A stretch of DNA of 64,000 nt, taken from an uncultured Thermococci archaeon (GTDB lineage: Archaea; CAYQAE01; CAYVLA01). The stretch spans positions 4,896 through 68,895 of the forward strand of contig CAZJVP010000048.1 in the NCBI GenBank assembly GCA_964549615.1. The letters run 5' to 3'. This document shows positions 1-64,000 of the stretch, piece by piece (position 1 is the stretch's first letter; the number at the start of each line of letters is the position of its first letter). The position numbers and the translations under genes are program-made. The notes under the pieces were generated by a model. It was given only the letters and a program-made list of their open reading frames with translations. It was not told where the DNA came from and did no database searches.

Positions 1-379
1 CGAAAAGCTCGAGCAGGTTCTGGATCCTGTCCGGCACGATCTCCCTGGGCACGTCGTAGAGGGCTGCCATGAACTCGAGGAATTCGTAGGCGCTTAGCTT
101 CTCGTACAGCCCGGGAGATTCGGCCAGAAGGCCCGTCACCCGCTTGACCTCGTTGGGCTCCTTGAGGATGTCATGCCCTCCAACCATGGCAGTTCCGGAG
201 GTCGGCTTGATTATGCAGTTGAGGAGACGGACGGTCGTGGTCTTCCCCGCACCGTTCGGGCCAAGCAGCCCGAAGGTCTCGCCCTCGTATACCTCGAGGT
301 TGAGATGATCCACAGCCCTTATCTCCCCGCGTTTACCATAGTACTTACAGAGGTCCACCGTCCGAGCCACCACGTTCAT
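1..379 (-). CDS. ABC transporter ATP-binding protein, N-terminal part (gene runs off the left window edge)
   Basis: Reverse-strand reading from the ATG (complement of 377-379) gives MNVVARTVDLCKYYGKRGEIRAVDHLNLEVYEGETFGLLGPNGAGKTTTVRLLNCIIKPTSG... with Walker A GPNGAGKT. Absent from the ORF track because it is truncated by the edge. Confidence 0.85.
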   Translation of the reverse strand, partial: MNVVARTVDLCKYYGKRGEIRAVDHLNLEVYEGETFGLLGPNGAGKTTTVRLLNCIIKPTSGTAMVGGHDILKEPNEVKRVTGLLAESPGLYEKLSAYEFLEFMAALYDVPREIVPDRIQNLLELF

Positions 380-415
380 GCGTCGCACCCGCCTGTTGCG
401 GCTGGCCTTTGGCGC

Positions 416-425
416 CTATTTATCC
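416..425 (-). promoter_or_regulatory. TATA-like box upstream of the truncated ABC ATPase gene
   Basis: The minus strand reads GGATAAATAG about 40 nt upstream of the ATG at 379. Confidence 0.3.
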
Positions 426-658
426 CTCACAAGCCCCATCCTCTTATAGTACTCCAAATACCCATGCCGGTCCACCGAGGGTTGGCCTGGTCCGGCAATC
501 TTCAAACGAGAATAGCTCATGGGAGGCAGAGGTCCTGTCCTCCGCCTCCCGGTACTGGCCACCTTCACGGCGAACCCCGCCGCAAAAATCCCAGCCTCAC
601 CAAGACCCGCCAGCCAGCCTGACAAAGATTATTCAGCGGCCGATGAGGGCGCGACGCC

Positions 659-2113
659 ATGCCGATCAAGATAGCGATGATCGGGGCGGGCAGCATTCTC
701 TTCACGCGACGGCTCATCCAGGATGTCCTCACCGTTCCGGAGCTGGAGGATGCCGAGTTCGCCCTGACCGACATCAACGAACGAAACCTGGGCATGGTCT
801 ACCAGCTTGTGAAGCGCGACGTACAAGCGAACGGGAAGCCGGCCAAGTTGGTGGCAACCCTCAACCGTCGCGAGGCACTCGAAGGGGCCGACTACGTATT
901 CTGCACAGTTCGCGTCGGTGGCCTTGAGGCATTCCAGCTCGACATCGATATCCCTCTCGAATACGGCGTTGACCAGTGCGTCGGCGACACGTTGTGCGTC
1001 GGCGGGATCACGTACGCCCAGCGTTCGATCCCCGCGCTATTGGAATTCTGCCAGGATATCCGGGAGGTCGCGGCTCCCGATTGCCTCCTCATGAACTACG
1101 CAAACCCCATGGCGATGAACACCTGGGCATGCGTGAAGTACGGCCGGGTACGGACGGTGGGGCTCTGCCACGGGATCCAGGGCGGCATACGACAGATCGC
1201 AGACGTGCTCCATGTCCCTGCAAAGGAACTGGATGTCATCTGCGCCGGAATCAACCATCAGGCATGGTTCATCTCTGTGAAGCACGAGGGCAAGGAGCTC
1301 ACCGGAAGGCTTCTCCCAGCGTTCGAGCGACACCCCGTGTACCGGAGGACCGAGAAGGTGCGCATAGATATGCTCCGCCGGTTCGGCTACTATACCACCG
1401 AGAGCAACGGCCATGTCTCGGAGTACGTTCCCTGGTACAGGAAGCGGCCACGGGAGATCCGCAAGTGGATCGACCTGAGCTCCTGGATCAACGGGGAAAC
1501 GGGAGGGTTCCTGCGCGTCTGCATCGAGTCGCGGAACTGGTTTGAGACGGACTTCCCGAAATGGCTTAAGGCCGATCCGCCGAGGTACAGCCCCGAGAAA
1601 CGGTCAAGCGAACACGGATCCTACATCATCGAGGCACTGGAGACCGGGCGCACATATCGCGGCTACTTCAACGTGCTCAACAGGGGAATAATCACCAACC
1701 TCCCCGACGACTGTATCGTCGAGGCCCCAGGTTACGTTGACCGGAATGGAATCAACATGCCGATCGTCGGGGATCTGCCACTTGCGTGCGCCGCGACCTG
1801 CAACGCGAGCGTCCAGGTGCAGAGGATGGCGGTCGAGGCCGCGGTGCACGGGGATGTCACCCTGCTCAAACAGGCTGCCCTGCATGATCCGCTTACGGCC
1901 GCGGTGTGCAACCCGCCCGAGATATGGCAGATGATCGACCGAATGCTCGTTGCCCAGGCCAAGTGGCTGCCCCAATACGGAAAGGAGATCCCGAAGGCCA
2001 GGCGGAGGCTGGCCTCCCAGAAGAACCTCGGCACGAGATCCAACCGGGGAGCCGCCCGACTCAAGATAAGGACCGTTGACCAGATGAGGCGCAGCGCGAA
2101 GGCGCGCAGATAG
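659..2113 (+). CDS. Glycoside hydrolase family 4 (NAD+/metal-dependent alpha-glucosidase/alpha-galactosidase type)
   Basis: N-terminal Rossmann KIAMIGAGSILFTRRL, the NYANPMAM block and the GLCHG Cys-His motif. The 484-aa length fits GH4 enzymes. Confidence 0.85.
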   Translation: MPIKIAMIGAGSILFTRRLIQDVLTVPELEDAEFALTDINERNLGMVYQLVKRDVQANGKPAKLVATLNRREALEGADYVFCTVRVGGLEAFQLDIDIPLEYGVDQCVGDTLCVGGITYAQRSIPALLEFCQDIREVAAPDCLLMNYANPMAMNTWACVKYGRVRTVGLCHGIQGGIRQIADVLHVPAKELDVICAGINHQAWFISVKHEGKELTGRLLPAFERHPVYRRTEKVRIDMLRRFGYYTTESNGHVSEYVPWYRKRPREIRKWIDLSSWINGETGGFLRVCIESRNWFETDFPKWLKADPPRYSPEKRSSEHGSYIIEALETGRTYRGYFNVLNRGIITNLPDDCIVEAPGYVDRNGINMPIVGDLPLACAATCNASVQVQRMAVEAAVHGDVTLLKQAALHDPLTAAVCNPPEIWQMIDRMLVAQAKWLPQYGKEIPKARRRLASQKNLGTRSNRGAARLKIRTVDQMRRSAKARR

Positions 2114-2346
2114 GGGGGCATCGGCCCTCAGCCATCACTCAGGCCATCCATCCAAGGACGAAGCGCTCCTGCCGAGCGACTTCAAGCAAAGACCGGACGA
2201 ATTATCAAGGAAGCCGGAGGGGTCTTGGCTTCAGTTTGACTTGTGGGCATCCTGTCCAAGCTGCGAGGCCGGGTGCTAGCCTTTGCTTGGACTGGTCCCC
2301 ACGCCGATCAGCAAGACATAAGAGGCGCATCGCCGGGCGCTACCAC

Positions 2347-3381
2347 ATGCCAGACTCTTCGAAGGCCAGGAGGGTCAAGGTGGGCGTGATCGGCGTTGGA
2401 GCCATCGGCAGGCACCATGCCCAGGCATACAGGAACGCACCGGAGGCCGAGTTGGTCGCGATAGCGGACATCGATGAGGGCAGGGCCCGTGCTGCGGCAA
2501 CCGAGCTCGGCGTGCCCAACGTCTTCACCGACTACAGGAAGATGCTCAAGATGCCCGGCTTGGAGGCAGTGAGCGTCTGCCTGCCCAACGTCTTGCATGC
2601 CCCAGCATCGATCGCTGCTCTGGAAGCCGGCAAACACGTGTTGTGCGAGAAGCCCCTCGCCACCGATGTCGCGAGCGCGCAGAGGATGGTGAGAGCTTCC
2701 AGGAAGAGCGGGAAGCGGCTGGCGATGTCGCTCAACCTGCGCCATACCGGAAGCGCCCAGATGCTCAAGAAGGCCGCTGAATCGGGGCTGCTCGGCCGCA
2801 TCTATCACGGGAAGGGCGGGATGCTGAGGAATAATGCCATACCGAAGGGCTGGTTCCACCGAAAAGAGTTCGCGGGTGGCGGGCCGCTGCTCGACCTCGG
2901 CTCCCACATACTGGACGTAACATGGTGGGTTATGGGCAAGCCGAGGCCGGTCTCGGCTTACGGCGCCACTTACGCCGAGTTCGGCCCTAGGGGATTGGGG
3001 AAGGGAGACTGGGGGGTTGGCTACGAGGAGGGCCCCTTCGACGTGGAGGACCTCGCCTTGGGGCTTGTGCGGTTCGAGGGCGGGGAGACGGCCTTCGTGG
3101 AGGTAAGCTGGGCTGTGAACGCCAAGCCGATCACCTACAGTTACGTCTGCGGAACGGAGGGCGGCGCGTCGCTTTACCCAACCTTCGAAACGTTCAGGAC
3201 GGACGGCACGCCCCTGACCATGGAACCGCTACAAGATTCGAACCCGCCGGTAAGATTCATCCAAGACCTGCTTGCGGACAGGCCACCCGTCGGGCCGGCC
3301 GAGGAGGGAGTCGTCGTGATGAAGATGCTCGAGGGCATCTACAACTCGGCGGAGACGGGTCGCGAGGTCCGGATACGCTAG
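2347..3381 (+). CDS. Gfo/Idh/MocA family NAD(P)-dependent oxidoreductase
   Basis: VKVGVIGVGAIGRHHAQAY Rossmann start and an EKPLA motif (CEKPLATD). The ORF-track start at 2236 adds an Arg/Ser-rich extension, so the ATG at 2347 is preferred. Confidence 0.85.
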   Translation: MPDSSKARRVKVGVIGVGAIGRHHAQAYRNAPEAELVAIADIDEGRARAAATELGVPNVFTDYRKMLKMPGLEAVSVCLPNVLHAPASIAALEAGKHVLCEKPLATDVASAQRMVRASRKSGKRLAMSLNLRHTGSAQMLKKAAESGLLGRIYHGKGGMLRNNAIPKGWFHRKEFAGGGPLLDLGSHILDVTWWVMGKPRPVSAYGATYAEFGPRGLGKGDWGVGYEEGPFDVEDLALGLVRFEGGETAFVEVSWAVNAKPITYSYVCGTEGGASLYPTFETFRTDGTPLTMEPLQDSNPPVRFIQDLLADRPPVGPAEEGVVVMKMLEGIYNSAETGREVRIR

Positions 3382-3557
3382 CTTAGCCTTGTGAGTCGGT
3401 TGCCCGGAAGTCACGGGCGTGACATCTCGGATAGGCGTGCATGTCCGCCCCTTAACGGCCATCTTGTGGTGAGTTGCAATGAGGTTCTTTCCTAAGGAAG
3501 GGCCCATGGGCGAAGTGACTGTGGGTTGCCTGAGGGGGGCACATGGGTCCCGGGGGA

Positions 3558-3568
3558 ACATTTTTCAC
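3558..3568 (+). promoter_or_regulatory. TATA-like box for the RHH gene
   Basis: ACATTTTTCAC lies about 30-35 nt upstream of the ATG at 3596. Confidence 0.35.
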
Positions 3569-3573
3569 TTACG

Positions 3574-3587
3574 GGTTACGCGTAACC
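3574..3587. promoter_or_regulatory. Perfect 14-bp palindrome GGTTACGCGTAACC, candidate operator
   Basis: Self-complementary 14-mer read directly from the sequence. It lies between the TATA-like box and the ATG at 3596 of a ribbon-helix-helix protein gene. Confidence 0.5.
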
Positions 3588-3595
3588 GCGATACA

Positions 3596-4126
3596 ATGCC
3601 TGCAGGAAAGCGCATAGGAAAGAAAATGCCTCACAGAGAGTTGGAGGAGTGGCGAAATCGCTGCATGGAGGCCATGAAGCTGTGGGTGGAGAAGAGTAAG
3701 GAGGCCCTGAGGTGCGGGGAGGACGAGATACCCCCGATACCAGCGCTGCCCCCACTTCCTCCGCTTCAGCATGGCCCGCCAGGTTTCGGCGGAAACCGTG
3801 AGCATGTTCCCCCCTTCTTCGGCCCGCCGCGGTCCAACGTGGTGGCCTCCAGGATAGACGACGAGGGACTCAAAGTCGTGGACATGCTCGTCGAGGCCGG
3901 CCTCTTCGATACCCGGTCAGAAGCTGTGGCTTATCTGGTGGCCGAAGGCATCAAGGCTCGCAAGGACGTCATCGACCAAGTCTCGGCGGCGCTCGGAGAG
4001 ATCCGCGAGATAGCCAAACGAAGAGAGGAGAGGATCGCCAAGCTCAGGGAGCAGATAGGCATCGCCCGCCCGGAGGCCCCCGGCGAAACCCCATACACCA
4101 AGGACCAGCCCCCGTCGCTGCGCTAA
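3596..4126 (+). CDS. Ribbon-helix-helix (CopG/Arc-like) domain protein with Pro-rich linker and C-terminal coiled coil
   Basis: RHH-like segment SNVVASRIDDEGLKVVDMLVEAGLFDTRSEAVAYLVAEGIKA (beta strand plus two helices). Start uncertain: in-frame ATGs at 3479, 3505, 3596 and 3626. Confidence 0.6.
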   Translation: MPAGKRIGKKMPHRELEEWRNRCMEAMKLWVEKSKEALRCGEDEIPPIPALPPLPPLQHGPPGFGGNREHVPPFFGPPRSNVVASRIDDEGLKVVDMLVEAGLFDTRSEAVAYLVAEGIKARKDVIDQVSAALGEIREIAKRREERIAKLREQIGIARPEAPGETPYTKDQPPSLR

Positions 4127-4343
4127 GGCGCGAGCTCAGCCCCAAATTCCGCCTGCCACAGACTCCCATCTGCGTCGATTGGGTGAGGAAAGCACGGAGG
4201 AAGGGGTGACGTTCCTGGACAAGCACAGAAGTGGAGGAGCCGCATCGTGGTTCCAGAGCGTTCCAGCGAACACTTAAGGGCCGTCTCACGCTTAGCAAGG
4301 AGGCTGTGAAGCGCAAGGCGCAAGTCTACTCGGAGGAGACGTT

Positions 4344-5714
4344 GTGAGCGTTCCCAAGAGGTCTCTGGCAAACATTTGGAGAAGGAAGGTAAGGACAGCC
4401 TTGATCGTATTGGCACTCGGTTTCTCCGTTTCCATTGCGATCTCGGTTCCTGCCGCCTTGAAGGCGCAGGGCAACTTGACGGAGGCAATAGTCCGGACCC
4501 AAAGGGTGGGATACACAGCCATGATCAACCTTACGGCGACCGAGATCCTAGTTGGGCCGCCCACGCCCACCTTCGAGATGGGAGCAGGCGGCATGCGGAT
4601 GCGCCAGATGCTCGGCTTCGGAGGCCAAGGGTCCCTCAACCAGACCATAACGGATGAGATCGGATCGATGGCCGGCGTTGAGTTGACGGTGCCCATCCTG
4701 CAGAGGATGGTATCCCTTCCTTCGCAAGAGACCTCGACCCAGACGGGGTTCAGGATGAGAAACTTCCTTCAGGTCATTGGAGTCGGGACGAACGCCTTCC
4801 TCGTCAAGGAGCGTGCCCTTCTGCCGAGAACGACGCTGGAAGGTCGAACCCTCACCCAGGAGGATGCAGGATGTATCATGATCGGGTCCAACCTCCGGGA
4901 CCTACTCGGGGTAGGCGTGGGAGACACGATGCAGCTTGGCGACAAGACCTTTCAGATCATCGGCGTCTTTGACTCGGGCACAACATCCACAACGACCGAG
5001 GGGGGGCGGCGCTTTGCGCCCAGCTACGCCTACATGCTGCTCTCGGACGCCCAGGATCTGTTCGGCATGAACGGGCAGGTCACTTCGGTGAGGGTCTACG
5101 TTGAGAGCGTCGACCTGGTGCAGAGCGTGGTTGACCAGATAGCCAATACGTACGGAGAGAACGTCACCGTCACGACCCAGGAAAGCCTGCTGCAGAACCT
5201 CCCGCAGGTATACAGAAACGTTGAGGACACGGTCAGCGAGCAGCTCAACCAGGCCCGAAGCATGGCCACCCAGGAGGTTGCGATCTCACTGATCGTCGGA
5301 GGCGTCATAGTGTTCTCGACGATGTTCTACACGGTCCGGGAAAGGACCAAGGAGATAGGGATACTCAAGGCACTGGGCTTCAGGGACCGAGACGTGATGA
5401 GCCAGTTCATGCTTGAGGGCGTCGTCATAAGCCTCGTGGGCGGGCTTGCAGGGGTGGCGATCGCGGCAGTGGGGGCTCCCGCGCTGGCCAATCTCTTGCT
5501 TCGCCCGATCTCGGTTACGGGGCAGGGAGGGGCGGGCGGCGGCTTCTTCCCGGGCCAGATAAGCGTGGAGCAGATCCAGCTGAGCGCCCCACTGGATGTG
5601 GGGCTGGCGCTGGTCGGCATCGGGATTGCGGTCGTCCTAGGAGTCGTGGGGAGCTTCTACCCCGCCCTCCACGCCTCTAGGCAGAACCCGGTGGAGGCGT
5701 TAAGACATGAGTAG
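4344..5714 (+). CDS. MacB/FtsX-type ABC transporter permease
   Basis: N-terminal TM (RTALIVLALGFSVSIAISV), a large extracytoplasmic domain and a C-terminal FtsX domain with the KEIGILKALGF motif. GTG start preceded by GGAGGAG. Confidence 0.85.
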   Translation: MSVPKRSLANIWRRKVRTALIVLALGFSVSIAISVPAALKAQGNLTEAIVRTQRVGYTAMINLTATEILVGPPTPTFEMGAGGMRMRQMLGFGGQGSLNQTITDEIGSMAGVELTVPILQRMVSLPSQETSTQTGFRMRNFLQVIGVGTNAFLVKERALLPRTTLEGRTLTQEDAGCIMIGSNLRDLLGVGVGDTMQLGDKTFQIIGVFDSGTTSTTTEGGRRFAPSYAYMLLSDAQDLFGMNGQVTSVRVYVESVDLVQSVVDQIANTYGENVTVTTQESLLQNLPQVYRNVEDTVSEQLNQARSMATQEVAISLIVGGVIVFSTMFYTVRERTKEIGILKALGFRDRDVMSQFMLEGVVISLVGGLAGVAIAAVGAPALANLLLRPISVTGQGGAGGGFFPGQISVEQIQLSAPLDVGLALVGIGIAVVLGVVGSFYPALHASRQNPVEALRHE

Positions 5715-6573
5715 CGCGATTGCTCCTGAAGGCACCGACAACTTGACGCTGCCCAGCGCCGATGTCGGCGCGAGGGGCACGGGCTTCAACGTCCTCGTCA
5801 TGCAGGGCGTCACGAAGGTCTACAACAGTGGACCAAATCGGGTGGAAGCACTCAAAGGAATCGACCTCACCGTCGCGCAGGGGACCATGGTTTCCATTAT
5901 GGGGTCCTCGGGCTGTGGCAAGACAACGCTGCTCAACATCGCGGGTTGCCTGGACACGCCCACATCTGGGAGGGTCATCCTTGACGGGATCGACCTGGCA
6001 ACGGTTCCCAGGCGCGACCTACCTACGATAAGGGCCCGCAAGGTCGGCTTCATCTTCCAGACCTTCAACCTCATGCCCATGCTGACGGTGCTAGAGAACG
6101 TTGAGCTTGCGATGGAGCGGGGGACGCTGCCCAAGAACGAGAGAAGGCAAAGGGCCATCCAGCTGCTCGAACAGGTGGGGCTGAGCGAAAGGGTCAACCA
6201 CCGTCCCAACCAGCTCAGCTCCGGCGAACAGCAGAGAGTCGCCATAGCAAGGGCGCTAGCAAACAACCCCTCTCTGATACTGGCAGATGAACCTACGGGG
6301 AACCTCGATAGCAAGACCGGGCTGGGGATAATCAAGATCCTAAGGGGCCTCTGCGCCGACTCGGGGGCTACCATCCTTCTCGTCACGCACGACAGGACGA
6401 TGGGTTCGCTGGGTGACAGGATGCTGTTCCTGCGAGACGGCAGGCTGCTGAAGGAGGAGAAGAAGGGAACGCTTGCTCCCGAGAGGGGCGAGAAGCCCCG
6501 CTGTCCAAGCTGCGGTAGGGAGATAGCAGCCGACTTTGTGGTCTGTCCGTACTGCGGCGCGAAGTTAGCATGA
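5707..6573 (+). CDS. MacB/LolD-type ABC ATP-binding protein with C-terminal zinc ribbon
   Basis: Walker A GSSGCGKTT, signature LSSGEQQRVAIARAL, Walker B ILADEPTGNLD and a C-terminal CPSCGREIAADFVVCPYCG. The ATG overlaps the permease stop (ATGAGTAG). Confidence 0.9.
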   Translation: MSSAIAPEGTDNLTLPSADVGARGTGFNVLVMQGVTKVYNSGPNRVEALKGIDLTVAQGTMVSIMGSSGCGKTTLLNIAGCLDTPTSGRVILDGIDLATVPRRDLPTIRARKVGFIFQTFNLMPMLTVLENVELAMERGTLPKNERRQRAIQLLEQVGLSERVNHRPNQLSSGEQQRVAIARALANNPSLILADEPTGNLDSKTGLGIIKILRGLCADSGATILLVTHDRTMGSLGDRMLFLRDGRLLKEEKKGTLAPERGEKPRCPSCGREIAADFVVCPYCGAKLA

Positions 6574-6595
6574 GATCTCGGGAAGGTGTGAAATC

Positions 6596-7621
6596 ATGAG
6601 TACAGCCCCAGAAGAGCCGCTCGTTCCAGCCGGCGGAATCCCAAGCACGCCCCAAAGTCCTCCGGGCGCCGGGATGGGGAAGAGAAGACGGGAGAACGCC
6701 CTTGCCGGTGTCGTCGTCGTCGCGCTCCTTCTGTCCGCCACGATGGGCGTGGCGCTTTACCAGGTACACAACAAGCTGAAATACGAGACCGAACAGACGG
6801 TGAATCTCTCCCAGCAGTTGGCCGATGTGGAGGCGTCCCTTGCCAAGCAGGTGGACCAGAGCAATAGGTATGCAGCGCTGCTAGAGCAGTACCAACAGAT
6901 AGTCCGCAGCTACCAAGAGAGGATTGCCGAGGCGAACCTCAGCATCAACATCACGACGCCGCTCATCAACCTCACGGCACCGACACATCTCTTGCTGAGC
7001 GAGGCCTCCTTGATCGCCCCGGCCGTAAGAACGGTCGGGTCCTTCCAGGTGAGCTACGAAGGTGTCGCGACAACGCTCAGCTTGGAAATCATTTCTGGCA
7101 AGGGCAGGGTCCTTGTAAGCACGAAGCCGCTCATGGGCGAGGTGTTTCAGGACACTGCGGTCTTGGCCAAGGAGACGGCGGAGCGCCTGACCGGCAAGAG
7201 CCTGGCCAACTGCGACCTCATCTTCTCGATAGAGGCGCCGGCAGAGATACCCGCCGTTGACGGCCCGAGTGCAGGCGCGGCGATGTGCCTGCTGGTGATG
7301 TCCCTGATCCAGGGCAAACAGCTCGCGCCTAATGTGGCCGTGACGGGGACGATCAAATCCGACGGGACGATCGGCGAGATCGGCGGCGTGTTGGAGAAGG
7401 CCAAAGCAGCCAAGGAGGCCGGCGCGAAGATCCTCCTGGTGTCCAAAGAGAACTCGCGCATGACGATCTACAAAGAAACGACGGTCACGAGAGGACGGTG
7501 GACGTATCGCGTCAGCGTGCCCGTCCAAGTCTCGACAGAAGAGTACATCGAGGAAAATGTGGGGATAGATGTCGAGCTCGTGAGTAACGTGCAAGAGCTG
7601 CTTCGCCTCGCCGCCGCATAG
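6596..7621 (+). CDS. Membrane-anchored Lon-type (S16) serine protease domain protein without an AAA+ module
   Basis: One N-terminal TM (ALAGVVVVALLLSATMGVALY), a coiled-coil region, then a Lon proteolytic domain with VDGPSAGAAM (Ser) and GGVLEKAKAAKEAG (Lys). Confidence 0.8.
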   Translation: MSTAPEEPLVPAGGIPSTPQSPPGAGMGKRRRENALAGVVVVALLLSATMGVALYQVHNKLKYETEQTVNLSQQLADVEASLAKQVDQSNRYAALLEQYQQIVRSYQERIAEANLSINITTPLINLTAPTHLLLSEASLIAPAVRTVGSFQVSYEGVATTLSLEIISGKGRVLVSTKPLMGEVFQDTAVLAKETAERLTGKSLANCDLIFSIEAPAEIPAVDGPSAGAAMCLLVMSLIQGKQLAPNVAVTGTIKSDGTIGEIGGVLEKAKAAKEAGAKILLVSKENSRMTIYKETTVTRGRWTYRVSVPVQVSTEEYIEENVGIDVELVSNVQELLRLAAA

Positions 7622-7644
7622 CCCAAGAATAGGCAAGAGCAACC

Positions 7645-8079
7645 GTGCCGGAAAGCCATCCACGACTGGTGGCCGTACGAATGGGAAGGGGTAGCGAAAC
7701 CGAAGAGGACTGCGTGCGACTCAAGGTGGGTTCGCGAAGATTGGAGGTGCGTAGAGCCCCCTCTTTCCCCGGCTCCGGCTTCGTCGGCTTTGCCGAGCTG
7801 TACCTCGACGGGAGGTACGAAGGCTATCTGGCCATACCGAAGGAGGGCGGGCCTAATGTGGTGATCTACGGGAGATCCCAACTCCCTAGAGCAAGAGCTC
7901 CTCTGGGTGAGGCTGCCGGAGATAAGGAGATCTCCCCCGCCCTCGAACGGGTGCAACCGACGGTCTCGGCGCCCGGTGCTGGGTCCCTGCCCATGCCACG
8001 GCACAGGGTCGTGGAAAGCGTGAAACGGATGCTGAGACGCCGGCGGTGGTTGCCGCGTCGACGACAAGGAGAGCCTTGA
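7645..8079 (+). CDS. Hypothetical protein (weakly supported ORF)
   Basis: Only a protein-like stretch, VRLKVGSRRLEVRRAPSFPGSGFVGFAELYLDGRYEGYLAIPKEGGPNVVIYG. The C-terminus is Arg-rich and no motif is recognised. Confidence 0.25.
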   Translation: MPESHPRLVAVRMGRGSETEEDCVRLKVGSRRLEVRRAPSFPGSGFVGFAELYLDGRYEGYLAIPKEGGPNVVIYGRSQLPRARAPLGEAAGDKEISPALERVQPTVSAPGAGSLPMPRHRVVESVKRMLRRRRWLPRRRQGEP

Positions 8080-8383
8080 GCATCAGCATATCGAGATGAT
8101 GCACGCCCAATCGAGGGGTGTCCCGTGCGTCTTTTGCCCGTCAGACTGGGGGAGATCCCCCGTACAGGGAAATGCTGTGGAGATCTACGAATCCGATCGG
8201 TTTCCGCGCGGAGCATCTTTCCAGGCCAGATATGAGACTTCAAAAAAGCGGCAGGTCTTTGTGTTCGGGCAACATGACCGAGCCTGTCTGGGACCACACA
8301 CCGTGACATGCTTTTCTGGTCAAGGACCACGATGGCTGGCTACCGACCATTTGCTTCTGGCGAAGCGTTAGAGGAACTTGAAG

Positions 8384-8390
8384 AAAAAAA
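8384..8390 (-). terminator. Oligo-T tract (T7 on the minus strand) after a GC-rich segment
   Basis: The minus strand reads GGGCGGGGCC TTTTTTT about 80 nt downstream of the stop of the 8468-8890 gene. Archaeal terminators are oligo-T tracts. Confidence 0.35.
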
Positions 8391-8467
8391 GGCCCCGCCC
8401 TCCGACCGCCCTCTCCGGGTTTTCCACGGGGGTCTACGCGCAGCCGGGCGGGGCGCCATATTGCCCA

Positions 8468-8890
8468 TCAGGGCTCCTCGGCCGAAGGCTCCTCTGGCGG
8501 TACTTCGCCCGCCCACCGGCCGCAGCATCCCCAGCGCATGCGCGGGCCTCCGAAGGGCCTACACGGCATGCAGGGCATCCCTGAGCTCTGCCTAAGGGCT
8601 TCCATCTTGGGCCCAACTATCTCGCGTATCTGGTCCATCTTGTCCTTCAACTGCTGGCGAAGATCGTTGGCTTCCTGGGCGAGCTGCTTGACCGTCGCGG
8701 TCTCCTCCTCAGTGAGGTCGAGCTTGGTCGCCATTTCGTCTATCGCGTCGCTGTCGCCGAGATCGAAGCAGCGCATCCACCGGCCCAATCTCCACCCGAT
8801 CTGATTGCACGTCTGGTCAGTCGTCGCATCCGACCCGTCGCTGGTTGCGGCAAGAACCGCCAGCGGGACGATGGTCGCCAGGGCTGCCAT
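8468..8890 (-). CDS. Small secreted protein, possibly LTXXQ/Spy-like helical
   Basis: Hydrophobic N-terminus MAALATIVPLAVLAATS, a helical segment LDLTEEETATVKQLAQEANDLRQQLKDKMDQIREIV and a Cys-rich tail. The true start may lie upstream (see finding). Confidence 0.5.
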   Translation of the reverse strand: MAALATIVPLAVLAATSDGSDATTDQTCNQIGWRLGRWMRCFDLGDSDAIDEMATKLDLTEEETATVKQLAQEANDLRQQLKDKMDQIREIVGPKMEALRQSSGMPCMPCRPFGGPRMRWGCCGRWAGEVPPEEPSAEEP

Positions 8891-9167
8891 GCAGATAATG
8901 CCAACTCCGAGTTTTCCGGAAATCCTCAGCGCTTATCACCTCCGATCACTCCGGGATTGGAACTCTTGATCTGTGTTCGTCGATACGCTGCGGAACAAGC
9001 CGTTCCAGCGGTCTGGCCGGACGGATTCGGGCAGAGCGGGCGCGCGAACCGCCCAGTGGCATCGGATGAGATCCCCCAGTTCCTTCTCGTCGGCCTCGGA
9101 TGCGGCAAATGCGCGGCATAAGCAGTTTTATCCCATGGATTCCCGCTGCGGGAGCGGAGGCCAATCC

Positions 9168-11951
9168 ATGCGGAATCTGCCATCATGCGCGATCATTGCG
9201 ATCATGGCCTCATCCTTACTCGTGTCGATCGCCGGCTTGAACGCGGACTGGCCGATGTGGAGGCACGACCGCGAGAACTCGGGTCACTCCCCCCTGCCCG
9301 GCAACATGAACACGGCGCCCCAGGTTCTGTGGACGTACTTCGTGGGAGGCTACGCAAGCCAAGCGCTGGGGGTGGACCTAGACGGTGATGGGATGGAGGA
9401 GGTGGTCTATCTCACGGCAGGCAAGCTGAAGGCTGCCAAGACAGGCGGGGAGGAGATCTGGTCAACCCCACCTCTGGGGCTATCCAGCATCCTGGCGGTC
9501 GAGGACATCGGAGCAGACGGGTCGGTGGAGATAGTGGCATGCGTGTACTCGCCCTCGGCAATAGTCCTGATAGATTCCGAGACCGGGGGTCTTGTGTGGA
9601 ACTACAGCTTCCCCTCGCCATCGTCCGGGATCGGTCGCTACTCTTTCAAGGCCGCCGATATCTCGCCGCAGATGCCCGGCCCTGAACTCATCGTCTGGCC
9701 CTATAAGAGCGAGATCGGCTATGCCTTTGGCTTCCCGGCTGATGCAGCAAGCGGCCAGCTTCTGTGGACGGCGGAGGCGCCGGAGACTAGGAACTATCCA
9801 CCCCCGATAGCGGTCGCCGACCTGGACCTGGACGGCTCCATGGAAGTCTTCTTGGCAACGTTCGAGAGGATCTACTCCTTCGACGGGCTCACAGGTAGGC
9901 AGGAGATGCTTGCCTACTCACCCGGCATAAACAGGAACTATGGCACCATGGTCGCGACGAACCTGGACGAGGATCCCTACCCTGAGATCGCCCTCTTGGC
10001 GCCGAACCTCAACGAGCATCTCTGGATCGTGGACAATGACGGCTCGCGTCTGACCCAGATCTGGGACAGGTTCTTCGAGTACTCCTACCCGGATGACCTC
10101 GTGGAGATCAAGGTGACGGTCGACTCCGTGTCGGACGTCGATGGTGACGGCCGCAAGGAAATCGTCTTCTCCTTCTTCAACCAATCAGCGGATGCCAGAT
10201 GGCACACCCTCATTTGGGATGCCCTTACGGCTGCACAGGAAGGTGACCTCCTGGACGAGTACCTTCTGGCTGTGGCCGACATAGATGGTGACGGAACAGA
10301 CGAAGTCATCACCAGCGAGCAGCACCAGAGATCCACCCTCTATTACTCCAACATCAGCATACGCAGCCTCGATTCGGGGGAAAAGATCATCCTCAGAAAC
10401 ACGGGATTGGTCATGGACTACTGGGCGGCTTACCCGCTTGGGACGAACACGATAGCCAACGGCGAGAGATGGATGGAAGGCGAGCATGGCTATGCGATAT
10501 GGGCCAACGGCTCACTCGGTTTCCTGAAGCTTGTCAACGGTGTGCCCCGGATCAGATGGGTGGTGCGGCAACCATCGGTGGGATTGACCATCCTGGGGAC
10601 CTATTCTGGAACGGGGGTGCTGGCGAGCGGGAACGATGGCTGGCTCAGAGCTTACGATGAGTCGGGAGATGTCGTCGGAATGTTCAGGACCGGCGGCTTC
10701 CTCTCGAGCCTCGTGGCAGCCGACCTTGACGGCGACGGCAAGGTGGAGGTCATAGCGAAGAATAGCCAAGGAAAGCACGTCGTCCTTGAATGGAACGGCT
10801 CACAATCGGGCGAGATCAGGGGCGCGCCCAGGTACGCCAAATTCGGCAAGGACGGATCGTTCGTCGTATGGGACATGGACGGCAACGGGCAGCCGGAGAT
10901 CCTGGTCGGGGAACCGAATGCCCTGGGCGTCCTGGATGGGTCCGGGACCCTTCTGGAGAGCTACTCCCTTCCCTCAAATCCGTACGACTGGATGGTGGCG
11001 AACATCACGGCAGACTCACACTGGGATCTGTTCGTCTGCTGCCTTGGGACGGGCAGCCACACGGCCTACACGCTTGCGATAGACGGCGCCTCCGGTCGGG
11101 TGTTGTGGACCAAGCAATACGGCACTTACGCAGGCTTCATGAGCGTGATGGATTACGACGGGAACGGGCTGGACGACCTTGTGATGCGCGAACACTTCGA
11201 CTTCTACATCATACTAGGGCCGACCGGCGAGGAACGCAAGGGGACCTCCATCTGCGGCTACCACGCCCCCATCCTGACGGACATCGAAGACGACGGCCGC
11301 GTGGAGATCGTCTGGGGCGGCGGTTGGGGCAGCCTAGCGGTGGACCGCAAGTACGATTGGGTGATCGCAAACGTGACCTTCACCTATACGGCGCAGGTCT
11401 GGGTGAAGCTCTTCGGCGGCGGGGACAGCGACGAGATATACGGCAAGATGCCCGCGGTTGCGGACGTGGATGGCGACGGCATCAAGGAGGTTGGAATTGG
11501 GAACCGGAACGGCACCTTCCATTGCTTCGACGGATCCAGCGGCAGGCTTGAGTGGAACTTCGCAGTGGGCTCGTCTTCGTCGGATGTCCACAGCTGCGAC
11601 ATCGACGGCGATGGGCTTGCAGAATTCCTCTTCGGCACCGGGGACGGGAGGCTCATCTCGCTGGGACGCGACGGGATCGAGTGGGAAATGTACTTCGGGG
11701 ACACAGTGGGAGAGCCGATCCTGTGCGACCTCGATGGAGACATGAGATCCGACATCCTCGTTCCGGTCATGGATGGGTACGTGTACGCGCTCCACATACC
11801 GGAGCGGGTTCTGAGTTCGATTTCGACGGGGCTCTTCGCGTTCGGATTTCTCAGGATACGCAAGCGCTCCCATGACAAGGGCGTCCATGCCTCAATCCAT
11901 GAAGGTGGAAGTGAACATGTTTGTCCTATCGGGTGGCCTTCCTTCCCCTGA
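9168..11951 (+). CDS. Large secreted FG-GAP/VCBS-repeat beta-propeller protein with C-terminal TM helix
   Basis: Signal-like MRNLPSCAIIAIMASSLLVSIAG, then DWPMWRHDRENSGHSP and at least 12 clear Ca-binding-like repeats (VDLDGDGMEEVVY, SDVDGDGRKEIVF, ADIDGDGTDEVIT, ADLDGDGKVEVIA, ADVDGDGIKEVGI, CDIDGDGLAEFLF and others). TM STGLFAFGFLRIRKR lies near the end. The ATG at 9168 is preceded by GGAGCGGAGG; the ORF-track start at 8973 is judged a spurious extension. Confidence 0.85.
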   Translation: MRNLPSCAIIAIMASSLLVSIAGLNADWPMWRHDRENSGHSPLPGNMNTAPQVLWTYFVGGYASQALGVDLDGDGMEEVVYLTAGKLKAAKTGGEEIWSTPPLGLSSILAVEDIGADGSVEIVACVYSPSAIVLIDSETGGLVWNYSFPSPSSGIGRYSFKAADISPQMPGPELIVWPYKSEIGYAFGFPADAASGQLLWTAEAPETRNYPPPIAVADLDLDGSMEVFLATFERIYSFDGLTGRQEMLAYSPGINRNYGTMVATNLDEDPYPEIALLAPNLNEHLWIVDNDGSRLTQIWDRFFEYSYPDDLVEIKVTVDSVSDVDGDGRKEIVFSFFNQSADARWHTLIWDALTAAQEGDLLDEYLLAVADIDGDGTDEVITSEQHQRSTLYYSNISIRSLDSGEKIILRNTGLVMDYWAAYPLGTNTIANGERWMEGEHGYAIWANGSLGFLKLVNGVPRIRWVVRQPSVGLTILGTYSGTGVLASGNDGWLRAYDESGDVVGMFRTGGFLSSLVAADLDGDGKVEVIAKNSQGKHVVLEWNGSQSGEIRGAPRYAKFGKDGSFVVWDMDGNGQPEILVGEPNALGVLDGSGTLLESYSLPSNPYDWMVANITADSHWDLFVCCLGTGSHTAYTLAIDGASGRVLWTKQYGTYAGFMSVMDYDGNGLDDLVMREHFDFYIILGPTGEERKGTSICGYHAPILTDIEDDGRVEIVWGGGWGSLAVDRKYDWVIANVTFTYTAQVWVKLFGGGDSDEIYGKMPAVADVDGDGIKEVGIGNRNGTFHCFDGSSGRLEWNFAVGSSSSDVHSCDIDGDGLAEFLFGTGDGRLISLGRDGIEWEMYFGDTVGEPILCDLDGDMRSDILVPVMDGYVYALHIPERVLSSISTGLFAFGFLRIRKRSHDKGVHASIHEGGSEHVCPIGWPSFP

Positions 11952-12360
11952 GATATTCTCCCACATGCCTAGCGAACTCATCGAAGTCCTTCAGTTCTTT
12001 CACCAAGTACCCGTGTAGCCTCTCCACGTCGACATCGGCATAGGCATGAACCAGCAGGTTTCTGAAGCTGGCCGCCGGGGCGAACCTCCTAGCAAATCTC
12101 GCGGGAAGGACGCCCTCCCGGCCCAACGTTAGGATCGCTCCCCGATAGTCCTCGGGCTTCTCAAACCCTTCCTCCGAGATGATGACCTCCGCGATGTCCA
12201 GAGCGGCCTCTATCGCGACCTGGAAGTTGCGTTCGATTGCGCTCCTTAACTCGTAGTTATCTTTGAGCTGTCCCACCGTCACATTCTGTTTGCCTCGAAG
12301 GTAATCAATGCACCTTTTCATCGACATGAGCTTCCTAGCTACTGTCTCGCCCGCCTCCAT
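11926..12360 (-). CDS. hepT: HepT-type HEPN toxin (DUF86)
   Basis: R-x4-H-x-Y motif RNLLVHAY, ~140 aa, immediately downstream (4-nt gap) of a MNT-type nucleotidyltransferase gene. Confidence 0.9.
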   Translation of the reverse strand: MEAGETVARKLMSMKRCIDYLRGKQNVTVGQLKDNYELRSAIERNFQVAIEAALDIAEVIISEEGFEKPEDYRGAILTLGREGVLPARFARRFAPAASFRNLLVHAYADVDVERLHGYLVKELKDFDEFARHVGEYLRGRKATR

Positions 12361-12364
12361 GGGA

Positions 12365-12778
12365 TCACTCCAATCCCTTCTCGGACACCCTCCTCAGAAA
12401 CGCGTCCACGGCCCGTTTCTCATAGTATCTCCTGTCCAGATACAACGACATTATCCGATGCTCGACCTCGACCTTCCTCGAGGCATCCCTGACGAAGACC
12501 GGCTTGAACCTGATTATCTCATAGTTCAAGCTGGGGCTGGCGTCGTTCATGACAACCAAGTCCACCTTGTCGGTCTTGAGCAGCGATGCGATCTCCGACA
12601 TCAGCCTCAGCCGCATCTTGAACCTTTCATCGCCTGAAAGCGATTCGTCCAGGTACACCGCGATGTCGACATCGCTCAGCTTGCCCCCCTCGCCACGTGC
12701 TTGCGACCCGAAGATGTAAGCGAGCTGGACCTGTTTGTGTCGCCGGGCGAATTCCCTTATCTGCTCCTCGAACTCCAT
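12365..12778 (-). CDS. mntA: MntA-type minimal nucleotidyltransferase antitoxin
   Basis: Pol-beta-like NTase motif IFGSQARGEGGKLSDVDIAVYL (G-S...D-x-D), 137 aa. Confidence 0.9.
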   Translation of the reverse strand: MEFEEQIREFARRHKQVQLAYIFGSQARGEGGKLSDVDIAVYLDESLSGDERFKMRLRLMSEIASLLKTDKVDLVVMNDASPSLNYEIIRFKPVFVRDASRKVEVEHRIMSLYLDRRYYEKRAVDAFLRRVSEKGLE

Positions 12779-13088
12779 GCCGAATCCGCGTATGGATCTA
12801 GCGTACCCGAGTATTAACTTTACCCATCACGAGATTAGTGAGCTGGGAAGAGCGGCGCATTGGCAGAATACAGGTGTGCCGAGCCCCGTTTGGTTCAGGT
12901 CGGATCCGACGGCAATGTAGCCAAGTAGCACCGTGTTGAACAGCCTAGCCTGGGATGCGATACGTCAGAGGGAAGGTGGACTCCAGGGACCGATGCGTAT
13001 GGCTCTTGCCGGCCCAACCTGCTATCAGTGTCTTATTCGCCCAGCTGTCCCCGTGCCCAGTCTAGGTCGAAGCTGGACTGCCGCGGAT

Positions 13089-14744
13089 TCAGACAGCCTG
13101 CCGCCTGCGAGAGGAGAGGGAACTCCTGATTCTTCCGCCGATCCTGGGGAAGGGTGCCAACGGCCGTCTGAAGGTAACGGCATTCAACCTGCCCCCGTTG
13201 ATGTCCTCCACCATCTTCCTCAGGTCCCAGCCGTATTGGCGCTCGCAGACGCTGACTGCCCGAAGCCCAATCCTAGTTCCGAGCTCTACCAGGAGGCGGA
13301 CGCCGACCTTGGAGGTCGGGCCTGAGAGGCGTCGGATCATCTGGGGCCCGAGGATGTATGGGACCGATCTGAGGGTGTGAAGCCAGCACTTCATGAACAA
13401 CTCCCCGTGGAGGGGGGTTAGATCGGCGAGGCGGAAGGAACCCCTTCCCCGGTTGTTTATGTCGACGTAGAAGAGGGGCACCAGAAGGCCGATATGCCCC
13501 TTCAGGCTCTCCACGAGCTCCAGCGTGAGCTCGATGTCCTGCGGCGTCTCGCCCGGCAACCCAACAATCAGCGTCGCGCACGCCAGCCATCGATGCTCGG
13601 AAAGAAGGTCAAAGCATCTCCGCACCATATCGGGCCATTCCTCGCTGCGGAACGGCTTCGGCTTGCCGGGAAGGAACTCCCTGATCAATCTCGGACTCCC
13701 AGTCTCGATTCCGACCTGTCCACTCACGATGAAGCGTGACTTGAGCTCGTCGCCCCTGCCCTCCCTCTCCTTCGCGTCTCGTATCTTCTCGTTGATCTCC
13801 TCCAGAAGCGAATCAGCCTGCACGATCGATGAAACTGAGAAGTGGCTAACGGCTAGGTCATGAACGCCGGGGATCGACAGCACCGCGCCAAGAAGCTCCT
13901 TTATCCGTTCAGGACTTATGCGGGATCCACGGGAGCCATATGCGAGCACATCCTCGGAGTGAAGTATCGGCTGTTGGCCGGCCCTGAGGTTGAGAGAGAC
14001 CTCGGCCACTATCTTCTCAAGGGGGATGCTCCGAAGCCTCCTCATCGCCGGGATGCAGAAACGACACCCCCTCCCGCATCCCCTCGCCACTTCGACGAGC
14101 CCTGCGACTGAGGGCTGAGCTATGATCGGTATCTCCTCGGCGAGCACATACTGGCCTTCGACCACCCTTGGCGCCGACCTACCTTGCACCAAGTCGCCGA
14201 AGAGCTTTGGGACGACCTTCTCGCCCTCCCCCACCACCACATGGTCTATCCCCAGATCGTCCATCGTTTCCTCGTCGGCAAGCTGCCAAGCCCCCGGTCC
14301 TCCCAACACGATCTTCGCGTCCGTGCTCCCTCTTATGGTCTCCAGAAGTGCCCTAAGATTGTGCTCCATGTAGGAGACCCCGCCCATGAGTTCCCTGAAC
14401 GTGGAGGTGGCCGGGCCGATGCCCAAGGGGTCGTTCGCCGTCAGCCCCACGACGAGCGTCTTTGGCCCCAAAAGTTCGCTCAGATGCATGGGATGCGCGA
14501 CGATCACGTCATCTCTATGAAACCCAGAGACCAGCAGGCTCGCCTCAACCTTCCTCAGACCGTACGGGGCAAACCTAGCCGAGCCGTCGGCGTTCGCGTC
14601 CACAATGGGACAGAGCAAGCTGTAGTACACCCAATCCGGGAGCCTGCCGCGCGGCAGCGTGGCCGCGAAACCAAGGAAAAGGTGGCTGTGGTAGCTGCTC
14701 ATCAGGGTCCTTTCCGATGTCAGGACGATCTTTCTCTCAACCAT
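13089..14744 (-). CDS. B12-binding-domain (class B-like) radical SAM protein
   Basis: N-terminal Rossmann-like B12-binding-type region (LVVGLTANDPLG..., IVLGGPGAW), then the radical SAM cluster motif ARGCGRGCRFC (CxxxCxxC) and the VGLPGET block. Confidence 0.85.
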   Translation of the reverse strand: MVERKIVLTSERTLMSSYHSHLFLGFAATLPRGRLPDWVYYSLLCPIVDANADGSARFAPYGLRKVEASLLVSGFHRDDVIVAHPMHLSELLGPKTLVVGLTANDPLGIGPATSTFRELMGGVSYMEHNLRALLETIRGSTDAKIVLGGPGAWQLADEETMDDLGIDHVVVGEGEKVVPKLFGDLVQGRSAPRVVEGQYVLAEEIPIIAQPSVAGLVEVARGCGRGCRFCIPAMRRLRSIPLEKIVAEVSLNLRAGQQPILHSEDVLAYGSRGSRISPERIKELLGAVLSIPGVHDLAVSHFSVSSIVQADSLLEEINEKIRDAKEREGRGDELKSRFIVSGQVGIETGSPRLIREFLPGKPKPFRSEEWPDMVRRCFDLLSEHRWLACATLIVGLPGETPQDIELTLELVESLKGHIGLLVPLFYVDINNRGRGSFRLADLTPLHGELFMKCWLHTLRSVPYILGPQMIRRLSGPTSKVGVRLLVELGTRIGLRAVSVCERQYGWDLRKMVEDINGGRLNAVTFRRPLAPFPRIGGRIRSSLSSRRRQAV

Positions 14745-15100
14745 CCTGCCAGCCCCCGTAGCCGAATTCTATGAGTAAGCCAGACTCAAGTCATCCAGCT
14801 AGCGTGCCACCGGCCTGCGTCCCGGGATGGGCGATCCCCCTCATATTTTTTTCGATACGCAAGGCAAATGACGCAAAGAGACACCGGCCCATCGAACCCC
14901 AACAAGACCTTCGAGACAAGGATCCACGAGGACCTTCGGATGCCAAGGACGGCCCGGCCAAGGTGGAGGGGATGGAAGGACAACCACCGCCCGTAAATCC
15001 CTGTCGGGCGGCCCATCAAGTCTCAGGCGTTGCCAGCTGCTTCACTCCTAGGACGTAGGAAAATAGATATCTGTCATCGCGGACCCGTATACAGTCCGGG

Positions 15101-16360
15101 GTGGCGATGGAACTGCGAATCCCCTGCGGATCTCGCCGGAATCGGATGGTCCTAGGTATTCTAGCGGCAGTTCTTCTGCTCGGTCTGCTGGGAGTCTTGC
15201 CGATCAAGCTCAAAACCCCTCATGTTCTTAGCGGACTGCCCAGCGCCGTGATACTCACCGAATGGGGTGAGCGAGAAGAAGAGCTTGTCTGGGAGCAGCA
15301 CAATCCTACCGGTCGCTGGGAGGAGGGCTTGTGGAAGACGACGCTTCCGTTCTGGATGAATGCGATTGGAGCTGTAGAGGTGGCCCGGATGCAAGGAATG
15401 CCCGTCGTAGGCTGCTGGCTCTCTGGGATGGGGGAGAGGGGCCCGACCCTTGTCCATGTGGACTTGGTGAACAACAAGAAGTACACCTTGGACGTGAAGA
15501 AGGCTACGGGCATCAACGAGGTGAAGAGCATGGCGGCGAACTGGACCGGGGAGGTGTGCGTGGGAGGACTGGAGGGAATGGGATGGTTCCACAACGACAG
15601 CTTCACCTGGACCTTCTACCCGGTGGGGAGCCGTGGCATCCCTGGCCCCGTGACGATGCTTCACTTCGACCGTGAGGGCAAGCTCTGGGCAGGTGGCTAT
15701 GTCTACCCGGGCGACGACGAGGCCAAGCCTACCGAGGGTTGGATCTCCGTCTACGATGGAAAGACTTGGAAGACCTGGACCGAGTGGCTACTCTACCCGT
15801 ACGGCAAAAGAAACAAAGTGCCTCTTCCGCCTGTCTGGGACGTCGCGTTCAAAGAGGAGGTCCCCATCATCGCCACCGATAGGGGGCTGGCTTTCTACGA
15901 CTCTGGAGAGGGAGAGATTCACGCCATAGAGCCGGGCCGGGGTCCTCCCGTCGCGGGGATCGAGGTGGCTGATACCCCGATTGTCAAGATCTTCTACGAT
16001 GAGGCGGGGAGCCCATGGCTGATAGGCGGTGATCCCGTGCGGGGCGGGCGTTACCTATCCTACGTCTCCGGCTCTCGCACTAGGAGGGTATCCTTCGCAC
16101 CGACCGACAACCCTCGATGGATTCACTTTGGCCTAGGCCGGATATGGGTGGTTGCAGACCAGAACATCTTCCTCTGCAACAAGTCGATGTACGGCGAAGA
16201 TGTCTGGAAGAATGGGTACATAGGAGGTGGACCCCACGGCTTCCTGTTTGACAGGGAGGGCAAGGTGTACTTCACCGGCAGGCTGGGTCTTTTCCGTTTC
16301 GACTTCGAAACCTATGGTGACATGTACTTCTGGATCTACGAGGTCGAGCACGTAGCATAG
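15101..16360 (+). CDS. Membrane-anchored repeat protein, beta-propeller-like (two-component-regulator-propeller-like repeats)
   Basis: N-terminal TM MVLGILAAVLLLGLLGVL. Repeated strand-turn blocks (GMGWFHNDSFTWTFY, LWAGGYVY...GWISVYDGKTWKTW, RGLAFYDSGEG, IWVVADQNIFLC, VYFTGRLGLFRFD) loosely resemble the 52125-53390 protein. Confidence 0.55.
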   Translation: MAMELRIPCGSRRNRMVLGILAAVLLLGLLGVLPIKLKTPHVLSGLPSAVILTEWGEREEELVWEQHNPTGRWEEGLWKTTLPFWMNAIGAVEVARMQGMPVVGCWLSGMGERGPTLVHVDLVNNKKYTLDVKKATGINEVKSMAANWTGEVCVGGLEGMGWFHNDSFTWTFYPVGSRGIPGPVTMLHFDREGKLWAGGYVYPGDDEAKPTEGWISVYDGKTWKTWTEWLLYPYGKRNKVPLPPVWDVAFKEEVPIIATDRGLAFYDSGEGEIHAIEPGRGPPVAGIEVADTPIVKIFYDEAGSPWLIGGDPVRGGRYLSYVSGSRTRRVSFAPTDNPRWIHFGLGRIWVVADQNIFLCNKSMYGEDVWKNGYIGGGPHGFLFDREGKVYFTGRLGLFRFDFETYGDMYFWIYEVEHVA

Positions 16361-16601
16361 CCCGGTGGAACCCAGGCATAGTGCTCGATTGCCAGCACTC
16401 AATCCGCCAAGCTGTGCCCACGTCGATAGACGGTCTTGCTTTCTGCCTCAGGTCGGGCGATCCGGGAGGCAAGCAAGGAGTCAGGAAGGTTACGCAGCCT
16501 TCTCAGCAAGCAGAAGGATCTGGCCGACCTGCCGTGTCATGCGCATCGTCCTTTCCGATACGAAGATTGGATGTGGGGTGGGATTCGCCCCGCACAGTGA
16601 A

Positions 16602-16692
16602 TGGGCCCGGCGGGATTCGAACCCGCGACTTGAGGCTTAGAAGGCATGCGGGCCAAGGGCTCCCCGCCCCATCCTAGCTAGGCCACGGGCCC
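16602..16692 (-). tRNA. tRNA, best read as tRNA-Arg(UCU) with a 16-nt intron at a non-canonical position (29/30)
   Basis: Minus strand: GGGCCCG TG GCCT AGCTAGGATG GGGC G GGG[AGCCCTTGGCCCGCAT]GC CTTCTAA GCCTC AAGTC GCGGG TTCGAAT CCCGC CGGGCCC A. The acceptor stem (7 bp) and T arm (5 bp) are perfect, with T-loop TTCGAAT. The anticodon stem closes only after removing 16 nt. No CCA is encoded. Confidence 0.7.
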
Positions 16693-16713
16693 CCCTTGCT
16701 GGGGCCGATCTCA

Positions 16714-16721
16714 TTAAAAAT
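16714..16721 (-). promoter_or_regulatory. TATA box for the tRNA gene
   Basis: The minus strand reads ATTTTTAA, centred about 26 nt upstream of the tRNA 5' end at 16692. Confidence 0.45.
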
Positions 16722-16970
16722 CGTTCTCTGATCGGACGAGGCCCGGCGCAACCAGAAGGATGGTTCTGTGCGAAGCGGGGGCCAAGAAGCGGAAATCCGA
16801 TCCAAGAACCGTGCCGGACGGTCAGCAGAGGTCCGCTGAACAAACATTTTTATGGTGCTTGCCGGGACGCTGGCCAAAGAGGCCTGGGTCCGCTCCTGGA
16901 CCACGGCCGTGCTCTGCTTTTCCCACCTAGATGTGAGAAAGCGGTGAAGGCGATCTAGAGGAGGAGTGAC

Positions 16971-18089
16971 ATGGCAAAAGTGAGTCTGAGCGTGATCAAA
17001 GCTGACGTTGGGAGTTTGGCGGGACACACCGTCGTCCCCAACGAGTTGAAGGAGATAGCGAGGAAGAGCCTCTCCGAGGCCAAGAAGAGCGGCCTCATCA
17101 AGGACTTCTACGTTGCCAACTGCGGGGATGACCTTGAGCTCATCATGGCCCACAACAAGGGCACTGACAATGCGGAGATCCACGGACTAGCGTGGAAGAC
17201 CTTCGAGAAGGCGGCTGACAAGGCCAAGGAGATGATGCTCTACGGCGCGGGCCAGGACCTACTGTCGGACGCATTCTCGGGGAACGTCCGGGGGATGGGG
17301 CCAGGGATCGCGGAGATGGAGTTCACGCAGCGCAAGGCCGAGCCCCTCGTAGTCTTCATGATGGACAAAACGGAGCCCGGCGCGTTCAACCTTCCCATCT
17401 TCAAAATCTTCGCCGACCCGTTCACAAACGCGGGCCTCGTCATCGATCCCAACGCGCATGCCGGCTTCAGGTTCGAGATCTGGGACATCCTGGAACACAA
17501 GAAGGTGATGATGAGCTGCCCTGAGGAGATGTACGACATGCTCGCCCTGATCGGCGCAAAGGGCAGGTACGTCATCAAGAGGGTCTATCCCAAGAAGGAG
17601 CACCCCAAGCTGCCACCCGAGGAACCCGTCGCGGTCGTCAGCACGGAGAAGCTGTTCCAGATAGCGGGCGAGTACGTCGGAAAGGACGATCCCTGCGGGA
17701 TAGTGCGGGCCCAGTCCGGCCTTCCCTCAACGGGCGAGGTTCTCGAGGGATTCGCGTTCCCGCACTTGGTGTCGGGATGGATGCGCGGTAGCCACAACGG
17801 GCCACTCATGCCCTGCGCCGAGAAGGACGCGGTGTGTTCAAGGTTCGACGGCCCGCCAAGGCTGGTTGGCCTTGGCTTCAACCTGGCGAACGGCATCCTA
17901 CACGGACCCATGGACATGTTCGCAGATCCGGTCTGGGACTACCAGAGAATGGAGGCCGCGAAGATAGCGGACTACATGAGGAGGCATGGGCCATTCGAGC
18001 CCCACAGGCTGCCTCTTGAGGACATGGAGTACACGACCTTGCCGAAGGTCCTCAAGAACCTCTCCGGGCGGTTCGAGCCCGTCGAGTAG
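16971..18089 (+). CDS. fbp: Fructose-1,6-bisphosphate aldolase/phosphatase (archaeal class V FBPase)
   Basis: The N-terminus SLSVIKADVGSLAGHTVVP and the ~370-aa length are characteristic of this family. GGAGGAG lies 8 nt upstream of the ATG. Confidence 0.95.
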   Translation: MAKVSLSVIKADVGSLAGHTVVPNELKEIARKSLSEAKKSGLIKDFYVANCGDDLELIMAHNKGTDNAEIHGLAWKTFEKAADKAKEMMLYGAGQDLLSDAFSGNVRGMGPGIAEMEFTQRKAEPLVVFMMDKTEPGAFNLPIFKIFADPFTNAGLVIDPNAHAGFRFEIWDILEHKKVMMSCPEEMYDMLALIGAKGRYVIKRVYPKKEHPKLPPEEPVAVVSTEKLFQIAGEYVGKDDPCGIVRAQSGLPSTGEVLEGFAFPHLVSGWMRGSHNGPLMPCAEKDAVCSRFDGPPRLVGLGFNLANGILHGPMDMFADPVWDYQRMEAAKIADYMRRHGPFEPHRLPLEDMEYTTLPKVLKNLSGRFEPVE

Positions 18090-18781
18090 TGGGCGGGGGC
18101 TGGGCATTGAAGATCAGGACGCCCGTTATCGTGCTCAACGTGAAGGCTTATGCCGAATCCTCGGGCGAGAGGGGCGTAGCGCTTCTCAAGGCGTGCGAGG
18201 AAGCATCCGAAGAGACTGGCGCGTCCATAGTGATCTGCCCCCAGCAGGTCCAGCTGGCCCTCATCGCCAAGCAGTCGAGGATCCCGGTCTTCGCGCAAAG
18301 CGTCGATGCCCTCGACCCGGGCAGCCAGACGGGCTGGGTAACGCTTCAGTCCATAAAGGCGGTGGGCGCGGCCGGAACGCTAGTCAACCACTCGGAGCAC
18401 AGGCTAAAACTGGCGGAGATCGAGTGGATCGTCTCCAAGGCAAGGGAGATGGACCTCGTCACCTGCGTGTGCACCAACAATGTCCCGGTCAGCATGGCAG
18501 CGGCTGCGGTGTCGCCCGACTTCGTCGCGGTGGAGCCCCCGGAGCTGATCGGATCGGGCATCGCGGTCTCCAGGGCTGACCCTCAGATCGTGCGCAACAG
18601 CGTCGACGCCGTCAAGAAGGTCAACAGAAAGGTCACCGTTCTTTGCGGCGCCGGGATAACCACAGGCGACGACGTCAAGGCCGCGATCGAGCTGGGCTCG
18701 GAGGGAGTACTCCTCGCCTCCGGAGTGGTCAAGGCCAAGAATCCCAAGGCCGCGATCCTGGATCTCTGCAAGGGCGTGTAG
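18089..18781 (+). CDS. tpiA: Triosephosphate isomerase (archaeal type)
   Basis: VIVLNVKAYAES, NHSEHRL and VAVEPPELIGSG motifs, ~225 aa. The start overlaps the fbp stop. Confidence 0.9.
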   Translation: MGGGWALKIRTPVIVLNVKAYAESSGERGVALLKACEEASEETGASIVICPQQVQLALIAKQSRIPVFAQSVDALDPGSQTGWVTLQSIKAVGAAGTLVNHSEHRLKLAEIEWIVSKAREMDLVTCVCTNNVPVSMAAAAVSPDFVAVEPPELIGSGIAVSRADPQIVRNSVDAVKKVNRKVTVLCGAGITTGDDVKAAIELGSEGVLLASGVVKAKNPKAAILDLCKGV

Positions 18782-18847
18782 TCCGGCCCTTGCAATCGCT
18801 GCGAAAAATAGATCAAGTCAGCGGGAGCTCGGCCGGCCGGTGAGCGA

Positions 18848-19858
18848 ATGGGCCTAGATGTGATCTCGCTCGGGGAGGCCTTGATCGACTTCATCTCCCT
18901 TAAGCCCGGAGTGTCTCTCGAGGACGCGCCCGGATTCGAGAAGTGCCCTGGGGGAGCACCGGCCAACTTCGCCGTGGCCTGCGCCAGACTCGGGCTTTCG
19001 ACTGGCTTCATAGGCAAGGTTGGCGACGATGCGTTCGGACGATTCCTGGCGGCCACGCTCGCAAGCAACGGGGTCGATGTCTCGCAGGTGAAGTATTCCG
19101 AACACAGGACCGCGCTGGCGTTCGTGTCCATTGCCAAGAACGGCGAGAGGCATTTCATGTTCTACCGCCGCCCCTGCGCGGACCTGATGCTTGAGGAAAG
19201 GGAGATCGACCCGGGCTACATCTCGGGCGCAAAGATCCTGCACTTCGGAACGGTCAGCCTTTCCGAGAGCCCTGCCAGGGAGGCAACCATGAAGGCCGTG
19301 CAATGCGCGAGGGAGGCCGGCGTGCAGGTATCCTTCGACCCCAACATCAGGTTCCATCTCTGGGCCAAAGAACCGGATGAGATAAGAGAGGACGTCATCT
19401 CGGTCACAAGAACGTGCGACATATTCCTGCCCTCGGAGGAGGAGGCGCGGTTTTTGTCGGGGATGGATGTCCGGGCCTCGATTGACGAGTTTCTTTCATG
19501 GGGTCCGAAAACGATCGCCATCAAGCTCGGCGAACGCGGGTGCGTTGTTGGGGACAAAACCAAGACCGCAGAGGTCCCCGGAATAAAGGCTAGGGCCGTC
19601 GACACAACCGGTGCGGGCGACGGATTCGATGCTGGCTTCATCTTCGGGCTCCTTCAGGGACATGGACTTGAGCGAGCCGCGCTCTACGCTAACGCGGTCG
19701 GAAGCCTCGTCGTGCGAAAGAGGGGTGCTATGACGTCGCTGCCCTCCAGGCGCGAGGTTGAGCGGCTTGTCAGCAAGGTGCTTGCCCGGAGTCAGAGCCG
19801 ATCACACCACACTGCAAAACGGAGGGCGCACCGACGCACCAAGAAACCTACCGGATGA
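18848..19858 (+). CDS. PfkB-family sugar kinase (fructokinase / KDG-kinase-like)
   Basis: N-terminal GEALIDF and the PGGAPANFAV motif, plus the C-terminal PfkB signature DTTGAGDGFDAGF. Confidence 0.85.
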   Translation: MGLDVISLGEALIDFISLKPGVSLEDAPGFEKCPGGAPANFAVACARLGLSTGFIGKVGDDAFGRFLAATLASNGVDVSQVKYSEHRTALAFVSIAKNGERHFMFYRRPCADLMLEEREIDPGYISGAKILHFGTVSLSESPAREATMKAVQCAREAGVQVSFDPNIRFHLWAKEPDEIREDVISVTRTCDIFLPSEEEARFLSGMDVRASIDEFLSWGPKTIAIKLGERGCVVGDKTKTAEVPGIKARAVDTTGAGDGFDAGFIFGLLQGHGLERAALYANAVGSLVVRKRGAMTSLPSRREVERLVSKVLARSQSRSHHTAKRRAHRRTKKPTG

Positions 19859-20141
19859 AGCCCTTCGGGCCGGCGTCCAAGCGGGGTCCTGCGTCCTGAA
19901 AGGGAGGAGCGGGAAGCCGGAGACTTTCAGCGCAGTCCCGCTCGGCTACGCAGATATGCGCGTTGACGCATAGCTCGGCGCAACCATCAGGGCCGGGAAG
20001 AAGGCAAGACCCAGTCACGCCACACCAGCCCACACGGAGATGCCGCCGAGAAATGTGCCCTCATCGCCTGGGATCCATCTCATGGGACGCTAAGAAGCCC
20101 CGGTAGTGGAGAAATCGGTCGGCCAAATGTACAAACCGCAT

Positions 20142-20525
20142 CTACACGTAGTCCACAAGAAATGAGCTTCGCTCGACACATTCTCTGTGCCTGACGAGCA
20201 TCTGCTCGATGGCTTGCCTGAGCGAGTCCCTTCCGACCAAGCCGACCAACGATCCTATTGGCCTTCCCTCGCAGTAGAACACGAGCGTCGGAGTCGAGAA
20301 CACCCCGTTCGTGGCCGCAATGACCTTGTTCTCGGCGCTCTCCAAGATGTTCAGCCTGGCGAACTTGACCTTTCCCCGGAACTCTTCCGAGATCTCATCG
20401 AGTATCGGCTCAAGCATCCTGCACCAGGGACATGCCTGATGCCAGAACTCGACCAACACCAGATCCTTCGAGGCCGCGACCCGATCTCTCCAGTTTCCCG
20501 CGTCCACATCCATAACGGCACTCAA
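20142..20525 (-). CDS. Thioredoxin-fold protein with CPWC active site
   Basis: VEFWHQACPWCRMLEPILDEI matches the thioredoxin W-C-x-x-C context; 127 aa. Confidence 0.85.
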   Translation of the reverse strand: MSAVMDVDAGNWRDRVAASKDLVLVEFWHQACPWCRMLEPILDEISEEFRGKVKFARLNILESAENKVIAATNGVFSTPTLVFYCEGRPIGSLVGLVGRDSLRQAIEQMLVRHRECVERSSFLVDYV

Positions 20526-20537
20526 GCCTGCTCTCCC

Positions 20538-21083
20538 CTATCTGGCTTCCGCCTCCCTTATGGACCTTGGCCTGAACTGGGTCACGCCCTCGGGGCTAGA
20601 GTAGTCCGGAATCATAAACGAGTCCCACTTCCCCTTGAGCTCCACCTCTTTCCCGACGAACTTGTCGAGCACTTTAGCCGACTGCCATGCCTCGGTTCCC
20701 GACGAGAGGATCACGTAATACTTGGTCCCGTTCATCTCGAAGCTGGGCCGAACGTCCGACTCGCCAAGGCGTATGCGGTGGGTCCACCCCTTCTTGTAGA
20801 AGTTGAGGTACTGGCCTTGAAGGCCCTCTTTGCTGATGCGGTCGACCTCGTCCTCCGAGATGAATGTGGGGTCGCCCTCCTTTGGCACCGCGAGGACCAC
20901 CATGTCGTTCGCCTCTAGGATTCCCCGCACGATCTCCTCCTGTCCCGGGAGCTGGTCGTACAGATAGACGGCCCGCGGAACCTGGATCCAGCCGGCGTCC
21001 CTTCCGCTGCCCACAATCACGTAGGCCGCGACGCCAACTCCGACCGCCACCGCCAAGACGATGTAGGGCGCCAGTCTCGACAC
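20538..21083 (-). CDS. Hypothetical membrane-anchored protein
   Basis: N-terminal TM APYIVLAVAVGVGVAAYVIV followed by a soluble domain. It sits between nfnB and the trx gene with 34- and 12-nt gaps. The antisense ORF is Arg/Pro-rich. Confidence 0.6.
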   Translation of the reverse strand: MSRLAPYIVLAVAVGVGVAAYVIVGSGRDAGWIQVPRAVYLYDQLPGQEEIVRGILEANDMVVLAVPKEGDPTFISEDEVDRISKEGLQGQYLNFYKKGWTHRIRLGESDVRPSFEMNGTKYYVILSSGTEAWQSAKVLDKFVGKEVELKGKWDSFMIPDYSSPEGVTQFRPRSIREAEAR

Positions 21084-21117
21084 GGAAATCTCTCGCGGCG
21101 GTCGCTGATATTTCCTT

Positions 21118-22521
21118 CTAGCCCGCGGAGAGGTATTCGTGGATCGCCTTTGCCGCTAGCCGCCCTGCGCCCATCGCAGCTATCACCGTGGCCTCACCGG
21201 TCACGATGTCCCCGCCCGCATATACGCCCTTCTTGGAGGTCTTTCCGGTCGTGGGGTCGGCAACGAAGTACCCCCACTCGTTCACCTTCAGGTCCTTTGT
21301 CGTTGAGGAGATGAGGGGGTTGGGCCCCTGCCCTATGGCCACCACGACCGTGTCGATTTCCTTCTCGAACTCGGATCCCGGGACCGGCACCGGCCTCCGC
21401 CGGCCGGAGCTGTCGGGCTCTCCAAGCTGCATCCTCTGGCACCTCATCGCCCTCAGCCGCCCCTGGCCATCGCCGAGATAGGCGACGGGCACAGTGAGGA
21501 ACTCGAACTTCACCCCTTCCTCTTCGGCGTTCTCAACCTCCTCCCGCCTCGCAGGCATCTCGGCCCTGGAGCGCCGATAGACGACGGTGACCTCCTTTGC
21601 CCCGTAGCGCAGGGCGCTTCTCGCCGCGTCCATGGTCACGTTGCCCCCACCTATCACCGCGACCCTCCTGCCCACCTTTATCGGAGTGTGGTACTCAGGA
21701 AACCGATATGCCTTCATGAGGTTGGTTCTCGTGAGAAATTCGTTGGCCGAGTACACGCCGCAGAGGTTTTCGCCCGGTATCCCCATGAACTTCGGCAGCC
21801 CCGCGCCGCTCCCGATGAAGACGGCGTCGTAGCCGGAGCTAAGAAGCTCGTCTATGGATGCCGTTCGGCCGACGATGAAATTCGTTCTGATCTCAACGCC
21901 GAGAGCCTTGAGCGTATCGATCTCCCTCTGCACTATGGCCTTGGGAAGCCGAAACTCCGGTATGCCGTACACCAAGACCCCACCTGGCTTGTGAAGGGCC
22001 TCGAAGATGGTGACCTTGTGGCCCAGCCGGGCAAGGTCGCCGGCGACGGTAAGGCCGGCCGGCCCCGATCCGATGACAGCCACCCTCTTCCCCGTGGGAG
22101 CCGCGACGCTGGGAATGAAGACGTTCGATGAGCGAGCCTCCCAGTCGGCCGCGAACCTCTCCAACCTGCCGATGGCCACCGGTTCGCCGTGCCTGCCGAG
22201 CACGCATGCCTCCTCGCACTGCGTTTCCTGGGGACATACCCGGCCGCAGATCGCGGGGAAGACGTTGTCCCTCTTGATCCGGACGACAGCGCCCTGAAAG
22301 TCCCCTTTGGCGATCAGGCCTATGAAACCCGGGATGTCTATCTGGACCGGACACCCGGAGACGCAGCGCGGCTTCTTGCACTGAAGGCATCTGCTTGCCT
22401 CGGCGACGGCTTGCTCGGGCCCGTAGCCCAGGGCGACCTCGTCGAAGTTACCCGTTCGTCTCGTCGGGTCTTGCTTGGGCATGGGTGTCTTCGTCTTGCT
22501 CGGAACAGGCATCCTCAGCAC
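21118..22521 (-). CDS. nfnB: NfnB/SudA-type subunit (GltD-like FAD/NADPH oxidoreductase with two [4Fe-4S] sites)
   Basis: Cys clusters CLQCKKPRCVSGCP and CGRVCPQETQCEEAC, with dinucleotide folds VAVIGSGPAGLT and VAVIGGGNVTMDAA. Confidence 0.85.
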   Translation of the reverse strand: MLRMPVPSKTKTPMPKQDPTRRTGNFDEVALGYGPEQAVAEASRCLQCKKPRCVSGCPVQIDIPGFIGLIAKGDFQGAVVRIKRDNVFPAICGRVCPQETQCEEACVLGRHGEPVAIGRLERFAADWEARSSNVFIPSVAAPTGKRVAVIGSGPAGLTVAGDLARLGHKVTIFEALHKPGGVLVYGIPEFRLPKAIVQREIDTLKALGVEIRTNFIVGRTASIDELLSSGYDAVFIGSGAGLPKFMGIPGENLCGVYSANEFLTRTNLMKAYRFPEYHTPIKVGRRVAVIGGGNVTMDAARSALRYGAKEVTVVYRRSRAEMPARREEVENAEEEGVKFEFLTVPVAYLGDGQGRLRAMRCQRMQLGEPDSSGRRRPVPVPGSEFEKEIDTVVVAIGQGPNPLISSTTKDLKVNEWGYFVADPTTGKTSKKGVYAGGDIVTGEATVIAAMGAGRLAAKAIHEYLSAG

Positions 22522-23339
22522 CTGCTGCGTGCCTCAAGCGCGCACCTCTCCTCCTCAAGATAGAAACTCTGCCTCTTCAGCAGAAGGTCGAAATCGACTT
22601 GGTGGGCATCGAACTCGGGACCGTCCACGCACGCGAACTTCGTTTTCCCGCCCACCTCCACCCTGCACCCACCGCACATCCCCGTCGCATCGACCATGAT
22701 GGGGTTGAGGCTTACGACGGTCCGGATGGAGTGGGGGCGTGTGGTGTTGGCGACTGCCCTCATCATGACGGCGGGGCCGACCGCGTACACGTAGTCTATC
22801 TTCCTCCCCGACGAGATCAGGTCCTGAAGGACCGTGGTGACGAAACCCTTCCTCCCGTAGGTTCCGTCATCGGTCGTGATGTACAGCTCGTCCGATATCC
22901 TTCGGAAATCGTCTTCCAGTATCACCAGATCCTTGGTCCTTGCGCCGACTATGGAGATCACGTAATTGCCCGCTTGCTTAAGCGCTCGGGCCACCGGAAG
23001 GACGCAGGCTGACCCGATGCCCCCGCCGACCACGACGCACGCTCCGTACCGTTCGATCTCCGATGGTCTGCCGAGCGGCCCGGCCACATCAAGCAGCCTG
23101 TCTCCCTCAGCCAGGCTGCCCAAGAGCATCGTGGTCTTACCGATCTCCAGGAACACTAGCGTGATGGTGCCCTTATCCGGATCGGCATCCTGAATGGTCA
23201 GGGGTATTCGCTCGCCCTGCTCGTTGATCCTTATGATGACGAACTGGCCCGGAAGGGCTTTGCGAGCTATCTCGGGCGCGTCGACTTCGATCCTCTTTAT
23301 CTTGTCTGCTAGGATGGTCTTCTTGACTATCGCGTTCAT
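22515..23339 (-). CDS. nfnA: NfnA/SudB-type subunit (PyrK-like FAD/[2Fe-2S] electron-transfer subunit)
   Basis: PyrK-like ferredoxin-reductase fold and C-terminal GMCGGCRV...FACVDGPEF cluster motif. Overlaps the nfnB start by 7 nt. Confidence 0.85.
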   Translation of the reverse strand: MNAIVKKTILADKIKRIEVDAPEIARKALPGQFVIIRINEQGERIPLTIQDADPDKGTITLVFLEIGKTTMLLGSLAEGDRLLDVAGPLGRPSEIERYGACVVVGGGIGSACVLPVARALKQAGNYVISIVGARTKDLVILEDDFRRISDELYITTDDGTYGRKGFVTTVLQDLISSGRKIDYVYAVGPAVMMRAVANTTRPHSIRTVVSLNPIMVDATGMCGGCRVEVGGKTKFACVDGPEFDAHQVDFDLLLKRQSFYLEEERCALEARSRC

Positions 23340-23717
23340 GGCGCCCAGCCGGAAACAACGGAGTTGATAAGTATTCTACCGTGGCGGATCTGTGCGCCAC
23401 TTGCCGCAGGGCCGAATCCTGAAGTCGCAGCCCGACCCCAGCGGACCCGAAGCGGAGGGGCCTCACAGCGGACCCCAATCTGGTCAAGCCGTAGAGGAAA
23501 CTGCGATCCAAGGCGCGGGCCGAGCTTGAAGCTTTTCATGCACGGGCGGACCCGCACCGGACGACATCACGGCTCGGCAGCCCCGGGTGCTAGTGACAGC
23601 GCGATCTCACGGGCTGCTCGCAGGACCGAAGGAGTTCGGTGAGGATCAGAGAAGCACTGCCGCAGGGCCCTCTCGCAAGTTTCCGGAGGGAAGCGAACGG
23701 GGGTCTCATGGCCGGAG

Positions 23718-24173
23718 CTAGTCCTTGAGCAGTTCGATCGCTTCTTGGATCGCGAACTTCACCCTCTCCGTGCAGGCGAAGTCGTGCACGCTTCGGCAGT
23801 ACTCCTTCAGACCCTCCGGCGTCTTGATGTCCAGCTTGGTGAGCTCCCGACAGGTGACCGCGCCCCACCGCCTCCTGAAGTCCTGTATGAACTTGTCGAC
23901 CCTTTGCCATGTCGCCTGGGGGCTCTGCAGATTATCCGTCCTGCCGTACTTCAGGCCGATGGCCATTGCCGCCCCCGATATGGTGCCGCAGGTGAGCCCG
24001 TTCACGGAGAACCCAGCACCGACCCCCGTGGCCATATTCGGGATCAGGTCGGAGTCGACCCCGGTACTCGCTAACCGCAAGCAGCACGCTCTCGCATCAG
24101 TTATACGGCCGGCCCTGCGGAAAGTTGGGGGCCGGTCACAGAAGTATCCTGCTGCCTTCTCCGGCAATTCCAC
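23718..24173 (-). CDS. C_GCAxxG_C_C family putative redox-active protein
   Basis: NGLTCGTISGAAMAIGLKYG core plus conserved downstream Cys residues (GAVTCRELT, FACTERV); 151 aa. Confidence 0.7.
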   Translation of the reverse strand: MELPEKAAGYFCDRPPTFRRAGRITDARACCLRLASTGVDSDLIPNMATGVGAGFSVNGLTCGTISGAAMAIGLKYGRTDNLQSPQATWQRVDKFIQDFRRRWGAVTCRELTKLDIKTPEGLKEYCRSVHDFACTERVKFAIQEAIELLKD

Positions 24174-25036
24174 GACGGTGGTCGCGCCAATTCTTCCGGC
24201 TGCCCTTGTGCGTGGTCCCTAACTGATGGCCCTGGTCCCCCCTGATGAGGTCCCTGTGCACACTTCGACACGTCGGACTACGGGCACCAGGGCGTTGAGC
24301 AACGAGGAGAAAGCGCCGCAGCCCCGACGGTGGCCCGGCGGAGAACATCCGCTTCAAGGCGCTCGGGGGAGGGGTTGCTCACTCACTCCGCAGCAAGTTG
24401 AAGGACCACCGGGTCCCGCAGGACTGTGAGGCGTGCTGAAGACAAGGATTTTCGTCCATGATGCACAAGATGCTTCATTGAGCGTCGGCGACGACCCTAG
24501 CGCAGAATCCGGCCTGAACTGGGAGCCGACGACAGCGAAGTGAGCGGCTGCCCCTCAAGCCGGATTGCATCTTGCTTTGGGCTAGGAAATGGATGACGAT
24601 TCGGAACCTCTGCCGAAGTGTGATGATAGCCCGGCTCGGATTCGAACTCCCCAGAAGCGTCAAAACAAGCTTCTTCCGAGGTCTCGGGCTCTCCCTCGGC
24701 CGATGGCCGACCAAAGGCCCGAATGATTGACCGCTACACTCGGCGGAGGCATCATCCTCCTCCACCGGGCTTTCCGGGCTGACAGGCCCAGGACAAAGAT
24801 TCTAATAAATCTCTCATCCGATGCCCTGCTCCTTTCGGTACCCGATCTTCACTCATTGCCTTGAACCTTGAGGCGAGTGCGAGCGGGAGGCGGGACTGAC
24901 TCTTGGATTGGCCCGATCGCAGGACCCTTGATCCGGAGTCCTGATCAGGAGTCTGGACCTCCACATCCTGTCTCTCTGGCGTTCCTTGAGCCGGATCTCG
25001 GTTCCTGGGACAAGCAGACTGAGTCGCACGTTGGCT

Positions 25037-26194
25037 ATGGATCAGCACAGCGTCGATTATCCCCTCTTGGAAGGATTGCGGCGTGGTCTGGAAATCAATA
25101 AATACCGAAGTCAATCGATAGCTAGCGAATTGGGCGACCAAGCGGGGAAGGGCGAGGGAATCCAGAAGAGCAAGCTGTACGAGATGCTCATGGAAAAGAA
25201 GGGCTACACTGCCGATCAGCTGATGCAGGAGATCGAGAAGAAGAGAGCCGAATACGACATGCTGACCGACGAGGGGGCCCTCGTGCTCATCGCCAACGAG
25301 GCGGGGATAGTCCTAGAAGAGCCGGCCAAGATCTCCACCATGAAGATAGCCGACCTCAAGCCCGGCATGCAGGACCTCGACATCGTGGGGCGGGTGGTGC
25401 GCATAACGCCGCCTAGAGACTTCACCCGCAGGGACGGGTCGACGGGATACGTCTGCAGCCTCATCCTCTCCGACAACACCGCCTCGGTGAGGCTCACGCT
25501 CTGGGATCAGGAATGCAGGCTGCTTGAGGACATCAAGGAAAACGACATCCTCAGGGTGGTCGGCGGGGTCTGTCGATCGGGCCCGCGCGGAGTTGAGATC
25601 CACACCGGGCGAAGAGCCAGGTTCGCTCTCAACCCCTCCGCATCCGAGGATCCCCGCGTGCAGAACCTCGGCGAAGTCGTCCCGCCGACGGAGCCCCCGG
25701 CGCTGAGGAAGAGGATCGCTGAGCTTGATGAGGGGGATGCCAACATCGAGATCAGGGCGACCATCGTCAGGTTCTACCGCGTCTGGACCTACGACGCCTG
25801 CCCAACCTGCGGGCGCAAGGTGTCCGAAAGCCGCTGCCAGATCTGCGGTGACGTGGAGGCAGTGCCGAGGGCGATCTTGGACGTGGGATTGGATGACTCA
25901 TCGGGCTTCATTAGGGCGAAACTCTTTGGCCAGACGGCGGAGGAGCTGCTCGGCTCGACGGCTATGGAGATTCGACGCGGCATCGAAATGCTGCTTGGAA
26001 AGGGGATGGAACCGAGGCGGGCGTCGGAAGAGTATCTAAGCCGAAACCATTCCGATGCCCTCGGTCGCGAAGTCGTGTTACGAGGCAGAGTGGCGGTAGA
26101 CGAATACCGGGGCCTGATGCTTTCGGTTGAGTCCATCCGAGATGCTGATCCGGTGGAGGAGGCGAAACTCATTCTCAAGGAGGTGGGCCTCTAG
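25037..26194 (+). CDS. Replication protein A large subunit (RPA41-like; OB folds plus zinc ribbon)
   Basis: N-terminal KLYEML...LTDEGALVLIANEAGI, OB-fold blocks (DLDIVGRVVRI..., VRLTLWD) and the C4 ribbon CPTCGRKVSESRCQICG. Start uncertain (ATG at 25037, 25184 or 25190). Confidence 0.8.
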   Translation: MDQHSVDYPLLEGLRRGLEINKYRSQSIASELGDQAGKGEGIQKSKLYEMLMEKKGYTADQLMQEIEKKRAEYDMLTDEGALVLIANEAGIVLEEPAKISTMKIADLKPGMQDLDIVGRVVRITPPRDFTRRDGSTGYVCSLILSDNTASVRLTLWDQECRLLEDIKENDILRVVGGVCRSGPRGVEIHTGRRARFALNPSASEDPRVQNLGEVVPPTEPPALRKRIAELDEGDANIEIRATIVRFYRVWTYDACPTCGRKVSESRCQICGDVEAVPRAILDVGLDDSSGFIRAKLFGQTAEELLGSTAMEIRRGIEMLLGKGMEPRRASEEYLSRNHSDALGREVVLRGRVAVDEYRGLMLSVESIRDADPVEEAKLILKEVGL

Positions 26195-26195
26195 C

Positions 26196-26573
26196 ATGCA
26201 GGAACAACCCGGAGCCCAGACATCATCTGAACAGGGATCGGAGTTCGAGGAGTTCGCCCGAGAGAAGCGGGTCGGCGAGATCACTGGCGCCGAGCCATGG
26301 ATCAGCCTAATAGGCACCGTCATCTCGAGAAACACTGCGGACTCCTCGATGGTCCTCGATGACGGAACCGGACAGATAACCGTGAAAGCAGCAAAACTAC
26401 CCGAGCCTGGAAGTCTCGTTAGGGTCGTTGGCAGGGCATTTACTTCAGCCGGCAGGGTGGCGATCGATGGGGTGATCGTGCAGGATTTTTCGTGCTTTGA
26501 TGTGAATCTCTATAGAAAGGTCCTTGATCTGGAGGAGAGGGCATACAGTCCAGAAGGCGACTTCCATCCGTGA
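26196..26573 (+). CDS. Small OB-fold protein, RPA14-like subunit
   Basis: Single OB-like block ISLIGTVISRNTADSSMVLDDGTGQITVKA...VRVVGR. The ATG follows the stop of the large subunit directly. The ORF-track start at 26127 overlaps the upstream gene. Confidence 0.65.
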   Translation: MQEQPGAQTSSEQGSEFEEFAREKRVGEITGAEPWISLIGTVISRNTADSSMVLDDGTGQITVKAAKLPEPGSLVRVVGRAFTSAGRVAIDGVIVQDFSCFDVNLYRKVLDLEERAYSPEGDFHP

Positions 26574-27280
26574 GGATCCGGATCTCGGAAGTGCTATCAT
26601 CGGAGTTCGTGCGAAGCGAAAGCGACTTTGAGCCCAGCTACGTCCTCACGCGCTTCAAGAAAAAGATCCACAGGGTGAAGGTGGTGGGGACGGTCAGGTC
26701 GCCGCCCATCTTCGGATCTGACAACACATACGCCCGGTTCCAGCTCGATGATTCCACCGGCGTCATATGGGTTTCCGCCTTCCACGGCCGGGTCGCCATG
26801 GTCGAGGGGATTGCACAGGGCGACATGGTCCAGATCGTGGCGACTGTGAACGAGTACCGCGGGAGGCTAGAGCTCATCGCCGAGTGCATCCGGAAGGTGA
26901 GTCCAAACTTCTGGTTGCTCCACCGCGCGGAGGCCGCAAGGTCAGAGCTTGAGGACAGGAAGGAGTATGAGAAGCTCAGATCGATCGCCGTACATGAGAG
27001 GAACATCCAGGAGGCAAAGGAGGCCGCGAGGGAGATAGGCATCGACGCAGAGGTCGAACCCATCCGCGTGGAGATCCCGACCAAAGAGGATGAAGATCTC
27101 GGGAGCAAGGTACTGGGCCTGATCTCAGAGTTGGACGCAGGGGGCGGAGTCTCCCTGCGGGAGATAGCGCGGGCCCTGAAAGGATCTCATTCGGAGGATG
27201 AGATCGAATCTGCAGTAAACAAGCTCCTGGACGACGGCGAGATATACGAACCGACGGTTGGAAGATATTCTAGGATATGA
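26570..27280 (+). CDS. RPA32-like subunit (OB fold plus C-terminal winged helix)
   Basis: OB block VKVVGTVRSPPIFGSDNTYARFQLDDSTGVIWVSAF...VNEYRGRLELI and C-terminal wHTH-like VSLREIARALKGSHSEDEIESAVNKLLDDGEIYEP. 4-nt overlap with the upstream gene. Confidence 0.7.
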   Translation: MRIRISEVLSSEFVRSESDFEPSYVLTRFKKKIHRVKVVGTVRSPPIFGSDNTYARFQLDDSTGVIWVSAFHGRVAMVEGIAQGDMVQIVATVNEYRGRLELIAECIRKVSPNFWLLHRAEAARSELEDRKEYEKLRSIAVHERNIQEAKEAAREIGIDAEVEPIRVEIPTKEDEDLGSKVLGLISELDAGGGVSLREIARALKGSHSEDEIESAVNKLLDDGEIYEPTVGRYSRI

Positions 27281-27481
27281 GACAGAGGGCAATGCCCCGT
27301 CCATCCCAGCACGCTCATTCTTGGTGGCGGGCCATCTGAGAAGATTTTAATCCGGACAACGTCAGGTCGGGCCGGGCGAGATCTGATGCCCTTTGCCTGC
27401 CTGGCTTGAGGCCGCGCCCATCCGCGGTCACGTCTCGCCGTCTGCACCGGGTTGATTGGGGCTTCGGAGTCGTGACACTTC

Positions 27482-28465
27482 TTGGCGAAGGCTATCGAGA
27501 TCAAGGACGTCACAAAGGTCTTCACGAGCAAGGAGGAGGGGAAGAAGAAGGTGCTCAGGGCGGTTGACGGCGTGAGCCTCTCCTTGGAGTACGGGGAGTT
27601 CGTCGGGCTTCTAGGTCCGAACGGCGCCGGAAAGACGACCCTCATCAAGATACTGGGAACCCTGATACTCCCCACGGACGGCACGGCCAAGGTCGCGGGC
27701 TATGATGTGGTGAAGGAACCGGACAAAGCCCGGTCAAGTTTTGGCTGGCTTCACGGCGAAACCGGTGGAAGGGCACTCTACTGGAGGCTGACCGCGCTCG
27801 ACAACCTCAAGTTCTATGCGTCTTTGCACAACGTGCCGCCGGATGTGGCCAAGAAGAGGATAGACGTCCTCCTGGATTTCTTCGACCTGGTGGAAGACAA
27901 GGACAAGATGGTGAAGGATTTCTCCACGGGGATGAAGGTCAGGGTGATGCTTGCCCGGTCGCTTCTGGCCAACCCGCCCATCCTTCTCATGGACGAGCCG
28001 ACCGTGGGCCTAGACCCGATCACTGCGGATGAAACGCGGAGGCTGCTAATATCCCTAAACAGGGACCTCGGGAAAACCATACTCTTCACCAGCCACAACA
28101 TGTTGGAGGTGGAGAAGCTTTGCCATCGGGTCGCAATCATGCACAAGGGCAGGCTCATCGCGGACGGCAGCCCCGCACTGCTGAGCAAGCTGCATCGAGA
28201 GACGGAAGGGATAATCCTTGAGGTGGAAGCCACCCTGCAGCTGGAGCGCGTCAGGAAGGTCTTGGAGTCCCTACCCCGAGTTGAGGGCATCCTGAACGCT
28301 CAAGAGACGGAGGGCTCCTACATCTTCCAACTAGCAGTCGACGACGAGAGGGAAGCGCTGTACGAGCTGCCGGGTGAGCTGAAAAGGGCCGGCATCACCT
28401 TGACGAGCATCTCGCGTTCCAAGCCAAGTCTGGAGGAGGTTTTCCTTCGCTTGACTAGGAAGTGA
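27482..28465 (+). CDS. ABC-2-type exporter ATP-binding protein
   Basis: Walker A GPNGAGKTT, signature FSTGMKVRVMLARSL, Walker B LLMDEPTVGLD. TTG start. Confidence 0.9.
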   Translation: MAKAIEIKDVTKVFTSKEEGKKKVLRAVDGVSLSLEYGEFVGLLGPNGAGKTTLIKILGTLILPTDGTAKVAGYDVVKEPDKARSSFGWLHGETGGRALYWRLTALDNLKFYASLHNVPPDVAKKRIDVLLDFFDLVEDKDKMVKDFSTGMKVRVMLARSLLANPPILLMDEPTVGLDPITADETRRLLISLNRDLGKTILFTSHNMLEVEKLCHRVAIMHKGRLIADGSPALLSKLHRETEGIILEVEATLQLERVRKVLESLPRVEGILNAQETEGSYIFQLAVDDEREALYELPGELKRAGITLTSISRSKPSLEEVFLRLTRK

Positions 28466-29358
28466 TGGCAATGACGCCCAGAGCGACGACGCAAGACGTC
28501 ATAGATGTTCTCAGGTACGATCCTCCCAAGCAAAGGTCCGACCTCAGGCAGACCTGGGCCGTCTTCGTGGCCAACCTGAAGATCTTCCTTTCGTACAAGA
28601 CATGGGTGGCGACCGAGACCGTGACCACCCTGTCCTCGATAGCGATGTTCTACTTCTTCAGCTTCCTCGTGAACCCGGAACGACTGGAGGAAGCCGGATA
28701 TGGAAGCAGCTACCTAGGTTTCGCGCTGATAGGCGTGGCGAGCACGAACTACCTTTGGATGTGCATAAACAGGCTGAGCCACTCGATGTCCCACGAGGTA
28801 AGGGAGGGAACGTTCGAGACGGTGATATCGTCGCCCATTCGGTTGAGGTCTTACGTGGTCGGGATAGCGATAAGGGGCTTCCTCGTGAGCTGCTACTTCA
28901 TGGCCGGGGCTTTGACGATGGGCATTGCGCTGAAGGCGCCGCTCATCCTTAATCCTGGTACGATTTCGTCAGCCATTTTGCTCGTGCTTCTGCTCATCTC
29001 AAGCCACCTCGGCATCGGGGTCATGGCGGCAGGCGTCATACTGGTCTACAAGAAGGGGGATCCCCTCACCTTCCTGTTCACCGGACTGACGGAGTTCTTC
29101 GGCGGAGTGCTGTTTCCGTTGCAGCTCTTGCAGAACTACCCCTTGGCTTGGGCTTTTGCCTGGGTCCTCCCCTATACACATGCGCTGAACGGACTCAGGA
29201 AGGTCCTCCTGTTGGGCGAGACGGTGTTCTCCCCGTCGGTCGCAACCTCGGCCGGGGTCCTCGTCGCGTACTCCGTCGTCCTGCTGCCCTTGAGCCTTCT
29301 CTTCTTCCGATGGGGATACAATCGAATTAGAAAAGAGGGGTCAACGACCACATATTGA
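28462..29358 (+). CDS. ABC-2-type transporter permease
   Basis: Polytopic (about 6 TM), ~300 aa, with a 4-nt overlap to the ATPase gene. Confidence 0.8.
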   Translation: MMAMTPRATTQDVIDVLRYDPPKQRSDLRQTWAVFVANLKIFLSYKTWVATETVTTLSSIAMFYFFSFLVNPERLEEAGYGSSYLGFALIGVASTNYLWMCINRLSHSMSHEVREGTFETVISSPIRLRSYVVGIAIRGFLVSCYFMAGALTMGIALKAPLILNPGTISSAILLVLLLISSHLGIGVMAAGVILVYKKGDPLTFLFTGLTEFFGGVLFPLQLLQNYPLAWAFAWVLPYTHALNGLRKVLLLGETVFSPSVATSAGVLVAYSVVLLPLSLLFFRWGYNRIRKEGSTTTY

Positions 29359-29367
29359 GGCGGCCAA

Positions 29368-30246
29368 ATGAAGCGCGACTTGCTGATGGCAAACCTTGGG
29401 GACAACCCCTCTCAGTACGGCCGGGTCGGGGCCCTTGCTAAGCTGAAGAGCTTCGTCATCAGGGACGCCAAGATATGGTGGACCTACAAGATGTGGGTCC
29501 TGCTTGATTTGATGAGCACCCTCATGTTCGTGATCACCTATGCCTTGGTTTCGCGGATCGTTTCCCCGGACAGGCTTGTCGCCGGCGGCTACACGCGAGG
29601 TGGATATCTGGCCTTTTCGGTGATAGGGATCGCGTTCCAACAGTACGTCTTCTCATCCGTTCTAGGCATCTCGGAGGCCATAAGGGACGAGCAGTGGTTC
29701 GGCACCATGGAAACGATACTTTCGTCCCCGACAAGCTTCAGGATCTTCTTGCTCGGCGAGTCGCTTTTCAGGTTCATGATAAGCACCATCCTCCTCACGG
29801 GCGCGGTGGGGCTTGGCATTGCCCTCGGCGCAACCTTCGAGGTCTCCCCCGCCATCATCGGCTCGGTGGCAGTTCTCTCGGTTCTGATGGTTTTCAGCCA
29901 TCTCGCGATCGGCATCGCCAGCGCCGGCGTAATCATGAAGATCAAGCAGGGGGACCCGGTGGCCTGGGCGTTCTCTTGGCTGACGCAGCTCGTCTCAGGC
30001 GTTTTCTATCCCCTGAACGTCCTCCCCAACTATCTCAAATGGGTCGGGCTCGCATTCCCCCTAACATATTCGTTGCACGGGGTCAGGCTCTGCCTGATGG
30101 GCGGGCGAACGATCGCTGATCCCGTCGTGGCCCGGAACGTTCTTTGGCTGTGCATCTTCATCGCCATCTCGATGCCGGTGTCCCTTTACATCTTCAGGAT
30201 CGGCTACGACTCGTCGAGGCGAGATGGGTCGCTCGGACAGTATTAG
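29368..30246 (+). CDS. ABC-2-type transporter permease (second subunit)
   Basis: Paralogous layout to the 28462-29358 product; the C-terminal FRIGYDSSRRDGSLGQY parallels FRWGYNRIRKEGSTTTY. Confidence 0.8.
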   Translation: MKRDLLMANLGDNPSQYGRVGALAKLKSFVIRDAKIWWTYKMWVLLDLMSTLMFVITYALVSRIVSPDRLVAGGYTRGGYLAFSVIGIAFQQYVFSSVLGISEAIRDEQWFGTMETILSSPTSFRIFLLGESLFRFMISTILLTGAVGLGIALGATFEVSPAIIGSVAVLSVLMVFSHLAIGIASAGVIMKIKQGDPVAWAFSWLTQLVSGVFYPLNVLPNYLKWVGLAFPLTYSLHGVRLCLMGGRTIADPVVARNVLWLCIFIAISMPVSLYIFRIGYDSSRRDGSLGQY

Positions 30247-30385
30247 CGCCGGTGACGCCCATCAAGTGCGCAAGTCATTAGCCGCGGGCGCGACCGGCCC
30301 AGCTCAGCTGGGGCGAGATATTTTAATAGAAATTAGGGGTCCTGAGCTGGCCGAGGCACAGCGAGGCTCCCATGGTAGGGCGAAC

Positions 30386-30631
30386 ATGAGCTTTAGAGTG
30401 TTTGTGTGCGAGAGCTGCTCATCGAAGGTGGGGATCGAAGAAAAGTCCAAGGAGAGACCGTCGGTCTGTCCCAAATGCAGGGGCATGCTGATGTCCGGGG
30501 GGACTTCCGAGGAGTTCAAGGGCAGCGTTGTGGTCTGCCCCGACTGTGGCAACTCGTTCTTGTACGGCGAGGCCCCTTTCAAGTGTGCCTTCTGCGACCA
30601 TACATTCAGGGACCAGTTCACCTACTTCTGA
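30386..30631 (+). CDS. Small double zinc-ribbon protein
   Basis: Four CxxC pairs: CESC...CPKC and CPDC...CAFC; 81 aa from the ATG at 30386. The ORF-track start at 30224 overlaps the permease. Confidence 0.6.
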   Translation: MSFRVFVCESCSSKVGIEEKSKERPSVCPKCRGMLMSGGTSEEFKGSVVVCPDCGNSFLYGEAPFKCAFCDHTFRDQFTYF

Positions 30632-30642
30632 GCGGGACGTTT

Positions 30643-30680
30643 CCGGGCCGCCCTCAAATGACGGGTTGCGAGCGGCCCGG
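30643..30680. terminator. Inverted repeat between convergent genes
   Basis: CCGGGCCGC ... GCGGCCCGG (9-bp arms, 20-nt spacer) lies between the zinc-ribbon gene stop (30631) and the thermosome stop (30699). Confidence 0.3.
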
Positions 30681-30698
30681 CGAAATACCCCCTTCGAC

Positions 30699-32357
30699 CT
30701 ACGTCATCCCGCCCATCCCGCCCGGCCCCATGCCGCCGGCTGGAGGCTTCTTCTCCTTCTCCTCCTCTTTCTTAAGCTCCTTGGCGGATATGACGTCGTC
30801 GATTCTCAGGATCATGCAGGCCGTCTCGACGGCAGACTTGATGATCTGCCGGTTCACATCGAGCGGCTGAATGACCCCAAGCTTGTACATGTCTGCGATC
30901 TTTCCTTGGAAGATGTCTATGCCCATCTGCGGGCCCTTCGTCTCATTCTGGGCCACCAAGTCTTGGACTATGTCGATCGGGTCAAGGCCCGCGTTTTCGG
31001 CCAGGCTCCTCGGAACGATCCTCAGGGCCTCCGCGAACGCGGAGACGGCAAGGCCCTCCTTGCCCCCGACGCTTGAGGCGTAGCTCTGCACGGCACGGGA
31101 CACGGCGGCCTCCACTGCCCCGCCTCCGGGAACGATCTTGTTGTTCTCCAACACGTCGCCCACGACGCACACCGCGTCGTGCAGGGCCCTCTCGATCTCG
31201 TCCACGACGTGCTCAGTACCTCCCCTTATGAAGATCGTCACCGCCTTGGGGTCCTTGCAGTCCTCAACGAAGATCATCTCGTCGCCGGCTATTTTCCTCT
31301 CCTGCACGAGTCCGGCGCTTCCCAAGTCATCCTTGGTCATGTCGTTCAGGTTCGTGATGATCCTGGCTCCGGTGGCCCTGGAAAGCTTCTCCATATCGCT
31401 CTTCTTGACCCTTCTCGCGGCAAGTATCCCGGCCTTCGCCAGATAGTGCTGGACGAGGTCGTCGATTCCCTTCTGACAGAAGACCACGTTCGCTCCGACC
31501 TTGCTGAACTTCTCCGCCATGTCCTTCAGCATCTTCTCCTCCTCGCCCAGGAAACTCTTGAGCTGTTCTGGCGTGGAGATCTTGATCTCAGCATCGGTCT
31601 CCGTCTCCTGGACCTCGAGCTTGGCGTCAACGAGGGCTATCTTCGCATTCTCCACAGTCTTTGGCATGGCCGGGTGCACGACCTCTTTGTCTATGATCGC
31701 ACCCCTGACCAGCTCGGTCTCAGAAACGCCGGCACCCTGCTTCTTGACCATGTTGATGTAGTCGACGTCCACCTCTGTCTTATCGCCCACCTTCTCTGCA
31801 ACCAGCTTGGCCGCCTTCACGGCAACTGAGGCGAGGTGGTCCCTGGCCACGTTGGCTGCCTTGCCGGTCATCGAGGTCTTGGCTATGTTCTCGAGGGTCT
31901 TGGTATCGTTGGGATCGATCGTCTTTGCGATCCTGTCGAGCTCCTCGAGGGCCTTTCTTGCGGCGGCCCGATACCCGCTCACTATGACGGTGGCATGTAT
32001 GTCCTGGGCCATGAGCTCCTGTGCCTTGGTCAAGAGCTCGCCTGCCAGGACTACCGCCGTTGTGGTTCCATCGCCCACTTCCTCGTCCTGGGTCTTCGCA
32101 ACTTCGACCATCATCTTTGCCGCAGGGTGCTCAACGTCCATTTCGTCAAGGATGGTCGCGCCGTCGTTGGTCACCACGATGTCCCCGAGGCTGTCAACGA
32201 GCATCTTGTCCATTCCCCGCGGGCCCAGGGTGGTCCTCACGGCCTCCGCGATCACCTTCGCAGCAAGGAGGTTGTTCTGCTGGGCGTCCCTGCCTCGACG
32301 CCTCTGTGTTCCCTCCTTGAGTATAAGCACAGGCGTGCCTGCCAGTTGAGTCGCCAT
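30699..32357 (-). CDS. ths: Thermosome subunit (group II chaperonin)
   Basis: [35 protein letters not shown] and VPGGGAVE motifs, with a C-terminal [11 protein letters not shown] tail. Confidence 0.95.
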
Positions 32358-32385
32358 GCAATCGCCTTGCTCATCTGTCTTATCG

Positions 32386-32397
32386 GTTATATATAAA
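32386..32397 (-). promoter_or_regulatory. TATA box of the thermosome gene
   Basis: The minus strand reads CTTTATATATAA, centred about 34 nt upstream of the ATG at 32357. Confidence 0.5.
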
Positions 32398-32459
32398 GCT
32401 TTTCGGTCTCGAGGGTAGCGTTGCCATGCCCCAGCCTTGTTCCTGGCTGCAGGCTTCAG

Positions 32460-33095
32460 CTAGCTTCTTCCGATCCCGCTTCCCCATCCGCCCGTCTCAT
32501 AGGAAAGGAGCGTCCCGTTTTCCACCAAGGCCGCAAGCCGATCGTCCATCCAAGCCGGAACAAGAATGGACATGCTCTGCCCCATCTCATCCACGGCAAC
32601 TCCCCTACATGCCGCAAGGAGGTCGTGGATTCCGACGGGGCTGACCCCGGGACCGAGCCTTAGGAGGACAAGAACATAACCGACGTAGACGACCCGCCTG
32701 TCGGGGTACGTGGTCGCGATGCCCCCGCCATCGGCCGAAACGAGGGCATCCACCCCACCGTTCATCCCGACGACCTCGTATCCCTGTGCCTCGCCCTCTC
32801 CGCCGAGTTTGGTCACTAGAGCGCTCTCCCCGAGGTCCTTCAACGCTCCACGGGCTTCGTCGGCGATCGGAGCTTGGACTCTCTCAAATCCGCCCTCCTG
32901 CTCGAATGCGCCCTTCTCCCCCGCCAGGATCAAGGTCCGATCCTCAACGGCTTCGGTTGTGCCTCGGCATCGAAGGCCGTACAGCAAGATCGATTGCACG
33001 GATCCTGCAAAAAGCCCCAACACGATGATCGCGGCCACCAACCTGTCCAATATCCCACGGGCCCCTGTGTCTAACGCACATAGGCGCTGGAACAA
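32460..33095 (-). CDS. Hypothetical membrane-anchored protein
   Basis: TM LVAAIIVLGLFAGSVQSILLYGL followed by a balanced-composition soluble region. The competing plus-strand ORFs are Pro/Ser/Ala/Arg-rich antisense artefacts. Confidence 0.5.
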   Translation of the reverse strand: MFQRLCALDTGARGILDRLVAAIIVLGLFAGSVQSILLYGLRCRGTTEAVEDRTLILAGEKGAFEQEGGFERVQAPIADEARGALKDLGESALVTKLGGEGEAQGYEVVGMNGGVDALVSADGGGIATTYPDRRVVYVGYVLVLLRLGPGVSPVGIHDLLAACRGVAVDEMGQSMSILVPAWMDDRLAALVENGTLLSYETGGWGSGIGRS

Positions 33096-33263
33096 TTCAT
33101 ATATCTATGCTGAAACGATCCGGAAGGGAGCAATTTAGCTTCCCACTGGTTTCCAGAGCGGCACATGGGGGCAATGCGGGAAGCCAACTTGCCGCCTGAT
33201 CCGACCCACCCGACCGATTTGGTCGGAACGAGACGGTCATCGGCCGCTTCGATATCCTTAGGT

Positions 33264-33273
33264 AATATTTAAG
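33264..33273 (+). promoter_or_regulatory. TATA-like box upstream of the rpl18e operon
   Basis: AATATTTAAG lies about 85 nt upstream of the TTG start. GGGGAG lies just upstream of the start. Confidence 0.35.
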
Positions 33274-33352
33274 AAAAACGTTTGGCGATCATCGCTGCCG
33301 ACGATCCTCGTGGAGATCCGTCTTTCGATCGTTTTCTCCTGGGGAGATCTAA

Positions 33353-33712
33353 TTGCGAAGCAGGAAGACCAACGCGGTCATCGCACGCTTGATCGACTCC
33401 CTTAGGGCTCTCTCTCACGAGACAGGGGCAGCCATATGGAAGGATCTCTCCGTGAGGCTATCCAAGAGCACAAGGCGGATGCCGGCGGTCAACGTTGGCG
33501 AGATATCCGCAAGAACCGAGCCGGAGGACCAGGTCGCCGTACCGGGCAAGGTTCTCGGTTTCGGCAGCCTCAACCACCGCGTGATCGTGGCGGGCGTGGG
33601 CTTCAGCGCAGCGGCCCGGAGGAAGATAGCCGCAGCAGGCGGCGAGTGCATTAGCTTGATGGATCTCGCCAAGAGGAACCCGAAGGGGTCCAAAGTCAAG
33701 ATCATGATCTGA
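33353..33712 (+). CDS. rpl18e: 50S ribosomal protein L18e
   Basis: Size, basic composition and position directly before rpl13-rps9-rpoN. The KDLSVRLSKSTRRMPAVNVGEI and VAGVGFSAAARRKI blocks are typical. Confidence 0.9.
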   Translation: MRSRKTNAVIARLIDSLRALSHETGAAIWKDLSVRLSKSTRRMPAVNVGEISARTEPEDQVAVPGKVLGFGSLNHRVIVAGVGFSAAARRKIAAAGGECISLMDLAKRNPKGSKVKIMI

Positions 33713-33722
33713 GGAACCGACG

Positions 33723-34163
33723 ATGATCGTAGTTGATGCAAGCGACCAGATACTCGGAAGGATGGCCTCCATCGTAGCCAAGCGATTGCTGGAAGGGGAA
33801 ACGGTTGCAGTCGTCAACTGCGAGAAGGCAGTGGTCACGGGCAATCCAACCGTCACGTATGCAAGGTACAAGACCAAGTATGATCTTGGACGCGTCGTCA
33901 ACCCAACCAAGGGGCCTTTCTTTCCCAGGACCCCCGATAGAATCGTGAGCCGCGCGATAAGGGGAATGCTGCCCTTCAGTAAGCCCCGGGGAAAGGCGGC
34001 TTTCCGTCTCCTCCGTGTCTACAGGGGAGTGCCTGATTCGCTGAAGGACGCCCCCCTGTTGAGATTCGAGGAGGCGGGCGTGGACCGCCTGGGGAGGAAG
34101 AAGTACACGACGGTCGGCGATATCTCGCTTGCGCTCGGCGTCAAGAGGGAGATGGTGTTTTGA
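33723..34163 (+). CDS. rpl13: 50S ribosomal protein L13
   Basis: The start VVDASDQILGRMASIVAKRLLEGETVAVVNCEKAVVTG is classic for L13. Confidence 0.95.
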   Translation: MIVVDASDQILGRMASIVAKRLLEGETVAVVNCEKAVVTGNPTVTYARYKTKYDLGRVVNPTKGPFFPRTPDRIVSRAIRGMLPFSKPRGKAAFRLLRVYRGVPDSLKDAPLLRFEEAGVDRLGRKKYTTVGDISLALGVKREMVF

Positions 34164-34564
34164 ACGAAGTACCGCTCACGGTCTCGGCCAGGTTCAAGCG
34201 GGCGACCGCAAGGGCGACCCTCCGGGAGGGCAACGGCGAACTCAGGATCGACAGGAAGCCGCTCGACGTCTACGGGACCGAGCTGGCCAGAGAGAGGATA
34301 CGCGAGGTGCTCTATCTGGCCGGAGACGCGACGAAGAAGGTGGACATCAGCGTTCACGTTGAAGGCGGTGGGATCTCGGGCCAGACCAATGCGATCCGCA
34401 CCAGCATTGCCACGGGCCTGATCCAGTGGACCAAGGATCCGAACCTGAGGCAGAAGTTCATGGAGTACGACCGTTCCATCGTCAAGGGCGACGCTAGAGT
34501 AAAGGAATCCAAGAAGGCGGGCCGCAGGAGGGCCAGGGCCAAGAAACAGAAGAGCTACAGGTAG
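34160..34564 (+). CDS. rps9: 30S ribosomal protein S9
   Basis: GGGISGQTNAIRTSIA block and the C-terminal ...RRRARAKKQKSYR. Confidence 0.95.
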   Translation: MNEVPLTVSARFKRATARATLREGNGELRIDRKPLDVYGTELARERIREVLYLAGDATKKVDISVHVEGGGISGQTNAIRTSIATGLIQWTKDPNLRQKFMEYDRSIVKGDARVKESKKAGRRRARAKKQKSYR

Positions 34565-34570
34565 GTTGGC

Positions 34571-34774
34571 ATGATCATACCGATTAGATGCTTCACATGC
34601 GGCAAGCTGATAGGGGACAAGTACGAGGCTTACAAGGAGCGGGTTGGCTTCGGGGAGAAGCCAGAGGATGTGCTACGTGACCTCGGCATCAACCGCTACT
34701 GCTGCAGAAGGATGCTGATCTCGCACGTCGACCTGATGGACGAGGTCATAAAGTACAAGAAGCCATCGGCCTAG
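34571..34774 (+). CDS. rpoN: DNA-directed RNA polymerase subunit N (Rpo10)
   Basis: [12 protein letters not shown] ... RYCCRRM zinc-binding motifs; 67 aa. Confidence 0.95.
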
Positions 34775-35058
34775 ACCGTCTTGAACCTTCTGTCGGGCAA
34801 AGGACCGACGTAGGGCGTGACCGAGACCTTCTCGTTCTTTGAGAGGTTGAAAACCCTGACTATCTCGGGGGCAAGCCCGATGGTCCCTGGCTCCACCTCG
34901 TCCTCGACAATCTTGCCTATGAGCGTCCCTATCTCGAAGTTTATCTGGACCCATTCGCCCGGCTCCAGTCCCATCTTCCTAATATCGTCCACGTTCATCT
35001 TAACTATGTCGCGCATGTAAGCGCTCCTTGCCGCGAACTCAAACACCCGCCCCGACAT
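34771..35058 (-). CDS. Small stand-alone double-psi beta-barrel-like protein (Cdc48/VAT N-domain-like)
   Basis: The pattern [22 protein letters not shown]...[25 protein letters not shown] resembles the two psi-loop halves of VAT-N. A strong SD (GGGAGGAGGG) lies between it and the upstream gene stop. Confidence 0.5.
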
Positions 35059-35073
35059 CGTCCCTCCTCCCGA

Positions 35074-36288
35074 TCACTCCCTCTCGATAAGCTTGGTCAC
35101 CCTTACCTCCTTGTACAGCCGCCTCCTCACCATCAGGCTCCAGAGTAGAAAGCCCGCGACCATCGAGGTGCCGGAGACGACGAGCCATTCTGCCATAAAG
35201 ATCCAGAAAAGAGCCCTGTCCTTTGCTTCCAAGACCTCTTGGGTCATAGCGTCGAGTTCGGCCAAGAGGCTCGACAGCCCGGATCGGCACTCCTCCAGCT
35301 CCTGAACCACGTACTGCTTGTCCACGGCTGCTTTGGCCGCGCCGAGCTCGCCTAGCCTCATCTCAACCTGCCTCAGATTGGCGCCGAACCTGTCGGCGAA
35401 GTCTATCGTCGAGACAAGGTATGTCCTCCTGTAGTGGAACTGGTTGAAGAGCGCCCTTATTTCGTGTACGAGCTCGAGGTCCTGCGGGATGGGGACGCGC
35501 GCCGGGAAGTATATCAGATGCGACAGCACATCGATGTGCCACTTCCAGCGGTAGAAATCGGGCGTGCCGTGCCACTTGTGCACATATGCCACGGACCTCC
35601 CCTCGCCGTAGTCCCAGTAGACGATCACGGGCTTGTTGCGGTTGTAGGGGACCTCCGGGGACATCCTAGCCAAGACTGTGGCGCCTTCCCTCTCCCAGGG
35701 GCGGTTGTGCGCCCATATCCTTATCTCGTGCCAGGGAAGGTTGCGCATCAAGGGATGATCGCGGTACTCCTCCTCAACGATTATGTGGAAGCCGTGCTGC
35801 TCGTAGTATATCGCCGCCTTGTCGTCGACAGGGAGGATGTCCCCGATCGGGTGTAGATACCAAGAGGTGTGTCTGCCGCTGGTCGCAAAGCTCGACGAGT
35901 CGTCAGCCATCAGGAAACCCATGCCCTCGTTCCGGACCCCTTCCTTAACCCAGTTCTGAAAGTCGTCCCGCAGGTGGCTTGCATCCATCCCGTCCTCTAT
36001 GACCACATCAAAATTGTCGTAAAGCGCGCGCTGGCTTCTCGGCAGATACATTCGGAGACACCGGAAAGCCTCCTCGCCCATTGACCACGCGTGAGCCGGA
36101 ACGGGATAGTAGCTGATTCGAGGATCCTGGCTGAGCACGGGGCCTGGGTGTCCAGGGTAGAACCATGCCTTGCCGATGTGAAGCAGGCGAATCACGCCGT
36201 TGGCGTCGGTCCTTGCGTCGAACTCGCCCGATGCCTGGGAAAGTGCGATAGCGATGAGGACCGCAAAGGCGAACAGCCCTTTTCGCAC
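35074..36288 (-). CDS. Uncharacterised secreted, tail-anchored protein, family A paralog 1 (GATase1-like ectodomain suspected)
   Basis: Signal peptide MRKGLFAFAVLIAIALSQASG. Shared blocks with 43206-44429 and 48093-49394: GVIRLLHIG, LRMYLPRS, FDVVIEDG..GMGFLM, STIDFADRFGAN. Then a coiled coil and the C-terminal ALFWIFMAEWLVVSGTSMVAGFLLWSLMVRRRLYKEVRVTK. Confidence 0.8.
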   Translation of the reverse strand: MRKGLFAFAVLIAIALSQASGEFDARTDANGVIRLLHIGKAWFYPGHPGPVLSQDPRISYYPVPAHAWSMGEEAFRCLRMYLPRSQRALYDNFDVVIEDGMDASHLRDDFQNWVKEGVRNEGMGFLMADDSSSFATSGRHTSWYLHPIGDILPVDDKAAIYYEQHGFHIIVEEEYRDHPLMRNLPWHEIRIWAHNRPWEREGATVLARMSPEVPYNRNKPVIVYWDYGEGRSVAYVHKWHGTPDFYRWKWHIDVLSHLIYFPARVPIPQDLELVHEIRALFNQFHYRRTYLVSTIDFADRFGANLRQVEMRLGELGAAKAAVDKQYVVQELEECRSGLSSLLAELDAMTQEVLEAKDRALFWIFMAEWLVVSGTSMVAGFLLWSLMVRRRLYKEVRVTKLIERE

Positions 36289-36308
36289 GCGTATCGGTAG
36301 GCCTTCAT

Positions 36309-36319
36309 CTTAGAAAAAC
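36309..36319 (-). promoter_or_regulatory. TATA-like box for family A paralog 1
   Basis: The minus strand reads GTTTTTCTAAG, centred about 26 nt upstream of the GTG at 36288. Confidence 0.4.
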
Positions 36320-36395
36320 TTGCTGGTATCAGGCGCCAAGGATGCCATGGATGGGGTTTCAGGCTTGCGCGCGATTCCCCTTGACGAACCGGAAT

Positions 36396-37160
36396 TTACA
36401 CCGCGTAGCCGCCGTCCAGCACCCTTATTTCGTAGAGGATGGCCCTGAAGAGCCAAAGCCCAAAGGCGCAGGAAACCACTAGGGGAAGGAGGGCGAGAGG
36501 GCCGGGCAGGTGCTCGCTCCCGAGGGCCGCGAAGAGGAATATGGCAAAGTTGTACAGGGCATGGTACGTGACGGCCATGGCGTACCGGGTTATCCAGAAG
36601 CCCCCCAGTAACTTCTGGGTGGATATGCCGGATCCCGAGATCGCGCCCGTGGCGCCGTGAAGCGAGGCTGAGCCAAGCGACCTTACGACGATCAGCACTG
36701 CGATCGACGCCAAGCCCGCAGCCTGACCCAGGGCGAGGCTTTCCTGTTTCCAGGAAACGAAGAAGTACATGACGTTCTCAGTCGCAGCGAAACCGAAGCC
36801 TGCCGCCGCCCCGTACACAAGGCCGTCCTCGATCTCGTCGAAAAAGGGCTTGTTGCGCAACAGAAGGACGGGGAGGGCTTTGGTGAACTCCTCGAAGATG
36901 GGGGCCAGGACGACGATGCCAAGAAGCAGGGTGCTCCTCTGGGCGGCATTGGTCGCCGTCGCGTAGATATCCACGACCACCTGCCCGGCCATCTCGAGGA
37001 CCAAGGCCAAGCCCGTCGAGACGACGGCACCGAGAGCGAAAACCTCTAGGACTCTGCCGAAGGGTTCCCTTCGCGTCAGCTCTGAGCGCCTCACCCACAG
37101 AACGTAGAAAATGCATGGAACGAAGCCCATAGCGATGAGGGCCAGCTCCTCTTGGATCAC
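36396..37160 (-). CDS. PrsW-family intramembrane protease
   Basis: Polytopic membrane protein with APIFEEFTKALPV, GAAAGFGFAATENVMY and SLHGATGAISG motifs. The GTG at 37160 is preferred because a TATA box lies 26 nt upstream. The ORF-track start at 37328 overlaps the divergent GH38 gene. Confidence 0.75.
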   Translation of the reverse strand: MIQEELALIAMGFVPCIFYVLWVRRSELTRREPFGRVLEVFALGAVVSTGLALVLEMAGQVVVDIYATATNAAQRSTLLLGIVVLAPIFEEFTKALPVLLLRNKPFFDEIEDGLVYGAAAGFGFAATENVMYFFVSWKQESLALGQAAGLASIAVLIVVRSLGSASLHGATGAISGSGISTQKLLGGFWITRYAMAVTYHALYNFAIFLFAALGSEHLPGPLALLPLVVSCAFGLWLFRAILYEIRVLDGGYAV

Positions 37161-37180
37161 ACCCCGCGCCACAGGTTGGA

Positions 37181-37190
37181 GGATAAATAT
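37181..37190 (-). promoter_or_regulatory. TATA box for the PrsW gene (in the divergent intergenic region)
   Basis: The minus strand reads ATATTTATCC, centred about 26 nt upstream of the GTG at 37160. Confidence 0.45.
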
Positions 37191-37261
37191 CTTCCGACCG
37201 AGAGACCGGAAGGAGGAGCAACTCGGGAGTGTGAAACTTATCACTGCAACAGGACGGACTG

Positions 37262-40200
37262 GTGAGCATGGATCTGCCGACGGAGCTCGAACAACTGCAT
37301 GAAATGCTCGAAAGGAGTCTGCTAGCACGCTTGGAGTGGAAATGCATTGGGCTGGACGTGCCCGGCGCCCACAGGGTCGTCTTCGACGACTCCGGTTGGT
37401 CGGGCCAGGGAGCGCTGGCTGGGCGGCTGTGGAACGTCGGGTGGTTCAGGACCCAATTCACCATCCCGGAACTCCTAGACGGCTGTGCCTTGGAGGTTTC
37501 ACCGATCATGGGGGGAAGGAGTCGGGTCTTCGTCAACGGCAGGCTGATCGGGAGTTGCGGTGCCGGCGGCTCGGTGCCGACCCCGAAGGTCAGGGGCGGG
37601 AGTGTCCTCACCCTGGCAATAAGGAACGAGAATGGCTGGATAAGCTATGAAAACCCGTGCCCTGCCACCATCAGGTGTGAGCGTCAGGCAATATTGCTTG
37701 GCATCTTCGAGGAACTCTTCTTCCTCCGGAGACTAGAGCAGGCCGGCGGCCGGGAGAGTTCTGAGATCAGCAGGTGCCTTGAGTCATTCTTGGAAGCGGT
37801 TGATCGGGAGGCGCTTGCCCACGGCCAGATCGATTGTTTCGTCCAGTCCCTCGCCAAGGCACGGGACGCGCTCCTGCCAGCTGCCAATCTATTGAAGCGC
37901 TATACAATCTACGTCGTGCCACATTCCCATGTTGACCTAGCGTGGGGATGGACCTACGAGGAGACGAAGAGGATAATGAGGACGATCTTTGACCGGGCAA
38001 CCGAGCTTCTGGATGATGACCCCAACTATACCTTCGCCCAGGACCAACCGCCGGCTTACAACCACCTAGAGGGAACGGGGCTCATGGAAAAGGTCGCCCG
38101 TTACGTCGGCGAGGGCAGGCTGGACCCCTGCGGGGCGATGTACTCGGAGCCCGAGGGCAACATGCCGTGCGGGGAATCCTTCGTCCGCCAGGTAATGCTC
38201 ACCAAGAGATACTTTCAGGATAGGTTCGGCGCCGACCCGAAGGGGTGCTGGAATCTGGACTCCTTCAGCGGCCATTGCTGGAGCCTCCCCCAGATCCTGA
38301 CGAAATCCGGGGTGCGCTACTACACCTTCGCAAACTGGGGGAACCTCATCCCGGACGTGGAGTTCTGGTGGGAGGGGCCGGACGGATCGCGAGTTCTCGC
38401 CTACCATCTTCCTTGCCACTACGATAGTGCACAGATGATGGAGCACAACAAGATACTCCAAAACTTCTTTGGCTATGCTTCCAGATCCAAATTCAAGCGC
38501 TTCATGTTCCTCGACGGCGATGACCTAACTCCGCCCGTGCGCGACAGCATCGAGGGCGTCAAGTGGTTCAGCCAGTTGGCGGTCGGCCCAACGGTGAAGT
38601 TCTCCACGCCGGCGAAGTTCTTTGAGGATCTGGAGAAGGACGACCTTTCAGCGATCCCCACCTACCGGGGGGAACTCGCCCAGCACCTCGATCCTAACGG
38701 CAGCAACAACGCCGGGTCGTACACCACGCATTGCGAAGTCAAGAGAAGGAACAGGCTCTGTGAGAATCTCCTCCTGACGGCGGAGAAGTTCGGCTCCATC
38801 GCGATGCTTCTTGGAATGGAGTTCCCGAGGGCGCTCATGCAACGGGGATGGGAGGCCGTGCTCCTCAACCAGATGCACGACATCCTGCCCGGTACCGCGA
38901 TCAAGGAAGCCTATGAGGAGGCTCATCGCCGATACGATGAAGCGGAAGCGATCGCGAAGGAGACGATCGCGCTCTCCCTTGGACGGATCTCCGCAAGGAT
39001 CGATACCCGCGGCAAGGGGACGCCGATCGTAGTCTTCAATTCCCTCAGCTGGGAGAGAACCGATGTCGTTGAGGTGAAGGTCACCCTCGATCACACCTAC
39101 AAGGCTTGGCCTAGGATCACCGGGCCCGACGGAGAAGAGGCCGAGTGCCAGGTGCTGCACGACAGCCGGGGAACGTTCGACAAGACCAATAGAAGCATGA
39201 CCATCCTCTTCGTCGCAAGAAAGGTGCCGGCCCTGGGCTACAAGCTCTACCGCCTCACCCTAGACGGCAGGCGCCCACGGTCCGCGGGGAGGGTCTCCAA
39301 GGTGAGCCAGTTCACCCTGCAGAACGAGTATCTGGAAGCCGTGATCGATGCTCAAACCGGCCTCGTCCGATCGCTGAAGCGGGGAGGGCGGGAGTTCATT
39401 TCGGGACCCGAGGGCTTCCTGTTGGTAAGGTACCTAGATAGCGGCGACCCCTGGCACATCAGGCTCGTCGGGGATGCCTCCAAGCTCATACGCGCCCAGT
39501 CGGTGGAACTTGTGGAGGCCGGCCCTGTCCGCACCACGGTGAGGATCTGCAGGAAGGATGGGAACACCCAGATCGTTCAGGAGGTGTCGTTGTGCAAGTC
39601 CGTGCCAAGGCTTACTTGCCGGACGACCTTGGACTGCGGCGACCTTTACGTCCTGTTCAAGGCCTCGGTTCCGGTCAATGTCGGTCCGGCCAAGGCCACC
39701 TTTGAGATACCTTTCAGCACGATCTCCAGAGAGGCCGCGGGCATCGACAGGCCGGCGCAGAACTGGGTTGATTTGTCCGACGGGGAGCGCGGCCTCGCCG
39801 TCCTGAACGATGGCAGGTACGGCTACGACATAGATGGCGGAAGAAGGATCAGGTTAACGTTGCTGAGGAACCCTAAGGGACATCGCTCCAACGAGGGAAC
39901 GGACTCCGGCCCCCACTCAACCTCGCTGGGTCTCTTCCCGCATGAAGGTGACTGGACATCCGGGGTAGTCCGCCAGGGCCTGGAGTTCAACAACCCCCTG
40001 CTCTGCCACGTGGACAGCCCGCACGAAGGCGACCTTCCCACCGCTTTGTCGTTTCTCTCCCTCTCGGCCCCCAATGTGGTGGTGTCCTGCCTTAAGCCCC
40101 ACGAGGACTCCAAAGACCTTGTCCTGCGCATCTATGAGGCCCACGGATCCCGTGTCGACGATGCCGGGATACGGGGCAGGATCGGGTTCGAGGGACTGGA

Positions 40201-40318
40201 GGAGATCGACATGACGGAGAGGGAAACGGTGGGGACGCTTGCTGGGAAGGCACCCGTTGTGCTCTCCCCTTATGAGATCAAGACCTTGAGGATGAAGGCG
40301 CCGCGGATTCGATTTTGA
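37262..40318 (+). CDS. Glycoside hydrolase family 38 alpha-mannosidase
   Basis: GH38 N-terminal catalytic motif YVVPHSHVDLAWGWTYEET, ~1000 aa and no signal peptide. Confidence 0.9.
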   Translation: MSMDLPTELEQLHEMLERSLLARLEWKCIGLDVPGAHRVVFDDSGWSGQGALAGRLWNVGWFRTQFTIPELLDGCALEVSPIMGGRSRVFVNGRLIGSCGAGGSVPTPKVRGGSVLTLAIRNENGWISYENPCPATIRCERQAILLGIFEELFFLRRLEQAGGRESSEISRCLESFLEAVDREALAHGQIDCFVQSLAKARDALLPAANLLKRYTIYVVPHSHVDLAWGWTYEETKRIMRTIFDRATELLDDDPNYTFAQDQPPAYNHLEGTGLMEKVARYVGEGRLDPCGAMYSEPEGNMPCGESFVRQVMLTKRYFQDRFGADPKGCWNLDSFSGHCWSLPQILTKSGVRYYTFANWGNLIPDVEFWWEGPDGSRVLAYHLPCHYDSAQMMEHNKILQNFFGYASRSKFKRFMFLDGDDLTPPVRDSIEGVKWFSQLAVGPTVKFSTPAKFFEDLEKDDLSAIPTYRGELAQHLDPNGSNNAGSYTTHCEVKRRNRLCENLLLTAEKFGSIAMLLGMEFPRALMQRGWEAVLLNQMHDILPGTAIKEAYEEAHRRYDEAEAIAKETIALSLGRISARIDTRGKGTPIVVFNSLSWERTDVVEVKVTLDHTYKAWPRITGPDGEEAECQVLHDSRGTFDKTNRSMTILFVARKVPALGYKLYRLTLDGRRPRSAGRVSKVSQFTLQNEYLEAVIDAQTGLVRSLKRGGREFISGPEGFLLVRYLDSGDPWHIRLVGDASKLIRAQSVELVEAGPVRTTVRICRKDGNTQIVQEVSLCKSVPRLTCRTTLDCGDLYVLFKASVPVNVGPAKATFEIPFSTISREAAGIDRPAQNWVDLSDGERGLAVLNDGRYGYDIDGGRRIRLTLLRNPKGHRSNEGTDSGPHSTSLGLFPHEGDWTSGVVRQGLEFNNPLLCHVDSPHEGDLPTALSFLSLSAPNVVVSCLKPHEDSKDLVLRIYEAHGSRVDDAGIRGRIGFEGLEEIDMTERETVGTLAGKAPVVLSPYEIKTLRMKAPRIRF

Positions 40319-40749
40319 AGAAGATGCACGTATCCGGGACGATACGCTGGCCGGTCAGACTTCCTGCTCGACGAGCCATAGTTTCCGAGCTGCATCCAAG
40401 CATGGAGGTTCGGGTCAACTTCCTCGGGCTCCTTCCTCTGTAGATCCGAAGGAGACTCATCCGGTGGCCGGAACCTCTTCTCCGAGGTCCTCTTCCCCGA
40501 TCTGGCTCATCTAGCGGAGAGAAGCGACAGGGAAAAGCCCAAGAGTGAAACCGGCCTGGGCTAGGCATCCCCAGCGCAGAGCACCCATGTCCCATCGGCC
40601 ATCTGGCTCCCCTTGAATCCGCTCGCTAGGTTCGTCGTGGGGAGATGGCGATACGATGATAACGGGGCCGCCTGCTTCCTAGAAGATGGCGGGTTCCGTC
40701 GAGACCTTAAATAGCGCCTTCGCCCTGGCGGAGTGACAAGGGTGTCCGC

Positions 40750-41253
40750 ATGATGATACGGTTCTACAGGAAGGGCGATTCGGAATCGATGCAAAGGATA
40801 GCGCCTCGCGCGTTCATGGGGTTGGGACTTGCCCGCTATGCCATCGACAAGGACCTTGACCGCAAACGGGTGGCCGAGTACTACGCCCGGGAGGCCTCCG
40901 GCTACGCCGAAAGGGCGGAAAGGCGGGAGAGAACATTGCGGGTGATCGTCGCAGAGGACTCCGGCAACGTGGTCGCATACATCGTGGTCGCCATCGATGA
41001 AGCCAACTCGGAGCAGTTCGGGCTCAGATGGGGCCGGATAGTGTCCCTCGCAGTCGACCCGGACCACCAGGGAAGGGGCATAGGCAAGATGCTCGTCGCC
41101 CGGGCTCTCGACTGGCTTCGCTCAATGGGCGCCGCCTACGTCGAGGTCCTCACCGACCAGAACAACGTCGCAGCCCAACGAGCATACGAGGCAAACGGAT
41201 TCCGCGCCGTCTACGCGAGCATAACGTTCTCGAGGCGCATTGCGCCTACCTAG
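40750..41253 (+). CDS. GNAT-family N-acetyltransferase
   Basis: Acetyl-CoA binding motif LAVDPDHQGRGIGKMLV and C-terminal AAQRAYEANGF. Confidence 0.9.
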   Translation: MMIRFYRKGDSESMQRIAPRAFMGLGLARYAIDKDLDRKRVAEYYAREASGYAERAERRERTLRVIVAEDSGNVVAYIVVAIDEANSEQFGLRWGRIVSLAVDPDHQGRGIGKMLVARALDWLRSMGAAYVEVLTDQNNVAAQRAYEANGFRAVYASITFSRRIAPT

Positions 41254-42331
41254 TTACCTCAGCGCTCCTGACCAACTCGTAGAGACGGTTCGCGTTCCTG
41301 TTCCTCTCGAAATGCTCCCTGATGGGCGCGACGAGCTGATCGAGCGCCTCAGCGACGGCGTTCTTCAGGTCGAGAGGATGTATTTCCCCCGCCGCGTACA
41401 GGCGCTCCAACTCCTGGTAGCTTTCAACTTCCAGATTCCCCCCGTATTTGGCAGGCCTTTCCACGCGTAAGGATCTCAGCTTCCTGAAAACTATGTATTT
41501 CGAGTACTCAAGCATGGGGTTGTTTTGCACCTCCTTGGGCGGGCAATAGGCCGCCCTGACTTTTCTCCTGATGGCCTCGGGGCTGTCGTGGACGTAGATG
41601 CAGCTCTCAGGCAGGGACTTGCTCATCTTGGAGGTTATCGCCGCGTCCATTCCCGCCTCCGTCTCGAAGCCCTCGCCCTTCCTCAATCCCTGGAGGCCCA
41701 TCAGTATGTGGTGGTGGACCGCCACCGGCTTCCAAAGCCCGATCTTGGGACCGATCTCCCTTGCGAGGATGTTGGCCCTTCTCTGGTCAACGCCGAGCTG
41801 GCATATGTCGCACTTGAGTTGGAAGATGTCGGAGACCTGCATGGCAGGGTAGAAGAACTGCGCCACGTCCTGGAGCTCGCCCTGCTTTCGTCCCATGATC
41901 GTCAAGCAGCGCTGCATCCTGCTGAGCGTGGTGTTCTTTGCAATGAGGATGACCCGTTTCCAGTACTCGCTGTCCATGTTCTCACTGGCCCAGAGGACCT
42001 CGACCCTGTTGGTGTCGACGCCAGCCGCCTTCCAGACCTCGATGAAATACTCGCCCACCTTCCGGATCTTGTCGAGATCCCCTCCCATCTTGTTGTTGAT
42101 CCACGCGTACCAGTCGGCGAGCCAGAGCTTGAACCTGATCCCAGCATCCAAGAGATCCTGAAGGTTTATCGCCCTGTAGAGGGCGAAGTGTATGGGGGCA
42201 AGCCCCGAGGGCTCGAACCCATCATAGGCTATGGGATGATCCTTGCTCTCAAGAAGCTGCCTGAGCTCCTCCTCCGTTATGATTTCCTCGCCCACCCTTC
42301 TGATGAGCTCAAGCTTCGTCTCGACGTCCAT
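41246..42331 (-). CDS. tyrS: Tyrosine--tRNA ligase (archaeal type)
   Basis: IAYDGFEPSG, KMSKS and the C-terminal block HPLDLKNAVAEALDQLVAPIRE closely follow the archaeal TyrRS pattern. Confidence 0.85.
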   Translation of the reverse strand: MDVETKLELIRRVGEEIITEEELRQLLESKDHPIAYDGFEPSGLAPIHFALYRAINLQDLLDAGIRFKLWLADWYAWINNKMGGDLDKIRKVGEYFIEVWKAAGVDTNRVEVLWASENMDSEYWKRVILIAKNTTLSRMQRCLTIMGRKQGELQDVAQFFYPAMQVSDIFQLKCDICQLGVDQRRANILAREIGPKIGLWKPVAVHHHILMGLQGLRKGEGFETEAGMDAAITSKMSKSLPESCIYVHDSPEAIRRKVRAAYCPPKEVQNNPMLEYSKYIVFRKLRSLRVERPAKYGGNLEVESYQELERLYAAGEIHPLDLKNAVAEALDQLVAPIREHFERNRNANRLYELVRSAEVTR

Positions 42332-42385
42332 GTTACATGCAGCCTCCGCCGCTGTGATTAGTGTTTCCCAGGGCGGGCCTCGGAC

Positions 42386-43213
42386 CTAGCTCGACTTAGC
42401 GCCGATCCAGTTGATGGCCATGGGGCCAGCGCCGAACCCGGTCTCCGTGGTTACGAACTGGATGATCCCAGCATGGCCAAACATGTACAGCGTGTCGAGG
42501 GTTACCTCCAGATGCACCCTCTCCCCCGCCGAGAGGTCATGGAAATGAAGCATGCCAAACGGGGCCTCGGCGATGCTGGCGCACGGCTCCTCGCCCGGGG
42601 CGGACTTGGACTTGAAGCAGATCGATTCCCTGGGGGATGTGTACCTGATGCTGCTGATGACAGTGTTCCGCGAGAAGAAGAAATCCCTGTACCCGCAGAA
42701 TGTGCTAACCCTGCCTCCCTCGCCGACGAGGAGTGCGTAGACCGTGTAGACCGACCCAAGGATCTCCTCTCCTGCTAGGGCGGCCATAGCGTCGGTGAAG
42801 TCGAAGAGGTACATCTTCCCGCCGAGTTCCAGCTCAAAGACTTGGTATGTCGGCTGTCCACCCAACTGGGCCTGCATGGAGTCGAGGAAGGCCTTTGTCT
42901 CCCTAAACCTAGGCACGTTCGCGATCATGTCCTCAAGACTGCGCCCCGTCGTCTCATTCCACGGCTTGACCAGCGGCACGGAGAGGTTCACTAGGAAATG
43001 AAACCGAACTACTAGGTCCGGAAGGTCGCGGACCGCCATCAAGTCTATGGAGTAGCTAGGCGACCCGGGCACGCCGCCGGGGATGTCGCTAGGCGTGCGC
43101 TGGGCGAGGACCCTGACGACCTCCTTCTCACGGATGCCGAAAGTCAAGAAGGAGACAAGCGTCGTGATGACGAGTATGATTGCAAGGAAGCCCGCCAGGC
43201 GCCGGTCAACCAC
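42386..43213 (-). CDS. Uncharacterised N-terminally anchored membrane protein, family B paralog 1
   Basis: The N-terminus MVDRRLAGFLAIILVITTLVSFL parallels MDRQLIGVLAVSLVAATLVTLI of 49398-50177. The GTG start overlaps the family A stop by 8 nt (GTGGTTGA), and the SD GGGGAGG lies inside the upstream gene. Confidence 0.7.
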   Translation of the reverse strand: MVDRRLAGFLAIILVITTLVSFLTFGIREKEVVRVLAQRTPSDIPGGVPGSPSYSIDLMAVRDLPDLVVRFHFLVNLSVPLVKPWNETTGRSLEDMIANVPRFRETKAFLDSMQAQLGGQPTYQVFELELGGKMYLFDFTDAMAALAGEEILGSVYTVYALLVGEGGRVSTFCGYRDFFFSRNTVISSIRYTSPRESICFKSKSAPGEEPCASIAEAPFGMLHFHDLSAGERVHLEVTLDTLYMFGHAGIIQFVTTETGFGAGPMAINWIGAKSS

Positions 43214-44429
43214 TTAAACCGCCTCCCCTCGTCACCTTGACCTCCCTGTAGAGCCTCCTCTTCACCATCAGCGTCCAGACCACGAATCCGCATATGAGCC
43301 CAGTCGCGCTGACGACGAGCCATTCCGTGATGAAGATCCAGAACAGGGCCAGATCCCTTGCCTCGAGGGCTAGGTCATAGGCCTCCTGAAGCATCCCGAA
43401 GACCTCATCTGCGATCTGCTTGCTCTCCACAAGTTCCAGGTCGACGAAATGCTTCTTGGCTTCCTTCAGCCGCGCGTCGGCTTCCGAGAGCTTCCTGTCG
43501 ACCTTCCTCGTGTCGGCGCCGAACTTGCTGATGAAGTCGATCGTCCCGGTGATCACCTGGGTCTCGTCGTAGACGTCCTTGAAGCGCTGGCGGGTGGCGT
43601 GAAGGAGGTTGATGTCGGAAGGGGGCGTAAGCCCCGCTAGGAAATACACCATATTGCACACGAAGTCAGGATAGTGTTTCCAACGGATGAATCCCCGGCC
43701 AGCGGATCCCCCCCGGAAGCCGGGCGCTGATGCAAAGAACCGGCCCTTGCCCACGTCCCACCAGACCCACCCAGGGTCCCTGAGGCCCACGCCGGTGCCA
43801 CCCAGGCGGATCACCTGCGAGAGCTCGTGCGCACCCTCCTTCAGTTCGACGACGTTGTACCCGCCGAAGACGTTGTGCTGCTCATACTCGTCCCAAGGCA
43901 CGCTGCGTATGAAAGCATCATCTGGAGCCGTGACGACGGTCTTCCCGTCGGGGCCGTATGTGCTTGTGCACTTGACCGGCATCACCTCGCTGAGAACCGT
44001 TGCATCCCACGAGGGGAAGCCGGCACCGCCCCCGAACGACTCAAATCCGCCAGCCATGAACAAGCCAAGCGCGCTGTCCCTGCAGGCGTCGGCCATCCAC
44101 TGGATGGTGTTTGGAGGAAAGGCGTACCACGTCGTATCATCCAAGCCGATGATGTCGCAGCTAGCCACCATGCTGGCCTTGGTCCTGGGCATGTAAAGGC
44201 GCATGGCCCTCTGAACCAGGGTACTTGGAAGGCCGTACATGTTCCCGGCGATGGGCGTCGCGGAGATCAGGGGGTCGAATTTGTAAACCTGGTAAGGGCA
44301 TGCCGCAAACGGCTGCCCGATGTAGATGACCCGGATGACGCCGGTTTCTGGATCGCGCTTCAACTCCTTGCCTGCTGCCGTCGCAAGGAGGAGGATAGCA
44401 CATATGCCCAGAACGGCCCCCGGCCGCAT
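43206..44429 (-). CDS. Uncharacterised secreted, tail-anchored protein, family A paralog 2
   Basis: Signal peptide MRPGAVLGICAILLLATAAG. Blocks GVIRVIYIG, MRLYMPRT, CDIIGLDD..LGLFMAGG and GTIDFISKFGAD, then a coiled coil and the C-terminal ALFWIFITEWLVVSATGLICGFVVWTLMVKRRLYREVKVTR. Confidence 0.8.
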   Translation of the reverse strand: MRPGAVLGICAILLLATAAGKELKRDPETGVIRVIYIGQPFAACPYQVYKFDPLISATPIAGNMYGLPSTLVQRAMRLYMPRTKASMVASCDIIGLDDTTWYAFPPNTIQWMADACRDSALGLFMAGGFESFGGGAGFPSWDATVLSEVMPVKCTSTYGPDGKTVVTAPDDAFIRSVPWDEYEQHNVFGGYNVVELKEGAHELSQVIRLGGTGVGLRDPGWVWWDVGKGRFFASAPGFRGGSAGRGFIRWKHYPDFVCNMVYFLAGLTPPSDINLLHATRQRFKDVYDETQVITGTIDFISKFGADTRKVDRKLSEADARLKEAKKHFVDLELVESKQIADEVFGMLQEAYDLALEARDLALFWIFITEWLVVSATGLICGFVVWTLMVKRRLYREVKVTRGGGLSG

Positions 44430-44456
44430 TGGTCCGAAAACACGCCGATTTGTCGA

Positions 44457-44466
44457 TTTAAATATT
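44457..44466 (-). promoter_or_regulatory. TATA box for family A paralog 2
   Basis: The minus strand reads AATATTTAAA, centred about 32 nt upstream of the ATG at 44429. Confidence 0.45.
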
Positions 44467-44577
44467 CCGGCAATGATATGATGACTGGAAGCGAAGGACA
44501 GCCGGTCTGCCCGGTGCTGCCGCGGCCGTTGAACGGCTAGGCACCCCCCGGGCTTGTTCCTCGGCAGAGGCCCATCC

Positions 44578-44934
44578 TCACTGGATCAGCTCCGCAAACA
44601 GCGCCCTAACCAGCCCCTTTTCCGATCTTCCCGCGCGAAGGGCGCGAAGCACTGAGTTCGCAAGATCGTCCAGCGACACCCTGGTTACCACCTCGTAGTA
44701 GAGAGGATCGATCTTGACCCTTGTAACGATTCTGCAAGGGACCGGTACGACGGTGTACGCATCAACGCCATAGCTGGAGGGGACGTCCGGAATCCGGCGC
44801 ATCAACAGCCTCCCGGCCTCCTTCGAGAGCGACGCCGCTATGTCGTCGCGGATCAGAAGGTTGTGGCGAAGCCCGGCGACGAACTCCCGGATCCGCAACT
44901 CACGGTCAATGAGGATGTCCATGACATCGCCCAT
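44578..44934 (-). CDS. Hypothetical protein (start uncertain)
   Basis: Protein-like from MGDVMDILIDRELRIREFVAGL... to ...VRALFAELIQ. The longer ORF-track version (to 45141) begins with an Arg/Ser-rich low-complexity region. Confidence 0.35.
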   Translation of the reverse strand: MGDVMDILIDRELRIREFVAGLRHNLLIRDDIAASLSKEAGRLLMRRIPDVPSSYGVDAYTVVPVPCRIVTRVKIDPLYYEVVTRVSLDDLANSVLRALRAGRSEKGLVRALFAELIQ

Positions 44935-45366
44935 CCTCCTTTCCCTCCGGTCAAGGACCCATCCTGGGCTCTTTGATTCGAAACCGTCCTGGGGCGGCAT
45001 TGTGGTAGCGTTCGGCACCACGAATGAGTCTCCCCTGAGCTGGGCGAGCCTAGCATCCAGGTACACGGTTCTTGATCGGAGGAGTGATCTCTGACGGGCT
45101 CGAAAGCACCATGCCCTCAGGCTAGATCCTGAGAATATCACGTCCCCTATCCTCGCCTTGCCGTGCCTGCGCGCCGACAGCAGGCTTCTGACCGAGATCA
45201 GATCGGAAGGATGTTCGGACGACGTCCGGCCCCGCTCCGACGAATCGTTTTGGCAACAGCCGGATAACGGTTTCGGTCCTTGGAGCTGCTGCGGAGGCTG
45301 GGAATCTACGCCGTCAGGGGTGGAAAATTATATCAGAAGGACGCCAGATCGAGCGGGCAGGTCCAA

Positions 45367-45612
45367 ATGGCCGATGACCAACAGACCTGCCCGAAGTGCG
45401 GCGTCCCGATGCCCGTGGCAGACCAGATGATGCTCGTCGAGCCCAAGCACATCAGGATCGTCCTTCTATACCGGTGTCCGGAGTGCGGGACGACCGTGGA
45501 CTGGAAGGCACGGGTCGAAAAAGGAAAGATGCCGTGGGTGAGGAAGACCGTCTACCGTGGTGAGTCGCTAGGCTTCGCGTTTCCCAAGAAAACGGCCAAA
45601 CCAGAGGCTTGA
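45367..45612 (+). CDS. Small zinc-ribbon protein
   Basis: CPKCG ... CPECG pairs; 81 aa from the ATG at 45367. Confidence 0.5.
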   Translation: MADDQQTCPKCGVPMPVADQMMLVEPKHIRIVLLYRCPECGTTVDWKARVEKGKMPWVRKTVYRGESLGFAFPKKTAKPEA

Positions 45613-45747
45613 GGAATCAGGCCCAGCCTGAGCAAAGTCCGCGTCAGCCGCATCCGCCCTGTCTTCGCTTGACCCGCGATGTCCTTGCCTTGGAGGCCAA
45701 TCACGCTCGTTTCCATTTTTCAAAGCCTCTGATGTCGCGATGGCTCG

Positions 45748-46779
45748 ATGCGACCGGCCATTCAGCCGAGCATATGCCATGTCCGACCGGGCTCGCGCCA
45801 GCAATTCATCGTCAGCGGCCTCGAATCCCTTGGTCCCACCTGGCTTGTCGACGGGATAGCTGGAGGAAATCGTCGGGTCGGCACCATCACCCCCGAGGGA
45901 TTGTACTCCTCTCCGTCAACCCCACCAAGGGGCGAGATCGTAATCGAGGCACGCCTCGACCGAGGAAGCACGAAGGCGGCCTGGGCCACAGTGCTCTTCG
46001 ATTCCCTGTCTCCGTTCTACCGCCATGCAGGCTTCTGGAAAGCAAGGATCGACGAGGAGCGATGCATCTCCTCGGCACACGGCATCTGCATGGACGGCGC
46101 CGACCGGATCCTGATAGTGGACACGAGCTTGTCCAGAATATTCCGCTTCACGTCCAAGGTCAAGTTCCTGGGAGAGATAGGGTCGGGAAAAGGCCCGGAA
46201 CCCGGGCAGCTCGACGGGCCGCGGCACGCAAAGGTCAGCCCCTCCGGTGAGGTCTACGTGGCCGACGGCAACAACGGACGCGTCCAAGTTTTCGACCGGG
46301 ATGGGCAGTTCCTACGTTCATGGGCCAGGAAGGGAAAGGGGGAAGGCGAGCTGCTCCGTCCGCACGCCTTGGACCTCGCCCCCGACGGCTCCGTATTCGT
46401 CGTCGATGTCGACAACAGCAAGGTCGTCGCATACGACCAAGAGGGCCGCCTGCTATGCAGCTGGGGACGGCACGGCACTGGTCCGGGCGACTTCTGGGCG
46501 CCGCACAGCTTAGCGGTGGACCCGAACGGCGATGTATTCGTGGCGGAGTACTTCGGGCGTGTCCAGAAGTTTACCCCGCAGGGGCGGTGCATCGCACGCT
46601 TCGCCAACCCTTTTCGCGACGGCCAGCGCACCCACGGAGACTACAGGTACCATGCCATGAACTGCGATTCCCGGGGGAACGTGTATCTCATGGCTCGAGA
46701 TAGCCTGGCGGGTATGGCGAAAAGCGTTGATAAGTACAACAACAGCGGGGATTTCGTCACGAGATTGAAGGCTCCTTAG
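45748..46779 (+). CDS. NHL-repeat beta-propeller protein with N-terminal Ig-like segment
   Basis: Repeats GRVQVFDRDGQFLRSWARKG, SKVVAYDQEGRLLCSWGRHG, GRVQKFTPQGRCI and PHALDLAPDGSVFVVD. No signal peptide seen. Confidence 0.85.
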   Translation: MRPAIQPSICHVRPGSRQQFIVSGLESLGPTWLVDGIAGGNRRVGTITPEGLYSSPSTPPRGEIVIEARLDRGSTKAAWATVLFDSLSPFYRHAGFWKARIDEERCISSAHGICMDGADRILIVDTSLSRIFRFTSKVKFLGEIGSGKGPEPGQLDGPRHAKVSPSGEVYVADGNNGRVQVFDRDGQFLRSWARKGKGEGELLRPHALDLAPDGSVFVVDVDNSKVVAYDQEGRLLCSWGRHGTGPGDFWAPHSLAVDPNGDVFVAEYFGRVQKFTPQGRCIARFANPFRDGQRTHGDYRYHAMNCDSRGNVYLMARDSLAGMAKSVDKYNNSGDFVTRLKAP

Positions 46780-47322
46780 GGGCAACCGCGGATGGTGTGC
46801 GAGGCCGCGGCCACAGGTAACGCGGGCACCCTCTTCGTCGCAGGTTCTTCCAATGAGCAGGCCGGAGTTTCTATCTTCGTTCCCTGTTAGCAGTAAGCGA
46901 AAGAACGGCGCGTGAAGATGCGAGGATGCCCCGACTCCAACGCCGACCACTGAGCTCGAGCCTTGTCGTGACGAGATGCGGTGTTTGAGAATCTTGGCAC
47001 GCTTGGGGTAGCAAATGTCGTTGCCGCGCGAGTCGACTAGCTGCCTTGCGGCGGGTGCATCTCGTCGGGTAGTTTACCGCGGTTGGCCGGACTCCGCAGT
47101 TGCGGCGCGGCGATCTCAAGCCGTGGTCGGCCCCCACTTGGTGCCCCGGGCGGCCTAACGGAGGATCAAGACTTAGTGCCCCGCGGCCGCGAGCGCTCCC
47201 GAGGCGTCCATTCGGGCAACCGTTTGGGACATGTGGCCCCGGGAATAGCACCTGCGCATCCGGGGCAATAGAACGCTTCGGACGTTGTCCGCGAAGGTTT
47301 AAGAACTCAGCGATGCAGTTGG

Positions 47323-47946
47323 TTGCGGAGAGAGAGGTCAATGGATCTCAATACTCTAACGAACTTCGTGCTCTTGATCTGTCTCGTTATCTTCATCGTC
47401 GTCCTCGCCTATCGGGCCTTGTCCGGTTTTGCCGCCAGGCCGCGATACCCAAGGGCCCAGCCGGCGACGGTTCGCTACATTGGAAGGGCGGCAGGGACGG
47501 AGCCGCAGGTTCTTGAGGAGCAAGTCGCCGAGAAGGAAGCTCTTGCTCCGGAGGAACCGCCGATGTCTGTGGAAGCCACGATTCCACAGGAGCCCACGCT
47601 GGTGCAGCGTCCGGTCGCCGCGCAACACGCGCCCGGGCCCCGAAGAGCCACAGTTTTTCCCTCCATACTCGCAACCGAGCTTCTGTCCCGCGCTGCTGAC
47701 GAAGACGCGGAGGAGATCCAAAGGATCGCCAAGGAGCTCGTTGACTACTGCGTGGTTCGCGGGAGCGCCGCCAACGTCAGGCCGGAGGTTCTCGAAAAGC
47801 TTGCGGTTCAGTTCGCAACCTTGGAGGTGGCCGTCAGGAAGGCATCCATCGGCGCGGACGGGGAGGCACGCCCAGTCCCGGATGACCTGCGGTCAGATCT
47901 TTTCCGTGAGGCGTTCCGGCTTTTGGCGTCGCAGGCCAAGCGCTGA
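47323..47946 (+). CDS. Hypothetical membrane-anchored protein
   Basis: TM FVLLICLVIFIVVLAY followed by an acidic/helical soluble region. First gene of a long co-directional series. Confidence 0.45.
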   Translation: MRRERSMDLNTLTNFVLLICLVIFIVVLAYRALSGFAARPRYPRAQPATVRYIGRAAGTEPQVLEEQVAEKEALAPEEPPMSVEATIPQEPTLVQRPVAAQHAPGPRRATVFPSILATELLSRAADEDAEEIQRIAKELVDYCVVRGSAANVRPEVLEKLAVQFATLEVAVRKASIGADGEARPVPDDLRSDLFREAFRLLASQAKR

Positions 47947-48061
47947 GGCGGACGAAGAACGCGATCGACCTTCGCTGGCTACGGGGGATTTCGATTCCCA
48001 TAACCGCAGAACAGTCGTTGACGAGAGCAAACCGTACCATGGGGCTATCAAGCTGCACATC

Positions 48062-48069
48062 ATTTTTAG
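48062..48069 (+). promoter_or_regulatory. TATA-like box for family A paralog 3
   Basis: ATTTTTAG, centred about 28 nt upstream of the GTG at 48093. Confidence 0.4.
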
Positions 48070-48092
48070 GTCAAGGCTGAGTTCCGGAGACC

Positions 48093-49394
48093 GTGGACGC
48101 CGAGACCCGGACCTGGGCCGGACAGATAGCCGTTTCCCTGCCTTGGCGAACCTGCGCACCTCTCTTCAAGCCTAGGCACGTGGCCGGGTTCCTTGTTATC
48201 TGGGTCTTGGTCGGAGTGTCCCCGGCCCGCAGCGCGCCCGCCGAGCGGATCAAGATCATACTCACCGGCAGGGCGTACGAGGGCTCCCTGATGAGGAACT
48301 GGTTCGTAAACGAACCCATGGCGGATCCCATCGCGATACCGACCCGCGATGTTCCGGGCGGGATTGAGGAGGGCAGGCGGTACGTCAGGATGTACTTCCC
48401 TCGAACCTACGAGCGGCTTGCGGAATGCGACTTCGTGATCTTCGAGGGAACCGAGATGGTGCACTTCTCGCACACGCAACAGAAGTGGCTACATGATGCC
48501 ATAAGGGACCATGGCATGGGTGGCCTGAACTCCAGGAGCGTGCTGAGCGCCGTTTACTATGGCCAGTGGATTGCATCCGTGACCCAGCTGGCCTTCCCCA
48601 ACGACGTTGACGCCGTCATCGCGGGTCCGGGGTGGAAGTTCGGCCAGACCATGGAGATAGTGCTGAACGATGACCCGAGCCTCAGGCCAGTCCTTCTCAT
48701 GTTCAAGGACAAACCCATCAAATGGAAGCTTACAAACTACGACGCGATGGTCGTCGTTCCGAGACCCGGTGCCACGATCTGGTCCTGGATCAAAGGACCG
48801 TTCCCGGAGCTTTCGATCCCATGGCCGGGGTACACGCCGCACTTGATCTCTTGGACGTATGGCAACGGAACGACCTGGACCTGCCATGACAGGACAGTCA
48901 ACTGGTGGCAGGACATTCGCGATGCAAATCCATACGGGCTGGACATGATAATGAACATGATCCTCTACAGCACCGGGAGGGATCTTCCCCAGGACATAGA
49001 CCTCATTCATTCGATTCGAAGGCGGTTCACCGAGTTTGGGACGAGGAAAACGCTCGTCATCTCGACGATCGAGCTCGGACAGAAATTCGGTGCAAGCATG
49101 ACGCGAGCGGAGGCGAGCTTAACGGAGCTGGAGAAGCTTTACCTCGCGGCCAGGGAGGCCTATGTGGAGCAGAGGGAGGTCGAGGCCTCCGATCTCGTTA
49201 ACCGGCTCATAGAGGGCTCAAGACATGCCAACGAGGTGGCCATGGAGGAACTCAACCGGGCCCTGCTGTGGATCCACGTCATCAACTGGCTCGTGGTGTG
49301 CGGCACGTTCATGGCCTCTGGGTTCGTGCTCTGGAGCCTGATGGTCAGAAAGAAGCTCTACAGGGAAGTGGCGTCGACGCGGCTGGGAGGCTAG
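48093..49394 (+). CDS. Uncharacterised secreted, tail-anchored protein, family A paralog 3
   Basis: Hydrophobic N-terminal segment VAGFLVIWVLVGVSPARSAPA. Blocks ERIKIILTG, VRMYFPRT, CDFVIFEG..HGMGGLN and STIELGQKFGAS, then a coiled coil and the C-terminal ALLWIHVINWLVVCGTFMASGFVLWSLMVRKKLYREVASTR. Confidence 0.8.
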   Translation: MDAETRTWAGQIAVSLPWRTCAPLFKPRHVAGFLVIWVLVGVSPARSAPAERIKIILTGRAYEGSLMRNWFVNEPMADPIAIPTRDVPGGIEEGRRYVRMYFPRTYERLAECDFVIFEGTEMVHFSHTQQKWLHDAIRDHGMGGLNSRSVLSAVYYGQWIASVTQLAFPNDVDAVIAGPGWKFGQTMEIVLNDDPSLRPVLLMFKDKPIKWKLTNYDAMVVVPRPGATIWSWIKGPFPELSIPWPGYTPHLISWTYGNGTTWTCHDRTVNWWQDIRDANPYGLDMIMNMILYSTGRDLPQDIDLIHSIRRRFTEFGTRKTLVISTIELGQKFGASMTRAEASLTELEKLYLAAREAYVEQREVEASDLVNRLIEGSRHANEVAMEELNRALLWIHVINWLVVCGTFMASGFVLWSLMVRKKLYREVASTRLGG

Positions 49395-49397
49395 GGG

Positions 49398-50177
49398 TTG
49401 GACAGGCAGCTCATCGGCGTGTTAGCGGTGTCTCTGGTGGCCGCGACATTGGTCACGCTCATTGCGGCGGCGGAGAAGGAAAGGATTCTGGTCTCGGGGG
49501 TTTTCTGCCCGGAGTACATGGCGCAGTCGAGCGCCGAGTACTGCTTCGGCGTAAGCTTCATCACGACTCGGAACCTTGCGGATGTTGAGGTCCGGGCTTG
49601 CACCCTTTCAGGCCTGACGCCGGAATCGTTTGGTCTGAAACCCGACGAGCAGGATCCCGAGCTCTACCCGCCTATCAGTATCCTCAGGGAGGAATCATCC
49701 CGGTTGGGCGTCGAGATCCAAGCTAGCCGGTTCGAGCTCAACGGTGACTCATCGTCGCAGCAGATCGTCTACTACGATTTTCTCCCGCTGTTGGAACGTC
49801 TCTTCATCGATCCGGCGCGCTTGCCGCTTGGTCGGATCACAACCTGCTATGGTTTCTTCCGCCGAGCGGGGAAGCTTGAGACTTGTTTCAAGGGTAGCGG
49901 TGAGATCTTTCCGGCTGAAAGCTCCTCGCTCAACAAGATCCTCGTAGAGGTGGACGGGCGCCCGCGGTACGGCTGGGAGAGAGGCACTGGCCCTGAGAGG
50001 CAGGCGCGAGGGATCAGAGTGGGAGAGGTTACCAAGGGCAGCCGAGTGGACGTCCTGTATTACATAGACGGACGGTGGGCGAGAGTGGGATCGCTACTTT
50101 GGAAGCTGGACGTGATTGCGGGAGGCGAGGTCCTCTACTCGAGGGTGCGTCTTATCAACGTGGCCGGCTCTGCCTAG
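49398..50177 (+). CDS. Uncharacterised N-terminally anchored membrane protein, family B paralog 2
   Basis: The TTG start lies 3 nt after the family A stop, with the SD GGGAGG inside the upstream gene. N-terminal TM as in 42386-43213. Confidence 0.65.
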   Translation: MDRQLIGVLAVSLVAATLVTLIAAAEKERILVSGVFCPEYMAQSSAEYCFGVSFITTRNLADVEVRACTLSGLTPESFGLKPDEQDPELYPPISILREESSRLGVEIQASRFELNGDSSSQQIVYYDFLPLLERLFIDPARLPLGRITTCYGFFRRAGKLETCFKGSGEIFPAESSSLNKILVEVDGRPRYGWERGTGPERQARGIRVGEVTKGSRVDVLYYIDGRWARVGSLLWKLDVIAGGEVLYSRVRLINVAGSA

Positions 50178-50582
50178 CCGCCGACGCGGTTTGGACAAGC
50201 GCTTGTCCTCTGCCTTGCGTCGAGCTGGGCGAAAAACCAGGCAAAATGCTTCTCTCGGCTCTGCCAGCCGTGTTAGGTAAAGGGACATATGTTACACTTT
50301 TCCGCCTCCCCGCTCCGGCGGCCTTCCACCGAGCGATCAAGTTTGGTATGCCCATCGATGCACAGGGCTCCGAACAAAATATTCGGGAGGCGGGTTGAGT
50401 CCTTTCTCTCCTCCGGGGAGGAAGAAACCTCAAGAAGTCAGTCCGCCCATTCGAGATATTCGGTCGCGGGCCGGAGCGCCATGACTCCCCATGACTCCTC
50501 GGACTGAGGCATGGAGAGTCCTCTGCAGAGTGTAACATATGTGGGTTTACCCAACACTCGGCTCTGCCTGCCAGCCGAAATG

Positions 50583-50590
50583 CTTTTAAG
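50583..50590 (+). promoter_or_regulatory. TATA-like box for the second FG-GAP gene
   Basis: CTTTTAAG lies about 35 nt upstream of the ATG at 50622. Confidence 0.4.
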
Positions 50591-50621
50591 TGCGCATACT
50601 CAGTGGATAGGCGGCGGTTCC

Positions 50622-52079
50622 ATGAGAGGTTCAACCAAGGGAATTGCCTTTGCAGCAGGACTTGCAGCGGTGCTGGCGATTCTTATGCCCTCAGCGTTGG
50701 CACTGCCAAAGATGAGGGTCAAATGGACGTTCAACGTCACGCCGATAGTCTCGACGGGCTTCGCATGGACGATCGTCTTGCAGGCAGACCTCGACGGAGA
50801 CGGAATGCTAGAGACGGTCCTAGGGACGGAGAAGGGCGGCAGAATGGTCGCGGTTGGTCCAACGGGAAAGCTGGTCTGGGTCTTCCCACCCCTGGACTCG
50901 GACATAGTTCCACAGCTCATAAACAAGGTGCCCTCGATCGATGACATCGATGGCGATGGCAAGCCGGAAGTACTCTTCGGCTGGGGTGCGGCCCCCAACG
51001 GCGCGGTGTACTGCATCAACTGGGACGGAAAGCTTAAGTGGGTGTGGACCGACCCTGAGGGGCAGGCGCATTTCAGGTACGGAGGAACGCTTGCCAGGGA
51101 CTTCGACGGCGACGGAAAGAAGGAGGTCGTGGCGGCCGGGAGCGATGCCAAAGTCTACATGTTTAGCCATACGGGCCAGCTCAAGTGGGTCAAGTTCCTT
51201 CCACCAGGGAGGGCCGTGGACAGCATGATCAATGCTTTCGACGTTGACCGTGACGGCGAGTTGGAGATCCTTGCGTTCTCGCGGTCCCTCGGGGAGGGCC
51301 CGGGAACGGAGGGCGGCTTGAACGGCGTCTTCTACTGCCTGAGCAAGGATGGTCAGGAGAAGTGGACCTGGAGTTCCCCGGGCTGGACCGACTGGCTCCA
51401 CAACATGCCCACGGTGGCGGACGTCAACGGCGACGGTGAGTATGAGATCGTTTTCGGTCTCTGGAGGCTCGACTCAGGCGACCGGGGCGGAATAGTCATA
51501 CTCAGCTTCTACGGAACGGAGATCGCAAGGAAACAGGTGGCCAGCGGCAACGTAGCGCACAATGCCATGTTGGCCGACATCGACGAGGATGGCAGGTTCG
51601 AAATACTCATCGGCATCAGAGCCGGGCTCTACTACTGCTTCCATCCCGACCTGAAGGAGAAGTGGGCCTTCAACATCACAAAGATCATCGGGCAGGTCGG
51701 CAGGCCTGTCAACATGGGTGGGGCCTTGGGCGATGTGACGGGCGACGGCAAGATAGACGTAGTCTTCCAGAGCTGGAACAACAACACGATCTTCGTCTTG
51801 GACAGGTTTGGAAACCTCGCCGCTGAGCCCTACAACCTCAAAGTCGACGCGACGGGCTCGGTTGCGATCGGAGACATCGATAAGGACGGCAAGTCGGAGA
51901 TCGTCGCATTCGCAGGACCAATCCTATACTGTCTGACCTTGGATGCGCCATACAATGCCAAGACATTCGTCTGGCCGATGTACGGCAAGGATGCTGCCAA
52001 CACCGGAGCAGTCCCCATACCAGAGGCGTTGATAGGGTTGCTAGCCCTGTTGGCCGTGCCGCTTCTGCGCAAGCGGTAG
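50622..52079 (+). CDS. Secreted FG-GAP/VCBS-repeat beta-propeller protein with C-terminal tripartite anchor/sorting-like signal
   Basis: Signal peptide MRGSTKGIAFAAGLAAVLAILMPSALA. Eight repeats (ADLDGDGMLETVL, DDIDGDGKPEVLF, RDFDGDGKKEVVA, FDVDRDGELEILA, ADVNGDGEYEIVF, ADIDEDGRFEILI, GDVTGDGKIDVVF, GDIDKDGKSEIVA). The protein ends ...GAVPIPEALIGLLALLAVPLLRKR. Confidence 0.85.
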   Translation: MRGSTKGIAFAAGLAAVLAILMPSALALPKMRVKWTFNVTPIVSTGFAWTIVLQADLDGDGMLETVLGTEKGGRMVAVGPTGKLVWVFPPLDSDIVPQLINKVPSIDDIDGDGKPEVLFGWGAAPNGAVYCINWDGKLKWVWTDPEGQAHFRYGGTLARDFDGDGKKEVVAAGSDAKVYMFSHTGQLKWVKFLPPGRAVDSMINAFDVDRDGELEILAFSRSLGEGPGTEGGLNGVFYCLSKDGQEKWTWSSPGWTDWLHNMPTVADVNGDGEYEIVFGLWRLDSGDRGGIVILSFYGTEIARKQVASGNVAHNAMLADIDEDGRFEILIGIRAGLYYCFHPDLKEKWAFNITKIIGQVGRPVNMGGALGDVTGDGKIDVVFQSWNNNTIFVLDRFGNLAAEPYNLKVDATGSVAIGDIDKDGKSEIVAFAGPILYCLTLDAPYNAKTFVWPMYGKDAANTGAVPIPEALIGLLALLAVPLLRKR

Positions 52080-52087
52080 GCCAACAC

Positions 52088-52100
52088 TTTTCTTTTTTCT
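52088..52100 (+). terminator. T-rich tract after the FG-GAP gene
   Basis: TTTTCTTTTTTCT starts 9 nt after the stop at 52079. Confidence 0.4.
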
Positions 52101-52124
52101 GAAGCCTTTCCAGGTGAGATGTGA

Positions 52125-53390
52125 ATGACGGAGTCAGGGCCCCACAAGAGCATCCTCATTCTTTGGGCGTTCACGTTGATTCTCAGCATCGCCGGCTGTT
52201 CCGGCGCTAAGGTCTTCACCCAGAGGAACGGGCTGGCGGGCCAGAAGGTAGCGGTCGTCGCGGGCAGCCCGGAGACGGTCTGGGTCTACAGTTACTATCA
52301 GATTCCGTCGGGAACAGGCTTCGAGGTCATAGGTGGCGTCAGCGAGTTCAAAGCATTGGGAAACTGGACGACGTACACGAAGGATGACGGCCTGGCAAGC
52401 GCAGTGGTCTACAGCATTGCCATAGATGGTAAGTCGGTCTGGTTTGGCACAGCAGACGGGGCGAGCCTGTTTGACAAGTCGAAGGGCACCTGGCGAACCT
52501 TCAAGACCGCGGATGGGCTGGTCTCAAACGACGTCTTGTCCATCGCAGCCGGGCCGGACAAGGTATGGCTCGGCACCAAACAAGGCGTGTCGGTATACGA
52601 AAAGGCCTCTGGCAAGTGGAGTTCGCTCACCGAGGAGGACGGGCTCATCTTCAGGTACGTCAGGGACATCGCTTTGGACGGCGACGTGGCGTACTTCGCG
52701 ACGAGCAAGGGCGTCAGTAGATTTGACTCGGCGACCGGCGAGTGGCAGTCGATAACGAAGGACAACGGCCTTAAAGACAACATGGTCAACTGCATCGTGG
52801 TTGGGTTCGATTCGATCTGGTTTGGAACGCCGGCAGGCGTCTGCCGTCTTGAGAAGGCGACGGGCAGCTGGACATACTACGGTGAGGGCGAGGGTCTGTC
52901 CCCAGAGGGAGTATCGGCAGCGGCAATCGGGAAGGATGCAGTCTGGTTCCTTACCGGGAAGGAGGTTGCGAGCTTTATGCCTGCCAAGCAGAAGTGGAGG
53001 ATCTATAGCGAGGGCCTATCGGAGACCCAGCTCAACGATATCGCTGTGGGAAAAGGGTATGTCTGGGTCGCGACAAACAACGGGTTGATCCGACTGGGCG
53101 GCGGCTTCTCTGCGTTGCACATAGTGATGCTAGCAGTAGTGGTCTGTGCCGCGATCGGATCCGTGTATGCCCTTCGCGGCCGTCGACGGGCCGGAGCCAA
53201 AGCGGAGGAACCGAGGAGGAAGGCACCCGAGCGTCCGCCGTACGCCGCGTGCGGGGGCCAGCCATCGGCGCAAAACTGCCCGCGCTGCAAGTACAACGTT
53301 CTCAGCGGCGGAAGCCTGTATTGCAGCAAGTACGGCAAGAAGGTTGACTACGGACGTCCAGGGAAAGGCCAGGAACCCGCCCCGCCGTAG
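52125..53390 (+). CDS. Two-component-regulator-propeller (Reg_prop)-repeat protein with TM helix and cytoplasmic zinc ribbon
   Basis: Repeats VWFGTADGASLFDKSKGTWRTF, VWLGTKQGVSVYEKASGKWSSL, AYFATSKGVSRFDSATGEWQSI, IWFGTPAGVCRLEKATGSWTYY and VWVATNNGLIRL. TM ALHIVMLAVVVCAAIGSVYAL and tail CPRCKYNVLSGGSLYCSKYG. Confidence 0.8.
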   Translation: MTESGPHKSILILWAFTLILSIAGCSGAKVFTQRNGLAGQKVAVVAGSPETVWVYSYYQIPSGTGFEVIGGVSEFKALGNWTTYTKDDGLASAVVYSIAIDGKSVWFGTADGASLFDKSKGTWRTFKTADGLVSNDVLSIAAGPDKVWLGTKQGVSVYEKASGKWSSLTEEDGLIFRYVRDIALDGDVAYFATSKGVSRFDSATGEWQSITKDNGLKDNMVNCIVVGFDSIWFGTPAGVCRLEKATGSWTYYGEGEGLSPEGVSAAAIGKDAVWFLTGKEVASFMPAKQKWRIYSEGLSETQLNDIAVGKGYVWVATNNGLIRLGGGFSALHIVMLAVVVCAAIGSVYALRGRRRAGAKAEEPRRKAPERPPYAACGGQPSAQNCPRCKYNVLSGGSLYCSKYGKKVDYGRPGKGQEPAPP

Positions 53391-53598
53391 GCATGGGCTG
53401 GCGTCATTGCGTTGCAGTTGGACAAGCTCGGCGATGCGACCGTAGGTACTTACCTTGGAAGTTGCCGGCTTAGTGATTGCGAAGCGATGACTGTTTTGCT
53501 CGTCTGGATTCCCAATTCCAAACGGGAGTCTGGCTGGCCTGACCCTTACGAGCATTCACGGGGGCGCAGCCGGGTGTGCGGTGTGCGGGGGCGGTTTC

Positions 53599-53607
53599 AT
53601 TTATTAA
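53599..53607 (+). promoter_or_regulatory. TATA box placing the transcript start near the ATG at 53629
   Basis: TTTATTAAA abuts the ORF-track ATG (53608). A start about 26 nt downstream coincides with the in-frame ATG at 53629, which opens a clean signal peptide. Confidence 0.45.
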
Positions 53608-53628
53608 ATGGATATACTATCCAAGATC

Positions 53629-54657
53629 ATGCACAAAACTATTCCCTCCTTGATTGCCTGCCTCGCGATCTGTCTTGCGTCAAGCTGCTGGGCCCAGACT
53701 TTCCCCATAGGTCCCGATGACCCGATCGTCGTCAAGGCGCTCGCCTACATTGCCGCCCACCAGAACCCCGATGGCGGTTTCGGCCAGATGGGCGAAAGCG
53801 ATCTTTCCACCACCAGCAGGGTCGTGGAGGCCCTGGCGGCTGCTGGTAAGGACCCCACGAGCTACGTGGTGAATGGGATGGGCCCCGACGACTATATGCT
53901 TTTGGTCTCCAAGTCCGTGTACGAGGGCACCCTAGGCACGAATCCGGTTGCGGACAAGATCAACATCCTTCTCGGCCTGGCCGCCTGCAAGTTGAACCCC
54001 CGCGATTTCGGTGGCAGGGACCACGTCCAGTCCCTTCTATCCATGCAGAATGAGTCAACCGGCGCCTTCGGCAGCGGCCCCATGGATACTGCATACGCAA
54101 TACTTGCATTGATGGCCTCCGGCGTGCCGGCAGACCACCCAGCCCTGCAGAAGGCACGATCCTACATCGAAGAAAGCCAACTGCCCGGCGGTGGGTTCGA
54201 GCTTTTCCCGGGGTGGGGCCCGGACTCCAACGTCATTTGCGTGGTCATCGTCTGCCTTAGGCAGATGGGCGTGCGAGGCGAGACCTTCCAGAAAGCCGTC
54301 TCGGCGCTCCCCGCCTTCCAGAGCCCGTCCAACCGTGGCTTCTTCTGGATGGACAGCCCGGACCCGTCCTCGACCGCGCTGGGCATACAGGCAATACTCG
54401 CGGCTGGCGGTGATCCTCGCCAACCGCCTTGGGGCGAGGGAGGAGAGAATCCGGTCAAGTATCTGCTCAGCACCTTCAACGCCACAACGGGCGAGTTCTT
54501 CGATCCATGGGGCAGCTTGAGGCCCACGGCCTTGGCGGTGCCGGCAATCCTAGGACGCCTCACGCCGGGCATCAATATTTCGGAGTCGGCGGTCCTCTGC
54601 TCGATTCCCGCCTTGTTAGCGGTGCTCCTCAGGTTCAACGGTGCAAATCGTGAATAG
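53629..54657 (+). CDS. Secreted prenyltransferase/squalene-oxidase-repeat-like alpha/alpha-toroid protein with C-terminal TM
   Basis: Signal peptide MHKTIPSLIACLAICLASSCWA. Toroid-type repeats YIAAHQNPDGGFG, LLSMQNESTGAFGS, YIEESQLPGGGFE, FQSPSNRGFFW and STFNATTGEFFD. C-terminal hydrophobic AVLCSIPALLAVLLRF. Alternative start at 53608. Confidence 0.75.
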   Translation: MHKTIPSLIACLAICLASSCWAQTFPIGPDDPIVVKALAYIAAHQNPDGGFGQMGESDLSTTSRVVEALAAAGKDPTSYVVNGMGPDDYMLLVSKSVYEGTLGTNPVADKINILLGLAACKLNPRDFGGRDHVQSLLSMQNESTGAFGSGPMDTAYAILALMASGVPADHPALQKARSYIEESQLPGGGFELFPGWGPDSNVICVVIVCLRQMGVRGETFQKAVSALPAFQSPSNRGFFWMDSPDPSSTALGIQAILAAGGDPRQPPWGEGGENPVKYLLSTFNATTGEFFDPWGSLRPTALAVPAILGRLTPGINISESAVLCSIPALLAVLLRFNGANRE

Positions 54658-55576
54658 GCTCACAGTGCTCTTGGCCGGGCTTGGCATTTTCGTCGCCGTC
54701 GGCCTCATCGTGCCGCACATCTCCAGCGGGCCGAAAGGCGATGGGAACGCGCCCGCCAATGTGACCGTGGTCATAACCCGCGACTACGGCAAGATCCTTC
54801 TCCAAATGGCGCAGTTCCCGCCGACTTCGGGTCTGACGGCGATGGAGATGCTCCACAACATGACGAGCGTCGAGACCAGGTACGGCGGCATGTACGTCTA
54901 CTCGATGTTTGGGCTGAAGTCCGACCTTGCCAAGAAGCTCGACTGGCTGTACTATGTCAACGGCGTCTATATGGACAGGGGGTTGGCAAGTTACAGGCCC
55001 CAGCAAGGCGAGGTCGTGCAGGTGGACTACCACTACTGGGGAAGCTACCCCCCGTCTCCAGGCTTCCTCAGCGGGTACCCAGCCAAGCTCGCCTACGGCC
55101 TTCATGGGAAGAAAAGCAACATCACCATCGTTGCGGGCAGGGAGGTTCGCAAGGAGGCGGAGGACCTCGCCCGCGTCATCACGCAGCTGGCCGGGCGTGA
55201 ACCGACGATCGTCGAAGCCTCCTCGTTGACTGAGGACCGGAGGGATGAAGACTTGATAGTGCTTGCGACCCCACAAACGGCTTCCCTCTATCAGGAAGTG
55301 GTCGAATGGAGGAAGAACGTCTATTGGTTCTCGAGCCTGGAAGACGGCAAGCTCTGGCTCAACGGCCTGGAGAGGGGGCACAGAACCGAGCTTGAGCACG
55401 GTTGCGCCATCCAGTGCATGGATTTCCCGGGCAAGGGCATCTGGGCCGTCATCGTGCTTGCGACCGACGAGCGTTGGATGGCGGAGGGGCTAAGGTATCT
55501 CAACGAGGGATCGGCTGGATACAGCGCCGCCTTTGCTGCAACCCCCTCCGGGATAGTATTGCTGCCGGTGGAATGA
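54641..55576 (+). CDS. DUF4430-like (transcobalamin beta-domain-like) membrane-anchored protein with extra C-terminal domain
   Basis: N-terminal TM LTVLLAGLGIFVAVGLIV, then VTVVITRDYG...TAMEMLHN...GGMYVYSMFGLKS...DWLYYVNGVYMDRGLASYRPQQGEVVQVDYHYW, which matches the DUF4430 pattern. Overlaps the upstream gene by 17 nt. Confidence 0.7.
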   Translation: MQIVNRLTVLLAGLGIFVAVGLIVPHISSGPKGDGNAPANVTVVITRDYGKILLQMAQFPPTSGLTAMEMLHNMTSVETRYGGMYVYSMFGLKSDLAKKLDWLYYVNGVYMDRGLASYRPQQGEVVQVDYHYWGSYPPSPGFLSGYPAKLAYGLHGKKSNITIVAGREVRKEAEDLARVITQLAGREPTIVEASSLTEDRRDEDLIVLATPQTASLYQEVVEWRKNVYWFSSLEDGKLWLNGLERGHRTELEHGCAIQCMDFPGKGIWAVIVLATDERWMAEGLRYLNEGSAGYSAAFAATPSGIVLLPVE

Positions 55577-55577
55577 G

Positions 55578-56471
55578 TTGTTCGACCTGACATACCGGGA
55601 CCTCGGGTCTTTGGTGCACAGGCTGGGAGTTTCAGCCAAGGTCTTGCTTTTCGGTTGGCTCTTTGCATTGTCGCTGATCTACTCCGATCTCCTCTTCCTT
55701 TCATCCCTGATCGCGGTGTGCTTGGCGCTCGCTTTCCTAGGAAGGGTCGGCGCCTCCACCGTAAAGTTCTTGAGATTCCTCCTGGTTTTCGTCGTCCTGG
55801 TCTTCCTAATCAACCTAGTCGCCAATCAGCACGGTGAACACGCGTTAGTTAGAACCAGCTTCAGGTTCTACTGGTGGCGGCTGACGTTCAGGCTCACGCA
55901 GGAGTCCTTGTCCTCGGCCATTCGGATGGTTCTCAGGCTTCTGGCCGTGATCTTGGCCTTCCTGGTCTTCACGCTCACGACGAAACCCGAAGGCCTACTT
56001 AGGAAGGTGACGGCGATCAAAGGACTCGAGGGACTGGGGCTGTTGCTTGCCCTGTCCTACAGGTTCCTGCCCACGATCTTCCTCGACGGTGTCCGGATCA
56101 AGGATTCCTTAAGCTCGAGGGGCGTACGGTTTGAGGAGGGAAGCAGGTGGGAGAGGATCAGGTCGTACTCCAGCCTAGGAATTCCCTTGGTCGTCAACAG
56201 CTTGGACAGAAGCCTCCAGCTTGCCGAGGCCCTAGAGAGCAGGGGATATGCGGGCTCGCGACGCACCAAGGCCGCGGCCCCAGCGCGTTCCGCCTCCGAC
56301 GTCCTGCTCGCATCGTACTATCTCTGCGCAGGTGCCGTGTTCCTCGGACTCTGGGTCACCCTGGACATCGGCCGCGCGGCCATGTTCGTCCAGTCGACGA
56401 ATCTGCCCGGTGCCGCGGCCCTCTTCGCCTCCTTCGTCGGACCGGTCCTTGCTCGGAGGGGTCGGGCTTGA
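55578..56471 (+). CDS. ecfT: ECF transporter transmembrane (T) component, CbiQ/EcfT family
   Basis: Polytopic protein with two coupling-helix x-R-G motifs (SLSSRGV, ALESRGY). Immediately precedes the fused ECF ATPase. Confidence 0.85.
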   Translation: MFDLTYRDLGSLVHRLGVSAKVLLFGWLFALSLIYSDLLFLSSLIAVCLALAFLGRVGASTVKFLRFLLVFVVLVFLINLVANQHGEHALVRTSFRFYWWRLTFRLTQESLSSAIRMVLRLLAVILAFLVFTLTTKPEGLLRKVTAIKGLEGLGLLLALSYRFLPTIFLDGVRIKDSLSSRGVRFEEGSRWERIRSYSSLGIPLVVNSLDRSLQLAEALESRGYAGSRRTKAAAPARSASDVLLASYYLCAGAVFLGLWVTLDIGRAAMFVQSTNLPGAAALFASFVGPVLARRGRA

Positions 56472-57916
56472 TTGAGTTCCAGGACGTGACCTTCACCTAC
56501 CCAGCGTCGCCGTCCTACGCGCTAAGGGGCCTGAACCTTAGCATCGGCGAGGGCGAGTATGTCGTCGTTGCGGGGCGGTCGGGCTGCGGAAAGTCCACCC
56601 TGCTACGTTGCATGAACGGCCTCGTCCCACATTTCTACGGCGGCACCTTCGCGGGCAAGGTCACCGTGGACGGGCTGGACACCAGATACACCAAGGTGCG
56701 TAGGCTTGCCGAGGTCGTCGGGCTCGTTTTCCAGGACCCCGAGAGCCAGTTCGTCACAACTTCGGTGAAAAGCGAACTCGAATTCGGCCAAGAGAACCTT
56801 GGAAGGACGCCTGCGGAGATCAGCACGAAAACAAGGGAGCTTGCCGAGCGTTTCGCCCTTGACGCCATCTTGGACAAGCCTCCGGCCGAGATATCCGGCG
56901 GGGAGAAGCAGAAGGCGATAATCGCGTCCGTGGCCGCGATGGGCACCAGGGTCCTCGCACTTGATGAGCCGACCTCCCAGCTTGATCCCCGTTCCGCCTC
57001 CCAGATATTCGAACTGCTCAGGAACCTAAACGAGCAGGGGATGACGATAGTCCTCACGGAACACAGGCTCAAGCGCGTGCTGGGCGATGCATCCCGGGCA
57101 TTGGTGATGGAGCAAGGGAGGGTGGCTTTCGATGGCAAGCCATCGGAGGTGGCGCGACGCTTCCCCGAACTCGTGTCGATCGCACCTCCTCCTTCCAGGC
57201 CTCGTTCAGAAGACCGTTCGGTCGTCCTTCAGATCAGGGACCTTTGGTTCCGGTATCCATCGCAGGAGAGCTGGGCGATAAGGAACCTCTCCTTCGACGT
57301 CCACAGGTCGGAGCTCCTCGGCATCATCGGTTCCAACGGGTCCGGGAAAAGCACCCTGGCCCTAGTACTAGCCGGACTCCTCAGGCCGTACCAAGGTCGG
57401 GTTCTCCTCGACGGGGAGGAGCTTGCCTCGATTCCCAGATCGACCATCTCGAGGAAGGTGGGAATAGTGTTCCAGGATCCCAACATCCATCTTTTCCACG
57501 ATGACGTCAGATCCGAGGTCGAGTTCGCGATCAGGAATATGGGGTTAGACGCGGGGAAGGAGACCGAGCGCATCCTTGACCGCTTCGGACTTAAGCACCT
57601 TGAGTCCAGAAACCCTCGCGACCTCAGCGGCGGGCAGAAGCAGACAGTCGCCATAGCCAGCGTGATGGGCTATCGGCCTCAGGTACTTCTGCTTGATGAG
57701 CCCACGAGAGGGCTTGACCTCGTCGAGAAGGCCGAGATCATGCAGACGATCCTCGAGCTCGCTCAAGGCGGTCCAACCGCGATCGTCGTCCTCACGCACG
57801 ACCTTGAGATCGTCGAAGCCTTCGCCGATCGCGTCGTTGCCATCCGTGGCGGCGAGATGTTGCTTGAAGGGGACCCAAAGCGGGTGATCCCCGGGTTCCT
57901 GGAGGCGATGCGGTGA
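56468..57916 (+). CDS. Fused ECF transporter ATPase (EcfA-EcfA', two ABC cassettes)
   Basis: Walker A GRSGCGKST and GSNGSGKST, signatures SGGEKQK and SGGQKQT, Walker B LALDEPT and LLLDEPT. The TTG at 56468 overlaps the ecfT stop. The ORF-track start at 56147 is a spurious upstream extension. Confidence 0.9.
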   Translation: MIEFQDVTFTYPASPSYALRGLNLSIGEGEYVVVAGRSGCGKSTLLRCMNGLVPHFYGGTFAGKVTVDGLDTRYTKVRRLAEVVGLVFQDPESQFVTTSVKSELEFGQENLGRTPAEISTKTRELAERFALDAILDKPPAEISGGEKQKAIIASVAAMGTRVLALDEPTSQLDPRSASQIFELLRNLNEQGMTIVLTEHRLKRVLGDASRALVMEQGRVAFDGKPSEVARRFPELVSIAPPPSRPRSEDRSVVLQIRDLWFRYPSQESWAIRNLSFDVHRSELLGIIGSNGSGKSTLALVLAGLLRPYQGRVLLDGEELASIPRSTISRKVGIVFQDPNIHLFHDDVRSEVEFAIRNMGLDAGKETERILDRFGLKHLESRNPRDLSGGQKQTVAIASVMGYRPQVLLLDEPTRGLDLVEKAEIMQTILELAQGGPTAIVVLTHDLEIVEAFADRVVAIRGGEMLLEGDPKRVIPGFLEAMR

Positions 57917-58677
57917 GCCGGCTCCTGACGGCGATCCTGGCAGTCGCGGCCATCGGCGTCACAGTCGCATTCGTGTTGGCCATCACCCACCTCGGACCCT
58001 CAGGCCTGGCAAGTTTCAGGGATCGAGTCGGGCCCTCGACCTTCGATTCAGCAGCCTCAATCGTGGCCGCCCTGCTCTTGACCGGTGCGCTATTCTCGGT
58101 CGAGGCTCGACGCCTGGGTGCATCCAAGGAGATAGCCTTCGTGGCGATGATCGTGGCGCTCGGAGCCGCCGGGAGGCTGTTGTTCGCGCCCGCCCCGAAC
58201 GTCTCGCCAGTCGACTGGCTGACCCTTTGCACTGGAATCGTCTTCGGCCCAGTGACAGGCTTCACCGTCGGAGCCGCGACGATGCTGGTCTCCAACTTCT
58301 GGCTCGGCCAGGGACCTTGGACCATCTACCAGATGGTTGGCATGGGATCGCTCGGACTCGTCGGCGGGGCTCTTGGCAGCTGGAAACGGTTGCTGGGGAG
58401 AAATCCCCTGGCCGCGCTCGGCGTCGCCTGGGGCTTCGCGTACGGGGCGATCATGGCTGTCTTCTGGGTCTTCATGGTGAGCTCGGTCTTGAGCTGGACC
58501 AGCTTCTTGGCCTACTTCATCTCGGGTCTTCCGTTTTGCCTGCTGCAGGGGACCGGTAATGCGATCTTTCTCTACGCACTGGGACCCAAAACCATAATGC
58601 TGTTGGAGCGATTCAGGCAAAGGCAGTCCGTTCGTTTCGTTGAACCATCGCCCGGGGGCGTGAACGTTGACCTATGA
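57913..58677 (+). CDS. Polytopic membrane protein, candidate ECF substrate-specific (S) component
   Basis: About six hydrophobic helices, 254 aa, with a GTGA overlap to the ATPase gene. Family not recognisable by motif. Confidence 0.55.
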   Translation: MSRLLTAILAVAAIGVTVAFVLAITHLGPSGLASFRDRVGPSTFDSAASIVAALLLTGALFSVEARRLGASKEIAFVAMIVALGAAGRLLFAPAPNVSPVDWLTLCTGIVFGPVTGFTVGAATMLVSNFWLGQGPWTIYQMVGMGSLGLVGGALGSWKRLLGRNPLAALGVAWGFAYGAIMAVFWVFMVSSVLSWTSFLAYFISGLPFCLLQGTGNAIFLYALGPKTIMLLERFRQRQSVRFVEPSPGGVNVDL

Positions 58678-59278
58678 GGAGTTATCGAGGATCCTAGAGT
58701 CAAGGCCGCCGGGCCCCAAGCCCTTCTTCACGGCCGCCCACCTGATCAGGTATCTTGAGCTTGTCCAAATGCGCCATTTCGGTCGCAAGGAGCTGGCCCA
58801 GCGCCTCAAGCTCGGCGAGGGCAGCGTCAGAACCATCACCGATCTCCTCAGGGCCAGAGGGCTTGTGAACGTCGTCAGGGCCGGCGTCAAGTTGAGCGAG
58901 GCCGGCGCAGCTGCCCTTGACTCGATCAGGAAGGAATTCTCAGAAGGACAGCCCGTGCCGGCGAGCAAGGCCGTCGTCGGCGAATACAACGTGGCGATAG
59001 CGGTCAGAGGCGGAGGGAGAAAGGTCACATCCGGCCTCGAGCAGAGGGATGCAGCAATGATCGCCGGTTCGAAGGGCGCGTCCACCTTCGTGTACTCCTC
59101 TGGCAGGCTCGTCTTTCCTGGAATGTACGATGACCTGGCAAGGCTGGACCCGGAGCTCTCGAAAACGATCATCGAGAAGCTGCCGCTCAAGGAAGGTGAC
59201 GCGGTGGTCGTCGGCTCTGCCTCCGATCCTGACGCGGCTTTCATCGGGGCAGTGGCTGCAGCGGCGACCCTGTTGTGA
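58667..59278 (+). CDS. Winged-helix protein with C-terminal domain (DUF4443-like), putative regulator
   Basis: wHTH-like RKELAQRLKLGEGSVRTITDLLRARGLVNV. The TTG start overlaps the upstream gene by 11 nt. Confidence 0.5.
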   Translation: MTYEELSRILESRPPGPKPFFTAAHLIRYLELVQMRHFGRKELAQRLKLGEGSVRTITDLLRARGLVNVVRAGVKLSEAGAAALDSIRKEFSEGQPVPASKAVVGEYNVAIAVRGGGRKVTSGLEQRDAAMIAGSKGASTFVYSSGRLVFPGMYDDLARLDPELSKTIIEKLPLKEGDAVVVGSASDPDAAFIGAVAAAATLL

Positions 59279-59301
59279 AGTCCTCAGGGATCCCCGAGCC
59301 T

Positions 59302-60255
59302 TCATGGCAGAGTTGGTCCCGGGCCCCAACGAAAAGCCCGCTCTATGGCTTCGGCGCAGTTCGGAAGGGTAGTCTTGAGCATGCTTCTTGCCTTTTCCGT
59401 GTTGAGCGACGCGTCAAGGGGACGCGGTGCCCGCCCGGGAGGCAGTTTCTCCAAAGGTACCACCAGGGATCGGTCCGCCCCCGCCCTCTCCGCTACCTTG
59501 AGTCCCATCTCAAAGCGTGACAGGCTTTCCAATCCTGCGATGTGGAATATGCCGGAATGGTGGGAGCTCGCGAGTTCAAGCAGGCAGCTTGCGAGCGTCC
59601 ATGTGTCGATGGGATTGCGGATCTCGTTCTTGGGAAGCGCAAGGACCATCCCGCTTTTGAGCTTGGCCACCGCATCCGCTAGGAATGAGCGCCCCGCGGT
59701 CCAGGGGAACCCGAGGACAAGGGTCGTCCGGACAACGGCATTCCGCTCCCCTGACAGGGCCTCCGCCTCCGAAGCGATCTTCGTCCGGGCATAGACGTTG
59801 ATCGGCCGCGTCGGGTCAGATTCTCTGTAGTTCCCCCTCTCGCCATCGAAAACCGTCGAGGTTGACAGGTGCACCAAACGGGCTGAGAGCTTTTCGGCAG
59901 CCGCAACCAGGTTGCGCGTCCCCTCCACGTTCGTCCTCCACGCCACATGTGGATCTCTCTCGCACACATCGATGTCCGCGACCGCTGCCGTGTGGATGAT
60001 GACCTCCGGTTTCACGCCACGGACGAGCGCTCCAACCGAACTGGCATCCGTTATGTCCAGTTGCCGCCAGTCAACGCCCGCCAACGAAGGCTTGTTCGCA
60101 TGGAAGGTACCGGTCACCCGCCAATCGCTCGCGGCAAGGGCACACACACTCCCGCCGATGAGCCCGCTGCCCCCAGTGACGAGAAGTCTCTTCAGGCCGA
60201 AAACCCCCTTCCCCGAGCCAGCTCTTAGGCCCCTCCGCTCCTGAAAGCTGCCCAA
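59302..60255 (-). CDS. RmlD-like SDR (dTDP-4-dehydrorhamnose reductase family) / NAD-dependent epimerase-reductase
   Basis: Rossmann LLVTGGSGLIGGSV and catalytic YARTK (YxxxK). Start uncertain (ATG at 60255 overlaps the upstream gene by 31 nt). Confidence 0.8.
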   Translation of the reverse strand: MGSFQERRGLRAGSGKGVFGLKRLLVTGGSGLIGGSVCALAASDWRVTGTFHANKPSLAGVDWRQLDITDASSVGALVRGVKPEVIIHTAAVADIDVCERDPHVAWRTNVEGTRNLVAAAEKLSARLVHLSTSTVFDGERGNYRESDPTRPINVYARTKIASEAEALSGERNAVVRTTLVLGFPWTAGRSFLADAVAKLKSGMVLALPKNEIRNPIDTWTLASCLLELASSHHSGIFHIAGLESLSRFEMGLKVAERAGADRSLVVPLEKLPPGRAPRPLDASLNTEKARSMLKTTLPNCAEAIERAFRWGPGPTLP

Positions 60256-61790
60256 GTCAAGAGGATGGCGACCCCGGCGATCGCACCCGCCGTCGCAAGG
60301 AGGATCCCCATCGCCCTGCCCTTCTTCTCCTTGTACAGCTCCTCCAGAGCCATCCCTTCATCTATCAGGCTAATGCACCTTGAGAAGTTCTCGTTTGCCC
60401 TAGACACATCGAAGTCCTCAAGCGCATCCACGCCGGCCTGGTAGGCCGCCAGAGCCTGCCTGTATTTCTCCTCCGCCTCGGGCGAGAGAAAAGGTTGGCG
60501 TTGGACCTCCGCTATGGAGGAGCGAGCCTTCGAGGCGGCGGACGTGGCATCCTCGCGCCTCTGGCCGGGCCAGATCCTGTGGAAGACGACGCCCCTGCCG
60601 TCCCTGAGTTCACACCAGATGATATGCAGATCCCTCGTCGTTGGGGATATCTCCAGGGTGGGCGGCCGGCTGTTCTCGCTCGAGACATGGTCGTCGGTCA
60701 GTCGCTGCGGATTGCTCCAGATGCCAAGCGGCCACAGCCTCCTGTAGTACAGTTCCACCAAGTCCGACGCCGGGTGGTCTCTTTGATCCTCCCAGACGAG
60801 GTGGCCGTTCAGCCCGTCGTCCACGGCGATCGCGGGATTCACGGCAGATGCGGAGGGATCGCTCATTTGGACCGGTTCCTCCCATCCCCCTCTCCACGTT
60901 CGGTAGTAGACCACGAAGACATCCCCCTCCCGCTGCGACCACACCAGGTGCAGGTAACCGTTCTTGTCGGCAGCGATAGACGGGTGTGATAGCTGCGTTT
61001 GTGAGCCGTCTAGGATCCTCTGAAATGGATCCCAGTCCCTGCCTGCCCTGCGCACAGCATAGTACATGTCGGGAGGCGTGAAGGCATCATACGTCATCTT
61101 CCAAACGACGTGCAGCCCGTTGCGTTGATCCACCGTTGCAGCGGGCTCCGTGGAGTAGGCATTCTTAGGGGTGAAGGCGCTCGCCTCCGACCACTTGCCG
61201 TTGGAATCGATCAAGCGATGGGAAAGGAAGGTGTTGCCTTCACCGGGCAAGCTCTGCACCCATACGATGTGGACGTTCGGTGCCTGATCGCACAGGACGA
61301 TCGGGTTTGATGCATCTCCCGAGACAAGGCAAGGTTCCTGCCACTCCTGGCTTGTCGCGTTCCACATCCGGTAGAAGATACGTCCGCCATCTTCCCAGAC
61401 GCAGTGCAGGTTGCCCCTGTAGTCTCCGGCTATGGCGGCGTTCGCGGCCTGCGCACCCTCGGTGAGCGGTTGGCCGGACGACCACTTGCGCGAGGCGTTG
61501 TTGTACTTGTAATAGTACACCTCCTGTCCAGTGGGCCGTCTCTCCACCCACACAACGTGAAGATCCTGGTTCCTTTGCGCGAAGACTGCCTTGGCTGTCG
61601 CGGAGGTCGTTGCACAATCCCATGAGGAGCTTATGACCTCGTTGCTGCTGGCCGCCGCTACGGAGACCAGAGATGATGCAAGCGTGGCGATCAAAAACAA
61701 AAACACACGTAGCCGCAACCAGAACAACCTTCCGACAACGTCCCGGCCATTTTGCTCCATTTTAACGTTTCCTCCGGGACCCGCCACCAA
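60225..61790 (-). CDS. Secreted 7-repeat beta-propeller protein (sialidase/BNR-like) with C-terminal helical region and TM anchor
   Basis: Seven ~50-aa repeats seeded by LHVVWVE, LHCVWED, VHIVWVQ, LHVVWKM, LHLVWSQ, GHLVWED and LHIIWCE, each followed by an aromatic YY/FY..W block. N-terminal hydrophobic LRVFLFLIATLASSLVSVAAA and C-terminal TM GILLATAGAIAGVAILLTWAAF. Confidence 0.65.
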   Translation of the reverse strand: MVAGPGGNVKMEQNGRDVVGRLFWLRLRVFLFLIATLASSLVSVAAASSNEVISSSWDCATTSATAKAVFAQRNQDLHVVWVERRPTGQEVYYYKYNNASRKWSSGQPLTEGAQAANAAIAGDYRGNLHCVWEDGGRIFYRMWNATSQEWQEPCLVSGDASNPIVLCDQAPNVHIVWVQSLPGEGNTFLSHRLIDSNGKWSEASAFTPKNAYSTEPAATVDQRNGLHVVWKMTYDAFTPPDMYYAVRRAGRDWDPFQRILDGSQTQLSHPSIAADKNGYLHLVWSQREGDVFVVYYRTWRGGWEEPVQMSDPSASAVNPAIAVDDGLNGHLVWEDQRDHPASDLVELYYRRLWPLGIWSNPQRLTDDHVSSENSRPPTLEISPTTRDLHIIWCELRDGRGVVFHRIWPGQRREDATSAASKARSSIAEVQRQPFLSPEAEEKYRQALAAYQAGVDALEDFDVSRANENFSRCISLIDEGMALEELYKEKKGRAMGILLATAGAIAGVAILLTWAAFRSGGA

Positions 61791-61904
61791 CGATCTACAG
61801 GGTCGGAGCGGTCGGCCGATCGCTGGCCCGTTTAGCTTGGCGCAACCAGGCCCCTTCAGAACCCACTCCCAGAAACGTCGCCGGCAAGCCTCGAGGCGGC
61901 CCCG

Positions 61905-63773
61905 TCAGGTCCGAGGGAGCAGGCAGTCCGCCCGGGGCAACCAGACGAGCATCGACGATGGCCCCCTGTTGGCCCAGGCATAGTAGGGTATTGCCAGGAT
62001 GCTTGCAGGCTTGAGATGGATATTCCTGCTACCCCGGGTCGAGTACAGAGGTACTTTCTGGTCGGCAACGAGCGCATTGAAACGAATGGTGCCGATCCCT
62101 CCCAATAACCTAGGCCTGTACTGGAACCTGAACGCCGGCCGTGGCGGGAGGAATAGGTCCTGGACGACGATGCCCGGGTTGTCCACGCTTTCCACGCAGA
62201 AGACGAGCGGCCCGCGGCAGATTGCACAGCAACAGAAATCCTCCCGAACCCGGGGGTGGGCCTCAACCAGCCTGACCGGGATATCGAAGGATGTGCTTAT
62301 CCGATCGCCGGGCGCCCACCTCCGCTCGATGGTGCAATAGGTGCCGGGCTTGGGATTTGGAATTCGGCGACCGTTGAGAGAGGCTCGACAGGCATCCGTC
62401 CATCCTGGTACCCTGAACACGATGCCTAGCCTTCCGGACGGGGCTTTGCGGACATGCAACTTAACCTCCCCGTACCAAGGATAGCGGGTCTCCTGCTCCA
62501 GGACGATGGTGCCGGATCCAAGCCGATGCTTGAGGCGCGACGGCTGATAGAGGTGAATCCAGACCTCGTCATCCGCGACGCCGTAGATGTAGCCAGGCAG
62601 CGAGGCGATCGTCCTCTGAACGTTCGGGGGACAGCACGTGGTTGTGTACCACTCCTTGCGCTCATGGCTCCTCTCGCCCTTCCAAGGCTCCCCCGGCCCG
62701 GAGCTCTCAAGCGGGTTGATGTAGAAGTAGGTCTCGCCGGAAAGCGATACGCCCGAGAGGAACCCATTGTAGAGCACCCTCTCAAGCATGTCGGCATACC
62801 GACACTCACCGGTGATGGCAAGCATCCTCCAGTTCCACATGGCGTTCGCGACGGCAGCGCACGTCTCTGAATATGCCCTGAGGTTTGGCAGCTCGTACGG
62901 CTCCCCCAGGCTTTCACCCTCATAGCGCGATCCTAGCCCGCCCGTGATGTAGACCTTGTGCTCAGCCATGTCGGACCATAGCTTCTCCAACGCCGACCAC
63001 GTTGGCGCGTCGCCGGTCTCGGAGAAGTAGTCAGCTGCCCCGCAGCAGGCGTATCCCGCCCGAACGGCATGGCCCTGGAACGCAGTCCTTGACGAAAAGC
63101 CGAGCTGGTCAAGAAGATAGCGCGCAAACTCGAGGTATTCCGTTCTCCGCGTGCACCTATAGAGCTCGACCATCGCCATCTCGAGCTCCGGGTGTCCCGA
63201 GAAGCCGTGTCGCTTTCCGGGCCCGAAGGTGGACGTCAAATGGTCGGCCAGCCTCAGGGCGCAGTCCAGGAGCCTGCGCTTCCCCGTGGCGCGGTAGTGG
63301 GCGATGGCCGCCTGGATCAGGTGGCCCGCGCAGTAGAACTCGTGGTTGTGAGCGAAATCGGTGTACCGCTCGCTCGCGCGCTCATCGACGAAGTAAGTGT
63401 TGAGGTAGCCGTCGGGTCCCTGTGCGGCCACGACGTCACAGATCAGGCGATCGAGCGTCGAATCAAGATCGGCGTCATTTGACGACTGCAGAACGTACGA
63501 TGCTGCCTCCATCCACTTGTACAAGTCGGAATCGGTGAACAGCGGGCCGCGTCTTGGAACGTCCTTCCTCCCGGACACCCTCCTGAAGTTGTCAACTATT
63601 CCGTGTTCCTCCAACAGTTGGAGCAGCCGAGGGATTCCTCGCAGCCTGTTGGCCTCCATCCGCGGCTTCCAGAACCCCCCCAGCATTGTCACATCTGCAA
63701 TTGGGACAGCCCTCACTCTGCAGTGCGGCGTCTGCCGGTTATCGATCACCGCCGCTGCGAACTCTTCAGCCAC
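61905..63773 (-). CDS. Glycoside hydrolase family 127 (DUF1680; beta-L-arabinofuranosidase type)
   Basis: HNHEFYCAGHLIQAAIAHYRATG block, the conserved Cys-rich region TTCCPPN and ~620 aa. Confidence 0.85.
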   Translation of the reverse strand: MAEEFAAAVIDNRQTPHCRVRAVPIADVTMLGGFWKPRMEANRLRGIPRLLQLLEEHGIVDNFRRVSGRKDVPRRGPLFTDSDLYKWMEAASYVLQSSNDADLDSTLDRLICDVVAAQGPDGYLNTYFVDERASERYTDFAHNHEFYCAGHLIQAAIAHYRATGKRRLLDCALRLADHLTSTFGPGKRHGFSGHPELEMAMVELYRCTRRTEYLEFARYLLDQLGFSSRTAFQGHAVRAGYACCGAADYFSETGDAPTWSALEKLWSDMAEHKVYITGGLGSRYEGESLGEPYELPNLRAYSETCAAVANAMWNWRMLAITGECRYADMLERVLYNGFLSGVSLSGETYFYINPLESSGPGEPWKGERSHERKEWYTTTCCPPNVQRTIASLPGYIYGVADDEVWIHLYQPSRLKHRLGSGTIVLEQETRYPWYGEVKLHVRKAPSGRLGIVFRVPGWTDACRASLNGRRIPNPKPGTYCTIERRWAPGDRISTSFDIPVRLVEAHPRVREDFCCCAICRGPLVFCVESVDNPGIVVQDLFLPPRPAFRFQYRPRLLGGIGTIRFNALVADQKVPLYSTRGSRNIHLKPASILAIPYYAWANRGPSSMLVWLPRADCLLPRT

Positions 63774-63915
63774 CGATCTTCACCATCGCCGGCGGACAAG
63801 GGCTCGGCCTTTAATCTGTTGTCTCGAGCTCTCAGCTCTCGGTGTGCCCGTCGAAAAGCGAAGTGCGTTGGAAAGATCGAGATAGATTATTCAAAAGCCC
63901 TACGTCAGGGGTGAC

Positions 63916-64000
63916 GTGCCGGGCAGGATTGCGATACTCGACTACGGCGGACAGTACGTCCAGAACATCCGCCGGGCCTTCCTGGAGATGTCGATCCCGG
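63916..64000 (+). CDS. guaA: GMP synthase glutamine amidotransferase subunit, N-terminal fragment (runs off the right edge)
   Basis: GTG-initiated VPGRIAILDYGGQYVQNIRRAFLEMSIP matches the conserved I-x-I-L-D-x-G-x-Q-Y start of GuaA GATase. Confidence 0.6.
   Translation, partial: MPGRIAILDYGGQYVQNIRRAFLEMSIP

What the first reader, a model, noticed from the sequence alone, without database searches (positions are those of the whole stretch)
34771..37190. PrsW-type intramembrane protease directly upstream of a tail-anchored protein carrying a family-specific C-terminal TM domain: candidate new sorting/processing pair
Seen: the PrsW-like gene (36396-37160) is followed on the same strand by family A paralog 1. 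The three family A paralogs are only loosely similar in their ectodomains, but their last ~42 residues align without gaps. A1 reads ALFWIFMAEWLVVSGTSMVAGFLLWSLMVRRRLYKEVRVTK, A2 reads ALFWIFITEWLVVSATGLICGFVVWTLMVKRRLYREVKVTR, and A3 reads ALLWIHVINWLVVCGTFMASGFVLWSLMVRKKLYREVASTR. The nucleotides differ at synonymous sites (A1 GCT CTT TTC TGG ATC TTT versus A2 GCC CTG TTC TGG ATC TTC), so the conservation is at the protein level and not recent gene conversion. A polar residue (E or N) sits inside the helix. Established: a signature motif plus TM helix plus basic cluster at the extreme C-terminus is the layout of exosortase, archaeosortase, rhombosortase and myxosortase substrates, and intramembrane proteases can serve as the sorting enzyme. 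Inference: this C-terminal domain is a recognition element, and the adjacent PrsW-like protease is the obvious candidate partner. I do not recognise this pairing as described.
Basis: partly seen in the sequence, partly recalled or inferred. Interest (0 to 1): 0.8.

Follow-up and report, generated by a model that had tools for sequence, protein, structure and literature searches.

The report
Conserved membrane anchor of expanded archaeal family
An uncultured archaeon carries dozens of copies of a surface protein that all end in the same nearly invariant membrane helix and short cytoplasmic tail; a membrane protease gene often sits nearby, but nothing shows that it cuts this tail.

Summary
Three paralogs (A1 35074-36288-, A2 43206-44429-, A3 48093-49394+) are 24-27% identical in the ectodomain and 56-66% identical in the last 41 residues. 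Synonymous differences rule out recent gene conversion. An intact PrsW-family gene (36396-37160-) lies 107 nt upstream of A1.

Family A is a very large lineage-specific expansion: at least 66, 46 and 17 distinct copies in the sampled parts of three related MAGs, and 423 clusters world-wide. The tag sits almost only on this one ectodomain, a non-catalytic GATase1-like fold, so it is not a modular sorting signal. Conservation covers the juxtamembrane motif, the whole helix (W, E, W, T, G, W, M) and 11 residues beyond the Arg cluster (LYREVxxTR), unlike tripartite sortase signals.

PrsW is one copy in the sequence sampled and at least as conserved as ribosomal proteins S9, L13 and L18e (RpoN is slightly more so). 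It lies in an A-rich region in two different neighbourhoods. However, A1 has its own promoter-like box, is missing from this position in the closest relative, and A genes are dense.

Best reading: a retained anchoring and assembly module (about 0.5). PrsW processing remains possible (about 0.25).

The parts
36396..37160 (-). PrsW-family glutamic-type intramembrane protease, 254 aa from GTG 37160
   Evidence: PF13367 E=4e-28 against gathering score 23.5. Invariant EExxK, EN, H and HxxxN residues are retained. About five to six hydrophobic segments. 13 orthologues at 72-88% identity.
37183..37190 (-). AT-rich TATA-like box (ATATTTAT) about 22-30 nt upstream of the PrsW start
   Evidence: Read from the sequence. 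Promoter function is inferred from the usual position of archaeal TATA boxes, not shown.
36309..36319 (-). T5 tract and AT-rich box (GTTTTTCTAAG) in the PrsW-A1 spacer, about 21-31 nt upstream of the A1 GTG. Likely PrsW terminator and A1 promoter.
   Evidence: Similar boxes lie 22-35 nt upstream of A2 and A3. A similar AT-rich box (GCTTTTTCAGAA) lies about 50 nt upstream of orf95 in L088, where A1 is absent.
35074..36288 (-). Family A paralog 1 (404 aa): signal peptide, GATase1-like alpha/beta ectodomain (33-260), three stalk helices (271-300, 306-327, 331-398), the last running through the membrane
   Evidence: PF07090 28.0 bits against cutoff 27. AlphaFold pLDDT 94. Foldseek 2gk3/3soz E about 1e-9. 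150 homologues.
35092..35232 (-). A1 C-terminal tag (residues 353-399): KDRALFW-IFMAEWLVVSGTSMVAGFLLWSLMV-RRRLYKEVRVTK
34771..35058 (-). orf95, a small cytoplasmic protein, 15 nt after A1 with a GGAGG upstream. It is the conserved downstream neighbour of PrsW in relatives.
   Evidence: Weak CDC48_N, Molydop_binding and AMP-phosphorylase N-domain hits. PrsW is followed directly by orf95, without A1, in L029, L088, L089 and L091.
43206..44429 (-). Family A paralog 2 (407 aa); tag at 43227-43367
   Evidence: PF07090 31.3 bits.
42386..43213 (-). Family B partner of A2 (275 aa), start overlapping the A2 stop by 8 nt. N-terminal membrane helix plus a beta-rich domain.
   Evidence: AlphaFold pLDDT 85. 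No convincing structural neighbour.
48093..49394 (+). Family A paralog 3 (433 aa as the longest ORF; true start uncertain); tag at 49242-49382
   Evidence: No Pfam hit for this copy.
49398..50177 (+). Family B partner of A3 (259 aa), 3 nt after the A3 stop

Best explanation
The conserved last 45 or so residues are the permanent membrane-anchoring and assembly module of a very large paralogous family of type I surface proteins.

Each protein is exported by an N-terminal signal peptide. It displays a non-catalytic GATase1-like (STM3548 / GH42-trimerisation-domain-like) ectodomain on a three-helix stalk. The last stalk helix continues as the membrane helix and a short cytoplasmic tail.

The ectodomains have diversified. 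The juxtamembrane motif (KDRAL), the helix with its buried Glu, three Trp and small or polar residues (S/T-G-T...G), and the RRRLYREVxxTR tail are held almost constant. I infer that this is because every paralog must make the same helix-helix and tail contacts, either with each other in an oligomeric stalk bundle or with one shared membrane partner.

On this reading the helix is retained in the mature protein. The neighbouring PrsW gene is a slowly evolving housekeeping membrane protease that happens to lie in an A-rich region.

Shown: architecture, fold, expansion, conservation pattern, non-modularity and gene contexts. Inferred: retention of the helix, oligomerisation or partner docking, and the lack of a PrsW role.
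For: - Architecture. Two hydrophobic segments only, one N-terminal and one C-terminal. The AlphaFold model (pLDDT 94) shows one continuous helix 331-398 from stalk to tail. The nearest folds are STM3548/STM1381 and the oligomerisation domains of GH42, GH35 and GH112 enzymes. No conserved Cys or His in the ectodomain.
- Non-modularity. In 1.13 Mb of related loci, 151 ORFs hit both the tag and the ectodomain HMMs; the 6 tag-only and 12 ectodomain-only hits look, from their lengths and end sequences, like fragments or frameshifted copies. A tag profile run against 1.84 billion representatives gives 423 hits. All 150 listed hits are 468 aa or shorter, and the match ends within a few residues of the C-terminus in all but two. 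Only 8 of the 122 newly returned hits of at least 100 aa lack the A ectodomain, and these are short chimeric ORFs.
- Conservation pattern. It extends far beyond a signature motif: W0 100%, E5 94%, W6 96%, V9 86%, T12 85%, G17 92%, W21 91%, M24 97%, R27 93%, Y30 95%, V33 83%, T36 98%, R37 81%.
- Independence from local partners. The tag is the same whether or not a B gene follows.
- Weak PrsW linkage. PrsW and A1 each have their own AT-rich box. A1 is absent from this position in the closest relative, with no remnant.
Against: - No partner or oligomer was demonstrated.
- Conservation shows no significant helical periodicity (permutation p 0.08-0.35), so a single contact face is not established.
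- Family-wide, a membrane helix more conserved than the ectodomain, with mid-helix Gly, Ser and Thr, is also what intramembrane-protease substrates look like.
- PrsW lies next to or near an A gene in every contig of the lineage examined, in two unrelated neighbourhoods. A purely incidental reading has to attribute this to A-gene density.
Confidence: 0.5

Rival explanations
1. One reading: the PrsW-like glutamic intramembrane protease recognises the conserved helix and tail of family A proteins and cleaves them. This would be a many-to-one sorting or maturation step, or regulated shedding of the ectodomains.
For: - The PrsW catalytic residues are intact.
- PrsW is one copy in the sequence sampled around A genes in each of three MAGs and is at least as conserved as ribosomal proteins S9, L13 and L18e across relatives: 87% against 77-85%, and 79% against 63-71% (RpoN is slightly higher).
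- In 8 of 11 distinct contigs an A gene directly flanks PrsW, and in L093 A genes flank it on both sides; in L092 an A gene lies upstream and a partial ectodomain-only hit lies downstream. In the other 3 contigs an A gene is two to three genes away.
- This includes a deeper clade (PrsW 44-48% identical) whose neighbourhood is otherwise different.
- The helix carries conserved helix-weakening S/T-G-T and G residues and a conserved juxtamembrane KDRAL motif.
- CPBP-family glutamic proteases are accepted sortases, including an archaeal one.
Against: - The tag is not modular.
- Conservation of LYREVxxTR beyond the Arg cluster is unlike known sorting signals.
- A1 is missing between PrsW and orf95 in L088, L089, L029 and L091.
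- The two genes appear to be separate transcription units.
- A genes are dense, so chance adjacency is about 5-11% per neighbourhood, and only two neighbourhoods are independent.
- PrsW homologues elsewhere are housekeeping-like and occur without A.
- No cleavage evidence exists.
Confidence: 0.25
2. The tag is read by some other machine that is not encoded next to it, for example an unlinked sorting or lipid-attaching enzyme, a transporter or secretion component on which each paralog docks, or a cytoplasmic protein that binds the RRRLYREVxxTR tail for signalling.
For: - The uniform tag on dozens of otherwise divergent paralogs argues for one common reader.
- The specific conservation of Y30, E32, V33 and T36 on the cytoplasmic side argues for a cytoplasmic or interfacial contact.
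- A genes are scattered among sulfatases, glycosidases, oxidoreductases and ABC components.
Against: - No recurrent neighbour other than B (about 10% of A genes) and C was found.
- ABC ATPases near A genes occur at what I judge, without a measured baseline, to be ordinary background frequency.
Confidence: 0.2
3. The similarity is a by-product of recent gene conversion or duplication, or of chance in hydrophobic sequence.
For: The paralogs are numerous and often clustered, which favours recombination.
Against: - 35-52% of identical residues use different codons, and nucleotide identity is only 65-72%.
- The same residues are fixed in 269 distinct sequences from many samples.
- The regular expression matches exactly three times in six frames of 64 kb.
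Confidence: 0.02

Closest known systems
Tripartite C-terminal sorting domains with a cognate membrane protease (PGF-CTERM/archaeosortase A, GlyGly-CTERM/rhombosortase, and MYXO-, JDVT- and CGP-CTERM with CPBP-family myxosortases)
   Same: Located at the C-terminus. A conserved motif sits just outside a membrane helix that is followed by an Arg cluster. There are dozens of carriers per genome. A glutamic-type intramembrane protease gene lies next to at least one carrier. JDVT-CTERM also has conserved residues inside the helix.
   Different: Carriers all belong to one protein family rather than many unrelated ones. The whole helix and 11 further tail residues are conserved, and 2-12 variable residues follow. 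There is no invariant Cys, Gly-Gly, PGF or PEP signature. No NCBIfam or Pfam sorting-domain model matches. Co-occurrence with the protease could not be tested genome-wide.
Bacillus subtilis PrsW and its substrate RsiW (site-1 cleavage of an anti-sigma factor)
   Same: The protease family is the same (PF13367) with the same catalytic motifs. The candidate substrate is a single-pass membrane protein.
   Different: The score against the PrsW equivalog model is 39 against a cutoff of 225. Archaea have no sigma or anti-sigma factors. RsiW has the opposite topology (N-in) and is a single regulator, not a 60-member surface family (own knowledge). Substrates of archaeal PrsW homologues are unknown (PMC9263693).
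PF07090 GATase1_like / STM3548-like proteins and the GATase1-like oligomerisation domains of GH42-type glycosidases
   Same: The ectodomain fold is the same: Foldseek E=9e-10 to 2gk3 and 6e-9 to 3soz, and about 1e-5 to GH42 domains. Pfam hits for A1 and A2 are just above threshold.
   Different: The solved relatives are soluble cytoplasmic proteins or internal enzyme domains. Family A adds a signal peptide, a three-helix stalk and the conserved helix and tail. Sequence identity is only 16-17% to the STM proteins and 10-14% to the GH42 domains.
GldG / IFT52 GIFT-domain proteins (auxiliary subunits of ABC-2 transporters)
   Same: A GATase1-like extracytoplasmic domain held at the membrane by terminal helices. 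The IFT52 N-domain is a Foldseek hit (E=5e-5).
   Different: No PF09822 hit. No consistent linkage to ABC-2 permease genes. This resemblance is a lead, not a tested relationship.

Membership tests
PrsW family (PF13367, glutamic-type intramembrane protease) | Profile match above the curated threshold | tested here: met
   98.7 bits against 23.5, profile positions 1-181 of 196.
PrsW family (PF13367, glutamic-type intramembrane protease) | Conserved EExxK, E-N, H and HxxxN motif residues | tested here: met
   E90, E91, K94, E128, N129, H168 and H200 are invariant and N204 nearly invariant in 20 homologues including the window protein.
PrsW equivalog (NF033739, B. subtilis-type RsiW protease) | Score above the equivalog cutoff | tested here: not met
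   39.1 bits against 225. It is a family member, not a functional equivalog.
C-terminal protein-sorting domains (exosortase, archaeosortase, rhombosortase and myxosortase type) | Tripartite layout: short signature motif, hydrophobic helix, Arg-rich cluster at the extreme C-terminus | tested here: inconclusive
   KDRAL.W, a 26-residue helix and RRR are present. However, conservation fills the helix and continues through LYREVxxTR, followed by 2-12 variable residues.
C-terminal protein-sorting domains (exosortase, archaeosortase, rhombosortase and myxosortase type) | The same tag on many proteins with unrelated N-terminal regions | tested here: not met
   151 local ORFs carry both tag and A ectodomain, and the 6 tag-only ORFs are fragments. 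All 150 listed world-wide hits are 468 aa or shorter, and only 8 short chimeric ORFs lack the A ectodomain.
C-terminal protein-sorting domains (exosortase, archaeosortase, rhombosortase and myxosortase type) | Several carriers per genome | tested here: met
   At least 66, 46 and 17 distinct full-length copies in the sampled parts of three MAGs, and 3 in this window.
C-terminal protein-sorting domains (exosortase, archaeosortase, rhombosortase and myxosortase type) | Strict co-occurrence of the tag with one protease subfamily across genomes | tested here: inconclusive
   All three MAGs and all PrsW-orthologue contigs carry both. The lineage is narrow, whole genomes could not be profiled, and PrsW homologues occur widely without A.
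C-terminal protein-sorting domains (exosortase, archaeosortase, rhombosortase and myxosortase type) | Removal of the helix in the mature protein | not testable with these tools
   This needs proteomics or expression experiments.
PF07090 GATase1_like | Profile match and fold | tested here: met
   A1 scores 28.0 and A2 31.3 bits against a cutoff of 27; A3 has no hit. The A1 model matches 2gk3 and 3soz at E about 1e-9, TM-score on target 0.71.
Class I glutamine amidotransferases (catalytic) | Conserved Cys-His-Glu triad | tested here: not met
   No Cys or His among the invariant or nearly invariant columns of 52 sequences.
Tail-anchored proteins (as in the finding's title) | A single C-terminal helix and no N-terminal signal sequence | tested here: not met
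   An N-terminal hydrophobic signal-peptide-like segment is present in A1, A2 and A3.

The most novel reading that the evidence does not exclude
The family A C-terminal domain is the recognition element of a PrsW-type glutamic intramembrane protease. This would be the first PrsW-based sorting or shedding system and the first natural substrates for any archaeal PrsW. It would work many-to-one on 50 or more surface proteins of a glycan-degrading archaeal lineage.
Probability: 0.22. Interest if true: 0.75.

Novelty: new variant of a known kind. Interest (0 to 1): 0.45.

Why it matters
Substrates of archaeal PrsW homologues are unknown (PMC9263693). A testable substrate candidate would open that question.

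Apart from PrsW, the result stands on its own. A surface-protein family has expanded to at least 66 copies per genome. Its membrane helix and cytoplasmic tail are more conserved than its ectodomain. This points to an undescribed common contact at the archaeal membrane, such as an oligomeric stalk, a shared docking partner or a processing enzyme.

The family sits among sulfatases and glycosidases, so it may be central to how these sediment archaea handle polysaccharides. The tag profile (alignment A4) is also a clean marker for the family in metagenomes.

Tried and rejected
- Family B as the reason for tag conservation: rejected. Only about 10% of full-length A genes (11 of about 120; 14 of 160 A ORFs) have a B gene downstream, and the tag consensus is the same with and without B.
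- One-sided (heptad or 3.6-residue) periodicity of conservation as evidence for a single contact face: not significant (permutation p 0.08-0.35), so not claimed.
- orf95 as a relative of the DUF8091 protein that follows PrsW in the deeper clade: no similarity.
- Known sorting-domain or other curated models for A, B, family C and the FG-GAP protein tail: no hits.
- Function of B from structure: the model is confident (pLDDT 85), but Foldseek matches have TM-scores of 0.3 or less. Hits to archaellins appear to me to reflect only the N-terminal helix plus beta-sandwich layout, and the B N-terminus lacks the charged residue at -2 of class III signal peptides (own knowledge).
- Taxon names for distant A homologues: the cluster look-up returned no names.
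- Literature: no paper in the library links PrsW to C-terminal sorting or describes PF07090 function.
- Gene conversion: rejected.
Full report
**What is in the window.** The window is archaeal, with about 60% G+C, a thermosome gene and the L18e-L13-S9-RpoN cluster. On the minus strand, reading downstream, lie four elements:
- a PrsW-family gene, 36396-37160 (PF13367 E=4e-28);
- a 107-nt spacer;
- family A paralog 1, 35074-36288;
- after 15 nt, a 95-codon ORF, 34771-35058.

A six-frame motif scan finds exactly three carriers of the C-terminal motif: A1, A2 (43206-44429-) and A3 (48093-49394+).

- The three proteins are 24-27% identical before the tag and 56-66% identical over the last 41 aligned residues, with no gaps.
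- Between 35% and 52% of the identical residues are encoded by different codons, and nucleotide identity in the segment is only 65-72%. Selection therefore acts on the protein.
- In a 52-sequence family alignment, residues 361-400 carry 3.0-3.2 bits per column against about 1.6-2.5 elsewhere.

**What family A is.**
- Each copy has an N-terminal signal-peptide-like segment and one C-terminal hydrophobic helix. It is a type I membrane protein, not a tail-anchored one.
- The AlphaFold model of A1 is confident (pLDDT 94, pTM 0.86). It has an alpha/beta domain (33-260) followed by helices 271-300, 306-327 and 331-398. The last helix runs unbroken from the stalk through the membrane into the tail.
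- The nearest solved folds are the PF07090-type proteins STM3548 and STM1381 (E about 1e-9). Next come the GATase1-like oligomerisation domains of GH42 and related glycosidases, and the IFT52 GIFT domain.
- A1 and A2 just pass the PF07090 threshold.
- No Cys or His is conserved, so the domain is not an amidotransferase.

**The family is a very large lineage-specific expansion.**
- A search with A1 returns 150 proteins. The 120 listed are about 400 aa apart from fragments, and nearly all full-length ones end in the same tag.
- A scan of one genome per species matched 164 stretches, of which 160 are relatives. The best 80 all come from three MAGs labelled Hadarchaeota. Two other homologues are labelled Theionarchaea.
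- In the 1.13 Mb fetched I count 160 A ORFs. At least 66, 46 and 17 distinct full-length copies lie in only 451, 467 and 124 kb of the three MAGs.
- Some copies are frameshifted.
- Frequent neighbours are sulfatases, URO-D-like proteins, FAD and Gfo/Idh/MocA oxidoreductases and ABC ATPases. In this window a GH38 alpha-mannosidase lies next to PrsW.

**The tag is not modular.**
- With separate HMMs for tag and ectodomain, 151 ORFs in the loci hit both. The 6 tag-only and 12 ectodomain-only hits look, from their lengths and end sequences, like fragments.
- A 60-position tag profile (alignment A4) searched against 1.84 billion representative proteins finds 423 hits at E<=1e-3 and 378 at E<=1e-10.
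- Every one of the 150 listed hits is 468 aa or shorter, and the match ends within a few residues of the C-terminus in all but two.
- Among the 122 newly returned hits of at least 100 aa, only 8 lack the A ectodomain. These are short chimeric ORFs.
- This fails a defining property of the sortase-type signals, which decorate unrelated proteins.

**The conservation pattern is also unusual for a sorting signal.** Across 269 distinct C-termini the fixed positions fall into four groups:
- juxtamembrane: K-6 (86%), A-3 (95%), L-2 (79%);
- helix: W0 (100%), E5 (94%), W6 (96%), V9 (86%), T12 (85%), G17 (92%), W21 (91%), M24 (97%);
- Arg cluster, including R27 (93%);
- tail: Y30 (95%), E32 (78%), V33 (83%), T36 (98%), R37 (81%), followed by 2-12 variable residues.

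Known tripartite signals have a short motif, a poorly conserved helix and a terminal Arg cluster. The conserved positions show no significant helical periodicity, so I do not claim a single contact face.

**Evidence on the PrsW link.**

*In favour.*
- The catalytic-motif residues are intact.
- The gene is one copy in the sequence sampled around A genes in each MAG.
- It evolves at least as slowly as the neighbouring ribosomal proteins S9, L13 and L18e: 87% against 77-85% in the closest relative, and 79% against 63-71% in the next. RpoN is slightly more conserved.
- An A gene is adjacent or close in every contig of the lineage that carries PrsW.

| Contigs | Gene order around PrsW |
|---|---|
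| window, L001, L002, L082 | PrsW, then A1 |
| L093 | A, PrsW, A1 |
| L092 | A, PrsW, then a partial ORF that hits only the A ectodomain model (the contig ends there) |
| L029 | A, PrsW, orf95 |
| L090 | PrsW, SIS-domain gene, A, B |
| L088, L089, L091 | PrsW, orf95; in L089 an A lies beyond the GH38 gene on the other side, while L088 and L091 end inside GH38 |

In a deeper clade (PrsW 44-48% identical) the neighbourhood is different: the S13-S4-S11 cluster on one side and a DUF8091 gene on the other. An A gene is still divergently adjacent (L078-L080) or three genes away (L081).

*Against.*
- The closest relative (PrsW 88% identical) has no A1 between PrsW and orf95 and no remnant of one. The conserved pair is PrsW with orf95, not PrsW with A1.
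- PrsW, A1, A2 and A3 each have an AT-rich TATA-like box 22-35 nt upstream of the start codon. A similar AT-rich box lies about 50 nt upstream of orf95 where A1 is absent. A1 therefore looks like part of an A1-orf95 transcription unit separate from PrsW. This is an inference from archaeal promoter geometry.
- A genes make up about 3-5% of genes here. I estimate that about 5-11% of genes have one as an immediate neighbour by chance, and only two neighbourhoods are independent.
- PrsW homologues at 40% identity or less in other archaea lie among housekeeping genes with no A within 8 kb.

**Other partners.** A2 and A3 are translationally coupled to family B, which has an N-terminal helix and beta-rich domains (pLDDT 85) and no informative structural neighbour. 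In some loci a third family, C, follows B. Only about one A gene in ten has a B, and the tag is the same with and without it. B therefore does not explain the tag.

**Conclusion.**
- The best-supported reading (about 0.5) is a retained stalk-helix-tail module. It anchors a diversifying family of surface proteins and makes a common contact, either self-assembly or docking on a shared partner.
It has a precedent in the CPBP-family myxosortases and some neighbourhood support. However, it fails the modularity criterion and lacks any evidence of cleavage.
- An unidentified reader encoded elsewhere takes most of the rest.
- No Pfam or NCBIfam model and no paper in the library describes this tag or a PrsW-based sorting system.

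Noticed in passing
L001-L077 (three Hadarchaeota-labelled MAGs); window 35074-36288, 43206-44429, 48093-49394: Family A is one of the largest paralog expansions I have seen in an archaeal genome. At least 66 distinct full-length copies lie in 451 kb of one MAG, often in tandem or divergent clusters, with several frameshifted copies.
   Followed up: partly
window 42386-43213 (-), 49398-50177 (+); L049 5496-8569; L073 14647-17871: There are A-B and A-B-C operons. B (about 275 aa) has an N-terminal helix with an invariant Gly at position 8 and beta-rich domains. C (about 330 aa) has a signal peptide, a domain, a coiled coil and its own, different C-terminal helix. No family matches in Pfam or NCBIfam.
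   Followed up: partly
window 34771-35058 (-): orf95 is a small soluble protein with weak CDC48_N and AMP-phosphorylase N-domain similarity. It is the conserved downstream neighbour of PrsW in this clade (80-92% identical in the two closest relatives, 70-72% in two further ones), and A1 is variably inserted between them.
   Followed up: partly
window 36396-37160 (-) compared with 33353-34774 (+): Across relatives PrsW is at least as conserved as the adjacent ribosomal proteins S9, L13 and L18e (for example 79% against 63-71%; RpoN is slightly higher). This suggests an essential housekeeping role for an archaeal PrsW, whose function is unknown.
   Followed up: no
L078 8788-9486; L081 3321-3986: In the deeper clade PrsW overlaps the start of a gene of about 225 aa that is precomputed as PF26351 (DUF8091). 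This is a likely PrsW operon partner that is absent next to PrsW in the window.
   Followed up: no
window 50511-52079 (+): An FG-GAP / lambda-carrageenase-propeller-like protein ends in ...VPIPEALIGLLALLAVPLLRKR. This is a classical short motif + helix + basic-cluster tail of the sortase-signal type and contrasts with the family A tag. No curated sorting-domain model matched it.
   Followed up: partly
window 37262-40318 (+); loci L014-L076: GH38 alpha-mannosidase, many sulfatases, URO-D-like proteins and FAD or Gfo/Idh/MocA oxidoreductases surround A genes. The lineage looks specialised for degrading (sulfated) glycans.
   Followed up: no
proteins P0238, P0277, P0191, P0211 (metagenome representatives): A few short ORFs fuse the tag to unrelated N-terminal pieces (resembling, by eye, a serine hydrolase, a polysaccharide deacetylase and a thioesterase). 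They are probably remnants of rearranged A genes rather than true modular use.
   Followed up: no
window 52125-53390 (+): A protein with Reg_prop beta-propeller repeats outside, one helix near residue 330, and a Cys-rich, zinc-ribbon-like cytoplasmic tail. It may be a transmembrane sensor.
   Followed up: no

Follow-up and report, generated by a model that had tools for sequence, protein, structure and literature searches.

Three archaeal paralogs with PF07090-type ectodomains represent a large, lineage-restricted family of type I membrane proteins

Three paralogous genes in the 64,000-nt stretch of archaeal DNA analysed here (the window) are, with high confidence, local members of a very large, lineage-restricted archaeal family of type I membrane proteins. 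The features assigned to this family are equally well founded: a PF07090-type ectodomain (~240 aa) that lacks the catalytic triad, a helical stalk (~90 aa), a conserved transmembrane (TM) helix with a basic cytoplasmic tail (~16 aa), the association of a subset of the genes with a second family, c0, the avoidance of N-glycosylation sequons, and purifying selection. More tentatively, the proteins may constitute a diversified repertoire of non-enzymatic binding or scaffold modules at the cell surface. For the explanation as a whole, the observed features and the proposed function taken together, we estimate a probability of about 0.55.

Paralog A (35074..36288, minus strand, 404 aa) comprises a signal peptide, a PF07090-type ectodomain, a stalk, a TM helix and a basic tail. 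Paralog B (43206..44429, minus strand, 407 aa) is the reference member for the structure model, and paralog C (48093..49394, plus strand) represents a divergent subfamily. The start codon of C is either GTG 48093 (433 aa) or GTG 48180 (404 aa), and the hydrophobic signal segment is kept with both. Pairwise blastp aligned A with B at 5e-62 (30% identity over 409 aa), A with C at 2e-44 (30%, 351 aa) and B with C at 1e-33 (25%, 424 aa), and the family HMM detected A at 3.8e-144 and C at 2.2e-104. These values bear out the sequence-only reading that the three are homologs with one common architecture (25-30% identity), a similarity that remains significant in alignment (E ≤ 1e-33). No fourth family copy was found in the window by tblastn. 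Three of the four sequence blocks previously ascribed to the paralogs (1, 2 and 4) occur as described, but block 3 departs from the pattern in B, which has ALGLF in place of G[ML]G. Block 4 ([SG]TI[DE][FL]..[RK]FGA) is placed by the AlphaFold model in the helical stalk rather than in the alpha/beta domain. Orthologs in related genomes share 66-71% identity with A, 58-79% with B and 64-86% with C.

The N-terminus of B (residues 1-20, MRPGAVLGICAILLLATAAG, 44370..44429, minus strand) forms a Sec-type signal peptide that is presumably cleaved. Of 110 family members examined, 104 begin with a Sec-like hydrophobic stretch in which a basic n-region leads into a hydrophobic h-region and a c-region of small residues, and 103 of 115 end in a TM helix followed by a basic tail of 14-29 aa. 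Since the N-terminal signal is present, these are type I membrane proteins and not the tail-anchored proteins they had been taken for. The juxtamembrane stalk of B (residues 269-358, 43356..43625, minus strand), delimited by AlphaFold and conservation, includes the conserved positions P270, D272, H277 and R280 and a KFGA turn, and has no sequence match in the PDB. A coiled coil of ~80 aa had been proposed for this region; AlphaFold models it as three helices (273-301, 308-329 and 333-402), the last of which continues through the membrane. The conserved TM helix and basic tail (residues 359-407, 43209..43355, minus strand) follow the consensus sequences A-L-F-W-I-x-x-x-E-W-L-V-V ... G-F-x-x-W-T-L-M-V and R-R-R-L-Y-R-E-V-x-V-T-R, respectively. 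They form the best-conserved stretch of the protein, with 2.6-3.0 bits per column among 115 paralogs vs 0.7-2.2 in most of the ectodomain. In paralog C the TM Glu is replaced by Asn (WIHVINWLVV), and the INW motif is retained in the C orthologs.

A conserved motif, a hydrophobic helix and a basic cluster in succession resemble the tripartite layout of a cleavable sorting signal. A signal of the PGF-CTERM/archaeosortase or LPXTG/sortase type, or processing by the adjacent PrsW-type intramembrane protease, would yield a mature protein that is covalently anchored or released. The dozens of carriers of the module per genome would suit such a signal, as would the PrsW-family protease gene (36396-37328) located directly upstream of A, a synteny kept at the related locus L001. 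Known sorting signals, however, serve many unrelated cargo proteins, whereas in the best 150 of 451 clusters (50% identity, among 1.84 billion representatives) the TM/tail module is confined to the C-terminal end of proteins with this one ectodomain, and the architecture is constant throughout. Furthermore, NCBIfam models, including the curated C-terminal sorting domains, gave no match at E ≤ 1, PrsW does not recur beside other family loci, and conservation extends over the whole helix and the 14-29 aa tail (L-Y-R-E-V-x-x-T-R), which is more than a short signature. A sorting function of the C-terminus is judged improbable on these grounds.

The ectodomain of B (residues 28-268, 43626..44348, minus strand) was assigned as a GATase1-like (PF07090) alpha/beta domain from profile comparison with the PDB, the structure model and conserved columns. 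The Pfam PF07090 model matched A with 28.0 bits (2e-6) and B with 31.3 bits (2e-7), the gathering cut-off being 27, and is precomputed for most database homologs of B. Paralog C alone had no Pfam match; within its orthologue group no member is assigned PF07090, and only one weak 290-aa match at the bottom of that search carries the domain. The family profile detected the PDB entries 2gk3 (5e-22, profile positions 33-267), 3soz (9e-20) and 3rht (3e-18), and a Foldseek search with the AlphaFold model of B (pLDDT 93.7, pTM 0.87) returned the same three structures at the top (E 4e-11 to 1e-9, target-normalised TM-score 0.64-0.72). These structural-genomics entries are STM3548 (2gk3), STM1381 (3soz) and a protein of Planctomyces limnophilus, now Planctopirus (3rht), and PF07090 GATase1_like is the former DUF1355 (COG5426). 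The Foldseek matches next in rank were a ThuA-like protein (4e5v, E 1.5e-5, a similarity at the level of the fold only), followed by GH42 middle domains and non-catalytic GH112 domains. At E ≤ 1, none of the three paralogs matched the Pfam models for ThuA (PF06283), ABC_transp_aux/GldG (PF09822) or DUF4350. The sequence-only reading had guessed at a class I glutamine-amidotransferase-like, non-catalytic fold, which Pfam, the profile comparison and Foldseek now confirm and narrow to PF07090. It had also called the family uncharacterised. That description holds for the function, to which NCBIfam adds nothing, but not for the family itself, which is already in Pfam with solved structures. According to a paper of 2026, its authors came across no study of the function of STM3548 (PMC13432705); with no PF07090 member of known function (PMC13432705), homology assigns no function to the family.

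A conserved Cys-His-Glu triad is absent from alignments of 58 and 115 sequences, in which no Cys is conserved and the alpha/beta domain contains neither a conserved His nor a conserved Glu. By this measure the family falls outside the catalytic class I glutamine amidotransferases, whose triad with its elbow Cys is conserved in neither set. The position of the nucleophile elbow is occupied by Gly, Ser or a variable residue. Conserved residues are R77, Y79, R82, D92, D255, D272 and R280 (B numbering), and R77, Y79, P81 and R82 make up a family-specific R-x-Y-x-P-R motif in the ectodomain. One could still envisage that the ectodomain is a hydrolase of a divergent class I amidotransferase-like type, whose extracellular substrate differs from paralog to paralog, given the class I GATase fold, the PF07090 signature GG-x-x-S-F-x-G at the elbow position, the invariant polar residues R77, Y79, R82, D255 and D272, and the purifying selection on each ortholog. 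Besides the missing Cys, His and Glu, the elbow Ser is found in only 67 of 115 paralogs (58%) and the preceding GG in ~60%, and, beyond PF07090, the nearest structural relatives are domains of GH42 and GH112 enzymes that have an accessory or oligomerisation role and no catalytic one. An enzymatic ectodomain is accordingly considered unlikely.

The triplication noted in the window is real as regards the three local copies but greatly understates the size of the family. Related metagenome-assembled genomes (MAGs), which carry the label Hadarchaeota, contain no fewer than 57 and 40 distinct paralogs of near-full length, numbers that derive from MAGs of which two of the three are binchicken co-assemblies by isolate name. 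The highest identity within a genome is 71%, and strain duplicates are therefore not the cause of the copy number. When 185,579 GTDB species genomes were searched, all 76 loci kept fell in three MAGs representing three species. The copies are often clustered, with 3-5 in 13 kb, and their median pairwise identity is 28.6%. Between orthologs, dN/dS is ~0.12 in the ectodomain and 0.10-0.19 across all mature regions, although dS is near saturation (~1) and these ratios leave room for loops that are locally under positive selection. Purifying selection thus acts on the orthologs, and diversifying selection on the ectodomain, for which a test had been suggested, is not seen between them.

Alternatively, the proteins might be variable surface antigens or decoys for virus receptors whose diversity is maintained by an arms race. 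The very large copy number, tandem arrays on both strands, an anchor less variable than the ectodomain, and differences in gene content between related genomes at the position of C are consistent with this explanation, and split ORFs suggest pseudogenes and birth-and-death turnover. The orthologs are nevertheless 58-86% identical across genomes with the low ectodomain dN/dS given above, the median paralog identity indicates old paralogs, and neither repeats nor switching cassettes came to notice. We regard either role as having little probability.

Family ectodomains are depleted ~10-fold in N-x-[ST] sequons, with 11 observed vs 105.8 ± 10 expected. Six control patterns gave ratios of 0.75-1.14 and neighbouring genes a ratio of 1.1; a seventh control, N-x-C (3 observed vs 7.3 expected), occurs too seldom to carry weight. 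By these counts, the ectodomains do not show the sequon content of N-glycosylated archaeal surface proteins. By comparison, c0 proteins contain 2.86 sequons each vs 1.12 expected, and a 992-aa FG-GAP protein contains 8 vs 4.3 expected.

Two members of c0 lie next to family genes in the window. The gene dB (42386..43213, minus strand, 275 aa) shares its first 8 nt with the end of B, and dC (49398..50177, plus strand, 259 aa) starts 3 nt past the stop codon of C. Both are putatively co-transcribed with their neighbours and were absent from the earlier description of this region. The c0 HMM, constructed from related loci, matched dC at 1.6e-21; dC and dB themselves align by blastp at 7e-4 only, solely over the N-terminal 77 aa. 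The c0 proteins consist of an N-terminal hydrophobic helix and a beta-sandwich ectodomain (AlphaFold model of dB, pLDDT 83.4), and the set comprises 23 ORFs in 22 loci, with no Pfam domain among the 23 homologs. Thirteen family genes, including B, are directly followed by a c0 gene in the same orientation, which starts -126 to +50 nt from the stop codon of the family gene; dC, recognised by the HMM, raises this number to 14. Only ~10% of the family genes have an adjacent c0, and c0 is thus not an obligate one-to-one partner. The consensus L-x-G...LV-x-S/T-T of the N-terminal helix is common to 25 members. The N-terminus reads M-x-D-R-R-L-x-G-I/F-L-L-I, with a near-invariant Gly before the helix, A, V or I at position -2 and charges at -4 and -5.

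As had been anticipated, propeller genes lie beside the family: Pfam identifies an FG-GAP gene at 50511-52079 and a Reg_prop gene at 52125-53390. Glycan-related genes in the window encode GH38, GH4, GH127 and FG-GAP/carrageenase-like propellers. Among the neighbours of family loci, genes for sulfatases, ABC ATPases and oxidoreductases are seen repeatedly, though not demonstrably more often than in the genomic background. A role as accessory subunits in ABC-2 type export, like that of the GldG/ABC_transp_aux proteins, is very unlikely. The shared fold class and membrane anchoring might point to it, as might ABC ATPase or ABC-2 permease genes within 1-4 kb at several loci (e.g. L002 and L038). 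However, PF09822 is not matched in Pfam, the 17 ABC ATPase ORFs, spread over 13 of 81 sources, are not demonstrably enriched over the background, there is no fixed operon, and the nearest ABC genes in the window are >6 kb off.

The preferred reading is that the family proteins would act as non-enzymatic modules at the cell surface, each diversified ectodomain binding its own extracellular ligand or partner. In view of the glycoside hydrolases in the window, glycans or glycan-processing enzymes would be the favoured ligands and the likeliest partners. The invariant TM helix and tail may dock all copies to a single membrane partner that they have in common, or may join the copies to one another, and the Glu-Trp conserved in mid-membrane may pair with the Ser/Thr-Thr that is conserved in the helix of c0. 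N-glycans would presumably have to be kept off the face used for binding or packing. Taken together, the features point to proteins that lie outside the cell, have a functional face clear of glycans and take part in an interaction within the membrane that all copies share. It is conceivable, if rather doubtful, that the family and the possibly pilin-like c0 proteins form an undescribed archaeal surface apparatus in which dozens of interchangeable, glycan-free PF07090 ectodomains, docked on a common membrane platform by the one invariant TM helix with its Glu/Trp and tail, capture substrates or organise enzymes. Were this so, PF07090 would gain its first functional setting, and a function in ligand capture or in the organisation of surface enzymes would define a new type of archaeal cell-surface system. 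The host organisms appear to live on complex glycans, and the family may rank among the largest gene families in their genomes. For a domain (PF07090/DUF1355) with structures solved since 2006, this lineage is an unusually informative natural experiment.

The ectodomain is homologous to the solved PF07090 members over ~235 positions (profile E 5e-22 to 3e-18). Both share the signature GG-x-x-S-F-x-G ... L-P-V, and neither has a known function. The solved members have ~250 aa, are soluble and carry a cytoplasmic annotation. In the family described here, by contrast, the domain is exported, is fused to a stalk of helices with a strongly conserved TM helix and basic tail behind it, bears the R-x-Y-x-P-R motif that 2gk3 lacks, and has been amplified, with dozens of copies in each genome. 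In ThuA-like proteins (PF06283), and in the non-catalytic GATase1-like domains that occupy a middle or accessory position in GH42 beta-galactosidases and GH112 phosphorylases, the class I GATase-like fold likewise comes without the catalytic triad (Foldseek E 1.5e-5 to 1e-3). These proteins share with the family an association with carbohydrate metabolism, but they have no significant Pfam sequence match to it, and they are cytoplasmic or part of a larger enzyme, in contrast to the stand-alone ectodomain seen here. GldG/ABC_transp_aux (PF09822) and DUF4350-type proteins, like the family, carry membrane-anchored, non-catalytic GATase1-like domains outside the cytoplasm; their anchors are arranged differently, and the family has neither a Pfam match to them nor a fixed ABC-2 operon. 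The c0 proteins recall archaeal type IV pilin-like proteins and archaellins in having an N-terminal hydrophobic helix followed by a beta-sandwich. Their best Foldseek match is the S. islandicus archaellin 8cwm (E 2.6e-4, probability 0.99), but the structural similarity is weak (TM-score 0.27), and they have no Pfam match. In the class III signal peptide of type IV pilins, the canonical prepilin-peptidase site is [KR]-[GA] at -2/-1, with a charged residue at -2, where c0 has A, V or I. An array of PF07090 ectodomains on a common membrane platform, as envisaged above, would parallel in function the Sulfolobus bindosome or the Sus-like surface glycan-binding proteins of Bacteroidetes.

Three paralogous genes, A (35074-36288, minus strand, 404 aa), B (43206-44429, minus strand, 407 aa; the reference for residue numbering) and C (48093-49394, plus strand, 433 aa), were found in the window at the coordinates claimed for them by the sequence-only reading. 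Pairwise blastp comparison showed that all three are related, with E-values of 5e-62 for A-B (30% identity), 2e-44 for A-C (30% identity) and 1e-33 for B-C (25% identity), and a tblastn search of the 64-kb window showed no fourth copy. Of the four sequence blocks that had been described as shared, blocks 1, 2 and 4 occur as written and block 3 is slightly off in B (ALGLF). The start codon of C is ambiguous (GTG 48093, giving a long n-region, or GTG 48180), and the hydrophobic segment is kept by either choice. The public gene call for B (P0001) comprises 385 aa and starts 22 codons downstream, which removes the signal peptide; the longer 407-aa form is favoured by ortholog lengths of 402-408 aa. 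Gene content and order in the window are archaeal, with ribosomal protein genes L18e, L13 and S9 followed by RpoN, as well as a thermosome, a class V FBPase and an RPA-like protein, at a GC content of ~60%. An artefact was excluded as the explanation of the three-copy family.

The class I glutamine-amidotransferase-like fold guessed from the strand-helix pattern proved to be right. A and B score 28.0 and 31.3 bits against Pfam PF07090 (GATase1_like, formerly DUF1355), just over the gathering cut-off of 27 bits; C alone has no Pfam match, and none of the three matches NCBIfam. A family profile built from 58 sequences aligned over ~235 positions with the solved PF07090 members 2gk3 (STM3548; E 5e-22), 3soz (STM1381; E 9e-20) and 3rht (E 3e-18). 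The AlphaFold model of B, calculated from the 58-sequence alignment, is confident (pLDDT 93.7, pTM 0.87) and consists of an α/β domain (residues 32-264) followed by three helices (273-301, 308-329 and 333-402), the last of which crosses the membrane. Foldseek returned the same three PDB entries as the top matches of this model (E 4e-11 to 1e-9), followed by a ThuA-like protein and then by the non-catalytic GATase1-like domains of GH42 and GH112 enzymes; no viral structure matched (best E 0.37).

The domain had also been taken to be non-catalytic, and a conserved Cys-His-Glu triad was indeed absent from the comparisons of 58 and 115 sequences. The region of the nucleophile elbow is Gly, Ser or variable, and conservation within the ectodomain falls on R77, Y79, P81, R82, D92, W141, D255, D272, H277 and R280, with variable loops at about 157-170, 185-195, 205-218 and 235-247. 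Beyond these structural and genomic observations, the family may function as a repertoire of non-enzymatic surface modules, a tentative reading with a probability of about 0.3. A divergent enzyme, set against an elbow Ser present in 67 of 115 paralogs and a triad that is not conserved, is rated lower.

A signal-like N-terminal segment with a basic n-region, an h-region of 12-15 hydrophobic residues and a c-region of small residues is present in 104 of 110 members, and 103 of 115 have a TM helix with a basic tail behind it (14-29 aa, median 16). The signal-like N-terminus defeats the earlier description of these proteins as tail-anchored; from their sequences they are predicted to be type I membrane proteins. 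Across 115 paralogs, conservation amounts to 2.6-3.0 bits per column in the TM helix and tail, 0.7-2.2 bits in most of the ectodomain and 2.8 bits in its R-x-Y-x-P-R block. Near-invariant anchor residues are A361, W364, E369, W370, G381, W385, M388, R391, L393, Y394 and T400. The mid-membrane Glu-Trp pair and the cytoplasmic L-Y-R-E-V-x-x-T-R motif suggest that this segment does more than anchor the protein passively and takes part in a specific interaction within or next to the membrane. The Glu of the TM helix is replaced by Asn in C and in the orthologs of C (64-86% identity). When 1.84 billion representatives were searched exhaustively by HMMER with the stalk/TM profile, 451 clusters (50% identity) emerged; throughout the best 150, the module lies at the C-terminus of a ~400-aa protein or a fragment of one, and therefore, among these 150, the anchor is not found on other ectodomains. 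A profile search of the PDB with the C-terminal stalk/TM module alone gave only coiled-coil noise (best E 0.055).

The anchor could instead act as a C-terminal sorting signal that is cleaved off, perhaps by the PrsW-family intramembrane metalloprotease (PF13367, 4e-28) whose gene (36396-37328, minus strand) is located directly upstream of A. The PrsW gene lies between two family genes, an arrangement that is kept in the syntenic JGI contig L001. This alternative is rated lower than the surface-module function. The listed PrsW reading frame (310 aa) overlaps the start of the GH38 gene; as the ortholog has 252 aa, the true start is probably ~60 codons later.

The distribution of N-x-[ST] sequons provides independent support for an extracytoplasmic location of the ectodomain. 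The 103 family ectodomains contain 11 sequons, compared with 105.8 ± 10 expected from composition-preserving shuffles (Poisson P ~1e-32). Observed-to-expected ratios were 0.75-1.14 for the control patterns [ST]-x-N, N-[ST], N-x-x-[ST], N-x-[AG], D-x-[ST] and Q-x-[ST], and 1.1 for sequons in 147 non-family neighbour proteins; N-x-C (3 compared with 7.3 expected) is too rare to weigh. Sequons are enriched in the FG-GAP proteins. Selection against sequons makes sense only if the domain is exposed to oligosaccharyltransferase, and the avoidance suggests that the ectodomain surface must stay free of glycans, presumably for packing or binding.

The three window genes belong to a very large family. 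A TM/tail motif scan of one genome per species (185,579 GTDB species) gave 131 confirmed relatives, and all 76 loci kept fall in three MAGs labelled 'Candidatus Hadarchaeota archaeon'. Copies were counted with the family HMM on the retained loci after removal of duplicates, near-full-length being 380-500 aa. This census gave at least 57 unique near-full-length copies in GCA_964452145 and at least 40 in GCA_964621445; the all-length counts in the three MAGs, which include ORFs down to 61 aa, are 74, 54 and 15. Thus, the supposed triplication holds insofar as three copies are present locally, but these are the local members of a family with at least 40-57 copies per genome. Groups of 3-5 copies within 13 kb, on both strands, are common, and in L001, a contig in synteny with the window, four paralogs are packed into 10 kb. 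With a within-genome identity of no more than 71%, the copies are not strain duplicates; family-wide, the median pairwise identity is 28.6%. The TyrRS encoded in the window shares 80% and 74% identity with its counterparts in the GCA_964452145/GCA_964621445 pair, all other matches being at 66% or below and scattered over archaeal phyla, hence uninformative for placement. By this marker sequence, the window organism appears to belong to the same lineage as the two MAGs. Homologs are named only 'hypothetical protein [Theionarchaea archaeon]' or, by JGI, 'uncharacterized membrane protein', and a search of the literature on Hadarchaeota and Theionarchaea surface families returned nothing relevant.

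Diversifying selection in the ectodomain relative to the anchor, a possibility raised earlier, did not emerge from Nei-Gojobori comparisons of B with its 79% and 63% orthologs, in which dS is ~1 and near saturation. The dN/dS of the B ectodomain is 0.12-0.13, and the values for the three mature regions, which span 0.10-0.19 when B is paired with the 79% ortholog and 0.13-0.45 with the 63% one, are purifying throughout. The low ratios in these pairs therefore suggest that each paralog is kept by purifying selection. Orthologs of A and B in other genomes share 58-71% identity. Family turnover also occurs: the position of C is occupied by another paralog in L001 and by no family gene in the related locus L161. 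Arms-race surface antigens are rated lower than the surface-module reading. Family genes split into two ORFs were seen in related MAGs (L008 8824-10150, L020 1222-2475, L047 5300-6532 and L070 1525-2603); frameshifted pseudogenes or assembly errors are the probable explanation, and the splits fit birth-and-death turnover.

In the same orientation as B and C, a gene for ~260-275 aa comes directly after each of them: dB (42386-43213, minus strand; 8-nt overlap with the end of B) and dC (49398-50177, plus strand; starting 3 nt past the stop codon of C). Both belong to a family, c0, that clustering of neighbour ORFs in the related loci identified as the most frequent neighbour (23 ORFs in 22 loci). 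A c0 gene starts -126 to +50 nt from the stop codon of 13 family genes, including B, on the same strand; the c0 HMM recovered dC at 1.6e-21, which raises the number to 14. Three further c0 ORFs, representing two distinct places (L003 and L027 are the same locus), are tail-to-tail with family genes. Adjacent c0 genes accompany only ~10% of the family genes. No c0 member, dB and dC included, has a Pfam match, and dB and dC have none in NCBIfam. The AlphaFold model of c0 (pLDDT 83.4) shows an N-terminal helix followed by a β-sandwich, with archaellin 8cwm as the best Foldseek match (E 2.6e-4, probability 0.99, TM-score only 0.27). The helix has the consensus M-x-D-R-R-L-x-G-[IF]-L-L-I-x-L-V-x-S/T-T, which recurs across 25 members and to which the blastp alignment of dB and dC is confined; a canonical prepilin-peptidase site is absent from the c0 N-terminus. 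Opposite to the main family, c0 is enriched in sequons (2.86 per protein compared with 1.12 expected). The W-N-E-T sequon (W85, N86, E87, T88) is nearly invariant in dB and its orthologs.

Often adjoining c0 is a third family, c5 (~330 aa; signal, α/β domain and C-terminal TM), which is distantly related to the main family (hhalign probability 92.8%, E 3.8e-7) and has no Pfam match. Its members lie at L013 3538-4530, L071 4145-5146, L011 8599-9594, L016 10514-11437, L063 988-2094, L066 12734-13126, L006 9726-10781 and L035 7095-8300, and none is present in the window. A 95-aa ORF immediately downstream of A (34771-35058, minus strand; 17103-17390 in L001) has weak Pfam β-barrel similarity (Molydop_binding 1e-4, CDC48_N 7.5e-3). 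It was rejected as a partner, being conserved only at that syntenic position, devoid of a TM segment and unrelated to c0.

Other genes in the window encode a GH4 protein (659-2113), a GH38 α-mannosidase (37262-40318), a GH127 β-L-arabinofuranosidase-like protein (61905-63773), two FG-GAP/lambda-carrageenase-like propellers (8973-11951 and 50511-52079) and an NHL propeller (45748-46779). The related MAG loci repeatedly contain, close to family genes, sulfatases (PF00884; 13 ORFs in 12 loci), GFO/IDH/MocA oxidoreductases, ABC ATPases and URO-D-like genes; these recurrences, which may be no more than genome background, were set aside as a functional clue. A GldG-like ABC accessory subunit is likewise rated lower than the surface-module reading. 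A cluster at 53608-58677, syntenic in L001 and L161, encodes a squalene-hopene-cyclase-like/prenyltransferase-like protein, DUF4430, CbiQ and a double ABC ATPase (ECF-type transporter).

As a repertoire of surface modules, the proteins would bind differing extracellular ligands or partners through their diversified PF07090 ectodomains and would dock through the invariant TM helix and tail, whether to one another, to c0 or to a shared membrane partner. The setting would be an archaeon with glycan-degrading potential, as suggested by the GH38, GH4, GH127 and FG-GAP/carrageenase-like genes.

The domain family itself is already known as PF07090, and a function is known for none of its members: a 2026 study of STM3547, the gene next to STM3548, states that it came across no functional work on the latter (PMC13432705), and searches for PF07090, DUF1355, STM3548 and COG5426 returned no functional literature beyond that statement. 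Pfam, NCBIfam and the searchable literature yielded no account of an exported PF07090 domain on a stalk and anchor, of the near-invariant anchor itself, of a copy number of at least 40-57 per genome in one lineage, of the c0 partner family or of the sequon avoidance. Within its uncultured archaeal lineage, the family may be one of the largest, and its main value is as a handle on the orphan domain family PF07090, from whose solved member 2gk3 it is distinguished by the family-specific R-x-Y-x-P-R motif.

Follow-up and report, generated by a model that had tools for sequence, protein, structure and literature searches.

Recurrent A-B gene cassettes encoding predicted surface proteins in an uncultured Thermococci archaeon

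The window, that is, the whole 64,000-nucleotide stretch of DNA analysed here, carries two cassettes in which a gene of one family (A) runs directly into a gene of a second family (B). It also contains an A paralogue with no B gene behind it, as well as GH38 and GH127 genes. A-B is the sole cassette form within the window. The features are as follows.

35074..36288, minus strand: A1, 404 aa, an A paralogue without a B gene behind it, followed by an unrelated 95-aa ORF
42386..43213, minus strand: B1, 275 aa, N-terminal TM helix (4-26), then a beta-sandwich ectodomain with an alpha/beta insert
43206..44429, minus strand: A2, 407 aa, with a signal peptide, a head of the GATase1-like (PF07090) type, a stalk of three helices, a C-terminal TM and a tail that is short and basic
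43206..43228, minus strand: A2/B1 junction, with GGGGAGG at 43228-43222, an 8-nt spacer, the B1 GTG at 43213-43211 and the A2 TGA at 43208-43206
48093..49394, plus strand: A3, a divergent A paralogue of 433 aa (GTG 48093) or 404 aa (GTG 48180), its start being uncertain
49385..49400, plus strand: A3/B2 junction, with GGGAGG at 49385-49390, TAG at 49392-49394, a 3-nt gap and TTG at 49398-49400
49398..50177, plus strand: B2, 259 aa, a divergent B paralogue on a long branch

At the A2/B1 junction, eight nucleotides, GTGGTTGA (43213-43206), are common to both genes, and the minus-strand end of A2 reads ...ACG AGG GGA GGC GGT TTA AGT GGT TGA. A Shine-Dalgarno-like G-run lies within the A tail at this junction and at the A3/B2 junction. 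The 3' end of the 16S rRNA in the source genome is GGAUCACCUCCU; an anti-Shine-Dalgarno sequence therefore exists. An earlier description of this DNA (hereafter, the sequence-only reading) had reported the 8-nt overlap, the 3-nt gap and the runs in the A tails, and all of these were correct when we re-read them. The 95-aa ORF downstream of A1 gave weak matches to Molydop_binding and CDC48_N and nothing more.

The sequence-only reading recognised neither family, and for A this did not stand. A2 and A1 matched PF07090 with 31.3 and 28.0 bits, respectively, above the Pfam gathering cut-off of 27. A3 has no Pfam match of its own; it is a member of the A HMM set and is 25% identical to A2 across the full length (E 3e-34). 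In the PDB, A2 matched 3soz by sequence (E 7.7e-7). The AlphaFold2 model of A2 (pLDDT 88.1) consists of a signal-like helix (residues 3-18), an alpha/beta head (32-264), long helices reaching residue 390 and a short tail, and its fold matched 3soz, 2gk3 and 3rht (Foldseek E 3.1e-10 to 5.1e-10, prob 1.00, TMt 0.67-0.70). The head shares the flavodoxin-like GATase1 fold with 1t0b, 4e5v and 5fmr (Foldseek E 5e-6 to 5e-5). Looking for the catalytic Cys-His-Glu triad of class I glutamine amidotransferases in a 17-sequence A alignment, we found neither the Cys nor the His among its invariant or near-invariant columns. Because A has no invariant catalytic Cys or His, a role in binding or scaffolding appears more likely than amidotransferase activity. 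We propose that A is a type I membrane protein, a tail-anchored surface protein with a GATase1-like head. With 149 ORFs, about 126 of them full-length, the family occupies roughly 5% of the 3.2-Mb genome, a share suggesting that A plays a central part in the interaction of this uncultured hot-spring archaeon with its environment.

For B, the statement that the family is not recognisable held. B1 and B2 had no Pfam or NCBIfam match, none of 45 B members reached below E 0.03 against Pfam, and the best PDB profile match for B (E 0.19) was not significant. An iterated HMM search collected 31 members in the source genome, B1 and B2 included. These two are 23% identical (E 2e-4) and match best at the N-terminus, the likeness that the sequence-only reading had pointed out. 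B1 has 20 other database homologues with 44-76% identity, and a B2 orthologue in the related genome G001 (55% identity) starts 2 nt behind an A gene. The AlphaFold2 model of B1 (pLDDT 90.4, pTM 0.82) shows a helix at residues 4-26 followed by a beta-rich domain, for which structure searches returned generic Ig-like matches alone (best Z 8.4). B is a genuine family, and its fold is predicted with confidence. The models agree with the earlier proposal of opposite anchoring, C-terminal in A and N-terminal in B. We take B to be a type II (N-in, C-out) membrane protein with a probably glycosylated beta-sandwich ectodomain. The charge flanking the B helix (K+R 1.6 before and 2.5 after) does not fix the orientation.

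We then asked how often A and B are neighbors. In the source genome, 13 of 31 B ORFs lay directly behind an A ORF on the same strand, their starts falling between -120 and +60 nt relative to its 3' end, compared with a mean of 0.115 and a maximum of 2 in 2000 random relocations. The A-B cassette is thus far beyond chance. Other orientations amounted to three convergent pairs, two divergent pairs and one B-to-A pair. In the relatives G001, G002 and G003, the A-to-B counts were 16 of 39 (17 with the B2 orthologue pair), 7 of 17 and 8 of 22 B genes, respectively. A and B both occur in each of the four genomes from a single taxonomic family, and in none of 37 other archaeal genomes searched. The expectation that B ORFs would be conserved was therefore borne out, with 31 members and an A-B adjacency recurring in all four genomes. 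Most of family A, on the other hand, shows what the sequence-only reading had itself named as evidence against it, A genes that lack B neighbors: about 113 of the 126 full-length A genes have no B, about 13 have one, and a search behind the B-less A genes turned up no hidden B-like ORF. B is therefore not a general partner of A.

Nor is B paired with A alone: it pairs just as regularly with a third family, C, which the sequence-only reading could not see. Family C has 16 members in the source genome, of which 11 follow a B gene with gaps of -4 to +5 nt (chance mean 0.02). In G001, G002 and G003, C follows B for 17 of 25, 7 of 10 and 9 of 12 C genes; C was present in these genomes and in the source genome, and it was not found in G004. 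Altogether, 26 of 31 B genes in the source genome touch A and/or C, and a hand tally gave 35 of 39, 16 of 17 and 17 of 22 in the three relatives. These data suggest a module of three families with A-B-C as the preferred gene order and B as its hub.

C has a distant GATase1/ThuA-like head and a C-terminal anchor of its own. Against PF06283 (ThuA), the best score was 18.9 bits (E 0.002), in one of five C proteins, and did not reach the gathering cut-off of 33.4. A profile match between the C head and A had a probability of 52.8% (E 1.4e-4). The C anchor differs from that of A, so that B contact with both cannot use one common TM motif. The database protein P0032 is a fusion in which C and its TM are joined through a 17-aa linker to the TM of B and then to B itself, a layout that makes sense only with both ectodomains outside. 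This fusion was seen in one sequence, from a 3.7-kb contig, and a lost stop codon could account for it. We found no A-B fusion among proteins of 525-2000 aa, a blank that is weak evidence for this type of search.

The pairs are old, as judged by their divergence: among the 13 pairs of the source genome, A-A identity ranges from 21 to 49% and B-B identity from 15 to 42%. Two C88 cassettes (A 49%, B 42% identical) look like a recent block duplication. Both the A2-B1 pair and the junction within it persist in three genera and in one metagenome contig, whose homologue, at 76% identity, has the identical 8-nt overlap. In the orthologues of G001-G003, the two genes overlap by 11 nt or 1 nt or abut directly, and the G-rich run is retained. 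In each of the 13 cassettes of the source genome, a plausible B start can be placed at -16 to +31 nt relative to the A stop, and in most of them a purine-rich run precedes it. On the A tree, B-bearing A genes lie scattered (10 changes among 12 labelled genes, a count made with no shuffle control), and having an A neighbor is unclustered on the B tree (9 changes versus a shuffle mean of 9.1). Across the 13 pairs, A-A and B-B identities correlate weakly (Spearman 0.18; 319 of 5000 permutations were as high).

The distribution of N-glycosylation sequons separates the families. Family A avoids them, with 24 seen versus about 119 expected, whereas B and C carry 2.5- to 3-fold more than expected. 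A2 has no N-x-S/T sequon and B1 has two; B2 is the only full-length B in the genome that lacks one. STT3/AglB genes are present in the genome, and together with the enrichment in B and C they fit an outside location, as we infer for B. The contrast makes sense only if A, B and C all meet the glycosylation machinery. Avoidance across a whole family of 126 members is unusual and merits specialist attention.

Based on the adjacency and the junctions, we consider that the cassettes are small operons, conserved and belonging to a lineage-specific A-B-C module, in which B acts as a hub partnering A or C in a surface complex; we give this reading an even chance of being right. The junctions have the geometry of coupled operons, namely stop and start codons that overlap or lie a few nucleotides apart with a Shine-Dalgarno-like run upstream, conserved in orthologues, and A and B are likely to be co-transcribed and translationally coupled. 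In such a scheme, A and B would be carried on one mRNA, with the B start on or just past the A stop and behind the run encoded in the tail codons of A; terminating ribosomes would therefore re-initiate. Re-initiation would deliver A and B in matched amounts to the same membrane site, where A would insert by its C-terminal helix and B, next to it, by its N-terminal helix, and the ectodomains would associate, presumably as a physical A-B complex. B would then be the common partner of tail-anchored proteins with GATase1-like heads, either from the large A family or from the small C family.

The same adjacency and junction data would also fit an operon whose products are functionally linked and form no stable complex, with A, B and C co-expressed in one process, such as glycan capture or handling, and not binding one another. 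The weak co-evolution signal between A and B and the many A genes that stand alone agree with this, as do the B-GDPD fusions (G001:C28 and P0038), which indicate that a B module can bear an enzyme by itself, and a genome rich in glycoside hydrolases, GH38 and GH127 of the window among them. However, stop/start overlaps kept across genera and linkage in several orientations are more typical of subunits, and the single C-B fusion suggests close proximity. We regard this alternative as unlikely, though a serious contender. Much harder to sustain is the idea that B and C have no functional link to A and simply ride along by block duplication amid its many paralogues. A is indeed very abundant (149 ORFs in 3.2 Mb), and the C88 cassettes are one such duplication of recent appearance. 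Against this, relocation gave 0.115 A-to-B and 0.02 B-to-C pairs where 13 and 11 were observed, anciently diverged pairs are still adjacent, and orthologous pairs and junctions are kept across three genera. The ride-along reading is strongly disfavoured, and we hold it to be very improbable.

Another possibility is that B is type IV pilin-like, with a class III signal peptide that a prepilin peptidase would cut after the conserved small residue, and assembles into a surface fibre or a bindosome-like structure by which A and C are held or presented. At the position equivalent to B1 Gly8, the 30 paralogues have G (24), A (3) or S (3), and this small residue comes after a short charged stretch and before 15-19 uncharged residues. 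Archaellins are among the Foldseek matches (8cwm, E 1.9e-4, prob 0.98; 9eq7), and the genome has one Peptidase_A24 gene. The usual class III motif, however, has K/R at -2, directly before the small residue, whereas in B the position ahead of G/A/S holds A, I, V or L and the Arg lies 4-5 places upstream. The archaellin TM-scores are 0.11-0.25 with an rmsd of 18-19 A (8cwm, TMq 0.25 and 18.6 A), and no type IV pilin or archaellin is among the 50 VIA-align matches listed, which are independent of Foldseek. The modelled helix has just 23 residues and is unpacked against the domain, and pilus assembly genes were not seen in the window. We consider a pilin-like B improbable.

The hub model can be carried further. 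A, B and C might be lineage-private combinatorial surface receptors, in which B, as a glycosylated hub and at times together with C, would dock any of the bare, interchangeable heads of the roughly 126 A proteins. These heads have the GIFT/GATase1 fold, for which sugar binding has been proposed in other proteins. Selection would keep the heads free of N-glycans, either for reading glycans of the partners or of the environment or for protein packing; the coupled pairs would be hard-wired and the other A proteins would use B in trans. We offer this extension as a speculation with little more than a slim chance. What the data establish is that a subset of A genes is hard-wired to B, a family with no Pfam, NCBIfam or PDB sequence match. 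Should the complex prove real, it would represent a new type of archaeal surface architecture, built of type I and type II membrane proteins from coupled translation. The pairing data point to pairs suited to co-expression, and the sequon data to the protein expected to carry glycans.

Several known systems resemble parts of this module. The A2 head is like the solved proteins of PF07090 (formerly DUF1355), 3soz (STM1381), 2gk3 (STM3548) and 3rht (Planctomyces limnophilus), in both sequence and fold. Those proteins are single domains of about 250 aa annotated as cytoplasmic, whereas A has a signal peptide, a three-helix stalk, a conserved C-terminal anchor, about 126 copies and, in a subset, a coupled B. 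The GATase1 fold of the A head also occurs in the ThuA-like 1t0b and 4e5v, in the GIFT domain of IFT52 (5fmr) and in GldG; the match of the C head to ThuA is weak and below the Pfam cut-off. GIFT domains have been proposed to bind sugars. Like class III signal-peptide proteins (type IV pilins, archaellins and the sugar-binding proteins of the Sulfolobus bindosome), B begins with a short charged segment and a small residue, followed by a hydrophobic helix and a beta-sandwich, but it has no K/R directly before the small residue, poor structural scores and no assembly genes nearby.

In the Sulfolobales, SlaA and SlaB are adjacent, co-transcribed S-layer genes that yield a heteromeric surface structure, one product having a coiled-coil stalk and a C-terminal TM. 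Like A and B, they are an adjacent pair of archaeal surface-protein genes, and the likeness is one of gene arrangement and architecture. A and B differ in that each is predicted to have a membrane anchor of its own, the families run to many copies (126, 31 and 16 for A, B and C) and no lattice is indicated. No canonical GldG (PF09822) above the cut-off was found in the source genome, and none of 45 B members matches DUF4340 (PF14238), for which the best E genome-wide was 0.29, in a non-B gene. In bacteria, GldG-like and DUF4340 genes adjoin, a GATase1-fold membrane protein coming first and an N-terminally anchored beta-rich protein second, which is the same idea as the A-B order described here.

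The two cassettes in the window each pair a tail-anchored surface protein of family A with an N-terminally anchored membrane protein of family B, and both junctions read just as the sequence-only reading had described them. The cassettes and the genes around them are listed here.

Features in the window (coordinates, strand, feature)
34771-35058, minus, 95-aa ORF directly behind A1; weak Molydop_binding/CDC48_N-type matches only (E 1e-4, 7.5e-3)
35074-36288, minus, A1, third A paralogue in the window; no B behind
42386-43213, minus, B1, 275 aa; GTG start 43213-43211
43206-44429, minus, A2, 407 aa; TGA stop 43208-43206
48093-49394, plus, A3; TAG stop
49398-50177, plus, B2, 259 aa; TTG start
37262-40318, plus, GH38 alpha-mannosidase
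45748-46779, plus, NHL-repeat protein
50511-53390, plus, FG-GAP and other beta-propeller proteins
53608-54657, prenyltransferase/squalene-cyclase-like repeat protein, upstream of the ECF-type cluster
54641-58677, plus, ECF-type transporter cluster (DUF4430 protein, CbiQ, double ABC ATPase, S component)
61905-63773, minus, GH127 beta-L-arabinofuranosidase
16602-16692, minus, tRNA-Lys(CTT), called at 91 nt, long for a tRNA

The end of A2 and the start of B1 have the octamer GTGGTTGA in common, with GGGGAGG lying in Arg-Gly-Gly codons of A2, 8 nt upstream of the B1 start; the TAG of A3 is followed by three bases and then by the TTG of B2, with GGGAGG 7 nt upstream of the TTG. The 16S rRNA of the window's genome (G000) terminates in GGAUCACCUCCU, so that pairing with both purine runs is possible. 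The A2-B1 pair is orthologously conserved in the relatives G001-G003 of the same family (A is 64-69% identical in G001 and G002), and at its junction the two genes overlap by 11 nt in G001 and by 1 nt (TGATG) in G002 and abut directly in G003, with AGGGGAGGA-like codons upstream in every one of them. A search of metagenome contigs with B1 returned one locus, with a B1 that is 76% identical and the same GTGGTTGA overlap; this independent contig has an A anchor upstream of the B1 homologue and, downstream, the same class I (Trp/Tyr-type, PF00579) tRNA synthetase gene that follows B1 in the window. A programmed frameshift giving an A-B fusion was ruled out because junction frames and gaps vary among cassettes.

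The host is archaeal, and the window has thermosome and RPA genes; the GC content of the window is about 0.60, the genome is 3.21 Mb in size and 99.5% complete, and its DNA is present in hot-spring metagenome runs; two such runs are listed, and one may be where the window comes from. The cassettes sit among glycan-handling and surface-protein genes (GH38, GH127, FG-GAP/beta-propeller, NHL), and an FG-GAP protein gene follows B2. The 95-aa ORF behind A1 showed no likeness to B. The start of A3 is ambiguous (48093-48182): the GTG at 48093 puts 29 more residues ahead of the hydrophobic signal region, and the following in-frame GTG is at 48180. The long tRNA-Lys(CTT) may contain an intron.

ORFs of G000 were called in all six frames, and the A and B sets were drawn from iterated custom HMMs. 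Family A came to 149 ORFs, 126 of them with 380 aa or more, and family B to 31. Of these 31, 13 start between -120 and +60 nt from the end of a same-strand A ORF, whereas 2000 runs of random relocation gave a mean of 0.115 such pairs and a maximum of 2; the adjacency is real and highly non-random. With B starts picked by the family N-terminus, the 13 junctions range from -16 to +31 nt, mostly with a purine-rich run upstream. Downstream of the 126 full-length A genes, B was the only recurrent family: the 110 ORFs there that are neither A nor B formed no cluster larger than 2, and no match of theirs to the profiles of B and C was better than E 0.16. B therefore partners about one A gene in ten, and the A-B adjacency held from the side of B, but not from that of A, most of whose full-length genes have no B. 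On two contigs (C87:10255-12311 and C91:6203-8364) the A and B genes of a pair converge and share 4 nt at their 3' ends; thus, the linkage is maintained where co-translation is impossible.

Behind most of the G000 B genes that lack an A we found a third family, C, which numbers 16 ORFs in this genome and has no gene in either window cassette. C proteins (about 320-385 aa) start with a signal peptide and an alpha/beta head; a short helical stretch and a C-terminal membrane helix of their own follow. One member matched ThuA weakly, and the C profile could be aligned to the A head across 178 columns at a marginal level (probability 52.8%, E 1.4e-4), and for these reasons C appears to be a small family distantly related to A.

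Examples of family C outside the window (locus, strand)
L027:392-1378, minus
L036:2380-3531, minus
L052:500-1504, minus
L056:458-1477, minus

Of the 16 C genes, 11 immediately follow a B gene (gaps of -4 to +5 nt), against a chance mean of 0.02 B-to-C pairs; another 2 lie directly before B, 1 is divergent and 2 do not adjoin B, so that 14 of 16 do. The full A-B-C order was found at four loci, and 26 of the 31 B genes adjoin A and/or C (12 A only, 7 C only, 7 both). In a database protein of 639 aa, P0032, C with its membrane helix is followed by a linker of 17 residues and then by B, membrane helix and domain included; the C part is 54% identical to a G000 C gene, and P0032 is the orthologue of separate C-then-B genes at C54:23086-25119. 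A fusion through the C helix and a linker would place the C and B domains on the same, outer side. P0032 is the only member of its cluster and comes from one 3.7-kb contig, so it could have arisen by loss of a stop codon. A further fusion, with a GDPD domain (PF03009, 3.2e-48) C-terminal to the B module, is present in two different sequences, G001:C28 (L068:919-2460, minus strand) and the database protein P0038, which shows that B is able to act as a pedestal in the membrane.

The phylum is covered by five species genomes. B was found in each of the four genomes from the window's family and was absent from the fifth genome (98% complete) and from 36 other archaeal genomes searched; the distribution of A, with A2 as query, was identical. 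The search for C was positive in G001-G003 and negative in G004. A-B adjacency, the survey of which had been proposed as a check, recurred in G001-G003: by coordinates, B lies behind A in at least 16 of 39 cases in G001, where 150 of 231 A candidates were scored, in 7 of 17 in G002 and in 8 of 22 in G003. The B2 orthologue in G001, which is not among these 16, has an A gene 2 nt upstream. C adjoins B in 21 of 25, 10 of 10 and 10 of 12 cases, respectively, and by hand tally B adjoins A and/or C in 35 of 39, 16 of 17 and 17 of 22. As far as searched, the A-B-C module is restricted to a single family within a small archaeal phylum.

The linkage looks old and maintained rather than a result of recent block copying, the two cassettes on contig C88 being the exception. 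Cassette partners in G000 show A-A identities of 21-49% and B-B identities of 15-42%, and the two sets of distances correlate weakly (Spearman 0.18; 319 of 5000 permutations were as high), a result that we do not count in favor of the association. On a FastTree of 126 A proteins, the A genes with a B are scattered (10 changes for 12 labelled genes, without a shuffle control). On the B tree, where the branches of B1 and B2 are long, genes with a C neighbour cluster (6 changes vs. 9.9 on average after shuffling, with a value this low in 2 of 500 shuffles), whereas those with an A neighbour do not (9 changes vs. 9.1).

Neither family had been recognized from the sequence alone, which holds for B but not for A. 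A2 and A3 share 25% identity over their whole length, A2 and A1 exceed the gathering score of Pfam PF07090 (GATase1_like), and the A2 sequence matches 3soz, 3rht and 2gk3. In the AlphaFold2 model of A2 (pLDDT 88.1), a signal-like helix precedes an alpha/beta head (32-264); three long helices follow (273-390), of which the last holds the membrane span, and the chain ends in a short disordered tail. Foldseek matched the head to 3soz, 2gk3 and 3rht (E about 3e-10, TMt 0.67-0.70), and then to ThuA-like proteins and the IFT52 GIFT domain. The A alignment has no invariant Cys or His; A is therefore unlikely to be a working amidotransferase. To our knowledge, PF07090 is a family without known function, and titles and abstracts retrieved for PF07090, DUF1355 or GATase1-like held nothing on archaea.

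B1 and B2 are 23% identical, most strongly at the N-terminus, which bears out the similarity claimed there. No relative of B was found in Pfam, NCBIfam or PDB sequences, and a search for fused forms among proteins of 525-2000 aa gave none. The B alignment offered no conserved stretch on which a search for related loci could be based; a search of genome contigs with B1 gave as its sole match a spurious 45 residues in a Lachnospiraceae MAG, and a Protein Atlas search gave no lead (best score 0.75, an unnamed archaeal cluster). Worldwide, B is rare, at 125 cluster representatives of 1.84 billion with E 0.001 or better. The B1 model is confident (pLDDT 90.4, pTM 0.82): a single helix (4-26) leads through a short linker into a beta-sandwich, which is made up of 33-76 and 186-270 and carries an alpha/beta insert. 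The charges flanking the helix did not settle its orientation.

We then counted N-x-S/T sequons against within-protein shuffles. Family A had 24 vs. about 119 expected, 108 of 126 proteins having none (heads 22 vs. 94 +/- 8.6; stalks 2 vs. 25 +/- 4.4), whereas B ectodomains had 83 vs. 27 +/- 4.9 and C heads 44 vs. 17.5 +/- 3.1, an enrichment of 2.5- to 3-fold; all other long ORFs had 1850 vs. 1374. At loci of the relatives, A had 0 vs. 8.9 (9 proteins) and B 83 vs. 32 (24 proteins); in the window, A2, A1 and B2 have 0, A3 has 1 and B1 has 2. G000 has three STT3/AglB-type matches. Avoidance in A is sensible only if A meets the glycosylation enzyme, and we therefore read A, B and C as extracellular. 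Judging from the sequon counts, B and C are probably glycosylated and A would be kept bare.

The families, folds, statistics, conserved junctions and sequon pattern are observed. In our view the cassettes are most likely small operons, in which re-initiation at the end of A would give B and, where C is present, re-initiation at the end of B would give C. We infer one transcript, translational coupling, an outside location of B and binding, with B as the putative common partner of GATase1-headed, tail-anchored surface proteins. The earlier proposal of a two-protein surface complex was partly right and too narrow, as the unit is a module of three families, of which B is the hub.

Other explanations were weighed against this reading. 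A set of surface proteins that are co-expressed but unbound is a less favored possibility. It is rather unlikely that B is pilin-like and cut by the single prepilin peptidase homologue; structure searches with B gave nothing beyond generic Ig-like, adhesin and pilin sandwiches, with a best Z of 8.4, which is within the range the tool deems common, and weak archaellin matches. Mere hitch-hiking of linked genes seems very improbable beside the relocation runs.

The literature found holds nothing on this archaeal family as far as its abstracts go. GldG papers concern gliding motility only, with DUF4340 absent among the matches listed; canonical GldG is absent from G000, and B as a DUF4340 protein was rejected, there being no sequence match. 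The closest arrangements known to us are the SlaA/SlaB pair of Sulfolobales, archaeal class III signal-peptide proteins, and bacterial GldG-like genes followed by DUF4340 genes, to the last of which the sequences show no likeness. Compared with known families, the A head belongs to PF07090, B belongs to none, and C is at best a remote ThuA/GATase1-like protein.
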